A stretch of 64,000 nucleotides of DNA, from IMG/VR virus record IMGVR_UViG_3300045988_181101; one strand, written 5' to 3'. The position numbers were made by a program, and so were the translations under genes. Shown here piece by piece: positions 1-64,000 of this stretch. Numbering within the stretch: position 1 is the stretch's first letter; each line of letters starts with the position of its first letter. The notes under the pieces are model-generated. The model did not search any database and was not told where the DNA came from. It worked only from the letters and a program-made list of their open reading frames with translations. The stretch is from a virus.

Positions 1-668
1 ACAGCTTCAAGTGGAGCTATTATAGTTAAATTTAAATTGTACTCCCAAATCATATTCTTTTGTAATGATTGATTAAAACTTACTCCTCCAGGTGGAACAG
101 TAACAAGATAACTCTCACCCAACGCCATATTATAGAAGTATAATCTGAAAGGTTTCCCGTTCTCATCAAGACCATTACTCTTATCTATTATACTCTGCAA
201 TATCTTTATGCATCCATATCCTGTTTTAACCCCTACATCAAAAGAAACTCCTTTTAGTGAAGAAGTATTCTTTCCTTGAATTTGAAATAACTTTCTCTTT
301 CCTGCTGAAATTGAAAAAGCAATTCCTTGCAATGCAGGTGCATTCCCATTCAACAAAATCTTAAACATTCTTCCAAAATTACCTTGAATAGAAATCGTTT
401 GAGCTACAGCAGTAGGTGATGTTAAAACAACCAAACCTCCCAATGTATTCTTAACAGAATTTCTTTTAGGCTCATTCTTATTAATATTGTCAGGCATTAC
501 AGGAAACGTAAAAAAATCTATAGTATTCCCACTTGAATTGACCAATTCAAGAGAACACATATAATATTCAAAATCATCAGGATATTGAGTCGCAAGTAAC
601 GACCTCCCAAGATTTTGAATCATATTCAACGCTTTTGATGTGGCAGTATTTGCTATCCCTGAAGCCAT
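1..668 (-). CDS. baseplate/tail structural protein, C-terminal part lies beyond window edge
   Basis: Hand translation: ATG at 666-668 (minus) opens an uninterrupted frame to position 1 (MASGIANTATSKALNMIQNLGRS...). It is absent from the ORF track because no stop lies in the window. It sits directly downstream of the spike-like gene in the tail operon. Confidence 0.55.
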   Translation of the reverse strand, partial: MASGIANTATSKALNMIQNLGRSLLATQYPDDFEYYMCSLELVNSSGNTIDFFTFPVMPDNINKNEPKRNSVKNTLGGLVVLTSPTAVAQTISIQGNFGRMFKILLNGNAPALQGIAFSISAGKRKLFQIQGKNTSSLKGVSFDVGVKTGYGCIKILQSIIDKSNGLDENGKPFRLYFYNMALGESYLVTVPPGGVSFNQSLQKNMIWEYNLNLTIIAPLEA

Positions 669-721
669 TCTATTAAATTTTGTTGTTAAAAATACAAAGA
701 ATATGAATATCAAACAAATTT

Positions 722-1843
722 TTAATCCGAAAAAGTTGTTTGACTCTTAATATCACTAAAATCAATTTGAACGATAGATGAAACAGAAGTTGCGCCTGCT
801 GCAAAACCTGAAGCACCTCCATCTTGAGGTTTAACACTTGCTGCAGCTTGCGACCAAGCCATCTTTAACGTATTTATTTGATTTTGTAATTCATTGATTT
901 TTTCAATTAAAGTTTCAGCTAAAGTCAAAGGTTCTTTCGCATCGTTAACTTCAAATCTATTTCCTGTTAACAATTTAATCAGATTTTGACTTAATGTGAT
1001 TTTTTCTTCTCCGTTTTTATAACTTACATCAATATTATCACTATTAATAATAATCTGCTCTTCGTTTTCCTTAAAAGAAATAATAATTTGATCATCATTG
1101 ATATCTATAAACTCAGTATCATCATGTAGACTTAATCTGAATTTATCTTTATCAAAAGTTATTGTAGATGTTTTATCTTCTTCGAGCCATTTTAAAATCA
1201 AAGAAGATAAATTCATAGTTATTGACCTTTCTTCCTTCCCAGGCTCCTCTGCTTCTGATTCTACATTAACTATTTTTGAAACAATTGTATCATAACTTGT
1301 TGCATTGATTTCCTTATCTGCAATAACATTTACCTTTCCTGAAGACTGCAGTTTTATTTCAGATTCTTCATTGCCAACTGAAATAATATTGATATCTGTC
1401 TTCTCTTCTGAATTTACAGTTATATCTATTGAGCTTTCGTCTGCATTCATTTCTACACAAACAGAAGTCTTATCATTTAACTTCAAAAATCTGTGCATAT
1501 TAGAACTCCACGCAGGAGATTCGTTTCTATTTGAAACAGTTCCAATGATTATAGGTGTTGTTCGATAAGGTAACGAGGCCATTAATACTTGAGTACCTGA
1601 TCCTCCTGGTTCATCAGGAAAATCTATATTTTGAAGAGCTTCATTCGTAATCAAAACATCGTTATAAAGATTTCCTCCATCTGTAATAACAGACACCATT
1701 CCAGTTCTCCAACAAGTCTCAATATAATCTTCTTTATCTGTATTGAAAGGAATGGTTATATATCCTTTGTCTAAAGTTTCAGGAGCATTCTTTTGCTTTG
1801 TTGGTCTACCACCTCTATTATTTCTTACTAAACGTATATTCAT
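722..1843 (-). CDS. baseplate central spike (gpV/gp5-like) candidate
   Basis: 373-aa ORF downstream of the tape measure and hub-position genes. The C-terminal half consists of short repetitive beta-strand segments (IDITVNSEEKTDINIISVGNEESEIKLQSSGKVNVIADKEINAT) typical of spike beta-helices. Assigned by eye only. Confidence 0.45.
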   Translation of the reverse strand: MNIRLVRNNRGGRPTKQKNAPETLDKGYITIPFNTDKEDYIETCWRTGMVSVITDGGNLYNDVLITNEALQNIDFPDEPGGSGTQVLMASLPYRTTPIIIGTVSNRNESPAWSSNMHRFLKLNDKTSVCVEMNADESSIDITVNSEEKTDINIISVGNEESEIKLQSSGKVNVIADKEINATSYDTIVSKIVNVESEAEEPGKEERSITMNLSSLILKWLEEDKTSTITFDKDKFRLSLHDDTEFIDINDDQIIISFKENEEQIIINSDNIDVSYKNGEEKITLSQNLIKLLTGNRFEVNDAKEPLTLAETLIEKINELQNQINTLKMAWSQAAASVKPQDGGASGFAAGATSVSSIVQIDFSDIKSQTTFSD

Positions 1844-1848
1844 AGTCT

Positions 1849-4086
1849 TTATTGTTCAAACATTTTTCTATTCAGGAAGTATTCGAATTGTTCTTTTACT
1901 ACTGTAGCTTTACTATTTATAGATGTTGCTGGATTTCCACTTTTATCTATACTTTCAATAGCTTGTCTCAACCATTCAATATCAACAATAGAAAAATAAT
2001 CAGGTTGAAAATTCTTTCCTTGTATAGAGGCACTTGATTCTACATATATATCTGTACCAGGAAACGAATTATCTTTCCGAAGTCGTCCTACAAATTTAGG
2101 ATCTGCATGATTCAATATAGAGAAATTCATTCCTCTTTCAACATTTAAAATTGTTCTTCTATCTATAGATGTATCTGAAAATTCAACTGTATTCGTTACT
2201 CCTATCACATAGAACAATTCATTTGTTGCTTCATTCTTTATGAAAGTTCCAACCTTAATTCTTCTGTCTCCACATAAAGTAATTGTACCTCTTCTTGTGA
2301 AAGGTAAATAAGCAGTGGATTCTACAAGATATAATAAATCATTTAATGCTGCACGTTGATAATTAACTTGTTCTGTAATATCTTTATTATCTTTCTTACC
2401 ATTTACATGTAAATAAATATCCCCAACTTCTAATTTCTTATTACCAAAATATTGAGCATATTCGGGAATAAAGATAATCGGTACCATAGCAAGAGAAGTT
2501 TCTTTTGTATTAGCTGTCCAAGAATTTTGAGCATATACTTGATACCAAGAATAAAATCTTGTATCATAATCTAAACTCATATCGTAAACATCTCTTGCTT
2601 CTATCGTTATATACGTTTTTGCCTCTATAATTTCACTTATAGCTTTCTTATTATGTGGAGGTTGTCTTACTGTTAAATCAATTGTATCTTTGTAAGTATC
2701 AAAAAAGAATTCTATAAATGGTTGTTGACAAACTCTTTGCATCAAAGACATTAAAGTACCGTTAGGATTACCAAAACTCGAATCTACAAGAATTCTATTT
2801 GTGCAAGCTTCGTCTAAATAAACTTGGACTATCTGCCATATACCATTGACAGTCATCTCTCTTACACCGTCAATATGAAATGATTTTGTTCTTCTTTCTT
2901 TCCATGCAGAAAATAAGTCTTCTTTTACTATTCCAAGATTTGAACAAACATTGATTATAAACCATATTGTTTCTGTTATAGTTTTGAACCCGCTTGTCCA
3001 AATAAAATCATAACAACCTGTAAGAGCATTTCTTTGAAAAAACAATGAACTATTGTCACCGTAAATAGTAAATTGATCGCTACCTGAAACATCTTTCAAA
3101 GGTAAGAAATAGCTACCATCGTCTTCTAAAAGTTTACTCATATCTCTTCCGTCTATCGAAATGTATCGAGATGTATCTTCTGCACCTGTATGAATTGAGC
3201 ATTTATCAACAAAACCTATCATGTCCCATAGATTTTTATCTGAAGGAAGATTTTCTTTTTCAATAATTAAAGTATCAGATTCCGAATCTTGTTCCTTTTG
3301 TAATCTTTCGAACCTAATAAATACTATATCGTTAAACTGACAAAACTTTTCTATGAAATCTTTTATATGATACTTGTTACTTGTTATTGTATTAAAGACT
3401 TCTATATAAGACGATCCAATCTTTTGAATAGAAGGATTTCTAAACGGTGCTAAAGTTATATTAAAACTACCGGTTTCAAGAGTTTTATCAGTGCTTAAAC
3501 TCATTAGAAAAGGGCTTACATCTATTATAGAATTAATTGCTTTACAATAAATATAAACACGTGCATTTATAGGAATGATTTGAGTTACGAGACCTTGTTC
3601 ACTTTGAGTCGTTATATTTTCAAAAGCGTGTTCTCCAGTCTTATCACCTACATAAGTTTCATCGTTTATAACATCTTCATAATGTTGACTCCATAATGTT
3701 TGATAATCTGTTTGAATAAAATGTCTATCCTTATTGATTCTGTCTTTGATTACAAGAGTCAATTCAGTAGCAGGTAACCTTAAAATCGTCCCTTTCTTTA
3801 TATATGGTAAAACTCCGTTATTATAGTCGTTCTTATATTTAGCTTGTTCGAGTCTATCGTACATTTTCCAAGCTGCATCAAGATTTGTTATATCTCCCTC
3901 CTTCTTAGCTGTAGAACTTGATTGTTCAGAATTTTCTTGCTGCTCATAAGGATATTGAAATAATTTTTTCGAATCAAATACTTCACCTCCTTGAGGAACA
4001 TTTCTCTGCCAATCCTTAACTATTTCATCAGGAGTCATCTCCTTTTTTACTTGCCATGCAAAATAATTCTTTATAGCCATAATCAA
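1849..4086 (-). CDS. large tail/baseplate hub-position structural protein
   Basis: 745-aa ORF whose start overlaps the tape measure stop by 4 nt. The call rests on position only. Confidence 0.4.
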   Translation of the reverse strand: MIMAIKNYFAWQVKKEMTPDEIVKDWQRNVPQGGEVFDSKKLFQYPYEQQENSEQSSSTAKKEGDITNLDAAWKMYDRLEQAKYKNDYNNGVLPYIKKGTILRLPATELTLVIKDRINKDRHFIQTDYQTLWSQHYEDVINDETYVGDKTGEHAFENITTQSEQGLVTQIIPINARVYIYCKAINSIIDVSPFLMSLSTDKTLETGSFNITLAPFRNPSIQKIGSSYIEVFNTITSNKYHIKDFIEKFCQFNDIVFIRFERLQKEQDSESDTLIIEKENLPSDKNLWDMIGFVDKCSIHTGAEDTSRYISIDGRDMSKLLEDDGSYFLPLKDVSGSDQFTIYGDNSSLFFQRNALTGCYDFIWTSGFKTITETIWFIINVCSNLGIVKEDLFSAWKERRTKSFHIDGVREMTVNGIWQIVQVYLDEACTNRILVDSSFGNPNGTLMSLMQRVCQQPFIEFFFDTYKDTIDLTVRQPPHNKKAISEIIEAKTYITIEARDVYDMSLDYDTRFYSWYQVYAQNSWTANTKETSLAMVPIIFIPEYAQYFGNKKLEVGDIYLHVNGKKDNKDITEQVNYQRAALNDLLYLVESTAYLPFTRRGTITLCGDRRIKVGTFIKNEATNELFYVIGVTNTVEFSDTSIDRRTILNVERGMNFSILNHADPKFVGRLRKDNSFPGTDIYVESSASIQGKNFQPDYFSIVDIEWLRQAIESIDKSGNPATSINSKATVVKEQFEYFLNRKMFEQ

Positions 4087-6656
4087 TCACGTTCTAAAGT
4101 TATCGTTGTCCTTTGTAATTTCTGAACAGATTCTTTGAAAATATTAGCACTTTCTTTTAAAGTTTGACTAAAACTATTAAAATCAGTTACACCTGGGAAT
4201 GCTGTTTGTAACAACGCATTGGAATTGTTTTCAAATTCTTGAATCTTTTTATTTTCGTATTCAGAACTTATTCCAGCTTGCATTAAACCAACTTTAGCAA
4301 TACTACTCATATTAGATTCCATCGGCCTTGCTTGCATTTTCATATATGCTGCAGACAACCAGATTTTATCTAACAATTCCTTCTCTTGTTCTTCTGTAAT
4401 CTTACCTGAAGATCTTTCTTGTCTAATTCTACCACTCGCTTCTAAATATTGATTTTGCCATGGAGTATTTTTATCCCTTGGATTAAATATAGACATTCCT
4501 CTTGTCTTTTCTCTCAAATTATCATAATATTCTTCACCTGGCTTCAATTTCATATTCATATCCTGAACCTCAGCGAATATCTTTTCTAATAAGCCTACAC
4601 TTTTTTCACCAATAGCTTTCATCTGATTATCATAGGCTTTAAACATTCCTTCTATACCTACAGTACTTTCTGCAGCTCGTTTCGTATAGGTGAGTTCATT
4701 TTCAGAAAGTTTTTCAGCATTTTTTGTAATAGCTTCTTTAAACGCTTCAAAATCAATCTTATTGCCTTCTCCAAATAACTTATCAATATCCGTTGCACTT
4801 AATCCAGGTAGAAATTTCTCTAATGCGGAAAAAGTTGATTGTTTATTATAACCTGTTGCTTTTTGAATATCTTCAAGTGTACTAAATAATATATCAATAC
4901 CATTACCTTTTGTCCAATCATCTTGCATTACTTTAAAGTCAGATAATTGAGCATTAGGATTTGCTCTGAAAAACGCTCTTTGTAAAAATGCTTGTGAAAT
5001 CTCATCTCTTCCAAGATTTTGTCCTGTAAATGCTTCTTGATATCTTTCTAATTGTCTTCCTCTTGCACCTGTAACCCCTCTAACACCTGAAAGAATTGCA
5101 GCAATTCTTACAGCATCTGTTTCACCAGCTCTTGATAAAATATTTTCAGATGTCTTATTGAAAGTATTCAACGATTCTTCCATTGTAGATGCGATTTCTT
5201 CAAATGGAAGTTTCAATTCTTTCATCGTTCTTTCAAATATAGCAATTACTTCAGATCCTGAAGTTCTCTCGTTTACATTAAAACGCATAGAACCTTGTAA
5301 TGCACTTGTTGCTGAAGGACTTAGACCAAATAATCTTTCTGCTGCTAATAACGCTTGCGATTCTCCTGCACCTGTAATTCTACCACCCGATGCTCTTATT
5401 AATTGTGCTCTTCTTTCTGAATATTCACCAATATTCATACCGAGAGCCGAAGCTGCATAGGAACCTTCTTGCGATGCTATTCCTAATGCTCTTGAATTTG
5501 AAACTCCTAATGTCTGAGCTAATGAAACAAATTGATTTTGCATCTGTCTTAAAGCATTAAGACCTGTCACAGCCATTTCACCCTGAGTCTCATATTTTGT
5601 TTCTATGCTCTGAGAAATATATTTTCCAACTATAGGGATCCATCTATACCAATCTGCTTCGTTTGCTCCTGCAGTTCTAAAAGCAAGTCCAACATTTGAA
5701 ATTGGGTCTTGATATAGAGATTGAGCTTCTGCTCTTTGATTTCTTAAATATCGAGAACCAAATAAGTCGATAAATTGTCTTCCATATTTTAAAAGCTCTT
5801 GTAATGCAACAACAGTTGCACCACCTGCAATTCCTCCTCGAATACCTGGTGATCCACCTGAACCTGAAGGTTTTGTTTCTGAACCACCTCCCATTGAATT
5901 GTCTTCAATAATAGAAACAGAAGCTCCAATTGTATCAAGATATCTATTAATCAACTTTGTTTCATCGACTAACGCTCTTGTATTAGAACCAATACCTTCC
6001 AAAAAACCACTTAAAGTTGTCCTTGTAGAATGTATTGCTCCTATAATTTTATCATAGACCTCTTTATCATTATTTTCAATCTGGATGCGATTTCTACCTA
6101 AATCGATAGTTTCATCGTCTTCTCTTAACTGAACTTCTTCTCTATCTCTTGATTTAGAATTAGATTCTGACCTAAAACTTCTCAACTCGCTATAAATGTT
6201 TTTTAAAACATCTTTATCGAGTGATTCAGCATTTCTACCTTTGTCATTTGAAACAAGAAAATCACGAATAGAAACAACTGATTTTTCAGTATCTCTCATT
6301 ATATTAGCTAAATCAGAAATAGCTGAAGCAGTGGTATTTTTTCTTCCTCCTGATGAGGGTTTTCTTCCTGTAGAAGTACTTTCTCCTGAAACATCCCAAG
6401 TTAAAGAATTCTCTACATCATTATATACAGGAGCTTGAGATTGTTGTCTTTTAAGATCTGACAATATTTTTTCAAGAGAAACTTTATCAGTCATTAAAGA
6501 CAATTGTTGTCTCAATTGATTTATAGCTGCTTCGGTTGCTTGTCGAGACTTTTCTTCAGACGCATTGATTTCACGATAGAGAGATAAAATTTCATCTCTC
6601 ATCTTTCTCATCTCAGATAAATCTGCTGAAACTCGTATCTTTTTATCTTCGGCCAT
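4083..6656 (-). CDS. tail tape measure protein
   Basis: At 857 aa it is the largest ORF of the tail operon and lies after two small chaperone-position ORFs. The N-terminus is helical/coiled-coil-like and there is a Gly-rich stretch GGGSETKPSGSGGSPGIRGGIAGG. Confidence 0.75.
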   Translation of the reverse strand: MAEDKKIRVSADLSEMRKMRDEILSLYREINASEEKSRQATEAAINQLRQQLSLMTDKVSLEKILSDLKRQQSQAPVYNDVENSLTWDVSGESTSTGRKPSSGGRKNTTASAISDLANIMRDTEKSVVSIRDFLVSNDKGRNAESLDKDVLKNIYSELRSFRSESNSKSRDREEVQLREDDETIDLGRNRIQIENNDKEVYDKIIGAIHSTRTTLSGFLEGIGSNTRALVDETKLINRYLDTIGASVSIIEDNSMGGGSETKPSGSGGSPGIRGGIAGGATVVALQELLKYGRQFIDLFGSRYLRNQRAEAQSLYQDPISNVGLAFRTAGANEADWYRWIPIVGKYISQSIETKYETQGEMAVTGLNALRQMQNQFVSLAQTLGVSNSRALGIASQEGSYAASALGMNIGEYSERRAQLIRASGGRITGAGESQALLAAERLFGLSPSATSALQGSMRFNVNERTSGSEVIAIFERTMKELKLPFEEIASTMEESLNTFNKTSENILSRAGETDAVRIAAILSGVRGVTGARGRQLERYQEAFTGQNLGRDEISQAFLQRAFFRANPNAQLSDFKVMQDDWTKGNGIDILFSTLEDIQKATGYNKQSTFSALEKFLPGLSATDIDKLFGEGNKIDFEAFKEAITKNAEKLSENELTYTKRAAESTVGIEGMFKAYDNQMKAIGEKSVGLLEKIFAEVQDMNMKLKPGEEYYDNLREKTRGMSIFNPRDKNTPWQNQYLEASGRIRQERSSGKITEEQEKELLDKIWLSAAYMKMQARPMESNMSSIAKVGLMQAGISSEYENKKIQEFENNSNALLQTAFPGVTDFNSFSQTLKESANIFKESVQKLQRTTITLERD

Positions 6657-6657
6657 T

Positions 6658-7014
6658 TCACTTATTCTTTAATGCAGCATTTTCTCTTTCTTCTATCATT
6701 CTCGCTTCTTCTAAGAATGCATCGATATCATTTTCTGTGATTTCGTTAGAATGAGAATCCGAATCTAAATCATTACTTTTTAACCATTGTCCTATATTAG
6801 GAATATATTCGTCTTCTTTTATGTTGTTCTTTTTTCGTTCATATTCATCAAATAAAACATCTTCTTGAAATTCCATCATTTGATGAAAAAAAGAACATTC
6901 CCTATGAGCAGGTGACATAAATGCTATATTATGTTTCTTTCTCCACCATGAATCATAGGGAAATTCGTTATTCCATCGAATCATAAAAGCCTTTATATCT
7001 TCGACAGTTTTCAT
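6658..7014 (-). CDS. tail assembly chaperone-position protein
   Basis: 118-aa acidic ORF between the tube and tape measure genes. Position only. Confidence 0.4.
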   Translation of the reverse strand: MKTVEDIKAFMIRWNNEFPYDSWWRKKHNIAFMSPAHRECSFFHQMMEFQEDVLFDEYERKKNNIKEDEYIPNIGQWLKSNDLDSDSHSNEITENDIDAFLEEARMIEERENAALKNK

Positions 7015-7027
7015 AAATTTCTAAGTA

Positions 7028-7363
7028 TTAAGACTTCAACAAATCATATCCTTCTTTTAAGAAAGGGAAAATCTGTTCTAAATAAATCTTTCTTAATTCT
7101 TGGAAATCTTGCAAACCTAATTCACTTAATGAATGTACTTTTAGATCTTGTAATAATTGTGGACAAATAACACTAAGAGTTGCTTCAATATCAATTGCAT
7201 CTAATGCATTAGATGCAGATACAGTTGGATTTTGAAGTAAAGTGTTATAATAACCACCACTCAATCTTTGTTTATTCACTTCAATTTGATAATACTGTCC
7301 AACATTAGGAAATTGAACTGTATAATCTTTCCCTTTAATTGTAACGACTTTTTGTTCTTGCAT
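7028..7363 (-). CDS. tail assembly chaperone-position protein
   Basis: 111-aa ORF between the tube and tape measure genes. Position only. Confidence 0.4.
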   Translation of the reverse strand: MQEQKVVTIKGKDYTVQFPNVGQYYQIEVNKQRLSGGYYNTLLQNPTVSASNALDAIDIEATLSVICPQLLQDLKVHSLSELGLQDFQELRKIYLEQIFPFLKEGYDLLKS

Positions 7364-7386
7364 AACGAAATAAAATTTAATCTTGA

Positions 7387-7395
7387 TAAAGATAC
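7387..7395 (-). promoter_or_regulatory. -7 box GTATCTTTA (TAnnTTTG-like) upstream of 7028-7363
   Basis: The minus strand reads TTG-N19-TATCTTTA about 20 nt upstream of the ATG at 7363. Confidence 0.45.
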
Positions 7396-7399
7396 TAAC

Positions 7400-8314
7400 T
7401 TATTTTAAATCAACAACCTCTTTGATGTCTAAACTTTCTTTTATTATTTCAAGTAAATCTTCCCAACCATCAGGAAGACTATCTTTCTTTTTGTTATTTT
7501 CTTTAGCCCATAATGGTTGTAGATTTCTGTAATTAAAACAAATACGTTGATGAGTAGGATTTGAAAAGTCAAATTTAGCACATGGTATAATGTGATCGAT
7601 CTGCCAATTTTTCTCACCACTTCCTAAATTGTCCCAGGTCATTCCTTCTGCGAATTGTTGTTCGAGATGAACTTTCAGTTCATCGAGAGAACAACCAAGA
7701 AGATTAAGTGTATGATTTGATTTACAATTGTTACGAATAGCATAATAAATTCTTGTTCGTAACAATTTTCCTATTCTATAACTTTCGTCTCGTTTATATT
7801 TATCATTCTGATATTTATTCAATTTTCCGTTTAAGATTCTTTTCATATATACTGAACGTCTAACTTCTTTACCTTTCTCTGTTTGTTCATATTTCTCATT
7901 ACTTCTTTTTAATGCTGCTTTACCTTTCTCTGAATGAAAATATTTACTTTGAGACTCTTTATGTGCAGACGATTTTCTATATTCAAGTTCGCGTTGAATA
8001 CCTCGATCTGATTCTCTATATTTTTTCTTCGATCTTTTATAAACTTCTTTACCTTTCTCTGTTTTTTGAAAATTTTGTGTTGTTCTTTTTTGACACGCTT
8101 TACCTTTCTCTGTTTGATAATATTTCTTCCTTGCTTTCTTCGCAACATTTTTACCTGATTCTGATTTTCTATAATTAGCTTCACATTCTTTACACCTACT
8201 ATTTAAACCGTCAGATTTAGATTTATCTTTATTAAATCTACTTATCGGAAGTTCTCTTTTACACTTTGGACAAACTTTTGTTCCTATTTCAAAATTTGCT
8301 TTTGCCATATACAT
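7400..8314 (-). CDS. HNH (His-Me finger) homing-type endonuclease with N-terminal zinc ribbon and basic EKGK repeats
   Basis: N-terminal zinc ribbon CPKCKRELPISRFNKDKSKSDGLNSRCKEC and C-terminal WQIDHIIPCAKF...NLQPLWAKENNKK. Paralog of 52039-52683. It is inserted between the tube and chaperone genes. Confidence 0.8.
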   Translation of the reverse strand: MYMAKANFEIGTKVCPKCKRELPISRFNKDKSKSDGLNSRCKECEANYRKSESGKNVAKKARKKYYQTEKGKACQKRTTQNFQKTEKGKEVYKRSKKKYRESDRGIQRELEYRKSSAHKESQSKYFHSEKGKAALKRSNEKYEQTEKGKEVRRSVYMKRILNGKLNKYQNDKYKRDESYRIGKLLRTRIYYAIRNNCKSNHTLNLLGCSLDELKVHLEQQFAEGMTWDNLGSGEKNWQIDHIIPCAKFDFSNPTHQRICFNYRNLQPLWAKENNKKKDSLPDGWEDLLEIIKESLDIKEVVDLK

Positions 8315-8337
8315 TCTAACTACTTATACCTTAAATA

Positions 8338-8375
8338 AATATCAAAAAATATGGCAATAAACATTGCCATATTTT
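8338..8375 (-). terminator. rho-independent terminator after tail tube gene
   Basis: 13-bp perfect stem AAAATATGGCAAT/ATTGCCATATTTT (8346-8358 and 8363-8375) with a 4-nt loop, running into a T tract on the minus strand. Confidence 0.7.
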
Positions 8376-8384
8376 CTCTGATTA

Positions 8385-8870
8385 TCAGAGATTTAATGTT
8401 GAAATTGGGTTCAAATAAATTCCTGAAACGTTATAAGAAGCGATTCCGTTCTCTGCTATAGAGAAGGTTTGTCCATTAACGTAACATGGATTCAACTGAC
8501 AAATCGTTTCACCTGTAGGATCTGTTGCAGTTACAAGACCCGTAGTTTCATCTTTAGTTGAGATCAACTTCCTGTATACTGTAATAGCAAATCCAAGTTC
8601 TCCAAGAACCAATGTATCAAGAACTGCTTTCACAGAACCTAATCTATGAATCATTCCTTCTACAACAGGTTGTTTGAAACTAATGAAAAATTGATCAACT
8701 GTAAAATTACATTGATATCCAACTGCAGGAACTTCTTGTAGAGTCAAATTTCCTAAACCTTGAACATTCGCTCTTTGAACGTTCTCAGTACATTGCAGGT
8801 TACGTACATAACCTGCAATTTGATTATTTATTCTAATAAACGCCTGAGGCGCTGAAAATACTGTCGCCAT
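8385..8870 (-). CDS. tail tube protein
   Basis: 161-aa ORF immediately after the sheath gene and followed by a strong terminator. Based on size and position. Confidence 0.6.
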   Translation of the reverse strand: MATVFSAPQAFIRINNQIAGYVRNLQCTENVQRANVQGLGNLTLQEVPAVGYQCNFTVDQFFISFKQPVVEGMIHRLGSVKAVLDTLVLGELGFAITVYRKLISTKDETTGLVTATDPTGETICQLNPCYVNGQTFSIAENGIASYNVSGIYLNPISTLNL

Positions 8871-8888
8871 ATTCTTTTAATTTAAAGA

Positions 8889-10520
8889 TTATCGAATTAA
8901 GAATCCTGTAAAGAACAACTTAGTAATTTCGTTATTTACTCGAATCTTGTAAGTAACAAACCAAGCATCTTCTTTACGTGTTACAACTACATCCTGGAAA
9001 GCAAGTAATAAATTGTCTGTTTCATTAGTAGCTGTTCTACCTTGCAAATAAGCAACCGTCCAATCCTTAATTGCTCCTGCACTCAAGGTGTTAACATTTA
9101 CACCATTTTCTTGACCCAACAAATCAATTTCAGCATTTACAACCAATTCTTTATTGATTTGATCTACAATACGCATAAATTGAATTGAATAGGATTGACC
9201 TTTTGCATTAAATAAATTTGCATTGTCTTGTAATGTGTTTACACCTTGAAGAACAACAAATTTATTTAAATAATCATTCTTCACCGTAACAAGAATACCA
9301 TTTTTCAACGCTTTTACTTGTTCAGATTCTGTCAAAATATGACGTACTCTATCAACACCAATACTCTTATTTGTTACAGGAATCATTGGTTCTTTACCTG
9401 CTGTACGACCTAACTGTGCACACAGATTATACATAACTGTCCACCAACGATATTTTTGAGGTGCAATCTCTGAAGCAAGACCTACATCTCCATGAGTTAA
9501 AATGATATGATCACTATCAAATCCTTGAGCTAATTCAATAGATTTAGAATAATCTGCTGATACTCCATATCCACCTACAAACAATTGATGAGGGAACTTA
9601 GCATCAAAATTCATATGTTTGACATATGCTTTTGTAAATGCAGAATTTGCATTATCGCCATACTGATCTGTAAATACAAAACTATAATCTAAACCTACAA
9701 TTTGATCAAGAACTGCTTCAAAATTAGCTTGATTATAAGTTTCTGTACCTCCTGATGCTAATGTAAATACATTCAATAAATCAGTTACATCATTTTCTGA
9801 TACAGTTCCATCATCTTTAGCTTTAGAAGTAGGATCAAGCTGGAATGCTTGTGCAAAAGTAGAGTCTGTCTTAGCCCAATCGATAAGAGTATTGATATTA
9901 TCAAATTCAGGTGATTGAACTACAAGTGTCGGTGTAGAAGCTAAAGCTGAAATTTCACCATAAGGTAATCCATCTTCTGCAGTTCCAGTATAAGAACCAA
10001 CATAAAAACTCATAATCCATTTGCTGGCATCTTCTACACCAGGTGTGATCATATAACCATAACCAGTAGCTAAATTATTACCTTCTTTAACTCCATTTGC
10101 AACTGTTCCTTCATCAAGAGTATTAACTACGAAAGTTCCTCCTGCTGTAGAAGTGAATGTCATTTTTGCAGGTTTTGTTTCTGCTGCTCTTACAAAAAGA
10201 ATTTCAGAAACACCTATTGCTGCAGGATTACTCGGATCAGGAGTAAATAAAGCTTCAGCAATCTTCCAATACATACCTCCTTTTACAAAAGAACGAAAAT
10301 CAGAAATGTTGTTAAATGCATATATAGAATCTTGACCTTGAGAAATTGTTCCATTGATACCAGCTCCACCTCCAAAACCAGCTCCAAATTCACCTGTATC
10401 TATAATAAGAACTTTTCCATAATCAAGATTTCGTGCAGGATTGTTTTCTCCCGATACTATCGTTGAATAAGCTCCAGGAAGAGTTATCTGACGATTTGAA
10501 AAGACTATCGTACTTGGCAT
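8889..10520 (-). CDS. contractile tail sheath protein
   Basis: 543 aa with the N-terminal motif ITLPGAYSTIVSGE, which resembles the sheath PGVY motif. It is followed by a tube-sized gene. Confidence 0.7.
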   Translation of the reverse strand: MPSTIVFSNRQITLPGAYSTIVSGENNPARNLDYGKVLIIDTGEFGAGFGGGAGINGTISQGQDSIYAFNNISDFRSFVKGGMYWKIAEALFTPDPSNPAAIGVSEILFVRAAETKPAKMTFTSTAGGTFVVNTLDEGTVANGVKEGNNLATGYGYMITPGVEDASKWIMSFYVGSYTGTAEDGLPYGEISALASTPTLVVQSPEFDNINTLIDWAKTDSTFAQAFQLDPTSKAKDDGTVSENDVTDLLNVFTLASGGTETYNQANFEAVLDQIVGLDYSFVFTDQYGDNANSAFTKAYVKHMNFDAKFPHQLFVGGYGVSADYSKSIELAQGFDSDHIILTHGDVGLASEIAPQKYRWWTVMYNLCAQLGRTAGKEPMIPVTNKSIGVDRVRHILTESEQVKALKNGILVTVKNDYLNKFVVLQGVNTLQDNANLFNAKGQSYSIQFMRIVDQINKELVVNAEIDLLGQENGVNVNTLSAGAIKDWTVAYLQGRTATNETDNLLLAFQDVVVTRKEDAWFVTYKIRVNNEITKLFFTGFLIR

Positions 10521-10579
10521 ATAAATTTACTTTTTAATTAAACGAATTCATATATTTTATATTTTACACTTTTTCAAGC

Positions 10580-10612
10580 ATCTAAAAGTACAAACTTATT
10601 TTTACATCTGCA
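10580..10612 (-). promoter_or_regulatory. candidate promoter upstream of sheath gene
   Basis: The minus strand reads TTTG-N20-TACTTTTA in the 94-bp gap upstream of 10520. Confidence 0.35.
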
Positions 10613-10614
10613 AA

Positions 10615-11277
10615 TTAATAAGGTAAAATATTGCCAGAAGATAAAAATGTAGACATTAAACCTGCATCTGCAAATAAAACCTTACCTAATAAAGGTGTTT
10701 CTTCAATAGTAGGTACTTGTTCATCTGAAGTCAAATTAAGTCCAATACTTCTTAAAAAAAATGGTAATGGTATTACATCTGCATTAATCATTACCTCTTT
10801 CATAGAAAATGATATTGATTGAAATGATTGGGCTAAAATATTATAACTACCGAGCAACAATGCATAAAGAATCTCACTCATTAGTATAGATTCTAAGAAA
10901 TTATCAGAAACACACATAATTTCAAATTCATAATTACGAGAATCTCTAAGAATCATTTTGCCTGTATGATCAAATTGACCAGTAAGTTTACCTATAGAAT
11001 TGAACTCACTTGTTCTCTTACTTGGTTCTCTTACTACATAAGCAGGAGTTTTTGTTTTATCTTTAGGAAATTCAAGTAAAACTCTTAGATTTCTTGGATT
11101 TACATCACTTCTCAAAAACAATTTTTTACCTTGTTCATAAAAATCAAAATTACCATCTTTTACTCCATAAAAAGTCTTGTATAAAAAAGTGTCTTCTTCT
11201 TTATTATTTTTATAATCTTCTTGAACAAAAAGAAGTAATCTTGTGATTATAGATTTGATTTGCGCAATTTGTAACAT
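10615..11277 (-). CDS. hypothetical protein (tail/neck module)
   Basis: 220-aa ORF, co-oriented and tightly packed. No motif recognised. Confidence 0.7.
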   Translation of the reverse strand: MLQIAQIKSIITRLLLFVQEDYKNNKEEDTFLYKTFYGVKDGNFDFYEQGKKLFLRSDVNPRNLRVLLEFPKDKTKTPAYVVREPSKRTSEFNSIGKLTGQFDHTGKMILRDSRNYEFEIMCVSDNFLESILMSEILYALLLGSYNILAQSFQSISFSMKEVMINADVIPLPFFLRSIGLNLTSDEQVPTIEETPLLGKVLFADAGLMSTFLSSGNILPY

Positions 11278-11279
11278 AA

Positions 11280-12059
11280 CTATCTTTCTTTAAAAATTCT
11301 TTCTAAGGTTTCATCTATAGCCATATCTGCTACTATAGATATATTAGCTAATTGTAATGCTCTGTCCATTAATTTCTTAGCTGTGATACCTCCATTGAAC
11401 CAACTGTTAGGATCTGATTTGTCACTTACTCTACGGAATGTCATATATTGACTTCTTCTCTCCTTATCAGAACTTGCTGCTTCAACTTTAACTAATCCTT
11501 CATATTTAGCAGCTTTATGAATATATTCAGGAACTTTTAATTCAGGCACATTAATTGCTTTTCTTGAACCTGGAAGTTGTTGATTTATAGGAAGTTGTTC
11601 TCTTTTAAGAGGCAATTGAGAATTCTTAGCTAAAGTATAAACATCTTGTGGTAAGATAGAACTAAATATTCCTGATTCTGCTATTGCTTCAGGTGTTGCA
11701 TGTCGAAAAGGAACAGTTATATAAAATCCACCATTCTTCTTTTGTTTAGCTTTAGGCGAAGCAAGTAATCCTGGTTTTTCATCGAATGGTGGAGTTCCTT
11801 CTTCAACCATTAATGCTAAAGACGATTCTCTTGCAGATAAACCGAAAACAACTTCAAGTGGAGAAGTTCTTTCGATATACATTGCTTTTAAATATTCCTG
11901 ACGAGATTTACTAAGTTCACTTCCTACTAAATTTCTCCATCTTTCATAGTATTCTTGTACTACACGATCAATAATCGCTGCACCAAGTAAATTAGTTTCT
12001 TCTCCTGATAAACTAAATTCACCAACTACTTCGTCAAGATCTATTTTAATAGGGAGCAT
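11280..12059 (-). CDS. hypothetical protein (tail/neck module)
   Basis: 259-aa ORF that abuts its neighbours. No motif recognised. Confidence 0.7.
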   Translation of the reverse strand: MLPIKIDLDEVVGEFSLSGEETNLLGAAIIDRVVQEYYERWRNLVGSELSKSRQEYLKAMYIERTSPLEVVFGLSARESSLALMVEEGTPPFDEKPGLLASPKAKQKKNGGFYITVPFRHATPEAIAESGIFSSILPQDVYTLAKNSQLPLKREQLPINQQLPGSRKAINVPELKVPEYIHKAAKYEGLVKVEAASSDKERRSQYMTFRRVSDKSDPNSWFNGGITAKKLMDRALQLANISIVADMAIDETLERIFKER

Positions 12060-12841
12060 TATACATCATCATTAATTATTGTACCACTTCCATCGAAATT
12101 AGGTTTATCTGTTGCTATTAAATGAGTTAATCTTACAATTGCTTGTACAGGTAATTGAATTTTCTTTTGTTGTCCTGAAACTTTATCTGTATTCCATGAA
12201 GCTCTTATGAAGTGCGGTAAATCAATTGTATGTCCTTCCACAAAATGTTTATAATAAACGCTTATATAACCATTTTCAGGTATTTCATCTATATCTAAAA
12301 TCAAGCAATAAGGATTATCTTCGCTTATATGAGAATTCGTAGTTTTCTTCAGTTTTTTATCAGAAGCTTCAAAAGAATAAAGAGCTAATAATTCTTGTAT
12401 TTTATATGTTGTAAAAACAAAATAAACGCCATCATTTTCTCTTATTTTCAAATTCTCACTAAAATAAGAATATTCTGTTAAAAAAGTAACTCTATCATAA
12501 TAGGAAAGATTTGCTTTATCAATATCCATTACAGTCACAGCATAAGTTCCTAATAATTCAGATGACCAATTCTTATATTGAGTTGTTTGATTTATACCTG
12601 TAATAAGAGCTTTTGTCTTTACAGGATTTACATAAAAATAACCTGTACCAAAACAATTCTGACAATCAAGTAATGCAGCTTCTTCTCCATGACAAGGGCA
12701 ACGTAAAGCTTTTTCTAATAACACTTCGTAGCCTTTGGCCCATATCGAAATATCAAAATCTGATTTTATAAATTCAGGATTAAAATTCGATCTTCCAGGT
12801 GAATTCTGTTGTAAAATATTCTTACTCATAACCTTTCCCAA
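12059..12841 (-). CDS. hypothetical structural-module protein with zinc-ribbon-like Cys cluster
   Basis: 260 aa with the Cys cluster RCPCHGEEAALLDCQNCFGTGYF. Confidence 0.7.
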   Translation of the reverse strand: MGKVMSKNILQQNSPGRSNFNPEFIKSDFDISIWAKGYEVLLEKALRCPCHGEEAALLDCQNCFGTGYFYVNPVKTKALITGINQTTQYKNWSSELLGTYAVTVMDIDKANLSYYDRVTFLTEYSYFSENLKIRENDGVYFVFTTYKIQELLALYSFEASDKKLKKTTNSHISEDNPYCLILDIDEIPENGYISVYYKHFVEGHTIDLPHFIRASWNTDKVSGQQKKIQLPVQAIVRLTHLIATDKPNFDGSGTIINDDV

Positions 12842-13659
12842 TAAAAATTATTATAAGGAGTCCCTTCTTTAAAACACTTCGTTAAAAACCAACTTTGACC
12901 TAAATTATCTTTAATCTCCTGACGAGTTTTCCATATATGTATCAAATTGTGATTTAAATCATATTGAGCAATACCTGTAGCTTTTGTACATATTTTAACA
13001 GTTCTTTCATAAAATAAATTTATCTTAGGAGGTTCAGGTTTATAACTCCATAAAAATCCTCTACATGTTTTAGCTTTACCAATACAACATTTTGTAATAT
13101 AATTTTGATCTACATTCAATTCTATACCCACTTGATGAGCACTAAGCCATTTTTTTACAATTTTTCCATCTAAAGTAAACTGATAAACAGTTTTTCTTCT
13201 CGGATTATTCAAACTAACTTTTAATTTTGTTTCTTCAGAAGATTTCCATCCTGTTCTATCAAACATCAATCCATGAGTTCCTTTATTCCAATTAGGATGT
13301 TGAGATTTATATAATTTAACTTTTGTAGAAATCCTTTCTCGAACTTCTTTTGTTACATGACTTTGTCCATCACCTCCAAAAGTTCCATTTGTCAAATCAA
13401 ACCCAAAACTCTTAAATAAAGCTATATAATGAATTTCCCAAAAATTAGATTCTTTTTCAGGAACAATATCAATAACATTCATTATAGGTTTTAAACCATT
13501 CCTCTTTAAAGAAGAAATCCAACTTTTCTTTTTTGTTTTTTCTTCTTTTGCTGAATATAAATGATTTACATATCTCCTTTTAAGATCAATAGTTTTTCCT
13601 ATATATCGAATGTTTCCTTCAGGATATTCTAAACTATATATGTAAACTTTTCTCTCCAT
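12826..13659 (-). CDS. GIY-YIG homing-type endonuclease
   Basis: N-terminus VYIYSLEYPEGNIRYIGKTIDLKRRYVNHL (GIY...YIG...R). The C-terminal repeats (VYQFTLDGKIVKKW..., IAQYDLNHNLIHIW...) resemble the DNA-binding modules of free-standing endonucleases. It overlaps both structural neighbours. Confidence 0.8.
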   Translation of the reverse strand: MERKVYIYSLEYPEGNIRYIGKTIDLKRRYVNHLYSAKEEKTKKKSWISSLKRNGLKPIMNVIDIVPEKESNFWEIHYIALFKSFGFDLTNGTFGGDGQSHVTKEVRERISTKVKLYKSQHPNWNKGTHGLMFDRTGWKSSEETKLKVSLNNPRRKTVYQFTLDGKIVKKWLSAHQVGIELNVDQNYITKCCIGKAKTCRGFLWSYKPEPPKINLFYERTVKICTKATGIAQYDLNHNLIHIWKTRQEIKDNLGQSWFLTKCFKEGTPYNNFYWERL

Positions 13660-14459
13660 CAGAATACTCTAAATTTAGGTTGATCGTAAACAAGTCTTAT
13701 TCTACCAACAGTTTCTTTTATCTCTGTTTGATATGATTTTATTCTCGCGGAATAGCCCGAATTTTCAGCTGAAGACGTTGTCCCGATACTCTGACTCAGT
13801 CCATCAATACTTAAACTTTGATTAGCAATACCTGCACCAATAATAAGGTCTCCTGCCACATTCAAAGGACCGAAAGTCGCCAACATTCCTACTATATTCA
13901 ATAAATCCATAGGTAAGTTATCAATATCCCAACCTGTAATATATTGTACTCTCCAATAATCAGGAATATTATCAAATCTCTGCATTCCAACTTGTGATGT
14001 AATACCTGTTAAAATTACTTGAGCATTACCTTGAGTTGTAGATGATCCTGTAGGAACAACACTTATTCTTCTTTTACCTTGGTTCATCGCTGTATCATAT
14101 TCACAGAACAACCATCCTTGTGGATAAATTATTTGTTCCATTTTGTTCAGCATACCTATCATAGATAAAGGTTCTCGTACAGGATAATTTGTCAGAAGAA
14201 TAGGAAATTCTTGCCAATAATCTTGTCTATAATAAGGAAGAGTTTGGTCAACTAACTGTTTACAAAATCGAAGATTGAACCAATTCTCAACCTGCTTTTG
14301 AGCTATTTCGATATATCTTCGAATAGATTCATTCGAAAATGAAGTTCCTTGTCCTCCATCTATCTTTATACCAAATAAATACATGGCCCATATTTCAGCA
14401 ACAGAAAAAACTAAGCCTGAATTCTTTTTGTATTTTATTGTAAATGTTAGTTGACCCAT
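13659..14459 (-). CDS. head-tail connector/adaptor candidate
   Basis: 266 aa, two genes downstream of the capsid gene. The resemblance to gp6-like adaptors (ESIRRYIEIAQKQVENW) is weak. Confidence 0.35.
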   Translation of the reverse strand: MGQLTFTIKYKKNSGLVFSVAEIWAMYLFGIKIDGGQGTSFSNESIRRYIEIAQKQVENWFNLRFCKQLVDQTLPYYRQDYWQEFPILLTNYPVREPLSMIGMLNKMEQIIYPQGWLFCEYDTAMNQGKRRISVVPTGSSTTQGNAQVILTGITSQVGMQRFDNIPDYWRVQYITGWDIDNLPMDLLNIVGMLATFGPLNVAGDLIIGAGIANQSLSIDGLSQSIGTTSSAENSGYSARIKSYQTEIKETVGRIRLVYDQPKFRVF

Positions 14460-14465
14460 ATTTCT

Positions 14466-15008
14466 TTATTTTATTTTTGACAAAATCATAGTAATAATTT
14501 CATCTTTAGTCTTTCCTTCTAAATCTTCATCTGTATATTGACCACCATCCTCACTTTTAGCAACACTAATCAACTCATCTTTCTTCATTGATTTGAGATC
14601 TTTTAAAAGTTCACTGTCAATATTTTGATCTTCTTTTATTTCTTCAACTTTAGGTTTTTCTTCAGAACCCTTTTTAGTATTTTTCATTTCTTCAACAACT
14701 GCTTTCCAATTAGAAATTTCTTTATCCTTTTGATCAATTGTAATTTTCTGAGCTTCTATAATACCTTTTAATCTTACAATTTCATCTTCGTATTCTTTGT
14801 AATTTTCTTTTACTTCGCTACGAATAGAATCTTCGAATTTTGTTTTATATTCAGGTTCATCTCCTTCTTTATAAATATTAGGGAAATTCTTATCACAGAT
14901 TTCTTTCCAAAGTTTTTCGTCAATTTCTGCAATACCATTTTGAAACTGAATCACACCGTTACTAAAAACCAAACGGTGATTTACGTAAATACGACTTTTT
15001 ACTTTCAT
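14466..15008 (-). CDS. hypothetical Lys/Glu-rich protein (head module)
   Basis: 180-aa ORF after the capsid-gene terminator. Confidence 0.7.
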   Translation of the reverse strand: MKVKSRIYVNHRLVFSNGVIQFQNGIAEIDEKLWKEICDKNFPNIYKEGDEPEYKTKFEDSIRSEVKENYKEYEDEIVRLKGIIEAQKITIDQKDKEISNWKAVVEEMKNTKKGSEEKPKVEEIKEDQNIDSELLKDLKSMKKDELISVAKSEDGGQYTDEDLEGKTKDEIITMILSKIK

Positions 15009-15021
15009 AATAACAAATTTA

Positions 15022-15058
15022 AAATAAAAGAGGAAGGAGTTTACTTCTCCCTCCTCTT
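15022..15058 (-). terminator. rho-independent terminator after major capsid gene
   Basis: GC-rich 12-bp stem (AAGAGGAAGGAG / CTCCCTCCTCTT, one mismatch) followed by TTTTATTTT on the minus strand. Confidence 0.75.
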
Positions 15059-15085
15059 GTGATTAAATGAACTTTTTATATCTAA

Positions 15086-16606
15086 TTACAAACCTTCTTC
15101 ACCAATATTTACAATACGAACGATCTTAGCAGGTTGGTAATAAACCGGAGTACCGTAGTTCAAAATTGCAAATCTACGAGACGGAGCTGTAACAGCAAAA
15201 TCCATCTTCATAGTATCAGCAAACTGCAGATATTCGTTAATCTGATTGTCATTGTAATAAACCAATGCAGATTTGGTACCAGCAATAATACGGTTACGGT
15301 CTCTTACACAATTAGCAGCAGCAGCATCATATCCAGTTGCCATCTGATTAGCAGGAACTTCGAAGATAGGATAATATTCAGTATTAGCATTTAATACTGC
15401 ATTTTTCTTCGTACGATAGATAACGAAGCTGGTTGCTTGATATGCACCACCTACACCTGCAGTAAATCCAAATTCAACTGATTCAGTTGAGGCAACTGCT
15501 TGTGCACCACCAGTTGTTACATTCAACGGAGCAGATTCACCATAACGGTTCTTAGCTGTTACAAGATAACCATAAGAACCAGCATGTTGACCAAAATTAG
15601 TCTTAGTATCTGCTGCATTAACTTTGATTGCTGTTCCTTGTACCATAGATGGAGTAAGAGGAGCTTTCGCTGAAGTAGCTTGTTTACCTGAAGTAATAGG
15701 TTTACGTTCATCAAAGAAACGGTCATTCTTGATATCAATCTTACCAAACTGAGTAGTAACATTATTTACAGATTGACCCATTGTTGCGCCTGTAACAGAA
15801 CCGCCTAAACCAACAATAACACGTTTACTTTCATGGAATTGTTTTACATAATTGTTAAATACAATCGGATTAGAAATAATTCGATCGATATAACCGTTAT
15901 AAACATTAACCACTACATTAGCAGCGTCCTGAATCAAAGAATCATTCAAAACTTGACCTTGAGCATCAATTACAGCCGGAGAATTGAAATAAGTATCAAG
16001 CAACTGTTCAGCAGTCTTACCTTCTGCAGTACCACCATCCATCTCATTCAAACCAAGCAAATGTTGACGGAAGAAACCATCAAATTGTTCAGGAACACAA
16101 GTTGAATCAGCGTCTACCAAACGAGCATCGATAATTGTCTGCAAAAGAATAGTCTTATTTTCAACTTCCTTTGTATACATATTCATATTACCGGCAAGTT
16201 TTGCTAAAGTAGCAGGATGAGTAACTTGACCTGTTACACCCATATACTTAGTCAAGATTGACTTACGTCTGTATTGAGAATCTGTTTCTTCCGGAGTCTC
16301 ACCTTCAGTATTAAAGATACCAACTTCTTCACCATATTTATACAATTGATTGTATTGATGAACGTTGTCGTCAATCTTATGTTTCGGCATTTCCATGTAG
16401 TATACCAACTGATTTAAACGGTTAGTCAAGATTTTCAAAACTGAATCCAAAGATTCAACTTTCAAACCACCACCGTTATTAATCATATTGTTATATTGCA
16501 TACCGGTCATAGAACCAGCTTCCATGGCTTTCAATACTTCCTGTGCAGAGATGCCATCCATCAAATCTACACCATTACCACTTTGATTGTAATTATATAA
16601 ATCCAT
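15086..16606 (-). CDS. major capsid protein
   Basis: 506 aa, directly after the protease and scaffold genes and followed by a strong terminator. Assigned from position, size and general composition. Confidence 0.75.
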   Translation of the reverse strand: MDLYNYNQSGNGVDLMDGISAQEVLKAMEAGSMTGMQYNNMINNGGGLKVESLDSVLKILTNRLNQLVYYMEMPKHKIDDNVHQYNQLYKYGEEVGIFNTEGETPEETDSQYRRKSILTKYMGVTGQVTHPATLAKLAGNMNMYTKEVENKTILLQTIIDARLVDADSTCVPEQFDGFFRQHLLGLNEMDGGTAEGKTAEQLLDTYFNSPAVIDAQGQVLNDSLIQDAANVVVNVYNGYIDRIISNPIVFNNYVKQFHESKRVIVGLGGSVTGATMGQSVNNVTTQFGKIDIKNDRFFDERKPITSGKQATSAKAPLTPSMVQGTAIKVNAADTKTNFGQHAGSYGYLVTAKNRYGESAPLNVTTGGAQAVASTESVEFGFTAGVGGAYQATSFVIYRTKKNAVLNANTEYYPIFEVPANQMATGYDAAAANCVRDRNRIIAGTKSALVYYNDNQINEYLQFADTMKMDFAVTAPSRRFAILNYGTPVYYQPAKIVRIVNIGEEGL

Positions 16607-16634
16607 ATATTTTATTTATTAAATTTTTAACGAA

Positions 16635-17291
16635 TTATTTTACAAACTTAATACCCTTACCATACATATAACGTGCAAGATCTTCTCCTACCATTTCAGC
16701 TTCAGGATTCATCATAAACGCTAATGCGTCAGATTCTAAAGATTTCTTAATAGCATCATCTTTAACTCCATCAAGAGCTTTTGAAATAGCTTGTGAAGCA
16801 ATAGCACGTTGAGTTATAATATTAATTTCTGTTCTACCTTCTTCGTCTTTTTCTAAAGACATTGATTTCTGAATAGCAGAAAGATTATTCAAACCTTCAG
16901 AACGGAAAGTAGGAGTCTGATTCTTCAAAGAGGAAACTTCTTCTTTCAATCCTTCGATTGATTTCTGAAGACCTTCAAACAAAGGAACTATTACACCAAA
17001 AGATTTTGTAAAGGTTTCTTCGATTGATTTCTGAAGACCTTCTGCATTTTTATCTTCTGCAGTATCCTTTTCATCATCTTTTACTTTTTCTTCTTTTTCA
17101 ACAGCTTCTTTTTCGAGCTTATCAATATCTTTTTCTTCTTTTGTTTCAGATTCATGATCTCCTGCAGCTGCTGCATTTTCAGATTTCAAAATAATTTCAC
17201 CTGAAGCAATTGCTTTTTCAATATAATCATCTGAAAAACCTACACTTTTCAAAAGTTGAACTGTAGGATCTTTTAAAACTTTTTCGTCCAT
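16635..17291 (-). CDS. scaffolding protein candidate
   Basis: 218 aa, acidic and helical, between the protease and capsid genes. It contains an in-frame 25-bp direct repeat. Confidence 0.6.
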   Translation of the reverse strand: MDEKVLKDPTVQLLKSVGFSDDYIEKAIASGEIILKSENAAAAGDHESETKEEKDIDKLEKEAVEKEEKVKDDEKDTAEDKNAEGLQKSIEETFTKSFGVIVPLFEGLQKSIEGLKEEVSSLKNQTPTFRSEGLNNLSAIQKSMSLEKDEEGRTEINIITQRAIASQAISKALDGVKDDAIKKSLESDALAFMMNPEAEMVGEDLARYMYGKGIKFVK

Positions 17292-17349
17292 ATTATTTAT
17301 AAATTATATTTGTTTACGTAAAAATAAAAACTATGTTTCATATATCAAA

Positions 17350-18129
17350 TTATTTCATTGAATTTTGAATAAAATCCTTCAAAATATCGAGAGATATATG
17401 TCCCTCTAAATAACTTTTGTAAAGATTCTTAAAGATTTCATCATCTTTAGAATTAAGTTTTGAAATCTTTATTTTAAAATCTTTATCTATAGTTATCAAA
17501 TGACCATCTTTTTCTAATTCAAGAAGAATTTGTGTAGTATTAAAATCTTTATTAGATTCAAAATCACAATCTACATAATCCTTCGTTTGTTTGCCCTTTA
17601 CTAAATCAGCAAATGTATTAGCATTGACAGGAGTCATTGTCATAGCTATATTAGTAATAAGAGCTTTCTTAATTTTTTTAGGATTGTTCTTATCTCTTTC
17701 TAATGCTTTTCCTTCAATACTAAAACCAGGTTTACGATCTGCACCCGATTCTTTCATTTCTAATGCTTTATCATAAAACGCTCTTGCTTCAGGAGATTTT
17801 TTCCACAATTGACATTTTACGTAAAACTTATTGTCAGTAATTTTTGCTGACAAAGGATTGCCAATCCAAAAACGAGATTTATTTATAGGAGATCTTGTAG
17901 TTAGATGATCAAGATTAATTAATCCATGTTTTAAAAAACGGTCAATGATGAAACCATTAGGCTCCATTGATTCACCTTCACTATCTTCAGATGCATCTGA
18001 AGCTAATCCTTCGAAGATCATCCTTTCATATCTCCTATCATCCCCTACAGGATAATTTAAAGGATTAAAGTCAGACTTAAAAAAATCTGCTTCTGTGAAA
18101 AAATTAAATTTTGAACCAGTTTCAAACAT
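17350..18129 (-). CDS. prohead protease candidate
   Basis: 259 aa upstream of the scaffold and capsid genes. The segment GLASDASEDSEGESMEPNGFIIDRFLKHGLINLDH resembles the N-terminal region of HK97-family prohead proteases. Confidence 0.5.
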   Translation of the reverse strand: MFETGSKFNFFTEADFFKSDFNPLNYPVGDDRRYERMIFEGLASDASEDSEGESMEPNGFIIDRFLKHGLINLDHLTTRSPINKSRFWIGNPLSAKITDNKFYVKCQLWKKSPEARAFYDKALEMKESGADRKPGFSIEGKALERDKNNPKKIKKALITNIAMTMTPVNANTFADLVKGKQTKDYVDCDFESNKDFNTTQILLELEKDGHLITIDKDFKIKISKLNSKDDEIFKNLYKSYLEGHISLDILKDFIQNSMK

Positions 18130-18138
18130 CTTATATTT

Positions 18139-18951
18139 TTACTTAATCGCCGAATCTAAAAACTTATCAATTAAATCATCGATTTCTTTATATCTTCTTA
18201 CTCTCATCCAATCTTTTTCTAATACTTTTTTCTTTGTGCCCATAATAGCGCCAAAAATAGCTGCATTAGTATCTGTATCTTCACCAAGATTTACAACTCG
18301 GCATAAATCTTCAAAGAGAGTAGAATTTTTGTTCTCTCGTGCTAAATAATTATCAATTACGAGATTATATGTATTTATAACATCACCAGCATTTTGATAA
18401 TTATTTACTTCAAGATTTTCTGTTGGTAAATCTCGTAACAATTTTTTAAGTACGCAACAAAAATCAGAACCAAACTTAAAACAATTCTTATTATTGTGAG
18501 TATAACTACAAAACATTTCAAAAAATTCTTTCGTATAATCATCAGAATCATTCAGAGTAACTATTGCTATAGGAAGTGAATAAAATAAAGCACCGTTACC
18601 CATTCTATCACTTTCTTTGCATCCTCCTTGTTGAATTGATCGACAAGTTTGTCCTCCTATATCAAAACAATAACTTCCAGCATTAAAACCTTTATCTTTA
18701 TACCATAAATTTAAGTTTTTTCTGAATTGTTTAAATCTTTCAAGATTGGTTTTACCTTTATAAGAAAAAGCTTCAATCAAACAAAGTAAAATAGATGTAT
18801 CATCCGACCAAGTTCCTGTTATTTGATTATGAAATCCTCCTGAAGAAAAATCATTACAATGAAATGATCCTTCTTTTCTAAATTCAAAAGGAACTCCAAG
18901 TACATCACCTATAATATAAGCCCTGATACTATTTTTTATTTTTTCTTTCAT
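18139..18951 (-). CDS. ADP-ribosylglycohydrolase (ARH/DraG family)
   Basis: Three family motifs are present: IIGDVLGVPFEF, WSDDTSILL and GEDTDTNAAIFGAIMG. The start is placed at MKEKIKN (ATG 18949-18951). The track gives an alternative start at 18990. Confidence 0.85.
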   Translation of the reverse strand: MKEKIKNSIRAYIIGDVLGVPFEFRKEGSFHCNDFSSGGFHNQITGTWSDDTSILLCLIEAFSYKGKTNLERFKQFRKNLNLWYKDKGFNAGSYCFDIGGQTCRSIQQGGCKESDRMGNGALFYSLPIAIVTLNDSDDYTKEFFEMFCSYTHNNKNCFKFGSDFCCVLKKLLRDLPTENLEVNNYQNAGDVINTYNLVIDNYLARENKNSTLFEDLCRVVNLGEDTDTNAAIFGAIMGTKKKVLEKDWMRVRRYKEIDDLIDKFLDSAIK

Positions 18952-19085
18952 TGTCAGTAAATTTCTTTGCATTCTTAATTGCTGTTTCAACCATCTTTTC
19001 AGTTAATTCTTTTCTCTCTTCTTCAGTCGCTCTATGAACAATACTTACACCACTTGTATCATTCCATCTTGAATTTTTTCTCATA
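18930..19085 (-). CDS. small hypothetical protein (51 aa)
   Basis: Hand-translated MRKNSRWNDTSGVSIVHRATEEERKELTEK..., preceded by a promoter box at 19106-19114. It falls below the track size cutoff. Confidence 0.3.
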
Positions 19086-19105
19086 ACTTTTCTTTTTAAT
19101 TATCT

Positions 19106-19114
19106 AAAGATACT
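19106..19114 (-). promoter_or_regulatory. -7 box GTATCTTTA with TTG about 21 nt upstream
   Basis: The minus strand reads TGTTG-N21-TATCTTTAG upstream of the small ORF and the ARH gene. Confidence 0.5.
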
Positions 19115-19149
19115 ACTTTTTGACCACACATACAACATTTCTTTAAAAA

Positions 19150-28265: not shown

Positions 28266-28847
28266 TTACTTTTTAGCAGTTAATTCGAATTTTTGAATTC
28301 CACTTTCAGCAGTGATAACAACATTTAAATCTTCTTTTTCTACAAGACCTAAATCTTCTAAAGAGAATGTCATTTCAGTTTCACGTGATTTAAGAATAGC
28401 AATCAATCCTTTCTTATCACCACGAATATTTCCATAACGACCTGCTGATTCATTCAATGTTACAGTATTAGGAAAGTGAATTTCAACTTCTTTTTTAGAA
28501 GGAACAGAAGTTCTAATTGTCAATACACATTCGTCATCTCCATTCCATTCTCCTTCTACACCAACAAGTTCATTTAAACCTTGTGGAGTAATTTCAAGAG
28601 TCAAACCTTTTGTTTCAGCAAAATCAACAAGTTCTTGATGCATTACAGAATATCCTACTTTCCAAGGAAATCCAAGTTTCAAAAGTTCATTACTTCCTTC
28701 TACTTGTTCTTGAGTAGCAGAAACATCACCTGGAGAAACTATTCCTCTTATTTCAGTAATAAACACCCTTTTTTGATCACAACTACCATCAGTTACAACT
28801 ACTGCATCAATATTATTATCTTCATCTATAAATCTGTAAAGTCTCAT
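28266..28847 (-). CDS. hypothetical protein
   Basis: 193 aa. The N-terminus (VVVTDGSCDQKRVFITE) weakly resembles the N-terminus of 26770-28260 (TVITDGIDSQLNVFVTE). Confidence 0.7.
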   Translation of the reverse strand: MRLYRFIDEDNNIDAVVVTDGSCDQKRVFITEIRGIVSPGDVSATQEQVEGSNELLKLGFPWKVGYSVMHQELVDFAETKGLTLEITPQGLNELVGVEGEWNGDDECVLTIRTSVPSKKEVEIHFPNTVTLNESAGRYGNIRGDKKGLIAILKSRETEMTFSLEDLGLVEKEDLNVVITAESGIQKFELTAKK

Positions 28848-28864
28848 AATTTTAAATTTTTAAA

Positions 28865-29347
28865 TTAAACATTTTCGAATCCTTCTTTCTTTTTCTTAGA
28901 ACCGTTTTCATCAAAATCAGCTAAATATTTTCTAATTCGTTGCGGTACTAAATTAGAATTTATCTTTGCCGCATTCTCTATAATAGAGATTGATTCTCTT
29001 ATAATTAAAGCATTGCATGCTACAGAATTAAACCAAGTGTAAATTTCAACATTTCCTCCTTTAATAGTGAAATTACCAATAACATGAGCTACAATGAGAA
29101 TTGAACTATATATTAACAACTTTGTCAATATCATCGAAAACCCTTTAGAAGAAAAATCTTTATTCTTTAAATGATATACCCAACTTATTATAGTATCAAC
29201 TATAATAAGAATCATTAGATATTTTAAAAATTCCCAATCACTAAAGATATACTCTTCTATAAAAGCCGTTGTAGAAACAAATGATAAAGGTAAACTTAGA
29301 AAGATTGGAAAATAAAAACTACACAAATATTCTCTTATTTTACTCAT
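28865..29347 (-). CDS. holin (Phage_holin_4/LL-H-like)
   Basis: Multi-TM protein with the family signature IIRESISIIENAAKIN...VP. The start is set at MSKIREY (ATG 29345-29347), an ATGAGTAA overlap with the upstream stop. The track start is 29392. Confidence 0.75.
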   Translation of the reverse strand: MSKIREYLCSFYFPIFLSLPLSFVSTTAFIEEYIFSDWEFLKYLMILIIVDTIISWVYHLKNKDFSSKGFSMILTKLLIYSSILIVAHVIGNFTIKGGNVEIYTWFNSVACNALIIRESISIIENAAKINSNLVPQRIRKYLADFDENGSKKKKEGFENV

Positions 29348-29903
29348 CCTCTTTTTCTGCTTTATTCCAAAACTCTTTACCACGTTCTTCATTCATTTTA
29401 GATCTTTCTGCTCGATCTTTTTCTTCAGTTGAAGAAATTTTCTTCTTAGGTTTCCAACCTTGTGCAGTTTTGATATAAAGTTTACCACCATAAGTTTTCT
29501 CTGTTCCAATAGGAAGTGCTTTTGCTTTTTCAATCGCATCTTCGTCTGCACAATTAATGCCAGCAATACCCTTCAAAATATTCAAAGAAGTCTCTTTATA
29601 ACGAAGAGAAGATTTATCATTTATAGACTTGAAAATACCGTCAGGTATTTCTACTGTCTCTACTTGAGTAGGTCTATAATAGACAAGACTCTTAGTCAAA
29701 TCGTTTTCAACTACAATTGCTTTTTCAAGCATTGCATATTCTGCTGCTGCACAATAAGTCTCGAATTCGTTTAATTCACCTTTCTTAGATTTTTCAACCA
29801 CATCATGTGAAAAAGCGTCAACTTGATTAGAATTAAAAGATTCAAGATTATTTTGTTCAATAAATTTATTGAACTCATCTCTTGTGTATTCTCTGATTTC
29901 CAT
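29340..29903 (-). CDS. hypothetical protein carrying a G-W-K-P module
   Basis: 187 aa. GTEKTYGGKLYIKTAQGWKPKKK matches the modules in 19150-21492, including at the nucleotide level. Confidence 0.7.
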   Translation of the reverse strand: MEIREYTRDEFNKFIEQNNLESFNSNQVDAFSHDVVEKSKKGELNEFETYCAAAEYAMLEKAIVVENDLTKSLVYYRPTQVETVEIPDGIFKSINDKSSLRYKETSLNILKGIAGINCADEDAIEKAKALPIGTEKTYGGKLYIKTAQGWKPKKKISSTEEKDRAERSKMNEERGKEFWNKAEKEDE

Positions 29904-29966
29904 ATAACTTACGTAATTTTAAATTTATTGCATAAAAGTAATCATAAATTTACGTATCTCAAACAA

Positions 29967-31106
29967 TTATATTATAATTCTTATTTCATTTTCAGTCCTA
30001 CACTTATCTCGAATCCTTTTAACCTTATCTAAAATGTTTAATAAATTGTGACTACATAGTATAATATTTTCAATTTCAATCAATTCATCTAATCTATCGT
30101 TCCTATAGAATTCATCAATTATTTTTACAATTTTCCTTTGAATTATTTCTTCTCCAATATTATCTGATATCTTGTATAATTGCGCTTTAACTCTATAATA
30201 CGCTCTATAACAAGGATCTTGAATCAATTCTAATCTACTTTCACTATTATTTTTAGAACATTCACCATTATAACCTTTTCTATCATATATCAATTTTTTA
30301 CTCTTATGTACAGAACCTATTCTTCTTTCTACTTTAATATGAAAATGTTCAAGTATAATATTAAGTGCTTCATTAAGTTCTTTTCTATTGTTAGGAGAAA
30401 ATATTGTTTTCGTTCTTGTTCCTTTATGTTTACGAATCAACTCATCATTAGGATTTTTACTTCTATATCTAAAATATTTCTTTAGTTGTGGTATTCTTTG
30501 ACTTATTTCTTCGAATTTATGCAGTATATTCCTTACTTTATATATAGATAAGCCTGTTTTTGATGCAATATATTCAACACTTTCATAATGTTGAAATTTA
30601 GATGCCATTTTTTCTGCTTTTTCAAATGGATTATCATCCTTCTTAATAGGTAAGATGTATTTTGTTATTCCGTATTTTGCACTTATAAGGCATTCTATCA
30701 CTTCCAATTCCTCTATACCAAAATGATATAATTCATCTTTGATCCTAAAAGTAGCTCTCATTGGATTAGTAAGATTGTGAAAATAAATTCTATTCTTATA
30801 ATATTTATAATCACCGTTTTCATCTTTCCATTCACTTTGTTCTTCCGGTAGAGGGTCTTCTTTTAAGATTTCAACATAAACTTCTCCTTTTTCAAACTTT
30901 AATCTTATAAGATTGTAAGTATAAGTGAATTCTAATAAGATTTTCTTTACCTTATCTGTAGATAACATTAATTCTTGGGAGATTAGATCAATTAGATCTT
31001 TCTTAGAAGAGAACTTTCTGCAAGGATAATCTTCAACCATTCCTGCAATCATCATCAGGATTTTAAAAACTTGCCTTTCGGCTATATTATATATTTTTTT
31101 ATTCAT
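29967..31106 (-). CDS. hypothetical protein with HTH-like segment
   Basis: 379 aa with VEYIASKTGLSIYKVRNILHKF. It has its own promoter box at 31133-31141. Confidence 0.7.
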   Translation of the reverse strand: MNKKIYNIAERQVFKILMMIAGMVEDYPCRKFSSKKDLIDLISQELMLSTDKVKKILLEFTYTYNLIRLKFEKGEVYVEILKEDPLPEEQSEWKDENGDYKYYKNRIYFHNLTNPMRATFRIKDELYHFGIEELEVIECLISAKYGITKYILPIKKDDNPFEKAEKMASKFQHYESVEYIASKTGLSIYKVRNILHKFEEISQRIPQLKKYFRYRSKNPNDELIRKHKGTRTKTIFSPNNRKELNEALNIILEHFHIKVERRIGSVHKSKKLIYDRKGYNGECSKNNSESRLELIQDPCYRAYYRVKAQLYKISDNIGEEIIQRKIVKIIDEFYRNDRLDELIEIENIILCSHNLLNILDKVKRIRDKCRTENEIRIII

Positions 31107-31132
31107 GTTATTTTTTTGATTTTTTAGTGTTG

Positions 31133-31141
31133 TAAAGATAG
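31133..31141 (-). promoter_or_regulatory. -7 box CTATCTTTA with TTG 19 nt upstream
   Basis: The minus strand reads AGGTTG-N19-TATCTTTAC, about 27 nt upstream of the ATG at 31106. Confidence 0.5.
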
Positions 31142-31162
31142 ATAGAATTCTTCAATCTACAA

Positions 31163-31201
31163 CCTATAAAAAGAAAAATCTGAGTAACGCTTTACTCAGA
31201 T
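31163..31201 (-). terminator. rho-independent terminator
   Basis: 10-bp perfect stem ATCTGAGTAA/TTACTCAGAT (31178-31201) with a 4-nt loop, followed by TTTTCTTTTT on the minus strand. Confidence 0.65.
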
Positions 31202-31276
31202 CAATTTCTTTACTAAAAAACCAAAAAATTATTATGAACAAAATTTCTTTTGCCGAAAGTAAGCCTCGCGGCTTTC
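31165..31276 (-). ncRNA. candidate small non-coding RNA (orphan promoter to terminator, about 110 nt)
   Basis: Bipartite promoter (TTG-N19-TATCTTTAC, box at 31283-31291) and the terminator at 31163-31201 bracket a stretch with no ATG. That stretch contains a GC-rich GNRA-loop hairpin (AAGCC-GCGA-GGCTT). Confidence 0.3.
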
Positions 31277-31282
31277 TGAGTG

Positions 31283-31291
31283 TAAAGATAC
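31283..31291 (-). promoter_or_regulatory. -7 box GTATCTTTA with TTG 19 nt upstream (no ORF downstream)
   Basis: The minus strand reads CGATTG-N19-TATCTTTAC. Confidence 0.45.
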
Positions 31292-31551
31292 TACCTTTTT
31301 TTATATCTGCAATCGATAGAGTGTAAATCTCTGTCACTCTCATTTATTCTTTAATCTATTCTTAATCCCTTTATTTATGCAGGATTGAAGATTTCTGAAA
31401 ATCTATTATATAACATAATTCTATGTAATAGGATTTTCTCTTATCTTTCTTATATTCCTAATAAAAAGAATAAATATAATTATTAAACTCCTTATTCTTA
31501 TAAGGAATATAATAGAGTTTAATTTCTCCTCAATCCCGCATAAATAGGAAG

Positions 31552-31935
31552 TTATAAGAGAAGAGGAAGGATTAGTATCAAAAACATAAAAAGCAAAATG
31601 AAAAACCAAATAGGATTCAAAGGCTTTTTATCGTCATTATTCTCTACTTCTGAAATGTATTCAGATCTTTCTTGATCTATACGATCACTTTCTATTCGAG
31701 ATGGTGAAGTAGAAGGTCTATTTGTCACCACTTCATTAACTTTTCTTTCTCCGACCATATAAAGTCCTAAGAAAGCAAGAAATGGTGAAAAGAAAATAGC
31801 AAGAATAACCCAACCTGTTTGACTTCGATTAAATCGTTCAGCATATTTGCTTACTGCCCATAATAAAAAGATTAATCCTGCTGCACTCCAAAGAATGCTA
31901 ATCATACTAATAAGAAAAAAGTTTAATGGATTCAT
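31552..31935 (-). CDS. small membrane protein (two N-terminal TM helices)
   Basis: 127 aa with LISMISILWSAAGLIFLLWAV and WVILAIFFSPFLAFLGLYMV. Confidence 0.7.
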   Translation of the reverse strand: MNPLNFFLISMISILWSAAGLIFLLWAVSKYAERFNRSQTGWVILAIFFSPFLAFLGLYMVGERKVNEVVTNRPSTSPSRIESDRIDQERSEYISEVENNDDKKPLNPIWFFILLFMFLILILPLLL

Positions 31936-31950
31936 AATTTAAATTTTTAA

Positions 31951-32364
31951 TTAGTTAATAAAATCTACTTGAATTTCTCCCGTTTCTATTTGTTTTATCA
32001 AGTCTCTTATATCCTCACTTACAAGACTCGATATTCTACCTATATCATCTTTAAAACCTAATAAATAAGTTTTATATTTTCCTTGATAGAAATCATTATA
32101 TTTCTTCTGAGCTATCCAAGGATATGGAGCTTTAATAAAACAATAGGGTCCTGTAATTTTATAGTAATAAGGATTTTGTTTAATAGAACCTACTAAGAAA
32201 ATGGTAGGTTCTACAGATTCTATTTCAAAAGCTTCAATTGGATGAAGTATATGATAATCCATAATTTTTCTTGTTGAACGAGCTTGATGTTCGTTAACTT
32301 TTTCGTAAATCATTCCATTGTAAGAAAAGAATTCTCCTACTTTAAGATTTTTAAATAATATCAT
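31951..32364 (-). CDS. hypothetical protein
   Basis: 137-aa co-oriented ORF. No motif recognised. Confidence 0.7.
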   Translation of the reverse strand: MILFKNLKVGEFFSYNGMIYEKVNEHQARSTRKIMDYHILHPIEAFEIESVEPTIFLVGSIKQNPYYYKITGPYCFIKAPYPWIAQKKYNDFYQGKYKTYLLGFKDDIGRISSLVSEDIRDLIKQIETGEIQVDFIN

Positions 32365-32408
32365 ATCAATATAATTTTAATAATTAGAAGTTCTTTGATG
32401 TGTACTGT

Positions 32409-32627
32409 TCATAATCTATTCTTACATATTTGTTTCAACCTCTCTAAATCTTTTCGTTTAGGCTCGTCTGCATTCTTAGTAGCGTCTATTATTGTCATAT
32501 CGCTAACTATTGCAATCCATTGTTTTCCCGTTACAGGACTTGTATAAGTTACTTTATAGTGTCCATAACCTGATTGGATAAAATTAAAATTTGAAAGTTG
32601 TGTCTTTGTCTTCATAATCTTTATCAT
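32409..32627 (-). CDS. hypothetical protein
   Basis: 72 aa. The first codons MIKIMK lie inside the repeated promoter cassette and are shared with 40380-40535. Confidence 0.65.
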   Translation of the reverse strand: MIKIMKTKTQLSNFNFIQSGYGHYKVTYTSPVTGKQWIAIVSDMTIIDATKNADEPKRKDLERLKQICKNRL

Positions 32628-32712
32628 TTTTAGTTGTCCTTTTTCAATACCTAAAGATACTCCTTATTTTGGAGATAACAAACGTTTATCTATATTTATG
32701 GTCGAAATTAAG
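32611..32712 (-). promoter_or_regulatory. conserved promoter/stem-loop cassette, copy A
   Basis: The minus strand reads AGATAAACGTTTGTTATCTCCAAAATAAG-GAGTATCTTTAGG-...AAAGGACAACTAAAAATG, with TTTG-N19-TATCTTTA. It is one of four copies. Confidence 0.65.
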
Positions 32713-32721
32713 GACTTTTAA

Positions 32722-32754
32722 TAAAACTCTAACAATCTCTCTAAGTCAGGAAGC
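32722..32754. repeat. inverted repeat, left arm (33 bp, perfect)
   Basis: TAAAACTCTAACAATCTCTCTAAGTCAGGAAGC is the exact reverse complement of 33547-33579. Confidence 0.95.
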
Positions 32755-33154
32755 TGGAGAAATAACGCGAGTAACAATATCAGATGCATTAGTGTCATAT
32801 GGAACTATTTATGGTTATCTAAATAGTCCTGAAGGACCTTCGGTAATAATAGGTGAATTGAAAAATTATATGCTTGTATCTTCAAGAACGTATGGATATA
32901 CGTTCAAAGCAGTTGGTAGTGGAAATGTATCAATATCATTGAATTTAATCTTAAATACTAAAATATCATCACATACTGTAACGGAAGCTACAGGAGGAAT
33001 AACTGCTGACAAAATGTTTATTGTACAATCTACATCCGGAAGTATAATTACAATTAGGTTTGATAATTCTCCAAGTGGTGCAACAATTTCATCCAAAGTT
33101 TATTTTGAAGGATATATAAATCCTATATTAATGGACTTTACAATTGAACGTTAA
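32722..33154 (+). other. silent alternative C-terminal cassette for fibre gene 33210-34613
   Basis: The plus-strand frame reads KTLTISLSQEA across the repeat, then 133 further codons (GEITRVTISDALVSYG...DFTIER stop). There is no ATG or promoter: the track start is a TTG inside the promoter cassette. Confidence 0.6.
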
Positions 33155-33172
33155 TAATTAATATATTACATA

Positions 33173-33201
33173 ATAGTCGGGTAAAATTTTACCCGACTAT
33201 T
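33173..33201. terminator. bidirectional terminator-like perfect palindrome between the two convergent cassettes
   Basis: AATAGTCGGGTAAAATTTTACCCGACTATT lies between the stops at 33154 (+) and 33210 (-). Confidence 0.6.
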
Positions 33202-33209
33202 ATGTACTC

Positions 33210-34613
33210 TTAATAAATGGTTAATGTTATTTCATCATAAGAGTTGCCTAATTGTATTGTTCCTGTAACTTTACCATCTCTATTTGTATATCTATAATTT
33301 TCAAAATCTGTACTACTTGAAAAATTACCACTTATGCCAACTGGAGGATAATCCATATCATCAAGAAAATGAATTTCACATTCCTCACATTGAGGTTCAA
33401 GAATAAGTTCTCCTCCTAAAGGAACATATAAATTTTCAGAAGTATATTGTTCAATTCGACCACTTGCATCATCTGTAAACCATTTTATTATCGGTGATCC
33501 TCCTTGAACGACATCAAACATAACACTAATAAATACTAATACTCTTGCTTCCTGACTTAGAGAGATTGTTAGAGTTTTACCACTGCTTTGTTGAGAAAGA
33601 GTAAGGGTACCTGTTCTTTGGAATGCAGCAAGATTATTTGCAGCTACTATATAGATTTCACTTGTATCATAGGAAGAAACAGAGAATGTACTATCTCCAC
33701 TAATACTTGGTGTATATGGAACTGCTGCTACTTCTGTAGTTGGATTACCATTTATATATTTTCGTCTTATTGAATTTACTGCTATTCTTTTTGTTTCACC
33801 TGTTGCTATAAAGGAAAGACTTGTAGTAGCTGATGTAAATTCATGACCCCATGTAATAGAAGCTGCAGCCTGAGTAACACTAACAGTAAAAGTATTTCCA
33901 CTAACACTCTGAGTAAAGACAACACTCCAACTTCTTGAACTTTCAACAACATTTTCTGTTACAGAGAAAGTCGTTCCTGATACAGTCAAACCTCCTTCTG
34001 GAGAAGATGATGAATAATCAAGATTTTCAGTACCAACTTGATGTCCATTAATATACTTCGTTCTATAAGAAGTAACTGAAATAGATTGACTATTTGCTGT
34101 CGCACCAAATGAAAGACTTGTTGTTGATGGTGAGAATGTATAAGTATAAGTAGGAACTCCTGCAGCCTGAGTAAAGTTCACAGTAATTTCTTGGTTAGTA
34201 ACAGACTGTTTAACACGAATATAACCTGATTTCTGTGATTCTGTCGTTTGATCTGCATTAGCATGTACTGAAACTGAATTTCCACTCACAGAATAAGTTG
34301 CCCAACTTGCATTGAATTCTGAAACTGACCAAGCAAGAGCTTCACCTCCAATTGTAGAGGTAACAGTAAAACTTTCACTACCAGTATTCTGAGGTAATTG
34401 AAATGAAGTTCTACTTACACTAAATGCAGCCTCAGCATATATTACATTATCCATAATAGGAATAGCAACATCTGAATAACTTCCCTCTATTCTTGCAAAT
34501 GGAGAAGTATCTAAGATTTCTTTTTTTGTTAGAAATCTATCTGCACCACTACCACTCGGGAATTCAGGTATTTTATTATGAACGAGATTTCTCGTTGCAA
34601 ATTCTTTACTCAT
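33210..34613 (-). CDS. tail fibre/receptor-binding candidate with three BACON/Ig-like repeats and exchangeable C-terminus
   Basis: 467 aa. Repeats end in ...ITVNFTQAAG, ...FTVSVTQAAA and ...TLTISLSQEA. The last repeat end coincides with the inverted repeat. The current C-terminal 112 aa are encoded by 33210-33546. Confidence 0.65.
   Translation of the reverse strand: MSKEFATRNLVHNKIPEFPSGSGADRFLTKKEILDTSPFARIEGSYSDVAIPIMDNVIYAEAAFSVSRTSFQLPQNTGSESFTVTSTIGGEALAWSVSEFNASWATYSVSGNSVSVHANADQTTESQKSGYIRVKQSVTNQEITVNFTQAAGVPTYTYTFSPSTTSLSFGATANSQSISVTSYRTKYINGHQVGTENLDYSSSSPEGGLTVSGTTFSVTENVVESSRSWSVVFTQSVSGNTFTVSVTQAAASITWGHEFTSATTSLSFIATGETKRIAVNSIRRKYINGNPTTEVAAVPYTPSISGDSTFSVSSYDTSEIYIVAANNLAAFQRTGTLTLSQQSSGKTLTISLSQEARVLVFISVMFDVVQGGSPIIKWFTDDASGRIEQYTSENLYVPLGGELILEPQCEECEIHFLDDMDYPPVGISGNFSSSTDFENYRYTNRDGKVTGTIQLGNSYDEITLTIY
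33547..33579. repeat. inverted repeat, right arm (33 bp, perfect)
   Basis: Exact reverse complement of 32722-32754, located inside CDS 33210-34613. Confidence 0.95.
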
Positions 34614-34647
34614 ATCATTAATCTTATATAAACGAATAAAAACAATC

Positions 34648-35085
34648 TTATCTATAAAGTAATTCGTGAAGAGTCAGATCTTTTTTCCTTCTTATAGAAA
34701 CATTCATATATTTAGGAAAGTCAAGATTTTCTTCATTTAAAAAGTCAACGAATACTTGCCATGAAATCATATAAACAGAACCACAACGAAAATCCATCTT
34801 ATACATTTTCCATAAAGGTTTATCCTCTTTAATAGAAATACATTTCAAAGGATCTTGTTCATCATTAGATTTAAAGTTCTCAACAAGTTTCATCTTACCA
34901 AACCAAGAAATATTATATCCAGGAATAAGAACAAGAATATCTTCTTTAGGATATTCAAGATATTCCTCAATTATCTTTACTTCTTCATCAGAGATAAGCA
35001 TTCTATCTTTAATTTGAGAAAGGTATAGACGAAATCCTTTCATTTCGTCTACTACCCAATTATAACCTATTTTATAAGTACTCAT
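34648..35085 (-). CDS. hypothetical protein
   Basis: 145-aa co-oriented ORF. Confidence 0.7.
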   Translation of the reverse strand: MSTYKIGYNWVVDEMKGFRLYLSQIKDRMLISDEEVKIIEEYLEYPKEDILVLIPGYNISWFGKMKLVENFKSNDEQDPLKCISIKEDKPLWKMYKMDFRCGSVYMISWQVFVDFLNEENLDFPKYMNVSIRRKKDLTLHELLYR

Positions 35086-35087
35086 AA

Positions 35088-35312
35088 TTATAGAATTTCT
35101 TCATTTTTATTCCATTCTTCATTATTCAGGACGCTACCAAGTTCTCTACTGTTATGTTCGTAAACCGTTAGTTTATCCTCGTCAGTCAACACAGGATGCA
35201 CAAAGTCATAATGAAGAATAACCTTACTTCCGTTCACACTCTTACGCGCATGCTCAGGTACTACTATTCCCTTTTGCAAACACCATTCTACTGTTACAAT
35301 TACATATTTCAT
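35088..35312 (-). CDS. hypothetical protein
   Basis: 74-aa ORF with a 4-nt overlap with the LamG gene. Confidence 0.6.
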   Translation of the reverse strand: MKYVIVTVEWCLQKGIVVPEHARKSVNGSKVILHYDFVHPVLTDEDKLTVYEHNSRELGSVLNNEEWNKNEEIL

Positions 35313-36037
35313 CCGTTTAATCTTTTAGTCCAAATTTCATTTAACTTTATCTTCTCTTGCTCTATTTCATCAGGAGTGAGAGATTTATCGTAGAGGGCGA
35401 AGTAGTAGATAGCACCATGCAGATAACGATTATCATTCTTCCTGGTATTCCCTAAATATAATAAATTAGTATCTGTTCCAGATCCTTTTGTTATATTAGT
35501 TCCATTATAGGATGTACTCGTCTGATATGATATCGAATCAGATTTTTCTACTAATATTGAAGATAAAGTACCAAACGAACGGCATTGATCATTTGTACTA
35601 TTTTTAAGAAGTTCAAAAATGAAAGCACCAGTATCATAAGATAAACTCTTAGAAGCTACTACTGTTTCATTATCATCTTGTTTATCCCAAATCTGTCTCC
35701 TACATATCACTGTATAATCCGTTTGTATCGGCATATTGTCACATACAGCATAATCATCTACACCATCGAATACAAGAGAACCTTCATAAGAAGAAGCCAC
35801 TTTTCCTTCGTCATTTCCGCCACTGTGTTGTCCGCTTCCACCAAATCCGCTATTAGGAGTAAACGCAAAGTTCTTCAGCACAAGTTCATGTCCCTTGTAA
35901 CCACTTATCGAAGCAGGAGGATTATCATTGCTGTATCCTGACATAAACCAAGCGTCAACAAGGGACTTATCAAATGAAATTTCTGATTCAGTTCCATGTA
36001 CATGTCTAAATGGAATTCCTATACCTCTTCCTATCAT
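35309..36037 (-). CDS. LamG/concanavalin-like domain protein (fibre/adhesin candidate)
   Basis: GSLVFDGVDDYAVCDNMP...LHGAIYYFALYDKSLTPDEIEQE follows the Laminin_G_3 pattern. Confidence 0.65.
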   Translation of the reverse strand: MIGRGIGIPFRHVHGTESEISFDKSLVDAWFMSGYSNDNPPASISGYKGHELVLKNFAFTPNSGFGGSGQHSGGNDEGKVASSYEGSLVFDGVDDYAVCDNMPIQTDYTVICRRQIWDKQDDNETVVASKSLSYDTGAFIFELLKNSTNDQCRSFGTLSSILVEKSDSISYQTSTSYNGTNITKGSGTDTNLLYLGNTRKNDNRYLHGAIYYFALYDKSLTPDEIEQEKIKLNEIWTKRLNG

Positions 36038-36100
36038 ACTATATACTCCTGATTAGACGAAAGTTTCTTATTATTAAAAACATAACATCTTGACATTTCA

Positions 36101-36424
36101 TTACCAACCTATATTAAATTGTGCAGTCGTTCCGTCTCTATATACCGTTTCCACTAAATAAGGAATAGGTAAACCAAGATTAGCAGTAATTTCTGCTTTA
36201 GAGATCGTATAATCTTCTCTACCACCAACAAGTCTTACTTTAATTGTACCTTCAGTAAGAGGTATAACATAGAAGTAATTGGGTCTATCCTCTTCTCCAA
36301 GAAAAGTTGTATCAAGATTGTCTACTATCATACCAATAGAGAATGCTCTTGAGATAGTCATAGATGAAACTGTTCCATTTTGATTGACTATCGCTGTTCT
36401 ATTATAACTTATATTTTTATTCAT
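36101..36424 (-). CDS. hypothetical protein (fibre module)
   Basis: 107-aa ORF. Confidence 0.65.
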   Translation of the reverse strand: MNKNISYNRTAIVNQNGTVSSMTISRAFSIGMIVDNLDTTFLGEEDRPNYFYVIPLTEGTIKVRLVGGREDYTISKAEITANLGLPIPYLVETVYRDGTTAQFNIGW

Positions 36425-36427
36425 ATC

Positions 36428-37585
36428 TTAAAAATTAACAATTGATTGATTTCCTAAATTTGAATATGGTCTTAAAATATATTGATCAGAAAGTAAATAA
36501 CAGTTCGTTTCTAAAGCAACAGATACATCATAATATAATGTACTCGACATATCAATTTCAACAGCTAAATAACCTTCGTTAGAATTTGACGTATAAAGTA
36601 CGCTGGGGAATATTGATGTATTAGTATGTTGAAGTACTTTAACATGAAGGTTATTTTCTATTACACAAAAGTAGAAAGTTAAAAAAGTCGCATTTGAATT
36701 TGATATCCTCTGAGTGATTGTAACCATACCTGAACAAGTATTTTCACTTGCGTTTAAAGGACATCTAAGAATATTATAATAATTTCTACTGCTAATAGAT
36801 AAAGATCCTCTAACTCTATTTCTTTGATAGGTCGTTGATTCGTTGTTTGTACAAGATAAAGTGTTGTTTGTACATTGAATCACAAGTCTTCGTACTACTA
36901 AAATATTCTGATCATCTTCAAATGGAGATGAAGATGACATATTTAAAACCCAGTTTGTATTATCAGTATAAACACTTTTTATATTCCAAACTATAGTTCT
37001 GTCATTTTGATCTCCTCTTGAAACAAAAATAGCAGTAGTATCTTTAGCTCTAATAGCGATATCAGAAACGCTGTCTACATACTGTCCAAGAGCATTAAGA
37101 ATATCCTGATGAGAAGAAGACATTGTTATATTTACTATACTTTTATCAAGATAATAAATATTTGCCAAAGTATAAGATAATAAATTATTCGTAAGACTCA
37201 TCGAACCAGCAGAAAGAGTAAAAACTTTCTTTCTACTTACATTATTAATATACTGAGGATTAGGTAAGTTAATGATAGTTAAAGTGTAATTATTCGCATC
37301 TTCATCTACAGTAGCACTAAAATTAAAGCAAGATCTTGCTACTGTAAGAGAATTATTAGTAGACGATCCAAAATAAGGTGGAATACCTTTTGATACCTTT
37401 TTACATATATTTTTAAATGCTTCTTCTCCACCAAATGCACTAAGAATATCTGACGAAGAAGCTCCTGTTTTTAGAGAAGAAACAGCATCAGGTATCAAAA
37501 CCATTCCTCCTACTTCATTATTAAGAACTCGACCAATAGATTCGTCTATCTCAGGTCCAGTATATAAACTATTATAATCGGCCAT
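36428..37585 (-). CDS. tail fibre-like protein candidate
   Basis: 385 aa. The N-terminal YTGPEIDESIGRV resembles fibre N-termini, and the protein is Ser/Asn/Thr-rich and beta-like. Confidence 0.4.
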   Translation of the reverse strand: MADYNSLYTGPEIDESIGRVLNNEVGGMVLIPDAVSSLKTGASSSDILSAFGGEEAFKNICKKVSKGIPPYFGSSTNNSLTVARSCFNFSATVDEDANNYTLTIINLPNPQYINNVSRKKVFTLSAGSMSLTNNLLSYTLANIYYLDKSIVNITMSSSHQDILNALGQYVDSVSDIAIRAKDTTAIFVSRGDQNDRTIVWNIKSVYTDNTNWVLNMSSSSPFEDDQNILVVRRLVIQCTNNTLSCTNNESTTYQRNRVRGSLSISSRNYYNILRCPLNASENTCSGMVTITQRISNSNATFLTFYFCVIENNLHVKVLQHTNTSIFPSVLYTSNSNEGYLAVEIDMSSTLYYDVSVALETNCYLLSDQYILRPYSNLGNQSIVNF

Positions 37586-37615
37586 ATTATATTAATTTTG
37601 TGAATATTCTGAACG

Positions 37616-37624
37616 TAAAGATAA
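37616..37624 (-). promoter_or_regulatory. -7-like box TTATCTTTA upstream of fibre genes
   Basis: TATCTTTAC lies about 30 nt upstream of the ATG at 37585. No clean TTG is present at -33. It is adjacent to an 18-bp tandem duplication. Confidence 0.3.
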
Positions 37625-37656
37625 GAAACATATTTAATATAAGAAACATATTTAAT
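37621..37656. repeat. perfect tandem duplication 2 x 18 bp (ATAAGAAACATATTTAAT)
   Basis: Read directly from the sequence. Confidence 0.9.
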
Positions 37657-37815
37657 AAAAAACCGGATAATCTTTCTCAAGATCACCCGGTCAAACAACT
37701 TTTTATATAAAGATTCAAATCACAGAATGTTAAAAACGACAGAAACAATCATTCCGTAAAAAGAAAGTAACAATGACGTTGTAAATTTACAATGATATTT
37801 TCATTTAAACAACTC

Positions 37816-38398
37816 TTATCTTATTTTCATATTAGATACAGGTCGAACCCAATTGTAATTGCCCTGAACGTCGCCGCTCCAATAACCATTGCACCAACAG
37901 AGAACAAAATTGCGTTTGTTTCCTTTTCTCGTAGAACACCAATACCAGTCATCTTTCACTGGTTGTTTTCCGCAGATAGCTAAGGCTGCATTCAGCATAA
38001 CCTTATGTTCATACCCTAAGACACTCTCTTGTAGTGTAGGAATGCGCCAACTTAATCCACATAAGTCCAATGCTATGACTTTCTCAGCAATTTCGCTTCC
38101 GGATGCAGCCAATGCTTTGGTATTGCCTATTCCATCGGTATCCTTCATGCCTTCTTCTGTGGTTGGATATATCTTTCCTGTTTGCTCTTTCTCCCAATCA
38201 AGAAGAATATGGGTATCATTATCCATATCTTCCGGATAGAAGAATAAAGCATTGCCATCATGGATAATAACTACACATTGTGCCTGTTCGTTTTCTTCAT
38301 GCAGTCCCCAAAATTTAGGTTCTACAAAATTCTTATTGACGGTAAAGATGAATACACCATTACCTACATTTTCTTTTGTGTAAATTCCTTTTTTTCAT
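37816..38398 (-). pseudogene. DUF1566-like protein gene interrupted at an A7 tract right after its ATG
   Basis: WRIPTLQES...WYWCSTR...NYNWVRPVS follows the DUF1566 pattern. The frame is open for 57 codons upstream of the track start, up to ATGAAAAAAAGG at 38387-38398. Removing one A gives MKKGIYTKENVGNG... in frame. Confidence 0.6.
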
Positions 38399-38403
38399 AA
38401 TAG

Positions 38404-38805
38404 TTATATAAGTTTTAATGCTTCTTGTATCCCGGCTTCCAGTGCTTCCTCGTAGGTGACATATACTTTATAGCCATTCCCTTTGTTTATTTCGTTCTCC
38501 ATCCAGTCGCTTTCTTCTGTTGGAACATTGAAATCACAAAAAGAAAGCTTCCATCTTTTTCCAATAACAGGTTCTACATATACATACACACCTCTTATTT
38601 TACGCAGCCACTTTTGGGCGATATACAATGTTGGACACAAAAATTCAACAGGTTCGTCATCTATTTCCGTACAACACGACATACTTTGCGGAAGGTTATA
38701 TTTTGTAATAACCTTATTACGGTCTATTAGGTGTTCACACTTCCAATCAAATCCTTTCTCCTTCAGCAACTTCGCTGTTTCTAATGTTACGAGTTCTTCG
38801 GTCAT
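38404..38805 (-). CDS. hypothetical protein (higher-GC island)
   Basis: 133-aa ORF. Confidence 0.7.
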   Translation of the reverse strand: MTEELVTLETAKLLKEKGFDWKCEHLIDRNKVITKYNLPQSMSCCTEIDDEPVEFLCPTLYIAQKWLRKIRGVYVYVEPVIGKRWKLSFCDFNVPTEESDWMENEINKGNGYKVYVTYEEALEAGIQEALKLI

Positions 38806-38807
38806 AA

Positions 38808-39278
38808 TTAACTTTTATTAAAGTGTTCAATCAATTCGTTTACGGTAGCCTTGTGATAACGTCCTGAAATAATAGTTTCATGATTCCAATTTTCATTCCA
38901 AAAGAACATAATGCCTTTGGGTTCTGTGAAATAATGATCGTTGCCAATAGAATCATCATAAGAAACGCTAAGGAGCGAATCTGTTATAAACCACTGATTC
39001 TTATTTGTATCATCTCTCAATGCAGAGATAGCTAAGAAAAGTTCTTCGTTGGTTCCGCAATCAATTCTTCCAGCACAATTCCAAGTTCTATGTGGGTCTA
39101 CTGAATCAAACATCTCATTTGTGATGATTGTGTATTTAGCATACACATTATTTGCTGTTGTTGCTAAACACAACTTATCGTTATTAGATATTGTTCTTGA
39201 TTTGTACCCTAATTTTTCCAACTTCTTCCTTAATTCCGGTGTGTTTTTACGTATGAAACATGGTGTTGTAAATCCCAT
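38808..39278 (-). CDS. hypothetical protein (higher-GC island)
   Basis: 156-aa ORF. Confidence 0.7.
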   Translation of the reverse strand: MGFTTPCFIRKNTPELRKKLEKLGYKSRTISNNDKLCLATTANNVYAKYTIITNEMFDSVDPHRTWNCAGRIDCGTNEELFLAISALRDDTNKNQWFITDSLLSVSYDDSIGNDHYFTEPKGIMFFWNENWNHETIISGRYHKATVNELIEHFNKS

Positions 39279-39280
39279 AG

Positions 39281-39490
39281 TTATTCCTTCTTATCTATCT
39301 TAATATCCGTTACTTCTCCACGATTAATAAAACGTTCATCAGAGTTATAATATCCAGCAATTACTTTACACAAGGGACGATCCATTCTACATTGTTCTTG
39401 TAGACTACAATTGTCACATGGTGAACTATTCTGCATTAATACTAATTCATGCAGCACCCCATCTATTATTATTCCGTTCTTTACTTCCAT
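39281..39490 (-). CDS. small Cys-containing hypothetical protein (higher-GC island)
   Basis: 69-aa ORF with SPCDNCSLQEQC. Confidence 0.6.
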   Translation of the reverse strand: MEVKNGIIIDGVLHELVLMQNSSPCDNCSLQEQCRMDRPLCKVIAGYYNSDERFINRGEVTDIKIDKKE

Positions 39491-39492
39491 GA

Positions 39493-39801
39493 TTATTCTT
39501 CTTTCTCTTTAATCCGTTCCAGTACATCCTTGTTGGCTTCGAGTATTTCATCGAAAGAGGAGATGGGCATCCAGTGGGTAACACCACCATCATAAGCAGA
39601 TAAATCTTGTCCTGTATAAAATTTACCTCCACAGTAAAACAGAACACGATATTTATAACGTCTGCCTGCAACAAACACCCATCCGCTATCTTCCGGCAAC
39701 CGTTCTTCTACTCTTATCCAAGGCGACTTAACCTTAGCATACTCCACATCCGTAGATTCCTTTTGAAGATGCCCGTCTGCTGTTTTTGTTGTATGTTTCA
39801 T
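39493..39801 (-). CDS. DUF551-like protein
   Basis: WIRVEERLPEDSGWVFV...GGVTHWMPI follows the DUF551 pattern. Confidence 0.6.
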   Translation of the reverse strand: MKHTTKTADGHLQKESTDVEYAKVKSPWIRVEERLPEDSGWVFVAGRRYKYRVLFYCGGKFYTGQDLSAYDGGVTHWMPISSFDEILEANKDVLERIKEKEE

Positions 39802-40200
39802 AGTAATATTTTATTTATTCTATTAACAGCCTTATCAAATTCTTTATTAAATTCATTTATATTAATTTCCTCACCAAGAGTATGAACGTATGTATAATAG
39901 TGGGGATTAATTTTAAATACTCCGTCCTTATCGGTTTGGAATGTCACCACTATGCAGCTTGATAAGACTTTATCGTTTTTCATTCCACCCATGTATATAT
40001 CGTTTGGGGTTATAGATATAATTTTATAATACGAATACCAATAGTCCGACGGTTTCTTGGGGCAACTATATGAATCTCTACGCTTGAAACATTTCCCAAT
40101 AAGTGATGCAAATTTGGGATATTCTGCTTCTATCAAACTCTGCCGTTCTTGCTTTTCAATTTCGGCTAATTGTTTTTTTTAATTCTTCTTTCTTGTTCAT
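39798..40200 (-). pseudogene. hypothetical protein gene interrupted at an A8 tract near its 5' end
   Basis: From the ATG at 40198-40200 the frame reads MNKKEELKKTISRN and then stops. The long downstream frame (track start is a TTG at 40136) opens exactly at the A8 tract (40173-40180). Removing one A gives MNKKEELKKQLAEIEKQERQSLIEAEYPKF... Confidence 0.55.
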
Positions 40201-40209
40201 ATTTTCCTG

Positions 40210-40377
40210 TTACATGTTATTTAATTTTTCCTCAAACTCAGCAATGATACAATCCACATCATCGCCATGTACCCAATTCTCCAATACGGAAGAGAGAATT
40301 TCGATTGCCTTTCTAGATGTTTCGTCAACTGCCATATTGATCGCTTGATTCACTTCCTCTAACGTAAACATACTCAT
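40210..40377 (-). CDS. small acidic hypothetical protein (55 aa)
   Basis: Hand-translated MSMFTLEEVNQAINMAVDETSRKAIEILSS... It falls below the track cutoff. Confidence 0.4.
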   Translation of the reverse strand: MSMFTLEEVNQAINMAVDETSRKAIEILSSVLENWVHGDDVDCIIAEFEEKLNNM

Positions 40378-40379
40378 AA

Positions 40380-40535
40380 TTATTCCTCCTTCTTTTTAAG
40401 GCTTATATCAATTGACAACCTATCGACAATTTCCTCTAAATTGTCCTTATCATCTAATTCAGATAATGCTTGTTTAAACTCTTTGAGTTTCTTAATGTCT
40501 TCAGTGTTTAATATAGGTTTCATAATCTTTATCAT
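40380..40535 (-). CDS. small hypothetical protein
   Basis: MIKIMKPILNTEDIKKLKEF... The start is set at ATG 40533-40535. The longer track ORF reads through the promoter cassette. Confidence 0.55.
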   Translation of the reverse strand: MIKIMKPILNTEDIKKLKEFKQALSELDDKDNLEEIVDRLSIDISLKKKEE

Positions 40536-40603
40536 TTTTAGTTGTCCTTTTCTTTTGATATTGTAAAGATACGACTTATTTTGGAGATAACAAACGTTTA
40601 TCT
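40519..40603 (-). promoter_or_regulatory. conserved promoter/stem-loop cassette, copy B
   Basis: It shares the leader with copy A and the promoter-proximal variant (TGTAAAGATACGAC on plus) with copy C. Confidence 0.65.
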
Positions 40604-40800
40604 TTAAAAATTCTTTTCTTTTCTGTATTAAAATCGTCTGTATGTCCAACAATCTTTTGTGATAAAATAGTTAATCCACTTTTATCTTTTCGAAATACAG
40701 TTTCTACAGTAACATCATCTTTATGTCCGAAATCAATAGATACGATTGCATCTCCGTATTTTTCAATGAAAACATCCTTATCGTTTTTCATCTTCTTCAT
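40576..40800 (-). CDS. hypothetical protein
   Basis: 74-aa ORF whose 3' end runs into cassette copy B. Confidence 0.55.
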   Translation of the reverse strand: MKKMKNDKDVFIEKYGDAIVSIDFGHKDDVTVETVFRKDKSGLTILSQKIVGHTDDFNTEKKRIFKDKRLLSPK

Positions 40801-40930
40801 TGTCTTTAATAAATTCTACCTCATTAAAACTAAGTTCTCTTACTTCTTCATTCTCTTCATCAATAATGATTCGAGAAAAGTCCTTTACTTCAATTATTTG
40901 ACCCGTTGCTTTGATTTTGATTTTTAACAT
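40778..40930 (-). CDS. small acidic hypothetical protein (50 aa)
   Basis: Hand-translated MLKIKIKATGQIIEVKDFSRIIIDEENEEV... It overlaps both neighbours. Confidence 0.25.
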   Translation of the reverse strand: MLKIKIKATGQIIEVKDFSRIIIDEENEEVRELSFNEVEFIKDNEEDEKR

Positions 40931-41411
40931 AACATTCGATTTTTAAATTAGATTCTTTTCTTCTTCTAAGCATTGCGACACAACCTTTATAAGATCCATA
41001 ATGGATCATTTTGCCAGTATTGGTATCTATTACACAAAAAAGATTTTGATCTTTCTCTCCTATGATAATCATAGAGTCAAAATAGGTGTTTTCTTTCGTT
41101 ATACGATAGCGTAATTTAACTCTATCTCCTATATTAGGACAAGACTTTTTAGATCTAAAAAAATCTGTATTTAACGAGAAGAGTTGAGATCTATTAAGAT
41201 ACTTGAACTCAGGATTATCTTTAAGTTCTTGTGAGTCTATACGATATCTTGGAGGTAGATTTTCTTTTTGAAATTTACTAACCACAACTCCTTCCCAAAT
41301 GTGCCAGTCAATCTTTCGATTTTTCTTAATCACTTTTTGCATTTTAAGAACCGTTCTTCTTCGAAGTTCCTGTTTTAGTTCTTCGATAGTGTAATCACTT
41401 AACTCTTTCAT
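40890..41411 (-). CDS. hypothetical protein
   Basis: 173-aa ORF. Confidence 0.7.
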   Translation of the reverse strand: MKELSDYTIEELKQELRRRTVLKMQKVIKKNRKIDWHIWEGVVVSKFQKENLPPRYRIDSQELKDNPEFKYLNRSQLFSLNTDFFRSKKSCPNIGDRVKLRYRITKENTYFDSMIIIGEKDQNLFCVIDTNTGKMIHYGSYKGCVAMLRRRKESNLKIECYVKNQNQSNGSNN

Positions 41412-41414
41412 AAC

Positions 41415-41615
41415 TTATTTGATTTTATATACTCCTCTTGAATAACGTTCAATTCTTCCTAAAGCAACTTGTTTAGACAAGAAATCGTCAACTATACTTC
41501 TTGACCATCTTGGATGGAGATTGAATTCATTTTCTATTTTACCAATCAATACTGTACGTCTTATTGTACTACCTTTTTCACTAAGAAATGATGATAGAAA
41601 TTCTTTTTTATTCAT
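41415..41615 (-). CDS. hypothetical protein
   Basis: The start is set at MNKKEFLSSF (ATG 41613-41615), which removes the overlap with the upstream gene. Confidence 0.6.
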   Translation of the reverse strand: MNKKEFLSSFLSEKGSTIRRTVLIGKIENEFNLHPRWSRSIVDDFLSKQVALGRIERYSRGVYKIK

Positions 41616-41622
41616 ATTTATT

Positions 41623-41901
41623 CTAATTATCAAAATCTTCTTCAAATGACTTCATCTCTTTCTCAATAATCTTTTTGAATTGTTGAGCATCTTCAAATCT
41701 TTCTTGTTTGACTGCTAATTCTAAAGATCCATTTAGAAGAGCAATATATTTAAGACGTGTACGTCTATCAATTTCTGTAGTTGAAAACGCTATTTGACTG
41801 TTAAATAGTGCAATATCTTTGATAAAGAAATATATTTTAAACAATATAAAACAACTCACACCAATTAAAATAATAACGATTATTAATAATATGTTTACCA
41901 T
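41623..41901 (-). CDS. small membrane protein (one N-terminal TM)
   Basis: MVNILLIIVIILIGVSCFILFKIYFFI... Confidence 0.65.
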   Translation of the reverse strand: MVNILLIIVIILIGVSCFILFKIYFFIKDIALFNSQIAFSTTEIDRRTRLKYIALLNGSLELAVKQERFEDAQQFKKIIEKEMKSFEEDFDN

Positions 41902-42083
41902 TATATCTCTACTCTTATATAATTACTAAAATCACAATACAAATACTTACACCAACCTCCTAACTTGTATTTATCGTTTACATATCTACAACAAGAAGTC
42001 CATTTATCTTTACGAATGATTTCATATACAATATTTTTATGAATAAAAATGTCTCCTTCTTTCAATTTAAATATCTCAATCAT
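41901..42083 (-). CDS. hypothetical protein
   Basis: 60-aa ORF that abuts its neighbours. Confidence 0.55.
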   Translation of the reverse strand: MIEIFKLKEGDIFIHKNIVYEIIRKDKWTSCCRYVNDKYKLGGWCKYLYCDFSNYIRVEI

Positions 42084-42265
42084 CTAAATGTATAATTAAT
42101 CAAATCGCTTATCCAAGTTAGAAATTGAATTGCCATAAAAAATATTACTACACTAAGAATAGCAATTATACTGTACCAAAACTTAACCCAAATCTCTCTA
42201 TATTTTGCTTTCAAGACTTTCTTACCAAAACGTCCATGAATAAAGTTTTCAATTTTCGTCATCAT
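42080..42265 (-). CDS. small membrane protein
   Basis: The start is set at MMTKIENF (ATG 42263-42265), 5 nt after the upstream stop. It has a C-terminal TM helix, WYSIIAILSVVIFFMAIQFL. Confidence 0.55.
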   Translation of the reverse strand: MMTKIENFIHGRFGKKVLKAKYREIWVKFWYSIIAILSVVIFFMAIQFLTWISDLINYTFR

Positions 42266-42269
42266 AGCA

Positions 42270-42836
42270 TTATTTTCTTTTGCGTTGATCATTAATTTTA
42301 TTTTCTCCCCAAAGTTTCCATACTCTATGTACATTAGTATAAGAACAACCAATGATCTTACTAATCTTATAATGTGACCAAGTAGGATGATCTTTCATCA
42401 TTTGAAGAATATTTCTTGATTGTTCACCTTTAGGTGCATCAATAGTAGTTTTATAGACTGTCTTATTCTTTTTCTTAGATGAAAGTTTTACAAGTGAAAT
42501 AATGTTTAAGAATCGATCTACACTTGCAACAATAAATCCAAATTCATTAGCATTTATTGATTTAAATGCTTTGTCTAAAGCTTCTTTATCTTTGTAATGC
42601 AATTCGAATTCACCATTATTCTTCTGTAGAATAGAAGTAGGATTTTCATTGAGAAACGATTCAAGAGCTTCTTTATTAGTAGAAAGATTCTTCAGGTCTT
42701 CAAGATCCTTTCTCTCACACTCTTTTTCTTCAACGAGCTTTATAAGCTCATCTTTCTTGTATTGCTTAACATTCTTAATGCCAAGTTCACTTGCTCTCTT
42801 TCTTAAAACTTCTACTGTTACATTCATCTTTTCCAT
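42270..42836 (-). CDS. DNA-binding protein candidate (Rho_N/SAP-like N-terminus, C-terminal HTH)
   Basis: VEVLRKRASELGIKNVKQYKKDELIKLV at the N-terminus and SHYKISKIIGCSYTNVHRVWK at the C-terminus. Confidence 0.5.
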   Translation of the reverse strand: MEKMNVTVEVLRKRASELGIKNVKQYKKDELIKLVEEKECERKDLEDLKNLSTNKEALESFLNENPTSILQKNNGEFELHYKDKEALDKAFKSINANEFGFIVASVDRFLNIISLVKLSSKKKNKTVYKTTIDAPKGEQSRNILQMMKDHPTWSHYKISKIIGCSYTNVHRVWKLWGENKINDQRKRK

Positions 42837-42872
42837 AATTAGTTCGTTTTTAATTATTTTTCTTTCAATGCT

Positions 42873-42881
42873 TAAAGATAC
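42873..42881 (-). promoter_or_regulatory. -7 box GTATCTTTA with TTG 21 nt upstream
   Basis: The minus strand reads GTGTTG-N21-TATCTTTAAG upstream of 42836. Confidence 0.5.
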
Positions 42882-42926
42882 TATTTTGTTATGTCCTATG
42901 CAACACTTTTCGAAGAATAATCTTAA

Positions 42927-43244
42927 TTATTTATTAGGTGTTGCAGTACAATTACCACAACCAACTATTTCACTATAGTCTCCTTTGATAACACGTATCA
43001 TAGCTTCGAAAATATAACGTACTTCGTTATAATCAGAAAAACCAAATTGAATGTATTTACAACGAAATATTTTAGCTTTCGTATTCTTTATATAGCCCAA
43101 ATAATAACCATTTAAATTACCCATATTTGAAGCTCTATCTATAATAACTTCGAAATTATTACCTTCGTGTTCTACAATAGCATACCAAGAATCATTTTCA
43201 TACTTAGTTCTTGCTTTTTCAAATCTATGACTTATTATTTTCAT
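42927..43244 (-). CDS. hypothetical protein
   Basis: 105-aa ORF. Confidence 0.65.
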   Translation of the reverse strand: MKIISHRFEKARTKYENDSWYAIVEHEGNNFEVIIDRASNMGNLNGYYLGYIKNTKAKIFRCKYIQFGFSDYNEVRYIFEAMIRVIKGDYSEIVGCGNCTATPNK

Positions 43245-43249
43245 AACTG

Positions 43250-43570
43250 TTATTTTGTAAGATACTTCATATCTTTATCATTATGGTACCAATCTGTTTC
43301 TATAGGATACTTAGGATCAAACCTATATACTAAAGTTAAATTAGTTCCTTTGTTACTAAGAGGACTTTCAGAAGTTGATTTTGTAATATTGTCAACTTCT
43401 ACAGAATGAAGATTGATATTGCGTCCATATAATTCAAGTTTAGAAACTAAATTAATGATATCTTCAATCTTGCGACATGTATATTCACAGACTCTTATCC
43501 CATCTTGAAATTTTGTAATTTGAGAGATTTTCTTTTCTGCATCAAATAACTTTTTTGACATAGTTTTCAT
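43250..43570 (-). CDS. hypothetical protein
   Basis: 106-aa ORF. Confidence 0.65.
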   Translation of the reverse strand: MKTMSKKLFDAEKKISQITKFQDGIRVCEYTCRKIEDIINLVSKLELYGRNINLHSVEVDNITKSTSESPLSNKGTNLTLVYRFDPKYPIETDWYHNDKDMKYLTK

Positions 43571-43596
43571 TCGTTTATTAATAGATGAATAATATT

Positions 43597-43869
43597 TTAA
43601 ATAGCTAATTTAGTCTTTGCTTTCAAATCATATTTATCCCAGATTTCCTCAGCGTGAGATTTAACACAATCTACAACAGTTCTATGGTCTGTTAAATTCA
43701 TATTAAGGACTTTATTACCTTCCTCACAATACAATATTAAAGTAGTACCATTAATAGTACCAATTTGTTCTCCTTGAAAATAGATTGCTGAAATAACTCC
43801 ACTTCCTGCAACTCGTTCAAGTCTACGAGGTTTATAGACTATTTTAGATGTGAATTTAATCTTTTTCAT
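43597..43869 (-). CDS. hypothetical protein
   Basis: 90-aa ORF. Confidence 0.65.
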   Translation of the reverse strand: MKKIKFTSKIVYKPRRLERVAGSGVISAIYFQGEQIGTINGTTLILYCEEGNKVLNMNLTDHRTVVDCVKSHAEEIWDKYDLKAKTKLAI

Positions 43870-44111
43870 AGCTTCTCAAGTATATTAAGAATTTCTTTTT
43901 GTTTGGTCTTACTAAGTTTACTCCAACTCAAATCTACTTTGAAATTATCTGAAACTAACGATACCGTAGCAGGACCATTTTTTATAGGATTGTAGAGTAT
44001 CTTATCTGCCTCGAGTGTATTAGTAGGAAGGTTAATAAGACCAACAGCAATACCTTTTCTCATTCTCTTTTCTACTTCGATTAGAATTGGTGTAATTTCT
44101 TTTGATGTCAT
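43866..44111 (-). CDS. hypothetical protein
   Basis: 81-aa ORF with a 4-nt overlap with the downstream gene. Confidence 0.65.
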   Translation of the reverse strand: MTSKEITPILIEVEKRMRKGIAVGLINLPTNTLEADKILYNPIKNGPATVSLVSDNFKVDLSWSKLSKTKQKEILNILEKL

Positions 44112-44132
44112 AATTCTATCATCTTTTTATAA

Positions 44133-44372
44133 TTAAAATTCTACAAAGATCAGTCTTTTCTTCCTACCTGCCTCGCACACCCACATGTGATTTGAGCCAA
44201 AACCGTAATCGAAATAAGTATTGAAATCAGGATATTTTTCCTGTATATTCTTCATATTTCTACGAAGTTCAATTTCATCAGTGCTTCTCATAATTACATT
44301 AAGAATTACAACATAAGTTATAGTAGCAAGATTGTCCATGTTTAAAAATTCTGATTCGACTATTGTTTTCAT
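44133..44372 (-). CDS. hypothetical protein
   Basis: 79-aa ORF preceded by a promoter box at 44412-44420. Confidence 0.65.
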   Translation of the reverse strand: MKTIVESEFLNMDNLATITYVVILNVIMRSTDEIELRRNMKNIQEKYPDFNTYFDYGFGSNHMWVCEAGRKKRLIFVEF

Positions 44373-44411
44373 ATCTTTATTGTTTTAGTTATCGTTCCTT
44401 TTTCTTATGCC

Positions 44412-44420
44412 TAAAGATAC
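44412..44420 (-). promoter_or_regulatory. -7 box GTATCTTTA with TTG 20 nt upstream
   Basis: The minus strand reads CTGTTG-N20-TATCTTTAG. Confidence 0.5.
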
Positions 44421-44488
44421 GCCTTCTTTATGGACCACGCAACAGATACCATGTTTTTATCTCCATTATTAAGACTTATTAATAAAAT

Positions 44489-44537
44489 AGCCAGCAAACT
44501 CAGTCCTTATGCTAAAAAGACTGTAAGTTTGCTGGCT
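44489..44537 (-). terminator. terminator-like hairpin
   Basis: 12-bp stem AGCCAGCAAACT/AGTTTGCTGGCT with a large loop, followed by ATTTTATT on the minus strand. It lies downstream of the stop at 44613. Confidence 0.45.
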
Positions 44538-44612
44538 CAGCATGAAAGAAAACTAAAACAATAAATCGAACAATTAAAGAACGCCCTTTCTTAAAGATTA
44601 GAGAACGATTCG

Positions 44613-44855
44613 TTACTCAATACATTCTTCCACTGGAACATTATTGATAGACTTCATTGTCCATTTACCATCTTGAACAATCCATTCTGTAGAGGTGATC
44701 TTTCGACCTGCAACGAGTTCTTCATCTAATCCTCTTTTTAACCATGTATGAGATTCAACTCTTGTTGTCCATTTTATACCATCAGTAAAAAGTTCGACAC
44801 GTGGAAGTTGCATTTCATTGACTCTTTTAAACTCTTCAAACGCTTTATTTGTCAT
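44613..44855 (-). CDS. hypothetical protein
   Basis: The start is set at MTNKAFEEF (ATG 44853-44855). Confidence 0.6.
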   Translation of the reverse strand: MTNKAFEEFKRVNEMQLPRVELFTDGIKWTTRVESHTWLKRGLDEELVAGRKITSTEWIVQDGKWTMKSINNVPVEECIE

Positions 44856-45024
44856 TTTCCTTATAATTAAAAAATTTATCACATGGACAATAATCTTCAT
44901 CTTCTCTAAATGGACAACTATCACATGAAGGACAATCGTCTATTGAATTTGCCTTGAATACAGAGAAGATGATTGTCATATATAATACTATTATTATTAG
45001 ACCTACAATTATAATTGCTACCAT
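44845..45024 (-). CDS. small membrane protein with Cys-rich tail (59 aa)
   Basis: Hand-translated MVAIIIVGLIIIVLYMTIIFSVFKANSIDDCPSCDSCPFREDEDYCPCDKFF... The stop overlaps the next ATG. It is one codon under the track cutoff. Confidence 0.45.
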   Translation of the reverse strand: MVAIIIVGLIIIVLYMTIIFSVFKANSIDDCPSCDSCPFREDEDYCPCDKFFNYKENDK

Positions 45025-45122
45025 AATATACTTTTTATTAAATTAAAAATAGGAACAATATTATCTTCACAGACACTTGTTCCTTTCAACTACTTAATGT
45101 ATGAATGTTAAACAAGTCTTTG

Positions 45123-45198
45123 TACTCGAAGCGGGACTTGAACCCGCACAGCCGCAATGGCCAAAGGATTTTAAGTCCTTCGTGTCTACCATTCGAGC
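45123..45198 (-). tRNA. tRNA-Leu(UAA)-like, with abnormally short D region
   Basis: Hand fold: acceptor GCTCGAA/TTCGAGT, anticodon stem AAGGA/TCCTT with loop CTTAAAA, long variable arm TGGCCATTGCGGCTGT and T arm GCGGG-TTCAAGT-CCCGC. Only 9 nt lie where a D arm is expected. Confidence 0.6.
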
Positions 45199-45204
45199 AT
45201 TTGT

Positions 45205-45274
45205 TGGACTAAGAGGATTCGAACCTCTACAAACAGAACCAAAACCTGTTGTGCTACCATTACACCATAATCCA
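45205..45274 (-). tRNA. tRNA-Gln(UUG)
   Basis: Hand fold: acceptor TGGATTA/TAGTCCA, D arm GTGT-AATGGTA-GCAC, anticodon stem ACAGG/TCTGT with loop TTTTGGT, and T arm AGAGG-TTCGAAT-CCTCT. Confidence 0.8.
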
Positions 45275-45568
45275 ATAATTCATAGACCTTCAAAAGCGAC
45301 CTCCACTTATATTTCAATTCTTACTCTCGGTCAATTCCACGAATCAAGAATAGAAGGTCAATGAATATTTAAGAGAGAACATGATCAAATGCATAAAGTA
45401 TAACAAATAAAAGACGAACCTTTCACGTCACGACTACAAATGTAGAAGGGCTTTTGGTAAATAATCAAAATAATAATCAATGTCCTCTTTTTTGTCAACT
45501 ACCTTAGACTTGGCTACGTTTATAAAGGTATACGGCTCCTCTTTAAATAGAGAATAAAGAATAGGTTT

Positions 45569-45706
45569 TTATTTCTTTTTCAATATAGATAATCTTTCTA
45601 ATAGAGAAGTCTTGAATCGACCTTCGTTTTCATGATTACACACATTTAAACATTGTGAATAAACTCTCTTCAAATACTTTCTTTTCTGTCTTTCTACGTT
45701 CGTCAT
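45569..45706 (-). CDS. small basic hypothetical protein (45 aa)
   Basis: Hand-translated MTNVERQKRKYLKRVYSQCLNVCNHENEGRF... A promoter box at 45744-45752 lies upstream. Confidence 0.3.
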   Translation of the reverse strand: MTNVERQKRKYLKRVYSQCLNVCNHENEGRFKTSLLERLSILKKK

Positions 45707-45731
45707 TTTTAAATTCTCCTTTCTGTTGTTA

Positions 45732-46304
45732 TTAATTATTGTCTAAAGATACTAACTTATCTATCGTTTCAGCAAGTTGTTCTATCACATCACTATTTAA
45801 ATTTGAGTCGCTCAACGACTTTAATATTAATGCTTCTTTCATTCCCTTGTAGGCGATGTAGCATTTACTTTCGTTTATAATAGGAGTAGGATTGTTGGTT
45901 AATCTTTCTATCTCTCGTTCAAGCTCGTTAAGTTTCTCAGCCTGTTTGTCGATTACATAATTAAGTTCATCAATCTTCTTGTCCTTTGCGCTTAATTCTA
46001 TGATAAGTCTATTACATTCATTTTCATCTTCTTTCTCTTCAATAGGTTTACTCACTTGCATCTTATTAGCATTCATTTCTTTAAATTCTTGTAGTATCTT
46101 TTCTTTTTCTTCGTTTGATACTCGACCTTTACCTTTATTCCTTTCAATTAGTGAACAATTAGTTAACTTCACTTGAACCTTCTTATCCTCTAAAGTGTTA
46201 ATTAGTGCATTACCGTCTTTAAATGATATTACTGTTCCACCATTTAAGTTTCCTTCATGATCCTTGTATTTAACAAGACTTCCTACTTTAATACTTTGTG
46301 CCAT
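45732..46304 (-). CDS. coiled-coil hypothetical protein downstream of sigma factor
   Basis: 190-aa ORF that overlaps the sigma-factor gene by 17 nt. Confidence 0.7.
   Translation of the reverse strand: MAQSIKVGSLVKYKDHEGNLNGGTVISFKDGNALINTLEDKKVQVKLTNCSLIERNKGKGRVSNEEKEKILQEFKEMNANKMQVSKPIEEKEDENECNRLIIELSAKDKKIDELNYVIDKQAEKLNELEREIERLTNNPTPIINESKCYIAYKGMKEALILKSLSDSNLNSDVIEQLAETIDKLVSLDNN
45744..45752 (-). promoter_or_regulatory. -7 box GTATCTTTA with TTG 21 nt upstream
   Basis: The minus strand reads CAACTTG-N21-TATCTTTAG, inside the 3' end of 45732-46304 and facing the tRNA region. Confidence 0.45.
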
Positions 46305-46791
46305 ACTCTTTTATAATTTTCTTTCTTATGTGATGTATTTTACTCTTTACTGTTCCTAAAGATATTTCAAGTATCTGTGCTATCTCTTCGTAGAGGTATC
46401 CATTATAATAACCTAAGAAACACCTCTTGTCTACAATTGGTACATTAATACTATCTATTATCTTTATTAGGTCTTCATATTCTCCTGTCCAAAACCTCTC
46501 TTTACTTTCACATCTATCCTTGATGAACTCTTTATCTTCTTCATCGTACTTTTGGTCCTGTCTATTTGATTCCTGTCTATACTTATTGAGGAACAAATTT
46601 CGTATAATAGTCGCAATCCATTTTTCACAATCTTTCTCGTTACCACTAAACTGATTGTATTTGCTCAACGCATTTAGAACAGCTTCTTGTGCGATATCTT
46701 GTGCTTCTTCTATATTACAAGTCAACTTTAGTGCATAACAATAGAAGAACTTGTACTTCTTTTGGACTACTTCTTGTATTATTTCTTTCAT
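46288..46791 (-). CDS. ECF-type (sigma-70 family) RNA polymerase sigma factor
   Basis: Region 2-like AQDIAQEAVLNALSKYNQF...WIATIIRNLFLNKYR and region 4-like YEEIAQILEISLGTVKSKIHHIRKKI. Confidence 0.85.
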   Translation of the reverse strand: MKEIIQEVVQKKYKFFYCYALKLTCNIEEAQDIAQEAVLNALSKYNQFSGNEKDCEKWIATIIRNLFLNKYRQESNRQDQKYDEEDKEFIKDRCESKERFWTGEYEDLIKIIDSINVPIVDKRCFLGYYNGYLYEEIAQILEISLGTVKSKIHHIRKKIIKEYGTKY

Positions 46792-46979
46792 TCCATTGAA
46801 TTAAGCATTTTCTGATATCTTTCTATTCTATTAGAACATATTCTAATATTATGTTCTATTAAAAATATAGGTCCTTCAAAACTCAACCATTGGTCTATTT
46901 GTTTTCTTGTTTTGTCTATAAGAGACATTAACTCTTCTTTTGTCATCGTTTCCATAATTTGTAGTCTTTTTTCTTTCAT
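46788..46979 (-). CDS. small hypothetical protein upstream of sigma factor
   Basis: 63-aa ORF with a 4-nt overlap with the sigma-factor gene. Confidence 0.6.
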   Translation of the reverse strand: MKEKRLQIMETMTKEELMSLIDKTRKQIDQWLSFEGPIFLIEHNIRICSNRIERYQKMLNSME

Positions 46980-47239
46980 GTCCTAAAGGTCTACTTTATT
47001 ATTCAATTAGACAACATCTTGACCACAATTATTGTCCTTTTTGGTACACTTTATTTTCCATTTTTCTTGATACATTTATAAGATCAATTAAAGGTCGATA
47101 CATGCGTTATATATAATTTTCGCTGCACTAAAACACAAGTTTTGTTGTCCATTTTAATATTGACATTTTTCTTTATTTTAAGATTGGAGATTGACAATCA
47201 TCACGACTCCCAATCTCCCATGTTAGCGCATATATGACA

Positions 47240-48337
47240 TTAATTTCTCAGTGCTTTTAGTCTTTGTAAGACTTTATTTTTCATATCTTGTTCTTCTATT
47301 ACTACAGCGTCTTCAATGTCTGAACTCATTTCATTTAGGAATTTCTTATTCTCTTCTTTTATTTCTTCCCAGTTATATTGTTTGATTAGGTCACCAGGTA
47401 GCATTATCTTTTCACTTCCTAATATATTCTTATTGAAGCCGTTAAAGTCTTTATACCAAGATTTTGCAAGTTGATTTATCATTATATCAGGTTTAATTCC
47501 TGCTTTTGCAGACACGAGTCCAATTACTATACTATTGATAGGTAAATCACGCATTACTCTACTTATGTTTTCTCCTCCATGAATAGTTGCATTGATATCT
47601 ATTTTTCCATCTACAGTAAGTTTTAACTCATTGCCTTTCACTTCTTTACGTGCTTGTTCAAGAAGACTTCTTACTTCTCGAGACATTGTCAATGCTTTTG
47701 TTTCAAGTCCTCTACTTATGTAGTCTTCGTACTTTAGTAGAAGGTCTGTAAGCATATCGTTTATAATCTCAAGTCGTCCTGCTTCTGTCGATACTCTATA
47801 TTTGTCTGATTTTAAGGCGAATTTAGCTTGTCTCTGTTCTATTAATGTCTTGTTTTCATTATAGAATTTTGCAAGATCTGCATCATCTAAATCGTATCCT
47901 TCACGTTGTTTTATTGTCTTTTTTACGTCCTTTACCGAATACATAGATCCAAAAAGGTCGAGTAACATTGGTGTAAGTTTAGCAAGTGCTTTTGATTTAT
48001 TATTGTATAAATCAAACGTATTCAGGTATTTATTACGTGCTCTATTGTATTCACCAAGTAGAGGCATGAGTACTTTTGCTCTAATTTCTTGTGCATCTTT
48101 AATTGAATCTTCTGATGCTCCTCTATTCTTCATTACTCCTTTGGCATTCACGTATTTAAGATCGATTGAATGTAGTACACCATTTCTTCCTTCATACGTT
48201 AGAAATCTATCAGGACATTCATCAATCTTTCTTCGTGCCCTTTCATATTCTATATATATGTCTTGCATATATTTTGATGCTATTTGAACAAAGTCAGGAG
48301 CGTCTTTTAATATATCTTCTCTTGTTACGTTACTCAT
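47240..48337 (-). CDS. hypothetical protein
   Basis: 365-aa ORF flanked by gaps of 224 bp and 260 bp. No motif recognised. Confidence 0.75.
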   Translation of the reverse strand: MSNVTREDILKDAPDFVQIASKYMQDIYIEYERARRKIDECPDRFLTYEGRNGVLHSIDLKYVNAKGVMKNRGASEDSIKDAQEIRAKVLMPLLGEYNRARNKYLNTFDLYNNKSKALAKLTPMLLDLFGSMYSVKDVKKTIKQREGYDLDDADLAKFYNENKTLIEQRQAKFALKSDKYRVSTEAGRLEIINDMLTDLLLKYEDYISRGLETKALTMSREVRSLLEQARKEVKGNELKLTVDGKIDINATIHGGENISRVMRDLPINSIVIGLVSAKAGIKPDIMINQLAKSWYKDFNGFNKNILGSEKIMLPGDLIKQYNWEEIKEENKKFLNEMSSDIEDAVVIEEQDMKNKVLQRLKALRN

Positions 48338-48407
48338 ATTGGGACTAATTTTTAATTTATGCGCAAAATTACAGTAAAAAGTTCAATCACGCAATGAGAT
48401 ACTTATT

Positions 48408-48548
48408 TTAGTACCAAATATCACTTAAAATAGGAGTTTCTTCATCTTCAAGTAGACCTAATTCTTGTTGAAGTTTAACTGTATTTAGATTTATACTGAC
48501 ATCAATAATATCAATACCAAAATTTTCAATTAATTCTATATCGTTCAT
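48408..48548 (-). CDS. small acidic hypothetical protein (46 aa)
   Basis: Hand-translated MNDIELIENFGIDIIDVSINLNTVKLQQELGLLEDEETPILSDIWY. Confidence 0.3.
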   Translation of the reverse strand: MNDIELIENFGIDIIDVSINLNTVKLQQELGLLEDEETPILSDIWY

Positions 48549-48561
48549 ATCATTTCATTTG

Positions 48562-48846
48562 TTAAAGTATTTTTGCATAATCTTCAATAGGATACAATAC
48601 GTACCAAAAAGTATCTTCTTTATTAAACTCAACAAGTATCTCTTCTTTACCTCTATAAACTGAACATTGTTCTTTCCAACCAAAACTTGAATCAAGTGGA
48701 CGAACTATTATAGAATTAAGATATAAATTATATCCAACTATCTCAGCCTCGACATCAAACTTAAAGAGAAATACCTTTTTCTTTAAATTCTTTTTTACAA
48801 ATTCAATTAGCGTTTTCATAATGTCTATAAATTGATTCTCGTGCAT
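48562..48846 (-). CDS. hypothetical protein
   Basis: 94-aa ORF. Confidence 0.6.
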   Translation of the reverse strand: MHENQFIDIMKTLIEFVKKNLKKKVFLFKFDVEAEIVGYNLYLNSIIVRPLDSSFGWKEQCSVYRGKEEILVEFNKEDTFWYVLYPIEDYAKIL

Positions 48847-49141
48847 GTCTCATATCTTCATCTCTTAATGGCACCAAACTCAAACATCTTACTTGATTTA
48901 AATATAAGTTTGATGAATTATATTTTACATTTTGTGTTGAATAAACTTCAACTTCTGCTAAGTAGAATGTGATATCTTTATCAATATAAGGTTCAAAATT
49001 ATAAGCAAATACACTCATCAAATGTTGTTGATCTCTTTCATCTCTATATTCAAGTCTAAAATTGCATATATATTCACCATTCTCTTTATAAGTTTTGGTT
49101 ACTTGTCTCTTGTGAATATTCGCTATTACTTTCTGTACCAT
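48803..49141 (-). CDS. hypothetical protein
   Basis: 112-aa ORF. Confidence 0.65.
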   Translation of the reverse strand: MVQKVIANIHKRQVTKTYKENGEYICNFRLEYRDERDQQHLMSVFAYNFEPYIDKDITFYLAEVEVYSTQNVKYNSSNLYLNQVRCLSLVPLRDEDMRHARESIYRHYENAN

Positions 49142-49271
49142 AATTATTGTTATTAAATGATCTTACTTCAATACAAGCACTTTTATCTTGATATGGACAA
49201 TTTTGTTGATAAATACAACTTTCACATACTTTAGAGAAACTCTTGTTTATATCTTTTATTGTTCTTGGCAT
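49086..49271 (-). CDS. small Cys-containing hypothetical protein
   Basis: 61-aa ORF with CESCIYQQNCPYQDKSAC. Confidence 0.5.
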   Translation of the reverse strand: MPRTIKDINKSFSKVCESCIYQQNCPYQDKSACIEVRSFNNNNYGTESNSEYSQETSNQNL

Positions 49272-49373
49272 ATTGATCGTTTTTATTCGTTTTATAAAGA
49301 GGAACTGTCTTAATTGCAGGAATTAATAAATAGGTATGGTTTAACTTTTGTTTAACAATTAAAAACAGTTCCT

Positions 49374-49523
49374 TTATTTATATCTTTCAAAGTATTTACA
49401 ACCGTTCTTTCTTGATGCTTTAATACGATGTTGTAATTTTGTACAATACATAAAGAAATTCACACATCGGTAATATTTACATATACTACAATGTCTATCT
49501 TCTTTTGATTTCGTATTAGTCAT
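49374..49523 (-). CDS. small Cys-rich hypothetical protein
   Basis: The start is set at MTNTKSKEDRHCSICKYY (ATG 49521-49523), because the track N-terminus covers the promoter box at 49548-49556. Confidence 0.5.
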   Translation of the reverse strand: MTNTKSKEDRHCSICKYYRCVNFFMYCTKLQHRIKASRKNGCKYFERYK

Positions 49524-49547
49524 ATTAGTTGTTTTCTTTTTATATTG

Positions 49548-49556
49548 TAAAGATAC
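49548..49556 (-). promoter_or_regulatory. -7 box GTATCTTTA with TTG 19 nt upstream
   Basis: The minus strand reads AAGTTG-N19-TATCTTTAC. Confidence 0.5.
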
Positions 49557-49573
49557 CAATAATTTATCTATAG

Positions 49574-49807
49574 TCAACTTTTTAGTTCCACATTCTGCTC
49601 AAGTTTATAACCCTTTTCTTTTAGGAAGATTTTCACAACAATCCTATTCAACATCTTCTTTCCATAATGCATATAAGAACCTACAAGATTGTTTTCAACT
49701 TCCCATTTTTTAAACGTTTCACTTTCTATGAATTTCCATAGAAGTTTGTCAAAATCTTCATTTGATAGTATCTTTTGTTCACCTTTTGGATTTGTTATGC
49801 TTACCAT
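49574..49807 (-). CDS. hypothetical protein
   Basis: 77-aa ORF. Confidence 0.6.
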   Translation of the reverse strand: MVSITNPKGEQKILSNEDFDKLLWKFIESETFKKWEVENNLVGSYMHYGKKMLNRIVVKIFLKEKGYKLEQNVELKS

Positions 49808-50343
49808 TACTCCAATTGTTTATGATATGAACTTACTTCCATTGTAGACATCAAATTTTGAATTCTTGAAATTCTTTCCCAATCCTCCAAAGTAAGTGTT
49901 TTATGTTCATTATCTTCTTGATTGTGAGAAATTTCATTTTTAGAAATAAATGCATCAAATAAATCATTCAAAGATGATTTCATAATTTTACTCCATTCCT
50001 TACGATAGAATTCAAACATTCCTTTAAGATCTATATACTCGATACGTGTTAAATCAAACTCAATTATATTAGGTCTTGATTTACTTGTAAAATAAGATAT
50101 CTTTTTGTTGTTTGTAACTTTAGCATAACATTGAAACAACAATTGTTTATCAAACTTATTATTGTATTTGATTTTAAATACATATCGCTTTTTCTCTTCT
50201 TTAAAAAGATCTTCAATGTTTACATTATGAAGTTTACATAGATTTTCAAGTACATGTTTAGCATTAGATGCTTCACCATCAAGTCCTCTATCAACAAGCT
50301 CTTTAAGTTTGATTATTTTGTCTATAATTTTATCGTATTCCAT
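49807..50343 (-). CDS. DUF2786-like protein
   Basis: The N-terminal IIDKIIKLKELVDRGLDGEASNAKHVLENLCKLHNV follows the DUF2786 pattern. Confidence 0.45.
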   Translation of the reverse strand: MEYDKIIDKIIKLKELVDRGLDGEASNAKHVLENLCKLHNVNIEDLFKEEKKRYVFKIKYNNKFDKQLLFQCYAKVTNNKKISYFTSKSRPNIIEFDLTRIEYIDLKGMFEFYRKEWSKIMKSSLNDLFDAFISKNEISHNQEDNEHKTLTLEDWERISRIQNLMSTMEVSSYHKQLE

Positions 50344-50345
50344 AA

Positions 50346-50633
50346 TTACAATTTTATCTTTTGAGTGTAAATAAGTTCACCTCTATATCCTCGTGAAATC
50401 AATTCATCCATTAATTGTCTTGGAGTGAAATCTTTTAATTTAGGATTACCATTTTCAAGATTACTTATTCTTTCTTTTCGTCTTGCAGTTCTCTTTTGAG
50501 CATAATTTTGGTTTTGCTTTTTTTGACAATCCCTACAATAAGCCTGAAGTCCATCAGGACGACTTGAATTTTTACTAAAAGAATCTAACGGTAAAATTCT
50601 TTCACAACGTGGGCAAAGTTTAGTTTCTTCCAT
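50346..50633 (-). CDS. zinc-ribbon protein related to the N-terminus of the HNH paralogs (no HNH domain)
   Basis: CPRCERILPLDSFSKNSSRPDGLQAYCRDC parallels 7400-8314 and 52039-52683. Confidence 0.6.
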   Translation of the reverse strand: MEETKLCPRCERILPLDSFSKNSSRPDGLQAYCRDCQKKQNQNYAQKRTARRKERISNLENGNPKLKDFTPRQLMDELISRGYRGELIYTQKIKL

Positions 50634-50683
50634 GACTATTCTTATTTAAAATTTATACATTATTTCTATAATTCTTCAATTTT

Positions 50684-50769
50684 TTAGTTGTCCTTTTCTT
50701 TTGATATTGTAAAGATACGACTTATTTTGGAGATAACAAACGTTTATCTATATTTATGGTCGAAATTAA
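50684..50769 (-). promoter_or_regulatory. conserved promoter/stem-loop cassette, copy C
   Basis: It has the same core as copies A, B and D. The distal part is shared with A and the proximal variant with B. Confidence 0.65.
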
Positions 50770-50829
50770 AGTTTATTAAGAAAGGACAACTTGTTTCACA
50801 ACAAATCGCCCTTGAAACTAATTAAATAA

Positions 50830-51261
50830 TCATGGCTTGACAAAATAAAGGATTTTTGTTTCTTTTATATCTACAACTCTTGCAGTACAATAGTTTTCAG
50901 TTAATTCCTCTGAAGCAATTCTATTAGCTTCTTCAGTATCTTTTGCTTGGATCAAATAATTTATATTGTAAACCTTTTCTTTACCTTTTTCATTTATTTC
51001 AATCCAAACTCCTTTTACTACGTAATAAGAACCTTCTTTATCTTCATTAGGAATAAATCGAAATACATTCAACTCTTTGATAGGTGAAATTTCAAAGTCT
51101 ACATTTATATTTTCTTCACCCCATTTTGTAGCAAGTGCTTCAGCTTCAGTATAATTTACAGCTTCACAAGCTATGACGTTGGTGAACTTCTTAATTTTCA
51201 TTGATGTTGAATTTTCATCTACATCATAGTACGTCAATGTTATTTCGAAAAACTTATCCAT
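50830..51261 (-). CDS. DUF4494-like protein
   Basis: FFEITLTYYDVDENSTSMKIKKFTNVIACEAVNYTEAEALA...DFEISPIKE follows the pattern of the Bacteroidota DUF4494 family. It overlaps the upstream gene by 8 nt. Confidence 0.5.
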   Translation of the reverse strand: MDKFFEITLTYYDVDENSTSMKIKKFTNVIACEAVNYTEAEALATKWGEENINVDFEISPIKELNVFRFIPNEDKEGSYYVVKGVWIEINEKGKEKVYNINYLIQAKDTEEANRIASEELTENYCTARVVDIKETKILYFVKP

Positions 51262-52042
51262 TGTTATTGCAACATTTCTTCAAATATCGAACATTTGATT
51301 CGATAAGTTCCATTTGTTCTTCTTTGATTTCTTTTTCAAAATAATCTGAAGGTGTAGGAATACGTTCGAACTTCTCTACTTTTTCAATATCTTGTCCATT
51401 TATTGCTGCAAGTATTGGATAACAACTATCTGTAGACCTAAAGATTTTCTCATTCTTATAAGGAATAAATTCTTTAGGATCACCTTGTCCAAGAAAATGA
51501 AGAGGTTTCGACAATGAATTGTATGATTTCAATTTTGATACAACTTTACTTCTTGCAAATGCAATGTTATCTGTATTCATTATATGTGGAATAGCTTTCT
51601 TACTCATTCCAATACAAGAAACATATCTATTCCACATAAAGAATTTATAACAATCATACCAATCTTCCCAATTTTTACCTTGAGGACAAGCAAGAATTGT
51701 CGTATTTAACAACTTTCCTTTTAATCTTGCTTCTTTCATCCATTCTAAGAATTGATTGAAATTGATTAATGTCTGTTTTCTATCGAACAATACGTCAAGA
51801 GGTATTACTTCATTAGGTTCTAATTCAAGTGTCAATTGAAATAATTCTTCATTAGTCAATATTTCACCTTCTTCTCCTGTACCATTATCAAGTATAGTAA
51901 AACGACCTTGTTTGATTGCTTCCTTTACATATTCACGATATCGTTCATTTTTTTTATAATATTGACCTATAATATAGAGATTATTATCTCCTAACTCACT
52001 TAAATTTAGGTGTTTCATAGGAGGAGTTAAAAATATTTTCAT
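51254..52042 (-). CDS. TGT-fold transglycosylase, DpdA-like (candidate DNA 7-deazaguanine transglycosylase)
   Basis: LHFLGQGDPKEFI...FRSTDSCYPILAAINGQ parallels the TGT motif L-x-G-x-G-x-P...FDC-x-x-P-x(5)-NGQ. Confidence 0.55.
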   Translation of the reverse strand: MKIFLTPPMKHLNLSELGDNNLYIIGQYYKKNERYREYVKEAIKQGRFTILDNGTGEEGEILTNEELFQLTLELEPNEVIPLDVLFDRKQTLINFNQFLEWMKEARLKGKLLNTTILACPQGKNWEDWYDCYKFFMWNRYVSCIGMSKKAIPHIMNTDNIAFARSKVVSKLKSYNSLSKPLHFLGQGDPKEFIPYKNEKIFRSTDSCYPILAAINGQDIEKVEKFERIPTPSDYFEKEIKEEQMELIESNVRYLKKCCNNNG

Positions 52043-52683
52043 TTTAAAGATTCTTTTATATTGTTAATAATTTCTTCAACATTATCTGGAATTTTTGCAT
52101 TTTTAATTCCTGAATTCTCATATCTCCACAATGGTTGTAAGTTTTTATAATTGAAACAAATTCTTAATTGTGTTTCATCTAATAAATTAAAATAACTTCT
52201 TGGAACAATATGATCAACTGCCCAACCATCTTTTCCACCATAATTTTCCCAACTCATTCCTTCTTTAAATTGAGATTCAAGATGTCGTTTTAAATGTTCG
52301 ATTGAACAACCAAGAAGGTCGAGTATGCTTTTATACCAATTACATTTATCAGGATTAGCTGGAGGAACATTCAATGCTTTGTAGAGTCTATTCATATATA
52401 ACATCGAAGTTCTATAATTTTCATCTAAAAATCTCTTTTTACTTCTTCGAGATTCTGCACCAGTTTCCTGTCGTTTTTGTCGAATCTTCTTTTGAGAAAT
52501 TCTTCCTTTTTCCGATTGTCTATATTTTTTATCAGCTAATTTTCCTTTCTCTGAATATTTATAACGAAATTTAGCAATCATAGAACATTCTTTGCAAATA
52601 TAATATAAACCATCTTTATACGATCTACATTTAAAGAATTCTGATTCGTCTTTATTTTTACAACATTTAGGACAATATTTCAT
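52039..52683 (-). CDS. HNH (His-Me finger) endonuclease with N-terminal zinc ribbon
   Basis: CPKCCKNKDESEFF...YYICKEC at the N-terminus, SEKGK repeats, and C-terminal WAVDHIVPRSYF...NLQPLWRYENSGIKN. Confidence 0.8.
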   Translation of the reverse strand: MKYCPKCCKNKDESEFFKCRSYKDGLYYICKECSMIAKFRYKYSEKGKLADKKYRQSEKGRISQKKIRQKRQETGAESRRSKKRFLDENYRTSMLYMNRLYKALNVPPANPDKCNWYKSILDLLGCSIEHLKRHLESQFKEGMSWENYGGKDGWAVDHIVPRSYFNLLDETQLRICFNYKNLQPLWRYENSGIKNAKIPDNVEEIINNIKESLK

Positions 52684-52730
52684 AAATTAAAATTCTAAAT
52701 GATCTATAGGTGGCGTTACAAATGCTTTCA

Positions 52731-53621
52731 TTATACTTCCTCCGTTCTAATAATAAGACAATTAGGTTGATCAATACACCAAGTGATTAATTCGTTTATG
52801 CCAAGTGATTCGTCACCATTTTCAATTTCTTCAAATGTAAGACCTTTATTCTTTTCTTTATCAACAAGTTTTTCAAATCTTTCTTTTCTTATTTCATTTG
52901 AAGCAGATAAATATATTATATTATAATCCAAATGAAGATGATTTAACTCACAAAGATACAACATTTGCTCTATAACAGATTTTTGTCTACAACCAACTAT
53001 ATAGACGTGTGCATCTGAAGTTACTTTTGTTAAAATATGAAATATTCTTTTAGCTATTTCCTTAGAAAGGAATCCTTCGAAAATACGTTTTTCTTCTTGT
53101 TTGATTTTTCTTACAATCTCTCCAACCTCTACTGTTACACATCCAACCTCTTTTATCTTCTCATTAACATAATAAGATTTTCCTGAAAAAGCTTTTCCAA
53201 CAACAAAAGTAACTAACGGTAATTTGTTATTATCTTCTTTTTCTTGTTTAATATTATCACATTCTTCTTTTTCAACTACAGCATAGTTTTCACCATCTTC
53301 ACTTACTTCAACACTATCAAAATCAAATTCCTTAAGTAATTGTTTTGCAATCATTTCACACGACATGGAACCGAAATCATAACATTCACAATGTGATTCA
53401 AATACTGGAAAATTTTGATTTATATATTGTTTTACTTTTCTTCTTAACAATATAAACTCTTCATCACGATTATCATGATTAACCCGTTTTTTACAGTTAA
53501 ATTTAAAAATATGTCTGTGAGATTGTTCTAAAAACTTCACTAAATCACCATGATTTTTTGATGCATCCGGATAATTATGAAATCCTTCTACTTCAAAACG
53601 AATTCCTACAAATGTTTTCAT
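52731..53621 (-). CDS. fusion of QueD/PTPS-like T-fold domain (tentative) and P-loop kinase-like domain
   Basis: N-terminal FEVEGFHNYPD...EQSHRHIFKF (His cluster as in QueD/PTPS) and C-terminal Walker A VVGKAFSGKSYYV. Confidence 0.45.
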   Translation of the reverse strand: MKTFVGIRFEVEGFHNYPDASKNHGDLVKFLEQSHRHIFKFNCKKRVNHDNRDEEFILLRRKVKQYINQNFPVFESHCECYDFGSMSCEMIAKQLLKEFDFDSVEVSEDGENYAVVEKEECDNIKQEKEDNNKLPLVTFVVGKAFSGKSYYVNEKIKEVGCVTVEVGEIVRKIKQEEKRIFEGFLSKEIAKRIFHILTKVTSDAHVYIVGCRQKSVIEQMLYLCELNHLHLDYNIIYLSASNEIRKERFEKLVDKEKNKGLTFEEIENGDESLGINELITWCIDQPNCLIIRTEEV

Positions 53622-53630
53622 ATCGAATTT

Positions 53631-53894
53631 TTAATACGTTAATTTAAACCTTCTTTTAATTTCATCTTTATTAGAAATATTGTAGATCAAACAATAATCT
53701 TTTTTCTTCATCTGACAAAATTGAACAGGACCTTTATAAATACATTTTCCATCAAGAAATAATCTCATAATTTTTTCACCATTAATATTTTTATTACGTG
53801 AAGCCTTTTTAATAATTTCTTTTGGAACTTTATCATCTATCCAACCGTTTTTGTGATAGATAAAATCTTTCAAATTAGGAGATAGTTCTTTCAT
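53631..53894 (-). CDS. hypothetical protein
   Basis: 87-aa ORF. Confidence 0.6.
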   Translation of the reverse strand: MKELSPNLKDFIYHKNGWIDDKVPKEIIKKASRNKNINGEKIMRLFLDGKCIYKGPVQFCQMKKKDYCLIYNISNKDEIKRRFKLTY

Positions 53895-54192
53895 AATAAA
53901 TATAATGTCCTGTAGGAGAGTTTTTACGATATTCGTATTCTTTAACTTCTTGTTCGTCTAAAGCATTCATTATAATATCAATAATTTCATCTTCTTTACC
54001 TTGTGGTACTTCAATTGAAATCTTCTCTTTTCTCTTCTTACTTTCAATAGTTAAATTAACAGTAGAGGTTTGATTTTTAAGTTCTGCCTTCTCTTTGATT
54101 TTTAAACATTCTTTCTCAAATTGATCTAATTTTGATCTTTGTTCTTCAATCCACTTTAATTGCTCTTCAACTAATTTAATTTCTTTTGCCAT
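53875..54192 (-). CDS. coiled-coil hypothetical protein
   Basis: 105-aa ORF with a promoter-like box at 54219-54227. Confidence 0.6.
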   Translation of the reverse strand: MAKEIKLVEEQLKWIEEQRSKLDQFEKECLKIKEKAELKNQTSTVNLTIESKKRKEKISIEVPQGKEDEIIDIIMNALDEQEVKEYEYRKNSPTGHYIYYERTIS

Positions 54193-54218
54193 AATTGTAA
54201 TGTTTTTAATTGTTTATC

Positions 54219-54227
54219 TAAAGATAG
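54219..54227 (-). promoter_or_regulatory. -7-like box CTATCTTTA
   Basis: TATCTTTAG lies about 27 nt upstream of the ATG at 54192. No clean TTG is present at -33. Confidence 0.35.
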
Positions 54228-54287
54228 GACTAATTCATAATAAACACTACTATTAGGTCCATACGAATTAGTCCTATTGAGACACAG

Positions 54288-56615
54288 TTATCTTAATTCA
54301 CATGCTCCTCCACTGCAAGCTGTAGCTACATTCTCACCTACATTCTTATATTCTTGTTCCCATTGAACATTCTCCCAATCAACAGGTTTTTGATTTTTAA
54401 TTTTCTGCCATTGATGGAATATATTGACATGCTTCAAACAACAAGAACACTTTTTATCATCACCATTAAAATGATTTTTAGAGAATTTCTTGAATCTACG
54501 TACCCAATCATTTCTAAGTTCTACTTTATGTTGTAAATGAGATGAAATTGCATTTACATCACTAACATAAAGTCCATCTATATTGACAAGAAGTTTACCA
54601 TCTTTCATATGTTTCTTAATAAAAGAAAGTAAATACTCATCAGTATAAGTAAGTAAATCATCTGCCTTACCTGTAGCTGCATTGCATGCTGTCCATATGT
54701 CACCAAATACTTGTAATCCATCTACAATAAGACCTGATGAGAGTATTGCGCCTTGTCCATAAGTTTCAGCTAATTCTTTTTCATTAAGATAAGAAGTATA
54801 AGGAGCTTGAGGATAATCAAGATCACCTGTTTCAGGCAAAAAACTTAATCCACAAAATCCTTCTCTGTGTTCCCAAATCCAATCAGCAATTTCCTTCCAT
54901 TCATTATCTCTAACAGAAACTGTGCAACTTATATTATGATGATATTTAGGTTTAAGAATAGATGAAGGATGTTCTTTATTAGTGCCTTCCATTATCCAAC
55001 CTTTTTCAGTAGTATAAATCCTATAAAGAAAATCAAGAGTACTAAAATCTGTACGAACCATTGTTTTATCATCAAGTTCAATGGGAAATGATAAAACAGT
55101 TTCGTTCTTTTTATTCCAAAAAGAAGGATTAGAAATTTCAGAATTTACTTTTAAAATCTCTTTTAATGCTTGTTCATTGTTATTTGCTTGAATATTACGA
55201 ATATACTTTCTAAAATGATAAGCATGAATACCAGATCCACAACCAAGTAATTGTGAAGCATTTCCTGAAGGTTTAATTACAGTTGTACGTGCAGCTTCAT
55301 TTATTCCAAGTATGTTAGCAACTTCTTTATTAGTTTCTTTGACAATTCGTGCACCATTTATTTGAATTCTTTCGTTAAACAAAATTCGAGGATTATCTGC
55401 CATGCCTGTAATACCTACACCAAGCAAAGCATCACGTTCCATAATCTTTTTTGTTGCTTCTGAAAGTAGAGGAAGATTTTCAGTATATGCTGCTTGAAAT
55501 GTTCCTAATATAGCTGCTGTACGACATGCTTTATAAAAATCCTGCTCGGTTTCAATTTTCTTTCCATTGATTTCACATAAATTACAAAAGGACCATCCGT
55601 ATTCTTTACTACCGTCAGAATTTATGTACATTGGATATAATAATGCTTCTGCACAAGGATTTATAACTGCTTCAGTATCAGGCATAAATAACAATCCAGG
55701 TTCTCCATATTGTTGAATATATTCAAAAATTTTGTCATATTTTTCCTTTGGAGTATCTTCATAAATAGCTACAGAATTATTGCATCTACATAATTCAGGA
55801 TAAGTTAAGAACCAATCTCCTGTTTTACATTGCAACATTTCTTCATCATCTATATCAAATATAGAGATCATTGCACTTCTTCTAATACCACCACTTATAA
55901 CAGCGTCTGCAATTATACACGATATTAAATGAAGTTCAAATGGTCTTAATTTTCTACCTTTTGCTTTACTTAGAATCTTCCGTAATTTATTATGACAAAT
56001 TTTTAATGGCTCAGGACCTGGAGCTTTAAATCCGCCTGACACAAAAGCACCTTCAGGTCTTATCTGTGAATAATCAAATTCAATATCCGGACATCCTTTA
56101 TAATATGCTTCAATTAAATCTCCCACAGAATTTGCCCATCCTTCAATTGAATCTTCTATTATAGAATAAATTTTAGGGATATCATTTGCAACTCCTTTAA
56201 TAATAGGAAGTTGTTCTATATGAACTTTTTGAACTGAAAATCCAGTACCACACCCACTTAATAAGAGTTCCATTAACTCTTTAAAGAATTCAATTCTATT
56301 ACAATAACTTCCTGAACAATTAAAAGACCTAAAATTATTTTTCAATAATTGTGGTCCTCCATATTGAAGAGATCTTTGAGAACCAAGAATTTCTTGATTA
56401 TTATATGATACCCAAGCTTCTTGGAAAACTTTGTTAAATGCATCTTTATTTTCTTCTTTGATCTTACCATCAAAAAATTGATAATGCATTTCCATTACTC
56501 TACTTACTGCTTCTTCCCAAGTCTCTTTTTTACCATCAGGCTTAACACGAGAATATTTACTGTAAAAAATATAGTCAGAAATTATATCCCGACTATCTAC
56601 ACGTTCATTACTCAT
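54288..56615 (-). CDS. class II (adenosylcobalamin-dependent) ribonucleotide reductase, monomeric RTPR-like
   Basis: 775 aa. The N-terminal YSKYSRVKPDGKKETWEEAVSRVMEMH is RTPR-like. The active-site loop is INPCAEALL and the C-terminal redox pair is CSGGACELR. No glycyl-radical motif is present. Confidence 0.7.
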   Translation of the reverse strand: MSNERVDSRDIISDYIFYSKYSRVKPDGKKETWEEAVSRVMEMHYQFFDGKIKEENKDAFNKVFQEAWVSYNNQEILGSQRSLQYGGPQLLKNNFRSFNCSGSYCNRIEFFKELMELLLSGCGTGFSVQKVHIEQLPIIKGVANDIPKIYSIIEDSIEGWANSVGDLIEAYYKGCPDIEFDYSQIRPEGAFVSGGFKAPGPEPLKICHNKLRKILSKAKGRKLRPFELHLISCIIADAVISGGIRRSAMISIFDIDDEEMLQCKTGDWFLTYPELCRCNNSVAIYEDTPKEKYDKIFEYIQQYGEPGLLFMPDTEAVINPCAEALLYPMYINSDGSKEYGWSFCNLCEINGKKIETEQDFYKACRTAAILGTFQAAYTENLPLLSEATKKIMERDALLGVGITGMADNPRILFNERIQINGARIVKETNKEVANILGINEAARTTVIKPSGNASQLLGCGSGIHAYHFRKYIRNIQANNNEQALKEILKVNSEISNPSFWNKKNETVLSFPIELDDKTMVRTDFSTLDFLYRIYTTEKGWIMEGTNKEHPSSILKPKYHHNISCTVSVRDNEWKEIADWIWEHREGFCGLSFLPETGDLDYPQAPYTSYLNEKELAETYGQGAILSSGLIVDGLQVFGDIWTACNAATGKADDLLTYTDEYLLSFIKKHMKDGKLLVNIDGLYVSDVNAISSHLQHKVELRNDWVRRFKKFSKNHFNGDDKKCSCCLKHVNIFHQWQKIKNQKPVDWENVQWEQEYKNVGENVATACSGGACELR

Positions 56616-56639
56616 TATAACTTACTTAAAAATTTAACA

Positions 56640-57014
56640 TTAATCTTCAATTGTAGGTTGTATTATACAGATTGGTAATGCAGGGTATTGAAATACAAGA
56701 GGAATTCTTTCTCTATCAACACCTTGTCCACCTTTAAATGCAACCTTAGCAATTATCGTGTTAAATATACTCTTTTTTATTGTAAGATATAGAGGTTCAG
56801 GTTTATAATTTTCGTCTTTTTGCACTTTTATTTTTTGAATTTGTAAGTGTGTTTGTAATGCTTCTTCACTTGGTATAAATTCTTCCAATTCTTTTATCTT
56901 ATTAGCGTTTACAAGCGTTACATTACTTAACACTTTTTCACCATAATTTTTATAAGTGTATATAGGTATATACATTTTTGGTTTTTTCATTTTTCTTAAT
57001 TTTATATTAAACAA
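56640..57014 (-). CDS. hypothetical protein
   Basis: 124-aa ORF that overlaps the helicase gene by 13 nt. Confidence 0.65.
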   Translation of the reverse strand: MFNIKLRKMKKPKMYIPIYTYKNYGEKVLSNVTLVNANKIKELEEFIPSEEALQTHLQIQKIKVQKDENYKPEPLYLTIKKSIFNTIIAKVAFKGGQGVDRERIPLVFQYPALPICIIQPTIED

Positions 57015-58471
57015 TAAATTAACTCATTTCTCGCTCTTGTAATAGCTACAAATTTCAAACAATATTCACTATAAAGAGCTTCTTGTGATATTGCATATTG
57101 ACTTGGAATCAAATTAGGATTTAAAAAGAATACTCTATCAGCTTCTAATCCTTTTGATTTGTGAATTGTACTTAAAATAATACCGTCAGTATCTTCATCT
57201 GTATAAATCTTTAAAACATGTTCTTTCAATTTATTTACATCCTTCCAAATAGAATATAATCTCATTATAATAGCACATTTTTCAAGCAAATTAACATAAG
57301 ATGGATTATTAATTGCAATATTATGAGGAATGCCTTTATCAAGTAACGATTGAAGTTTTTCTTCTTTAAGAATTTCAAGATCGTCTATATACTTGATCTT
57401 TTCTAAAAGTCTACATAAAGATTCTCCAAAATCTCTTCCCTTAATACTTGATCTTTTACCAAGCTCCAATAACTTAATAAATACTTCTATTAAAGGTAAA
57501 TTATTTCTACATAAAATAAAGTCACCATTTTGTGCTTCTTCAAAATCACCGTTTCTTACTATACCTTCTTTAGCATTAGGTGCAGCTACGATTCCACTTG
57601 AAAAAACTTTCTGTGCTTCTTCTACAATCTTCTTAGAACATCTATAAGTAATATCGAGAGGTAAGGTTGTTGTGTTAGGAAGTTGTTGAAGTAATCTAAA
57701 ATTTGTTACACTGGACCCTGAAAATTGGTAAATGCACTGTTTTTCGTCGCCCACGGAAATTAATCTGCCAAATTTTGGTTTTATAAATCTTAAAGTCAAT
57801 TCTCTTTGAAGAACATTTTGATCCTGTGTTTCATCTATAAACACAACATCATATTTAGGAAAATCATCTTCGTCTAATAAAATATAAGGTAAATAAAGCA
57901 TATCGGTGAAATCCATTTGAAATTCTTTATTACTGTCAATCAACTTAGAATTCTTATGCCAATAATATTCTATATCCTTAATATCTTGTATCATTCTATC
58001 ATAGAAATCAAAGTCTTTATCTAAACAGATGTTTTGTATATCGTTTTCATAATCTACAAGTAAATTAATTCTTATTTGATTCCATATTTCTTGTAAAGAA
58101 AAGATATACCTCGTTTGTTGATTGAAAGGAACTTCGTCTTCTTTATCAAACTTCAAAATCTTTTTACAAAGTTGAAAACATTTATTTTCATTTATCTTCA
58201 ATTGAAATTTAAAGTTAGAATATAATGTTCTCAATCCTTTTGAATGAAAAGTGCTAACATCAATTCTATCAGGAACTTTTGTTTTTAATTCTTCAGCAAT
58301 ACTTTTGTTAAAAGCCATAAATAAAACTTTTTTTGTAGGTGAAGTTCTTCTACAACATTCAATAATAGTAGCCGATTTCCCTGCTCCGGCTGTAGCACTA
58401 ATCATTATATTATTCCGAGTCCTTTCGTATTCATCAAAAATAGCTTCTTGTCTATCACTCCATTTTACCAT
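57002..58471 (-). CDS. UvrD/PcrA-type SF1 DNA helicase
   Basis: Walker A ISATAGAGKSATI, motif II VFIDETQDQN and motif VI STIHKSKGLEADRVF. Confidence 0.85.
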   Translation of the reverse strand: MVKWSDRQEAIFDEYERTRNNIMISATAGAGKSATIIECCRRTSPTKKVLFMAFNKSIAEELKTKVPDRIDVSTFHSKGLRTLYSNFKFQLKINENKCFQLCKKILKFDKEDEVPFNQQTRYIFSLQEIWNQIRINLLVDYENDIQNICLDKDFDFYDRMIQDIKDIEYYWHKNSKLIDSNKEFQMDFTDMLYLPYILLDEDDFPKYDVVFIDETQDQNVLQRELTLRFIKPKFGRLISVGDEKQCIYQFSGSSVTNFRLLQQLPNTTTLPLDITYRCSKKIVEEAQKVFSSGIVAAPNAKEGIVRNGDFEEAQNGDFILCRNNLPLIEVFIKLLELGKRSSIKGRDFGESLCRLLEKIKYIDDLEILKEEKLQSLLDKGIPHNIAINNPSYVNLLEKCAIIMRLYSIWKDVNKLKEHVLKIYTDEDTDGIILSTIHKSKGLEADRVFFLNPNLIPSQYAISQEALYSEYCLKFVAITRARNELIYCLI

Positions 58472-58477
58472 AATTAT

Positions 58478-58954
58478 TTAATTTTTAATATCTTCTTTGT
58501 AATTATCAAATTGTTTATAGTCAGCAAGTAAATCTGCAACAGCATTACCAAACACAATAGGATCATCTAAATTCTTTCCATGTCCTGGAGTCCAATTTAT
58601 TCTTATTCGCACTTTTTTATCAAGTCTCTGTAGCTCATTATAAACTTCTCTCCATAAATCTTGATTTTCAATATCTTCAAAATCTTTAGAAGCAATATCA
58701 ATAATTGTTCTCATACCATTGACAACATATTGACTATCACTCCATATTGTAACAAGAAGAGGTTTTTCATTATTCAAAGATTTTAATGCTAAAAGAATTG
58801 CTCTAAGTTCACATCTACTTATGGTCGTATTCTCATAACCTTCCTGAATAAAATATTCGTTACCATTCCATTGTATATAAACTCCTGAACCTCCTTTACG
58901 AAGTTTCCAATAACAACTACCGTCACAAAAGATTGTCACTTGCTCTCTTTTCAT
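58478..58954 (-). CDS. rnhA: ribonuclease HI
   Basis: VTIFCDGSC...GGSGVYI, ELRAILLALKSL, IWSDSQYVVNG and WTPGHGKN...NAVADLLA. The start is set at MKREQ (ATG 58952-58954). Confidence 0.85.
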   Translation of the reverse strand: MKREQVTIFCDGSCYWKLRKGGSGVYIQWNGNEYFIQEGYENTTISRCELRAILLALKSLNNEKPLLVTIWSDSQYVVNGMRTIIDIASKDFEDIENQDLWREVYNELQRLDKKVRIRINWTPGHGKNLDDPIVFGNAVADLLADYKQFDNYKEDIKN

Positions 58955-58957
58955 ACT

Positions 58958-58966
58958 TAAAGATAC
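58958..58966 (-). promoter_or_regulatory. -7 box GTATCTTTA with TTG 22 nt upstream, almost abutting the RNase H ATG
   Basis: The minus strand reads AAATTG-N22-TATCTTTAAGTATG. Confidence 0.4.
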
Positions 58967-58991
58967 CAATTATTTATCTTCTAATATCAAT

Positions 58992-60686
58992 TTAGTTACT
59001 CTTATAAGATTTAAGAAGTTCCATATCTATCGATTGTATTTTATCAATATTATCAATAGATGTTCCTTTATTTACAGCATTTATAACTTTAGATTTTTCT
59101 TTAAAAATTTCACCTATACGAGTATCAATAGTTTCATCAGATAAAAGAAAATACACATTAATACTATTTTTTTGTCCCATTCTTTCTAAACGTGAAATTG
59201 CTTGTTCTAAATCAGTAGGACCTACAGGATATTCTATAAAAATCATATTACTACAAACCTTTTGTAAACCATCTACACCTGTAGATAATGTTGCAGTGTT
59301 TGCAAATAATATTTGTTTCTTTTCTTTCCATCTTTCTACTTTATTCATCTTATCTTCAGTAGTGCTTTCACCAATAACAAGTTCACTTTCATCTTTAAAC
59401 TTTTGATGTAATTGTTTTAGAGGTTCTTTTAATGTACCAAACACTATGATCTTATCATCTTCGTTACTTTCGATCCAATCTTTCAAAAATTGTTCTATAA
59501 AATTCAACTTACCTTCTAAAGACAATCTTTTCAAATTAGAAATTTTAACAAGATGTTCAGCTTTTAAAGCTCTTTCTGCAGCATCTATATCTATACCTTC
59601 AAGATATTTAATCAAATCGTTTTCAGCTTGTTTATATTCTTTTTTATTTGTAATTGAACAATTTACAGTTTGATTAATTACATCAGGCAATTCTATCAAC
59701 ACATCTCTTTTACTCTTCCTAAAATAACAATAATGAGAAATTATTGAATTCAATTCTAAAGTATAAGAAGCTCCTGAACAATCCAATCCAAATCTCGTTT
59801 TCTTAGCATTACAATATCTATATAAAAAATAGTGTAGACTTGGAAATATCTCCTTAAATCTTCCTAATATATCAAGTACATTTATTAGCTCTTGAGGTCT
59901 ATTCATTATCAAAGTGCCACTTAAAGCCAAAACCTTCGTAGATTTTTTCACAATCTTTTTGACACTTCTTGATCTCAAAGACTTTGGATTTTTACATAAA
60001 TGTATTTCATCTAAAATGACAGTACCCCATTTTTTAGATAGACTTCTTGAATATCTTAGTTTAATTTCCTCTTTTGAACTTCCCCTTTTATAAAGATAAT
60101 CGTAATTTATAATTGTCACATCTGCTTTCCAATCTGTATTCTCACCATCTTTAGAATCTATAACATGAATCGTTCTATTAGGGTTCCATTGTTTCCATTC
60201 TTTCAACCAACTTGATTTAACTGATGAAGGACATATTACTAAACAAGGAAATAAATCTAATACTTCTACATACAAAATACTTTGCATAGTTTTGCCAGTT
60301 CCACATTCGCAACCGTTGATACAGTTACCATGATTGATCATATAAGTAATACCTTCTATTTGATAATCTCTTGGTTTCATAGGAAAATCAAGATATTCTA
60401 TCATTTCTCGAAGAAGATCTTCATCTATCGCTTTAGGTTTTTTCTTCAATTCGATTTCGCATGGCAACACAACTTTTTTATTTTCAAATCTGTTTGATTC
60501 TAAAAACATTTTTAATTTATAAGAATCATCTAACCCTATTTGAAAATACCATTCTTTTGTTGCTATATTGTATTTTGCCTTGAATTCTTTTTTCATCATA
60601 TCGATAAAATATCTATTATATTCAAAGCCTACATATATCCAATCTTTCTCTCTGTACCAATATCTCATATTATTATTAAATATCAA
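58992..60686 (-). CDS. SNF2-family helicase/translocase
   Basis: DYQIEGITYM...CECGTGKTMQS (motif I), VILDEIHLCKN (DExH) and C-terminal helicase motifs (QAISRLERMGQ). Confidence 0.85.
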   Translation of the reverse strand: MIFNNNMRYWYREKDWIYVGFEYNRYFIDMMKKEFKAKYNIATKEWYFQIGLDDSYKLKMFLESNRFENKKVVLPCEIELKKKPKAIDEDLLREMIEYLDFPMKPRDYQIEGITYMINHGNCINGCECGTGKTMQSILYVEVLDLFPCLVICPSSVKSSWLKEWKQWNPNRTIHVIDSKDGENTDWKADVTIINYDYLYKRGSSKEEIKLRYSRSLSKKWGTVILDEIHLCKNPKSLRSRSVKKIVKKSTKVLALSGTLIMNRPQELINVLDILGRFKEIFPSLHYFLYRYCNAKKTRFGLDCSGASYTLELNSIISHYCYFRKSKRDVLIELPDVINQTVNCSITNKKEYKQAENDLIKYLEGIDIDAAERALKAEHLVKISNLKRLSLEGKLNFIEQFLKDWIESNEDDKIIVFGTLKEPLKQLHQKFKDESELVIGESTTEDKMNKVERWKEKKQILFANTATLSTGVDGLQKVCSNMIFIEYPVGPTDLEQAISRLERMGQKNSINVYFLLSDETIDTRIGEIFKEKSKVINAVNKGTSIDNIDKIQSIDMELLKSYKSN

Positions 60687-60746
60687 ATGGAGGAATCTTA
60701 TTTCGCAATAAAGTTCCTCCTAACTTTTAAACAAAACTAAATTTGG

Positions 60747-62669
60747 CTACATTAAAAACTTTTCTTTAAATTCTTGAAGTGTAAAAATAGGTATACCTAA
60801 TTGTTCAGCTTTACTTTCTTTTGTAGATCCACTATTCTTGATTTTAGTCACTACACAAGAAGTTTTTTTACTTACAGACGATCCTATTTTATGACCTTTA
60901 TCAGTTAATTGTTTTTCAAGATTCTTATCTCTAAATCCTGTAAAGACAACTGTCATTTGACCTTCAAAAGTCCTTTCTTCTTGACCATAATAAGTAATAG
61001 GAATATCAATATCATTATTCATCCACCAATCTACAACACCTTGAATAAACGAAATAGCTGTAGAAACACCTACACCTTCAATATTTTTTTCAATATCTAA
61101 AGCCCAACTTTCATCGCATTCTTTTGCAAAAGAAGATATTTCTTTGTAGGAATATAATTTTAATCCATCAAGAATTTTCTGACACGTCTTTTCAGCGATT
61201 ACTCCATTAAATACATTGCAAGCTGTTAAAAACTTTGCAAAATTTGTACCTTTCTTCTTCAAATCTTCAAATTGCTTTGAAAGTACTTTAGCTGCAACAT
61301 TTCCTAATCCTTCAATCTTCTTCAAATCTTCTTCACTTAAATTGAGGATTTTAAAAGGAGTATCGTAACCAGCATTAAATAATTTTTTAATCGTAGGCTC
61401 TCTAAATTCCTTAAAGTCTAATACTGAGAAGAAATAAACACATTTAGCAAGTTTAATACCGTCACAATTTGCATTTTTACAAATCAAATCAACCTTATTT
61501 TCATCCCAACATAATTCTTTTCCACATAAAGGACATATAGAAGGCACTTTAGGATAAAGATTATTACTGTGAATAGTCTTTAAATGTTTAGGTATAACAT
61601 CACCTGATCTACATATTATTACACGAGCATCTTTGATTATATTATTATTAACTATATATCGAGCATTATATGCAGTACAACGAGACACTGTAGCACCACA
61701 TAGATCTATAGGTTCAATGTTTACAACAGGAGCAAGTCGTCCATCTTTAGAAATTTGCCAATCTACACTTTTAACAACTGTTTCTTCTCTTTCTGACCAA
61801 TCAGGATTTTTATAAGCAATAGCGTATCTTGGATTATTATTAGGTAATCGACCAAGTTCTGCTCTTAAATTCGAATCATTAACGTCTATAACAAGACCAT
61901 CACATTTATATCCACGTGTTAAATCTTCGAATAATTTATTCATCAAATTTATAAAAGATTCTTCAGATGTAACCAACGAACCTACTGTTGTTGAAGCATA
62001 TTGAACTTGCGAACTTGGTATAGTTGCTTCGTTTAAAAAATCAAGTTGTTTTTGTTTTGACCAATCTTCTCTATCACATCCATAACGTACATATGTAACG
62101 TGTGATAATATAGGATTGACTTCTGATGAATTAATTAAACCTGCAACTGCATTACGAGCTGATTTATATCCAGCGTCTTCTTTAATTTTTAAGAAATCAG
62201 TCGTTTTAAATATAGCTTCACCGAATGTGATTTCTATTTGATCAAAATCTTTCGGTTCCCATTGACTTCCTTTTATAAGTTTATAATGTTCGGAACAATC
62301 TTGACCATATTCACCATCACCTCTCGTTAAAGCATGACCTACAACATCATTAACACATAATGAAATACCATCATATTTAGGGGTTATAATCAGTTTATCA
62401 GAAAGTTTAAGATTACATGATTCAATCCATCTTTTAATTTCTTCATACGTTTTAACCTTTTCTAAACTGTACATAGGAAGATGTAATTTTTGTTTCCTTC
62501 CTTTAACTTTGTCTTGAACACCTTTTTTAAACCAATCATTATTAGGATCTATTTTATGTAAAACATCGATTAATTCATCGTATTCAGAATCTGTCATAAT
62601 TGGATTACCCCTACGATAAGCATCATTTGCTTTTCTTATTTCACTTACTCTTTCTTCTATAGATTTCAT
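60747..62669 (-). CDS. ligA: NAD-dependent DNA ligase
   Basis: ANDAYRRGNPIMTDSEYDELI, adenylation motif PKYDGISL, zinc finger CPLCGKELCWDENKVDLICKNANC, HhH region and C-terminal BRCT (MTVVFTGF). Confidence 0.9.
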   Translation of the reverse strand: MKSIEERVSEIRKANDAYRRGNPIMTDSEYDELIDVLHKIDPNNDWFKKGVQDKVKGRKQKLHLPMYSLEKVKTYEEIKRWIESCNLKLSDKLIITPKYDGISLCVNDVVGHALTRGDGEYGQDCSEHYKLIKGSQWEPKDFDQIEITFGEAIFKTTDFLKIKEDAGYKSARNAVAGLINSSEVNPILSHVTYVRYGCDREDWSKQKQLDFLNEATIPSSQVQYASTTVGSLVTSEESFINLMNKLFEDLTRGYKCDGLVIDVNDSNLRAELGRLPNNNPRYAIAYKNPDWSEREETVVKSVDWQISKDGRLAPVVNIEPIDLCGATVSRCTAYNARYIVNNNIIKDARVIICRSGDVIPKHLKTIHSNNLYPKVPSICPLCGKELCWDENKVDLICKNANCDGIKLAKCVYFFSVLDFKEFREPTIKKLFNAGYDTPFKILNLSEEDLKKIEGLGNVAAKVLSKQFEDLKKKGTNFAKFLTACNVFNGVIAEKTCQKILDGLKLYSYKEISSFAKECDESWALDIEKNIEGVGVSTAISFIQGVVDWWMNNDIDIPITYYGQEERTFEGQMTVVFTGFRDKNLEKQLTDKGHKIGSSVSKKTSCVVTKIKNSGSTKESKAEQLGIPIFTLQEFKEKFLM

Positions 62670-62683
62670 ATTTTTATTGTTTT

Positions 62684-62766
62684 TAATTGTCCTTTTTCAA
62701 TACCTAAAGATACTCCTTATTTTGGAGATAACAAACGTTTATCTCCAAAATAAGAACGAATTAAAG
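62684..62766 (-). promoter_or_regulatory. conserved promoter/stem-loop cassette, copy D (with 16-bp perfect hairpin 62716-62754)
   Basis: It has the same core as copies A-C. Here the -33 region is embedded in CTTATTTTGGAGATAA-CAAACGT-TTATCTCCAAAATAAG. Confidence 0.65.
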
Positions 62767-62776
62767 ACTTTTAAGA

Positions 62777-63118
62777 TTATTCACCGAAGAATTGTTTAGT
62801 CATTTGTTCTCTTTTGTATCTTATTTTATCTTCTACACCTTCCTTTTTAGCATTTTCCTTGTAACGTTTCTTTAATACTGATGCTTTATCTTCGTTACTT
62901 TTTGAATTAAAAGACATAAATGATATATTTATATCACCTTCATTTTTAGGAAGTTCCTCTCTATATCCCATTTGTTGTCCACAACATTTACAATAAGGAA
63001 TGTTTATAGGAACTGTACCATTTTCTGTATATTTAAATGTAGGATTTATTTCGAGAATCTCTTTTCCAAAATTTTTACATTTTTCGTTTTCACACTTCCA
63101 ATATAACATAATCTTCAA
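62777..63118 (-). CDS. zinc-ribbon hypothetical protein
   Basis: 113 aa with CENEKCKNFG...CKCCGQQ. Confidence 0.65.
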   Translation of the reverse strand: MKIMLYWKCENEKCKNFGKEILEINPTFKYTENGTVPINIPYCKCCGQQMGYREELPKNEGDINISFMSFNSKSNEDKASVLKKRYKENAKKEGVEDKIRYKREQMTKQFFGE

Positions 63119-63121
63119 TTT

Positions 63122-63430
63122 TTAATACTCATTCTTTTTATCAGAAATTAACCACATATAATTATCATGTCCAAATTTAAAATCCTTTTTTGAACGACCT
63201 TGAATTCTTTCTTCAAAAGAGATAGGATTCATCTGAGATATTTGAAAAACCATGTGTTCTGCAAGATCAGTCACATCTTGTGCCCCTCTAACTTCATTAA
63301 AGTACACATCACGAGTTTTTGGAGAAAAACTCTCAACAAGATAAACTTTTATTTTACCTAAAAAATCAATAACAAGAAATTGTTTCTTAGTCATTGCTAC
63401 TATAGTCCATAAATCATTTATATCTATCAT
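63122..63430 (-). CDS. hypothetical protein
   Basis: 102-aa ORF. Confidence 0.65.
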   Translation of the reverse strand: MIDINDLWTIVAMTKKQFLVIDFLGKIKVYLVESFSPKTRDVYFNEVRGAQDVTDLAEHMVFQISQMNPISFEERIQGRSKKDFKFGHDNYMWLISDKKNEY

Positions 63431-63441
63431 AACCTTATTAT

Positions 63442-63963
63442 TTAAAAATTCATTCTACGTCCATATTCAGCCATAAGTAAACTGTCAGAAAAGTTATCAT
63501 CTTCATTCTTACATTTATTTGTTCTTCTAAGATCTACAGTAGGAAAAATTCTATGAGAAGCTAAGAAGCTCATTTTCTTTGTATCAATAACTTGAGTTTT
63601 ACCTGTTGTAGAAGGTTTTGTTATCACATTAATTCCTCTAAACATTTCTTTTTGCCAAATCTTGGGATTTACTTTTGTATAAGGTAACCCGATTGTAGCA
63701 ATAACACCTTCGATTAATCCTGCTATAAATCCAAAGTTAAATGTTCCTTTTGCTGAACTACCGAAAATTGCGTGTATATTCTCAATTATAACATGACAAT
63801 TATCTTCATACTTAGAAAGGTTTAATAATGTATTACTTATTTCGACTGCATCTACATTTTTCGCATTTTTCAATAAAAAAAATGATTCTATGAATTTTCC
63901 AGTTTCATCTACAATCGAGATACAACCTTTAACACCGGGGTCTATACCTATATAATATTTCAT
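63442..63963 (-). CDS. RuvC-like Holliday junction resolvase
   Basis: N-terminal YIGIDPGVKGCISIV, VIIENIH acidic motif and C-terminal DNFSDSLLMAEYG. Confidence 0.7.
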   Translation of the reverse strand: MKYYIGIDPGVKGCISIVDETGKFIESFFLLKNAKNVDAVEISNTLLNLSKYEDNCHVIIENIHAIFGSSAKGTFNFGFIAGLIEGVIATIGLPYTKVNPKIWQKEMFRGINVITKPSTTGKTQVIDTKKMSFLASHRIFPTVDLRRTNKCKNEDDNFSDSLLMAEYGRRMNF

Positions 63964-64000
63964 ACTTCTAATCTACTTACTCCATTTTCTTTAATAACGC
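63960..64000 (-). CDS. 3' end of an upstream gene (start beyond window)
   Basis: The frame ...VIKENGVSRLEV ends in a TGA that forms an ATGA overlap with the resolvase start. An alternative frame stops at 63977-63979. Confidence 0.3.
   Translation of the reverse strand, partial: VIKENGVSRLEV

Follow-up and report, generated by a model that had tools for sequence, protein, structure and literature searches.

A probable DNA-inversion switch exchanging the C-terminal domain of a putative Ig-repeat surface protein in a human-gut phage

Exchange of the C-terminal part of a phage fibre by DNA inversion is known from the Mu G and P1 C segments (Gin/Cin), and likewise from e14 (Pin) and p15B (Min), where a segment bounded by repeats lies within a tail-fibre gene and the C-terminal parts face inside. 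The locus described here resembles these systems in that the constant N-terminal part, the promoter and the start codon lie outside the segment, and a flip would select which in-frame fusion is made. The repeat of Mu is 34 bp long, similar to the 33 bp found here. Our preliminary description of this DNA had drawn the parallel to Mu G and P1 C, which is justified as regards the working logic but not as regards membership of the Gin/Hin family, since Pfam scans revealed no serine invertase beside the segment or in the rest of the genome. Further unlike Mu and P1, the repeat lacks a gix/hix-like dyad-symmetric core (the criterion of a 26-bp crossover site is not met), the segment measures 0.79 kb as against 3–4 kb and is without a second gene of the U/U′ type, a palindromic putative terminator occupies its centre, the protein is unrelated (Ig-like repeats of BACON type), and the phage, whose host is inferred to be a member of the Bacteroidota, appears to be virulent and without an integrase. 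As for the Fis-bound recombinational enhancer of Gin/Hin-type systems, there is no invertase gene here to house one.

Shufflons, such as that of R64 in which Rci exchanges the C-termini of PilV, share with the present locus the in-frame exchange of a C-terminal specificity domain by inversion. They differ in possessing several segments and 19-bp sfx repeats, as opposed to a single segment, two cassettes and only two repeat copies, and in their tyrosine recombinase, no Rci-type enzyme (Phage_integrase family) having been found here. Tail-fibre genes of prophages are confirmed targets of multi-cassette gene-altering programmed inversions (Milman et al. 2023, PMC9881135). Unlike the shufflon and prophage cases, the element under study is located in a free phage genome obtained from metagenomes, and not in a prophage or plasmid. 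Concerning Piv/IS110-type (DEDD) invertases, no DEDD family was present among the Pfam families returned.

Two further systems may be compared. The invertons of the Bacteroidales (Mpi- and Tsr-controlled promoters, and intragenic examples) share the ecosystem and the presumed arms race, but there inversion varies the surface of the likely hosts, whereas here a putative surface protein of the phage is varied. They are host loci, and their known invertases are usually encoded nearby or, as with Mpi, have a defined consensus; unlike them, the 33-bp repeat has no exact match in representative bacterial genomes. Diversity-generating retroelements of Bacteroides phages likewise generate variants of a surface protein at its C-terminal tip, but in our case neither a reverse transcriptase nor a template repeat came to light (the window holds no direct repeat of the cassettes, and the RVT family was absent from every Pfam scan), which instead presents a two-state swap combined with ordinary divergence.

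Architecture of the invertible module

The window, by which we mean the whole 64-kb stretch of DNA analysed, belongs to a human-gut phage genome of approximately 105 kb, which was pieced together from relatives beyond the window. The module itself is self-contained and spans 0.86 kb. The features of the locus are as follows:

33580–34613, minus strand: constant N-terminal part, comprising an N-terminal region of approximately 65 aa followed by three Ig-like (BACON-like) repeats
33547–33579: right arm of the 33-bp perfect inverted repeat, inside the expressed gene; KTLTISLSQEA forms the last strand of the final Ig-like repeat
32755–33546: invertible segment of 792 bp, present in the opposite orientation in nine related contigs
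33210–33546, minus strand: cassette A, the expressed C-terminal domain (RVLVFISVMFD...ITLTIY, 111 aa and stop)
33167–33206: perfect palindrome of 40 nt between the convergent cassettes, with a strong hairpin on either strand
32755–33154, plus strand: cassette B, the silent alternative C-terminal domain (GEITRV...MDFTIER, 132 aa and stop), without an ATG of its own
32722–32754: left arm of the repeat, immediately ahead of the silent cassette and encoding the same peptide KTLTISLSQEA on the plus strand
32409–32627, minus strand: 72-aa ORF directly downstream, also found wherever the downstream flank of a relative was read (L001, L002, L061, L067)

The preliminary description had reported a perfect 33-bp inverted repeat of which both copies are read as KTLTISLSQEA, and the window search and translation bore this out: the 33-mer TAAAACTCTAACAATCTCTCTAAGTCAGGAAGC at 32722–32754 (plus strand) recurs as an exact reverse complement at 33547–33579, the right arm lying in the 467-aa gene and the left arm in the plus-strand frame 32669–33154. 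This pair is the sole long perfect inverted repeat with arms within 6 kb in all 64 kb examined. When up to three mismatches were allowed, the 33-mer gave two matches in the window and none in 100 dinucleotide-preserving shuffles, and a chance origin of such a repeat is therefore not expected. Across loci the two arms match at 33/33 positions in most cases and at 32/33 in three, substitutions in the repeat hit both arms jointly (positions 10–11 being AA, AT or CT), and its boundaries and length are constant in all strains possessing both arms.

The two cassettes are convergent and in frame with the 467-aa minus-strand gene (33210–34613), with the palindrome between them. That the silent frame has no ATG was also upheld, its first possible start being a TTG upstream of the repeat, while certain dimensions given earlier required correction: the tails following the repeat consist of 111 aa plus stop (expressed) and 132 aa plus stop (silent) rather than 112 aa and 133 codons, and the palindrome, correctly recognised as perfect and as lying between the cassettes, covers 40 nt (33167–33206) rather than 29 bp (33173–33201). 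The assertion that this frame represents the only plus-strand coding potential in 64 kb was too broad, as further plus-strand ORFs reach 100 aa or more; by their coordinates these overlap minus-strand genes, however, and 32669–33154 is the only one located in a gap between such genes. Public gene callers annotate the silent cassette as a separate 161-aa protein.

The folding energy of the palindrome is −27.4 kcal/mol on one strand (z −7.6) and −26.5 kcal/mol on the other (z −6.6), and the hairpin is conserved, with a symmetric change in the apical AAAATTTT/AACATGTT segment. Since a strong hairpin forms on either strand, it is likely that the palindrome acts as a bidirectional terminator for whichever cassette is expressed. 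In the mechanism that we propose, recombination between the 33-bp arms would flip the 792-bp segment, and the constant part of 356 residues, which brings the promoter and the start codon, would be joined in frame to cassette A or B; the predicted products are of 467 aa (cassette A, the state of the window) and 488 aa (cassette B), and the central 40-bp palindrome would stop transcription in either state.

Orientation and divergence in related genomes

Both orientations are present in public assemblies. Of the contigs L061 and L067, the former expresses A and the latter B; reversing the 792-bp segment in silico brings the pair to 100.000% identity over 3,535 bp. The protein predicted from the flipped segment was found exactly in the collection (P0078); P0007, P0078 and other proteins are 488-aa fusions in which cassette B is the expressed C-terminus. 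Compared with the window, L004 has flanks that are 99.8% identical and a segment that is 98.95% identical but inverted, while L007 is 99.3% identical and inverted. The opposite orientation with the same cassette pair as the window occurs in L004, L005, L007, L055 and L067, and with diverged alleles in L001, L002, L056 and L057; within that diverged group, the latter four express B and two others (L058 and L062) express A. Relatives in which the constant part is fused to the B homologue retain the A homologue, silent, on the other strand. By cluster, the member sequences comprise approximately 20 that express A, approximately 50 that express B and two that express a third cassette type (C), which is found in other strains as part of a different pair.

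The fusions of the silent cassette to the constant N-terminus that the preliminary description expected from a flip thus exist in related contigs, and orientation polymorphism among related genomes, the absence of which it had named beforehand as part of a refuting condition, was encountered in both directions in two allele groups. In these assemblies the inversion is precise and conservative at the repeat, and both states are common in nature. As this evidence consists of assembled contigs, without read mapping, the mixture of states within a population and the rate of switching are outside its reach. Contig breaks near the repeat were considered as a sign of mixed populations but dropped, as the other breaks do not fall exactly at the branch point; the Logan collection was, we presume, assembled with k of approximately 31, and its contigs may simply break at the repeat. 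A scan of metagenomes with short derived peptide patterns returned only five loci, a scan of IMG/VR with the repeat returned only two contigs, both already among the known loci, and GenBank phages yielded nothing by megablast for the 4-kb region beyond a 378-bp match to an unannotated fragment.

The constant part is 97.7–100% identical among 13 related loci. Between close strains it differs by 0.19%, as against approximately 1.2–1.3% for the cassettes, and cassette B shows 0 synonymous versus 2–6 non-synonymous changes. Between the allele groups nucleotide divergence is 28% and dN/dS ranges from 0.5 to 1.08. All of the silent cassettes that could be read (11/11) have intact frames. Sequence comparison of this kind shows the cassettes to be diverging fast with a non-synonymous bias. 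We read the intact silent frames, the joint substitutions in the arms and this divergence as indications that the switch is still in use. The sister phage L065 encodes an orthologous 392-aa protein without repeat or cassettes, from which we deduce that the module did not belong to the ancestor of the wider clade.

Identity of the protein and its genomic setting

The protein had been described as a BACON-repeat protein, a designation that rests on a weak match: PF13004 (BACON) aligns to three stretches of the 467-aa protein below threshold (E 0.0029; score 18 bits, cut-off 25). More distant homologues with 27–40% identity carry precomputed PF13004 matches. A second repeat protein, encoded at 26770–28260, is the likely source of a BACON match of 4e-17 in the window scan. 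Pfam and PHROGs searches with the gene, cassettes A, B and C and the neighbours gave only the weak BACON match and matches at chance level, and no tail-fibre family of either collection matched the gene. An exhaustive HMMER search through 1.84 billion representatives turned up no more than six weak matches to cassette B, the best (1e-16) to a 102-aa fragment, and by this measure the domain is close to an orphan. Used alone as a protein-similarity query, cassette B gave no matches despite the presence of B-bearing proteins in the database, which we take to reflect a limit of the word index and not absence. The AlphaFold2 model of cassette B (pLDDT 64) is all-beta and has no Foldseek match in the PDB at E ≤ 0.001; that of cassette A (pLDDT 40) was unusable, and neither model proved informative as to the protein's role.

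From the Ig-like repeats, the position upstream of the structural block near variable lectin-like genes, and the pattern of divergence, we infer that the protein is a receptor-binding tail fibre on the virion surface, for which neither virion location nor receptor binding is supported by direct data. By the same inference the cassettes would be ligand- or receptor-binding tips, and switching between them would hedge bets against variable host surfaces. The phage itself is inferred to be a Bacteroidota-type myovirus.

A number of adjacent ORFs could not be assigned to a family. Only unnamed families were returned when the ORFs at 29970–44372 were compared with PHROGs, and a 379-aa neighbour had no sequence match in the PDB. 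A 137-aa neighbour was considered as an accessory factor and rejected, being truncated to 44 aa in L061 and L067, the pair that differs only by the flip. The 72-aa ORF is missing from the sister phage that lacks the module, and it is uncertain whether it forms part of the switch system.

Catalysis of the flip, alternative explanations and implications

We consider it highly probable that a working DNA-inversion switch exchanges the C-terminal domain of this Ig-repeat (BACON-like) surface protein; how the flip is catalysed is a matter on which our views are much less firm. The preliminary description recognised no recombinase in the window and called for an invertase search of the rest of the genome. 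A Pfam search of 80 window ORFs detected no Resolvase, Recombinase, Phage_integrase, DEDD transposase or reverse transcriptase, in agreement with it, and the same families were not found in the rest of the ~105-kb genome, which was searched through relatives and not in the window's own strain; both parts of the search covered ORFs of at least 60–70 aa at E ≤ 1e-3. Queried as a 32-mer (three degenerate positions) and as an inner 22-mer, the repeat had no exact counterpart among 185,579 representative bacterial genomes, a search in which divergent sites would be missed. A RecA gene was identified in the phage (E 2.7e-73), with neighbours of Metallophos and SMC_N type (Mre11/Rad50-like) flanking it. 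Our leading guess, inferred and not quite an even call, is that the flip results from homology-driven recombination at the 33-bp repeat via this RecA and Mre11-Rad50-type machinery. A length of 33 bp is near the lower limit for efficient RecA-type recombination. By analogy, L/S inversion in herpes simplex virus and the flip-flop of the plastid inverted repeat likewise proceed by general replication or recombination without a dedicated invertase, albeit with repeats that are kilobases long and without being known to switch a protein coding sequence. It is quite possible, though we suggest it only tentatively, that this is a programmed switch free of any dedicated invertase, in which the perfect 33-bp repeat would be kept as a minimal substrate for the general recombination of a virulent phage. 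That alone would toggle the tip of its host-recognition protein, and the switch would be encoded by nothing more than the repeat, the cassettes and the terminator.

A site-specific invertase acting in trans on a real switch, be it a serine or tyrosine enzyme of the (Bacteroidales) host or a phage recombinase of unrecognised type, remains a serious possibility, which we rate almost as likely as the homology-driven route. To our knowledge all classical inversions that swap C-termini (Mu Gin, P1 Cin, e14 Pin, p15B Min and the R64 Rci shufflon) have a dedicated recombinase, and Bacteroidales possess many invertases, some of which act on distant sites. The unvarying boundaries and length of the repeat in every strain with two arms, the adjoining ORFs of no recognisable family and the 72-aa ORF that accompanies the module would also suit such an enzyme. 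Conversely, no recombinase family is apparent in the ~105-kb genome, and neither the exact repeat nor its inner part occurs in the bacterial genomes searched. Its sequence, which we take to be unlike the gix/hix or Mpi consensus sites, shows none of the dyad symmetry that characterises core sites of the gix/hix or lox/FRT type, its internal dyad symmetry being below that of 99% of its shuffles. Furthermore, the co-variation of the arms at positions 10–11 lies outside any central core and requires gene conversion rather than simple core exchange, and the 137-aa neighbour is cut short in the very pair that differs by the flip.

That the orientations are relics of rare accidental recombination at a chance repeat, with the silent cassette a decaying remnant, is a reading we regard as improbable. 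It is compatible with the lack of read evidence within samples and of a dedicated recombinase, but it does not readily explain why two genomes that are otherwise without a single difference over 3.5 kb are set apart by a flip, why flips occur in at least two allele backgrounds, or why every silent cassette is intact despite the 28% divergence between allele groups. The repeat, moreover, is no chance expectation and evolves in concert while remaining near-perfect, and the palindromic terminator is symmetrically placed and conserved. It is more improbable still that the frame 32669–33154 is a normal gene with expression of its own, the repeat being incidental: public assemblies do call it as a 161-aa gene, but it would have to start at a TTG upstream of the repeat, it opens with an 11-residue strand that it shares with the main gene, proteins of 488 aa and 587 aa encoded by many contigs end in this very sequence, and no other plus-strand ORF of at least 100 aa lies between genes in the 64 kb. 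Mis-joining of reads at the inverted repeat, which might be suspected from the several locus contigs that are short or end near it (L004, L005, L006, L007), can be virtually discounted, since each junction occurs in long contigs whose names point to different assemblers, including the k141_* contigs L005 and L067 in which k-mers of 141 span the 33-bp repeat and both flanks and the repeat cannot mislead the assembler, and since the flipped pair L061/L067 is otherwise 100% identical.

If the DNA-inversion switch that we favour indeed operates without a dedicated invertase, programmed inversions would be possible in any phage that is proficient in recombination and maintains a perfect inverted repeat of short length, and searches that begin from recombinases would overlook them. 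In practical terms, a single assembly shows only one of the two tips to host-range prediction, and annotation pipelines miscall the silent cassette as a stand-alone 161-aa gene. Gut Bacteroidales evade phages through DNA inversions that alter their capsules and surface proteins. A widespread lineage of gut phages appears to turn inversion on its own surface protein, which would render the arms race between the two reciprocal and phase-variable.

Architecture of the repeat-bounded segment

The sequence TAAAACTCTAACAATCTCTCTAAGTCAGGAAGC occurs at 32722-32754 and as an exact reverse complement at 33547-33579, and both arms encode the peptide KTLTISLSQEA in the same frame, which confirms the positions and the reading of the perfect 33-bp inverted repeat proposed in the preliminary description. 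The features of the switch are as follows:

32722-32754, left arm, inside the frame 32669-33154 (+)
32755-33154 (+), silent cassette B
33167-33206, perfect palindrome of 40 nt between the convergent cassettes A and B
33210-33546 (-), expressed cassette A
33547-33579, right arm, inside the 467-aa gene 33210-34613 (-)
33580-34613 (-), constant N-terminal part of that gene, with Ig-like (BACON-like) repeats

The arms are the only two copies of the 33-mer in the window at up to three mismatches (0/100 in dinucleotide-preserving shuffles), and in a window-wide scan with spacing within 6 kb the pair was the sole long perfect inverted repeat, the runners-up being 20-36 nt at 72-91%. Two unrelated frames continue beyond the repeat, as had been claimed, but they comprise 111 codons for cassette A, which follows the right arm in the 467-aa gene, and 132 codons for cassette B, which follows the left arm on the opposite strand, rather than 112 and 133. 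All other gene-sized ORFs in the 64 kb that are not overlapped by a longer ORF lie on the minus strand, and it is within this scope that cassette B can be called the only plus-strand coding potential.

Public gene calls present silent cassette B as a stand-alone 161-aa protein (window 32669-33154 +; L060:4460-4945 and L061:2548-3033 in related contigs), while a silent A-type cassette is called as a 140-aa protein (L067) or an end-cut 132-aa protein (L004); protein catalogues thus hold promoter-less fragments posing as genes.

The palindrome on which the cassettes converge proved longer than the 29 bp (33173-33201) first assigned to it. It folds on either strand into a hairpin with an 18-bp stem (-27.4 and -26.5 kcal/mol; z-scores -7.6 and -6.6), and none of 200 shuffles folded equally well. 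It is conserved in relatives, including one lineage in which a symmetric apical change from AAAATTTT to AACATGTT preserves the palindrome. Being palindromic, the sequence reads unchanged after a flip, and we read it as a bidirectional terminator; a simple terminator scan did not call it, owing to the absence of a U-tract.

Both orientations among related phages

A protein-guided scan of IMG/VR revealed two contigs of ~77-100 kb (L001 and L002) whose flanks are 98-99% identical to the window, while the segment between the arms is inverted and only 72% identical. Their gene encodes 488 aa with a C-terminus homologous to the window's silent cassette, and the homologue of the window's expressed cassette lies silent on the other strand. 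The protein database likewise holds both fusion forms on a nearly identical constant part: P0001 (467 aa) is form A, in P0007 (488 aa; constant part 99% identical) the C-terminus is cassette B of the window with 5 substitutions, and in the partial protein P0012 it is cassette B with 2. At closer range, the flanks of L004 match the window at 99.8% identity, and its repeat-to-repeat stretch of 858 bp is inverted (98.95% identical); L007 is inverted likewise, at 99.3% identity.

Each locus was flipped in silico and the collection was checked for the exact presence of the predicted protein. Flipping L061 (JGI 3300076320, A expressed) predicts a product identical to the existing P0078, whose contig, L067 (ENA ERZ27258821, 102,992 bp, named k141_100559), is identical to the flipped L061 sequence over 3,535/3,535 bases; the inversion is therefore exact, conservative, repeat-bounded and too recent for other change. 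The preliminary description had named the absence of orientation polymorphism among related genomes as grounds for refutation; such polymorphism is present in L001, L002, L004 and L007, and in the L061/L067 pair, which differs only by the flip. We regard the switch as real and the original interpretation as supported.

Mis-assembly is ruled out, since each junction type occurs among contigs whose names indicate different assemblers, two of them named k141_*, whose k-mers would cover the repeat and both flanks.

The population picture rests on fourteen loci read.

Cassette pairs and orientation in the window and related loci
A1/B1, A expressed: window, L060, L061
A1/B1, B expressed: L004, L005, L007, L055, L067
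A2/B2 (diverged), B expressed: L001, L002, L056, L057
A2/B2 (diverged), A expressed: L058, L062
Third type C expressed (L006:7036-7440), B-type silent: L006 (Logan ERR14040750)

L060 (ENA ERZ28597095, 105,449 bp) is 100% identical to the window across the parts compared and is thus probably the contig from which the window derives. Type C (GEGVKTY...LNLRRP; 479-aa product; also in proteins P0008 and P0011) is unrelated to the other cassettes, and the population thus contains at least three cassette families, paired differently. Clusters hold roughly 20 A-expressing, 50 B-expressing and 2 C-expressing member sequences, and the frame is uninterrupted in all 11 silent cassettes read. The arms match each other at 33/33 positions in most loci and at 32/33 in L006, L057 and L058. 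Differences in the repeat between lineages (AA, AT or CT at positions 10-11) are the same in both arms, and this co-variation indicates homogenisation between them.

Cassette divergence and gene content of the phage

In a comparison of the window with L004, the constant part has 2 differing sites in 1,065 nt (0.19%), whereas cassettes A and B diverge by 1.2-1.3%. In cassette B, close strains are separated by 2-6 non-synonymous and 0 synonymous changes, and comparison of the allele groups gives a dN/dS of 0.5-0.6 in cassette A and about 1.05 in cassette B. Length and frame are retained despite this divergence, as is the C-terminal motif VYFEGYxNPIxMDFT. The pattern fits cassettes that form an exposed binding tip under diversifying selection, an inference without direct support. 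Pfam and PHROGs gave no family match for any cassette, a search of 1.84 billion representative proteins yielded hardly any homologues of cassette B, and the predicted structures were too poor for interpretation. A word-indexed protein search with cassette B alone returned 0 matches although its database holds P0007 and P0012 (B at 96-99% identity); having missed known carriers, its short-query negatives are not evidence of absence.

In four 587-aa proteins (P0002-P0004 and P0006) one 99-aa Ig-like repeat is exactly duplicated in tandem, the parent sequence lying at window 33580-34613. The junctions differ between the two allele backgrounds (...TQAA|G with a 15-nt shared stretch versus ...SLSF|G with 9-13 nt shared), which points to independent origins at short homologies.

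Two genes upstream of the switch, a Laminin_G_3/ConA-like lectin protein (window 35309-36037, -) has constant ends and a replaced middle, with 242 aa in the window versus 337, 357 and 368 aa in genomes otherwise 97-99% identical; it looks like a second hypervariable surface or binding protein. Its relatives are:

L001:3232-4305
L002:3292-4305
L003:3199-4305

A second Ig-like repeat protein (window 26770-28260, -; 496 aa, four repeats by eye) lies immediately upstream of the portal gene and probably accounts for the BACON (4e-17) and fn3_6 matches; it has neither inverted repeat nor alternative cassette. The sister phage L065 encodes an orthologue of the switch-bearing protein (392 aa, 38% identity) without repeat or cassettes, and has a 94-aa ORF in place of the 72-aa (32409-32627) and 137-aa (31951-32364, -) ORFs, both of which lie just downstream of the switch in the window. 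The latter is shortened to 44 aa in the L061/L067 pair (L061:3341-3475, L067:5253-5387) and is thus dispensable; the 72-aa ORF, of unknown role, is a formal candidate for involvement in the flip.

The nearest named relatives of the major capsid protein are the ~179-kb Bacteroides thetaiotaomicron phages DAC19-23 and SJC03 (35% identity), followed by a Chryseobacterium phage and SPO1-like Bacillus phages. Locus-bearing contigs reach 100-105 kb; relatives carry Baseplate_J and tail-tube-initiator genes, and DNA polymerase III alpha, ribonucleotide reductase, NAD-dependent ligase and a sigma-70-family factor are also encoded. As no integrase was found the phage appears virulent; a Bacteroidales species of the gut is its inferred host. 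In the window the sigma-70-family factor (regions 2 and 4), an ADP-ribosylglycohydrolase and a NUDIX-domain protein lie at 46288-46791, 18139-18990 and 21598-23436 (all -), the coordinates being read from translations and the family matches taken from scans. Outside it, FolE2 (GTP cyclohydrolase), 6-pyruvoyl-tetrahydropterin synthase-like (QueD-like) and radical-SAM genes occur together in L040/L048 (IMGVR_UViG_3300045988_179361), which suggests 7-deazaguanine modification of the phage DNA. Signatures of selfish elements in the window comprise an ORF with a Hint domain and a GIY-YIG endonuclease (23482-23901 and 12826-13659, assigned by reading translations); elsewhere there are Hom_end_hint and LAGLIDADG in the replication region of L040/L048, and an intein within the portal gene of a related phage (L066:5508-7889).

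Agent of the inversion and relation to known systems

The earlier statement that no invertase or recombinase is recognisable in the window was borne out: Pfam found no Resolvase, Recombinase, Phage_integrase, DEDD transposase or reverse transcriptase in its 80 non-overlapping ORFs of at least 60 aa, nor in the ~40 kb of the genome beyond the window, as pieced from relatives L010, L012, L016, L040 and L048 and including a 2,062-aa ORF. PHROGs returned only unnamed families for the 26 ORFs at 29970-44372 flanking the locus. The phage does encode RecA (L016:7042-8019; 326 aa; E 2.7e-73), next to a Metallophos-type gene (Mre11/SbcD-like) and an SMC_N-type gene (Rad50/SbcC-like, 666 aa):

L016:5993-10001 (IMGVR_UViG_3300045988_178516), recombination gene cluster, just upstream of window position 64000

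The cluster is followed by a 173-aa ORF (window 63442-63963) without Pfam or PDB match, which, judged by eye from its IGIDPG start, looks RNase-H-fold-like.

On balance we lean slightly, and at somewhat less than even confidence, towards a homology-driven inversion by the phage's own recombination machinery, and rank a site-specific invertase supplied in trans as nearly as likely. The arms co-vary away from the centre of the repeat, a pattern more easily explained by heteroduplex repair than by an exchange confined to a fixed core. Two points count against homology-driven inversion: 33 bp is short for RecA-type recombination, and the classical systems of C-terminus-swapping logic are not known to work without a dedicated enzyme. 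The 33-mer lacks internal dyad symmetry (as much or more in 99% of its shuffles) and is absent from 185,579 representative bacterial genomes.

The principle of the inversion switch is 45 years old, and the present one shares the logic of Mu G and P1 C: the N-terminal part is constant and lies outside the segment, the alternative C-termini lie within it, and the repeat is read in frame. However, with neither invertase nor gix-like site it does not belong to the Gin/Hin family; as a single segment without Rci it is not a shufflon, and it fails as a Piv-type system and as a DGR. It matches in logic the 'gene-altering programmed inversions' catalogued in bacterial genomes, prophage tail fibres among them (PMC9881135). 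In crAss-like phages and two further lineages from the gut, tandem BACON repeats adjoin tail genes (de Jonge et al. 2019, PMC6949934); a text search of that paper for 'invert' gave no match. A 2026 paper lists 16 putative viral invertons and takes a microvirus capsid gene as its worked example (PMC13501310). Full-text searches, confined to one library, found no account of this switch, nor of any surface protein switched by inversion in a virulent gut phage, whether infecting Bacteroidales or not. What is new is the setting: the gut phage that carries the switch is widespread and apparently virulent, the protein belongs to an unrelated family, and the module is minimal, with a terminator that is palindromic. 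The missing recombinase turns the mechanism of the flip into a testable question.
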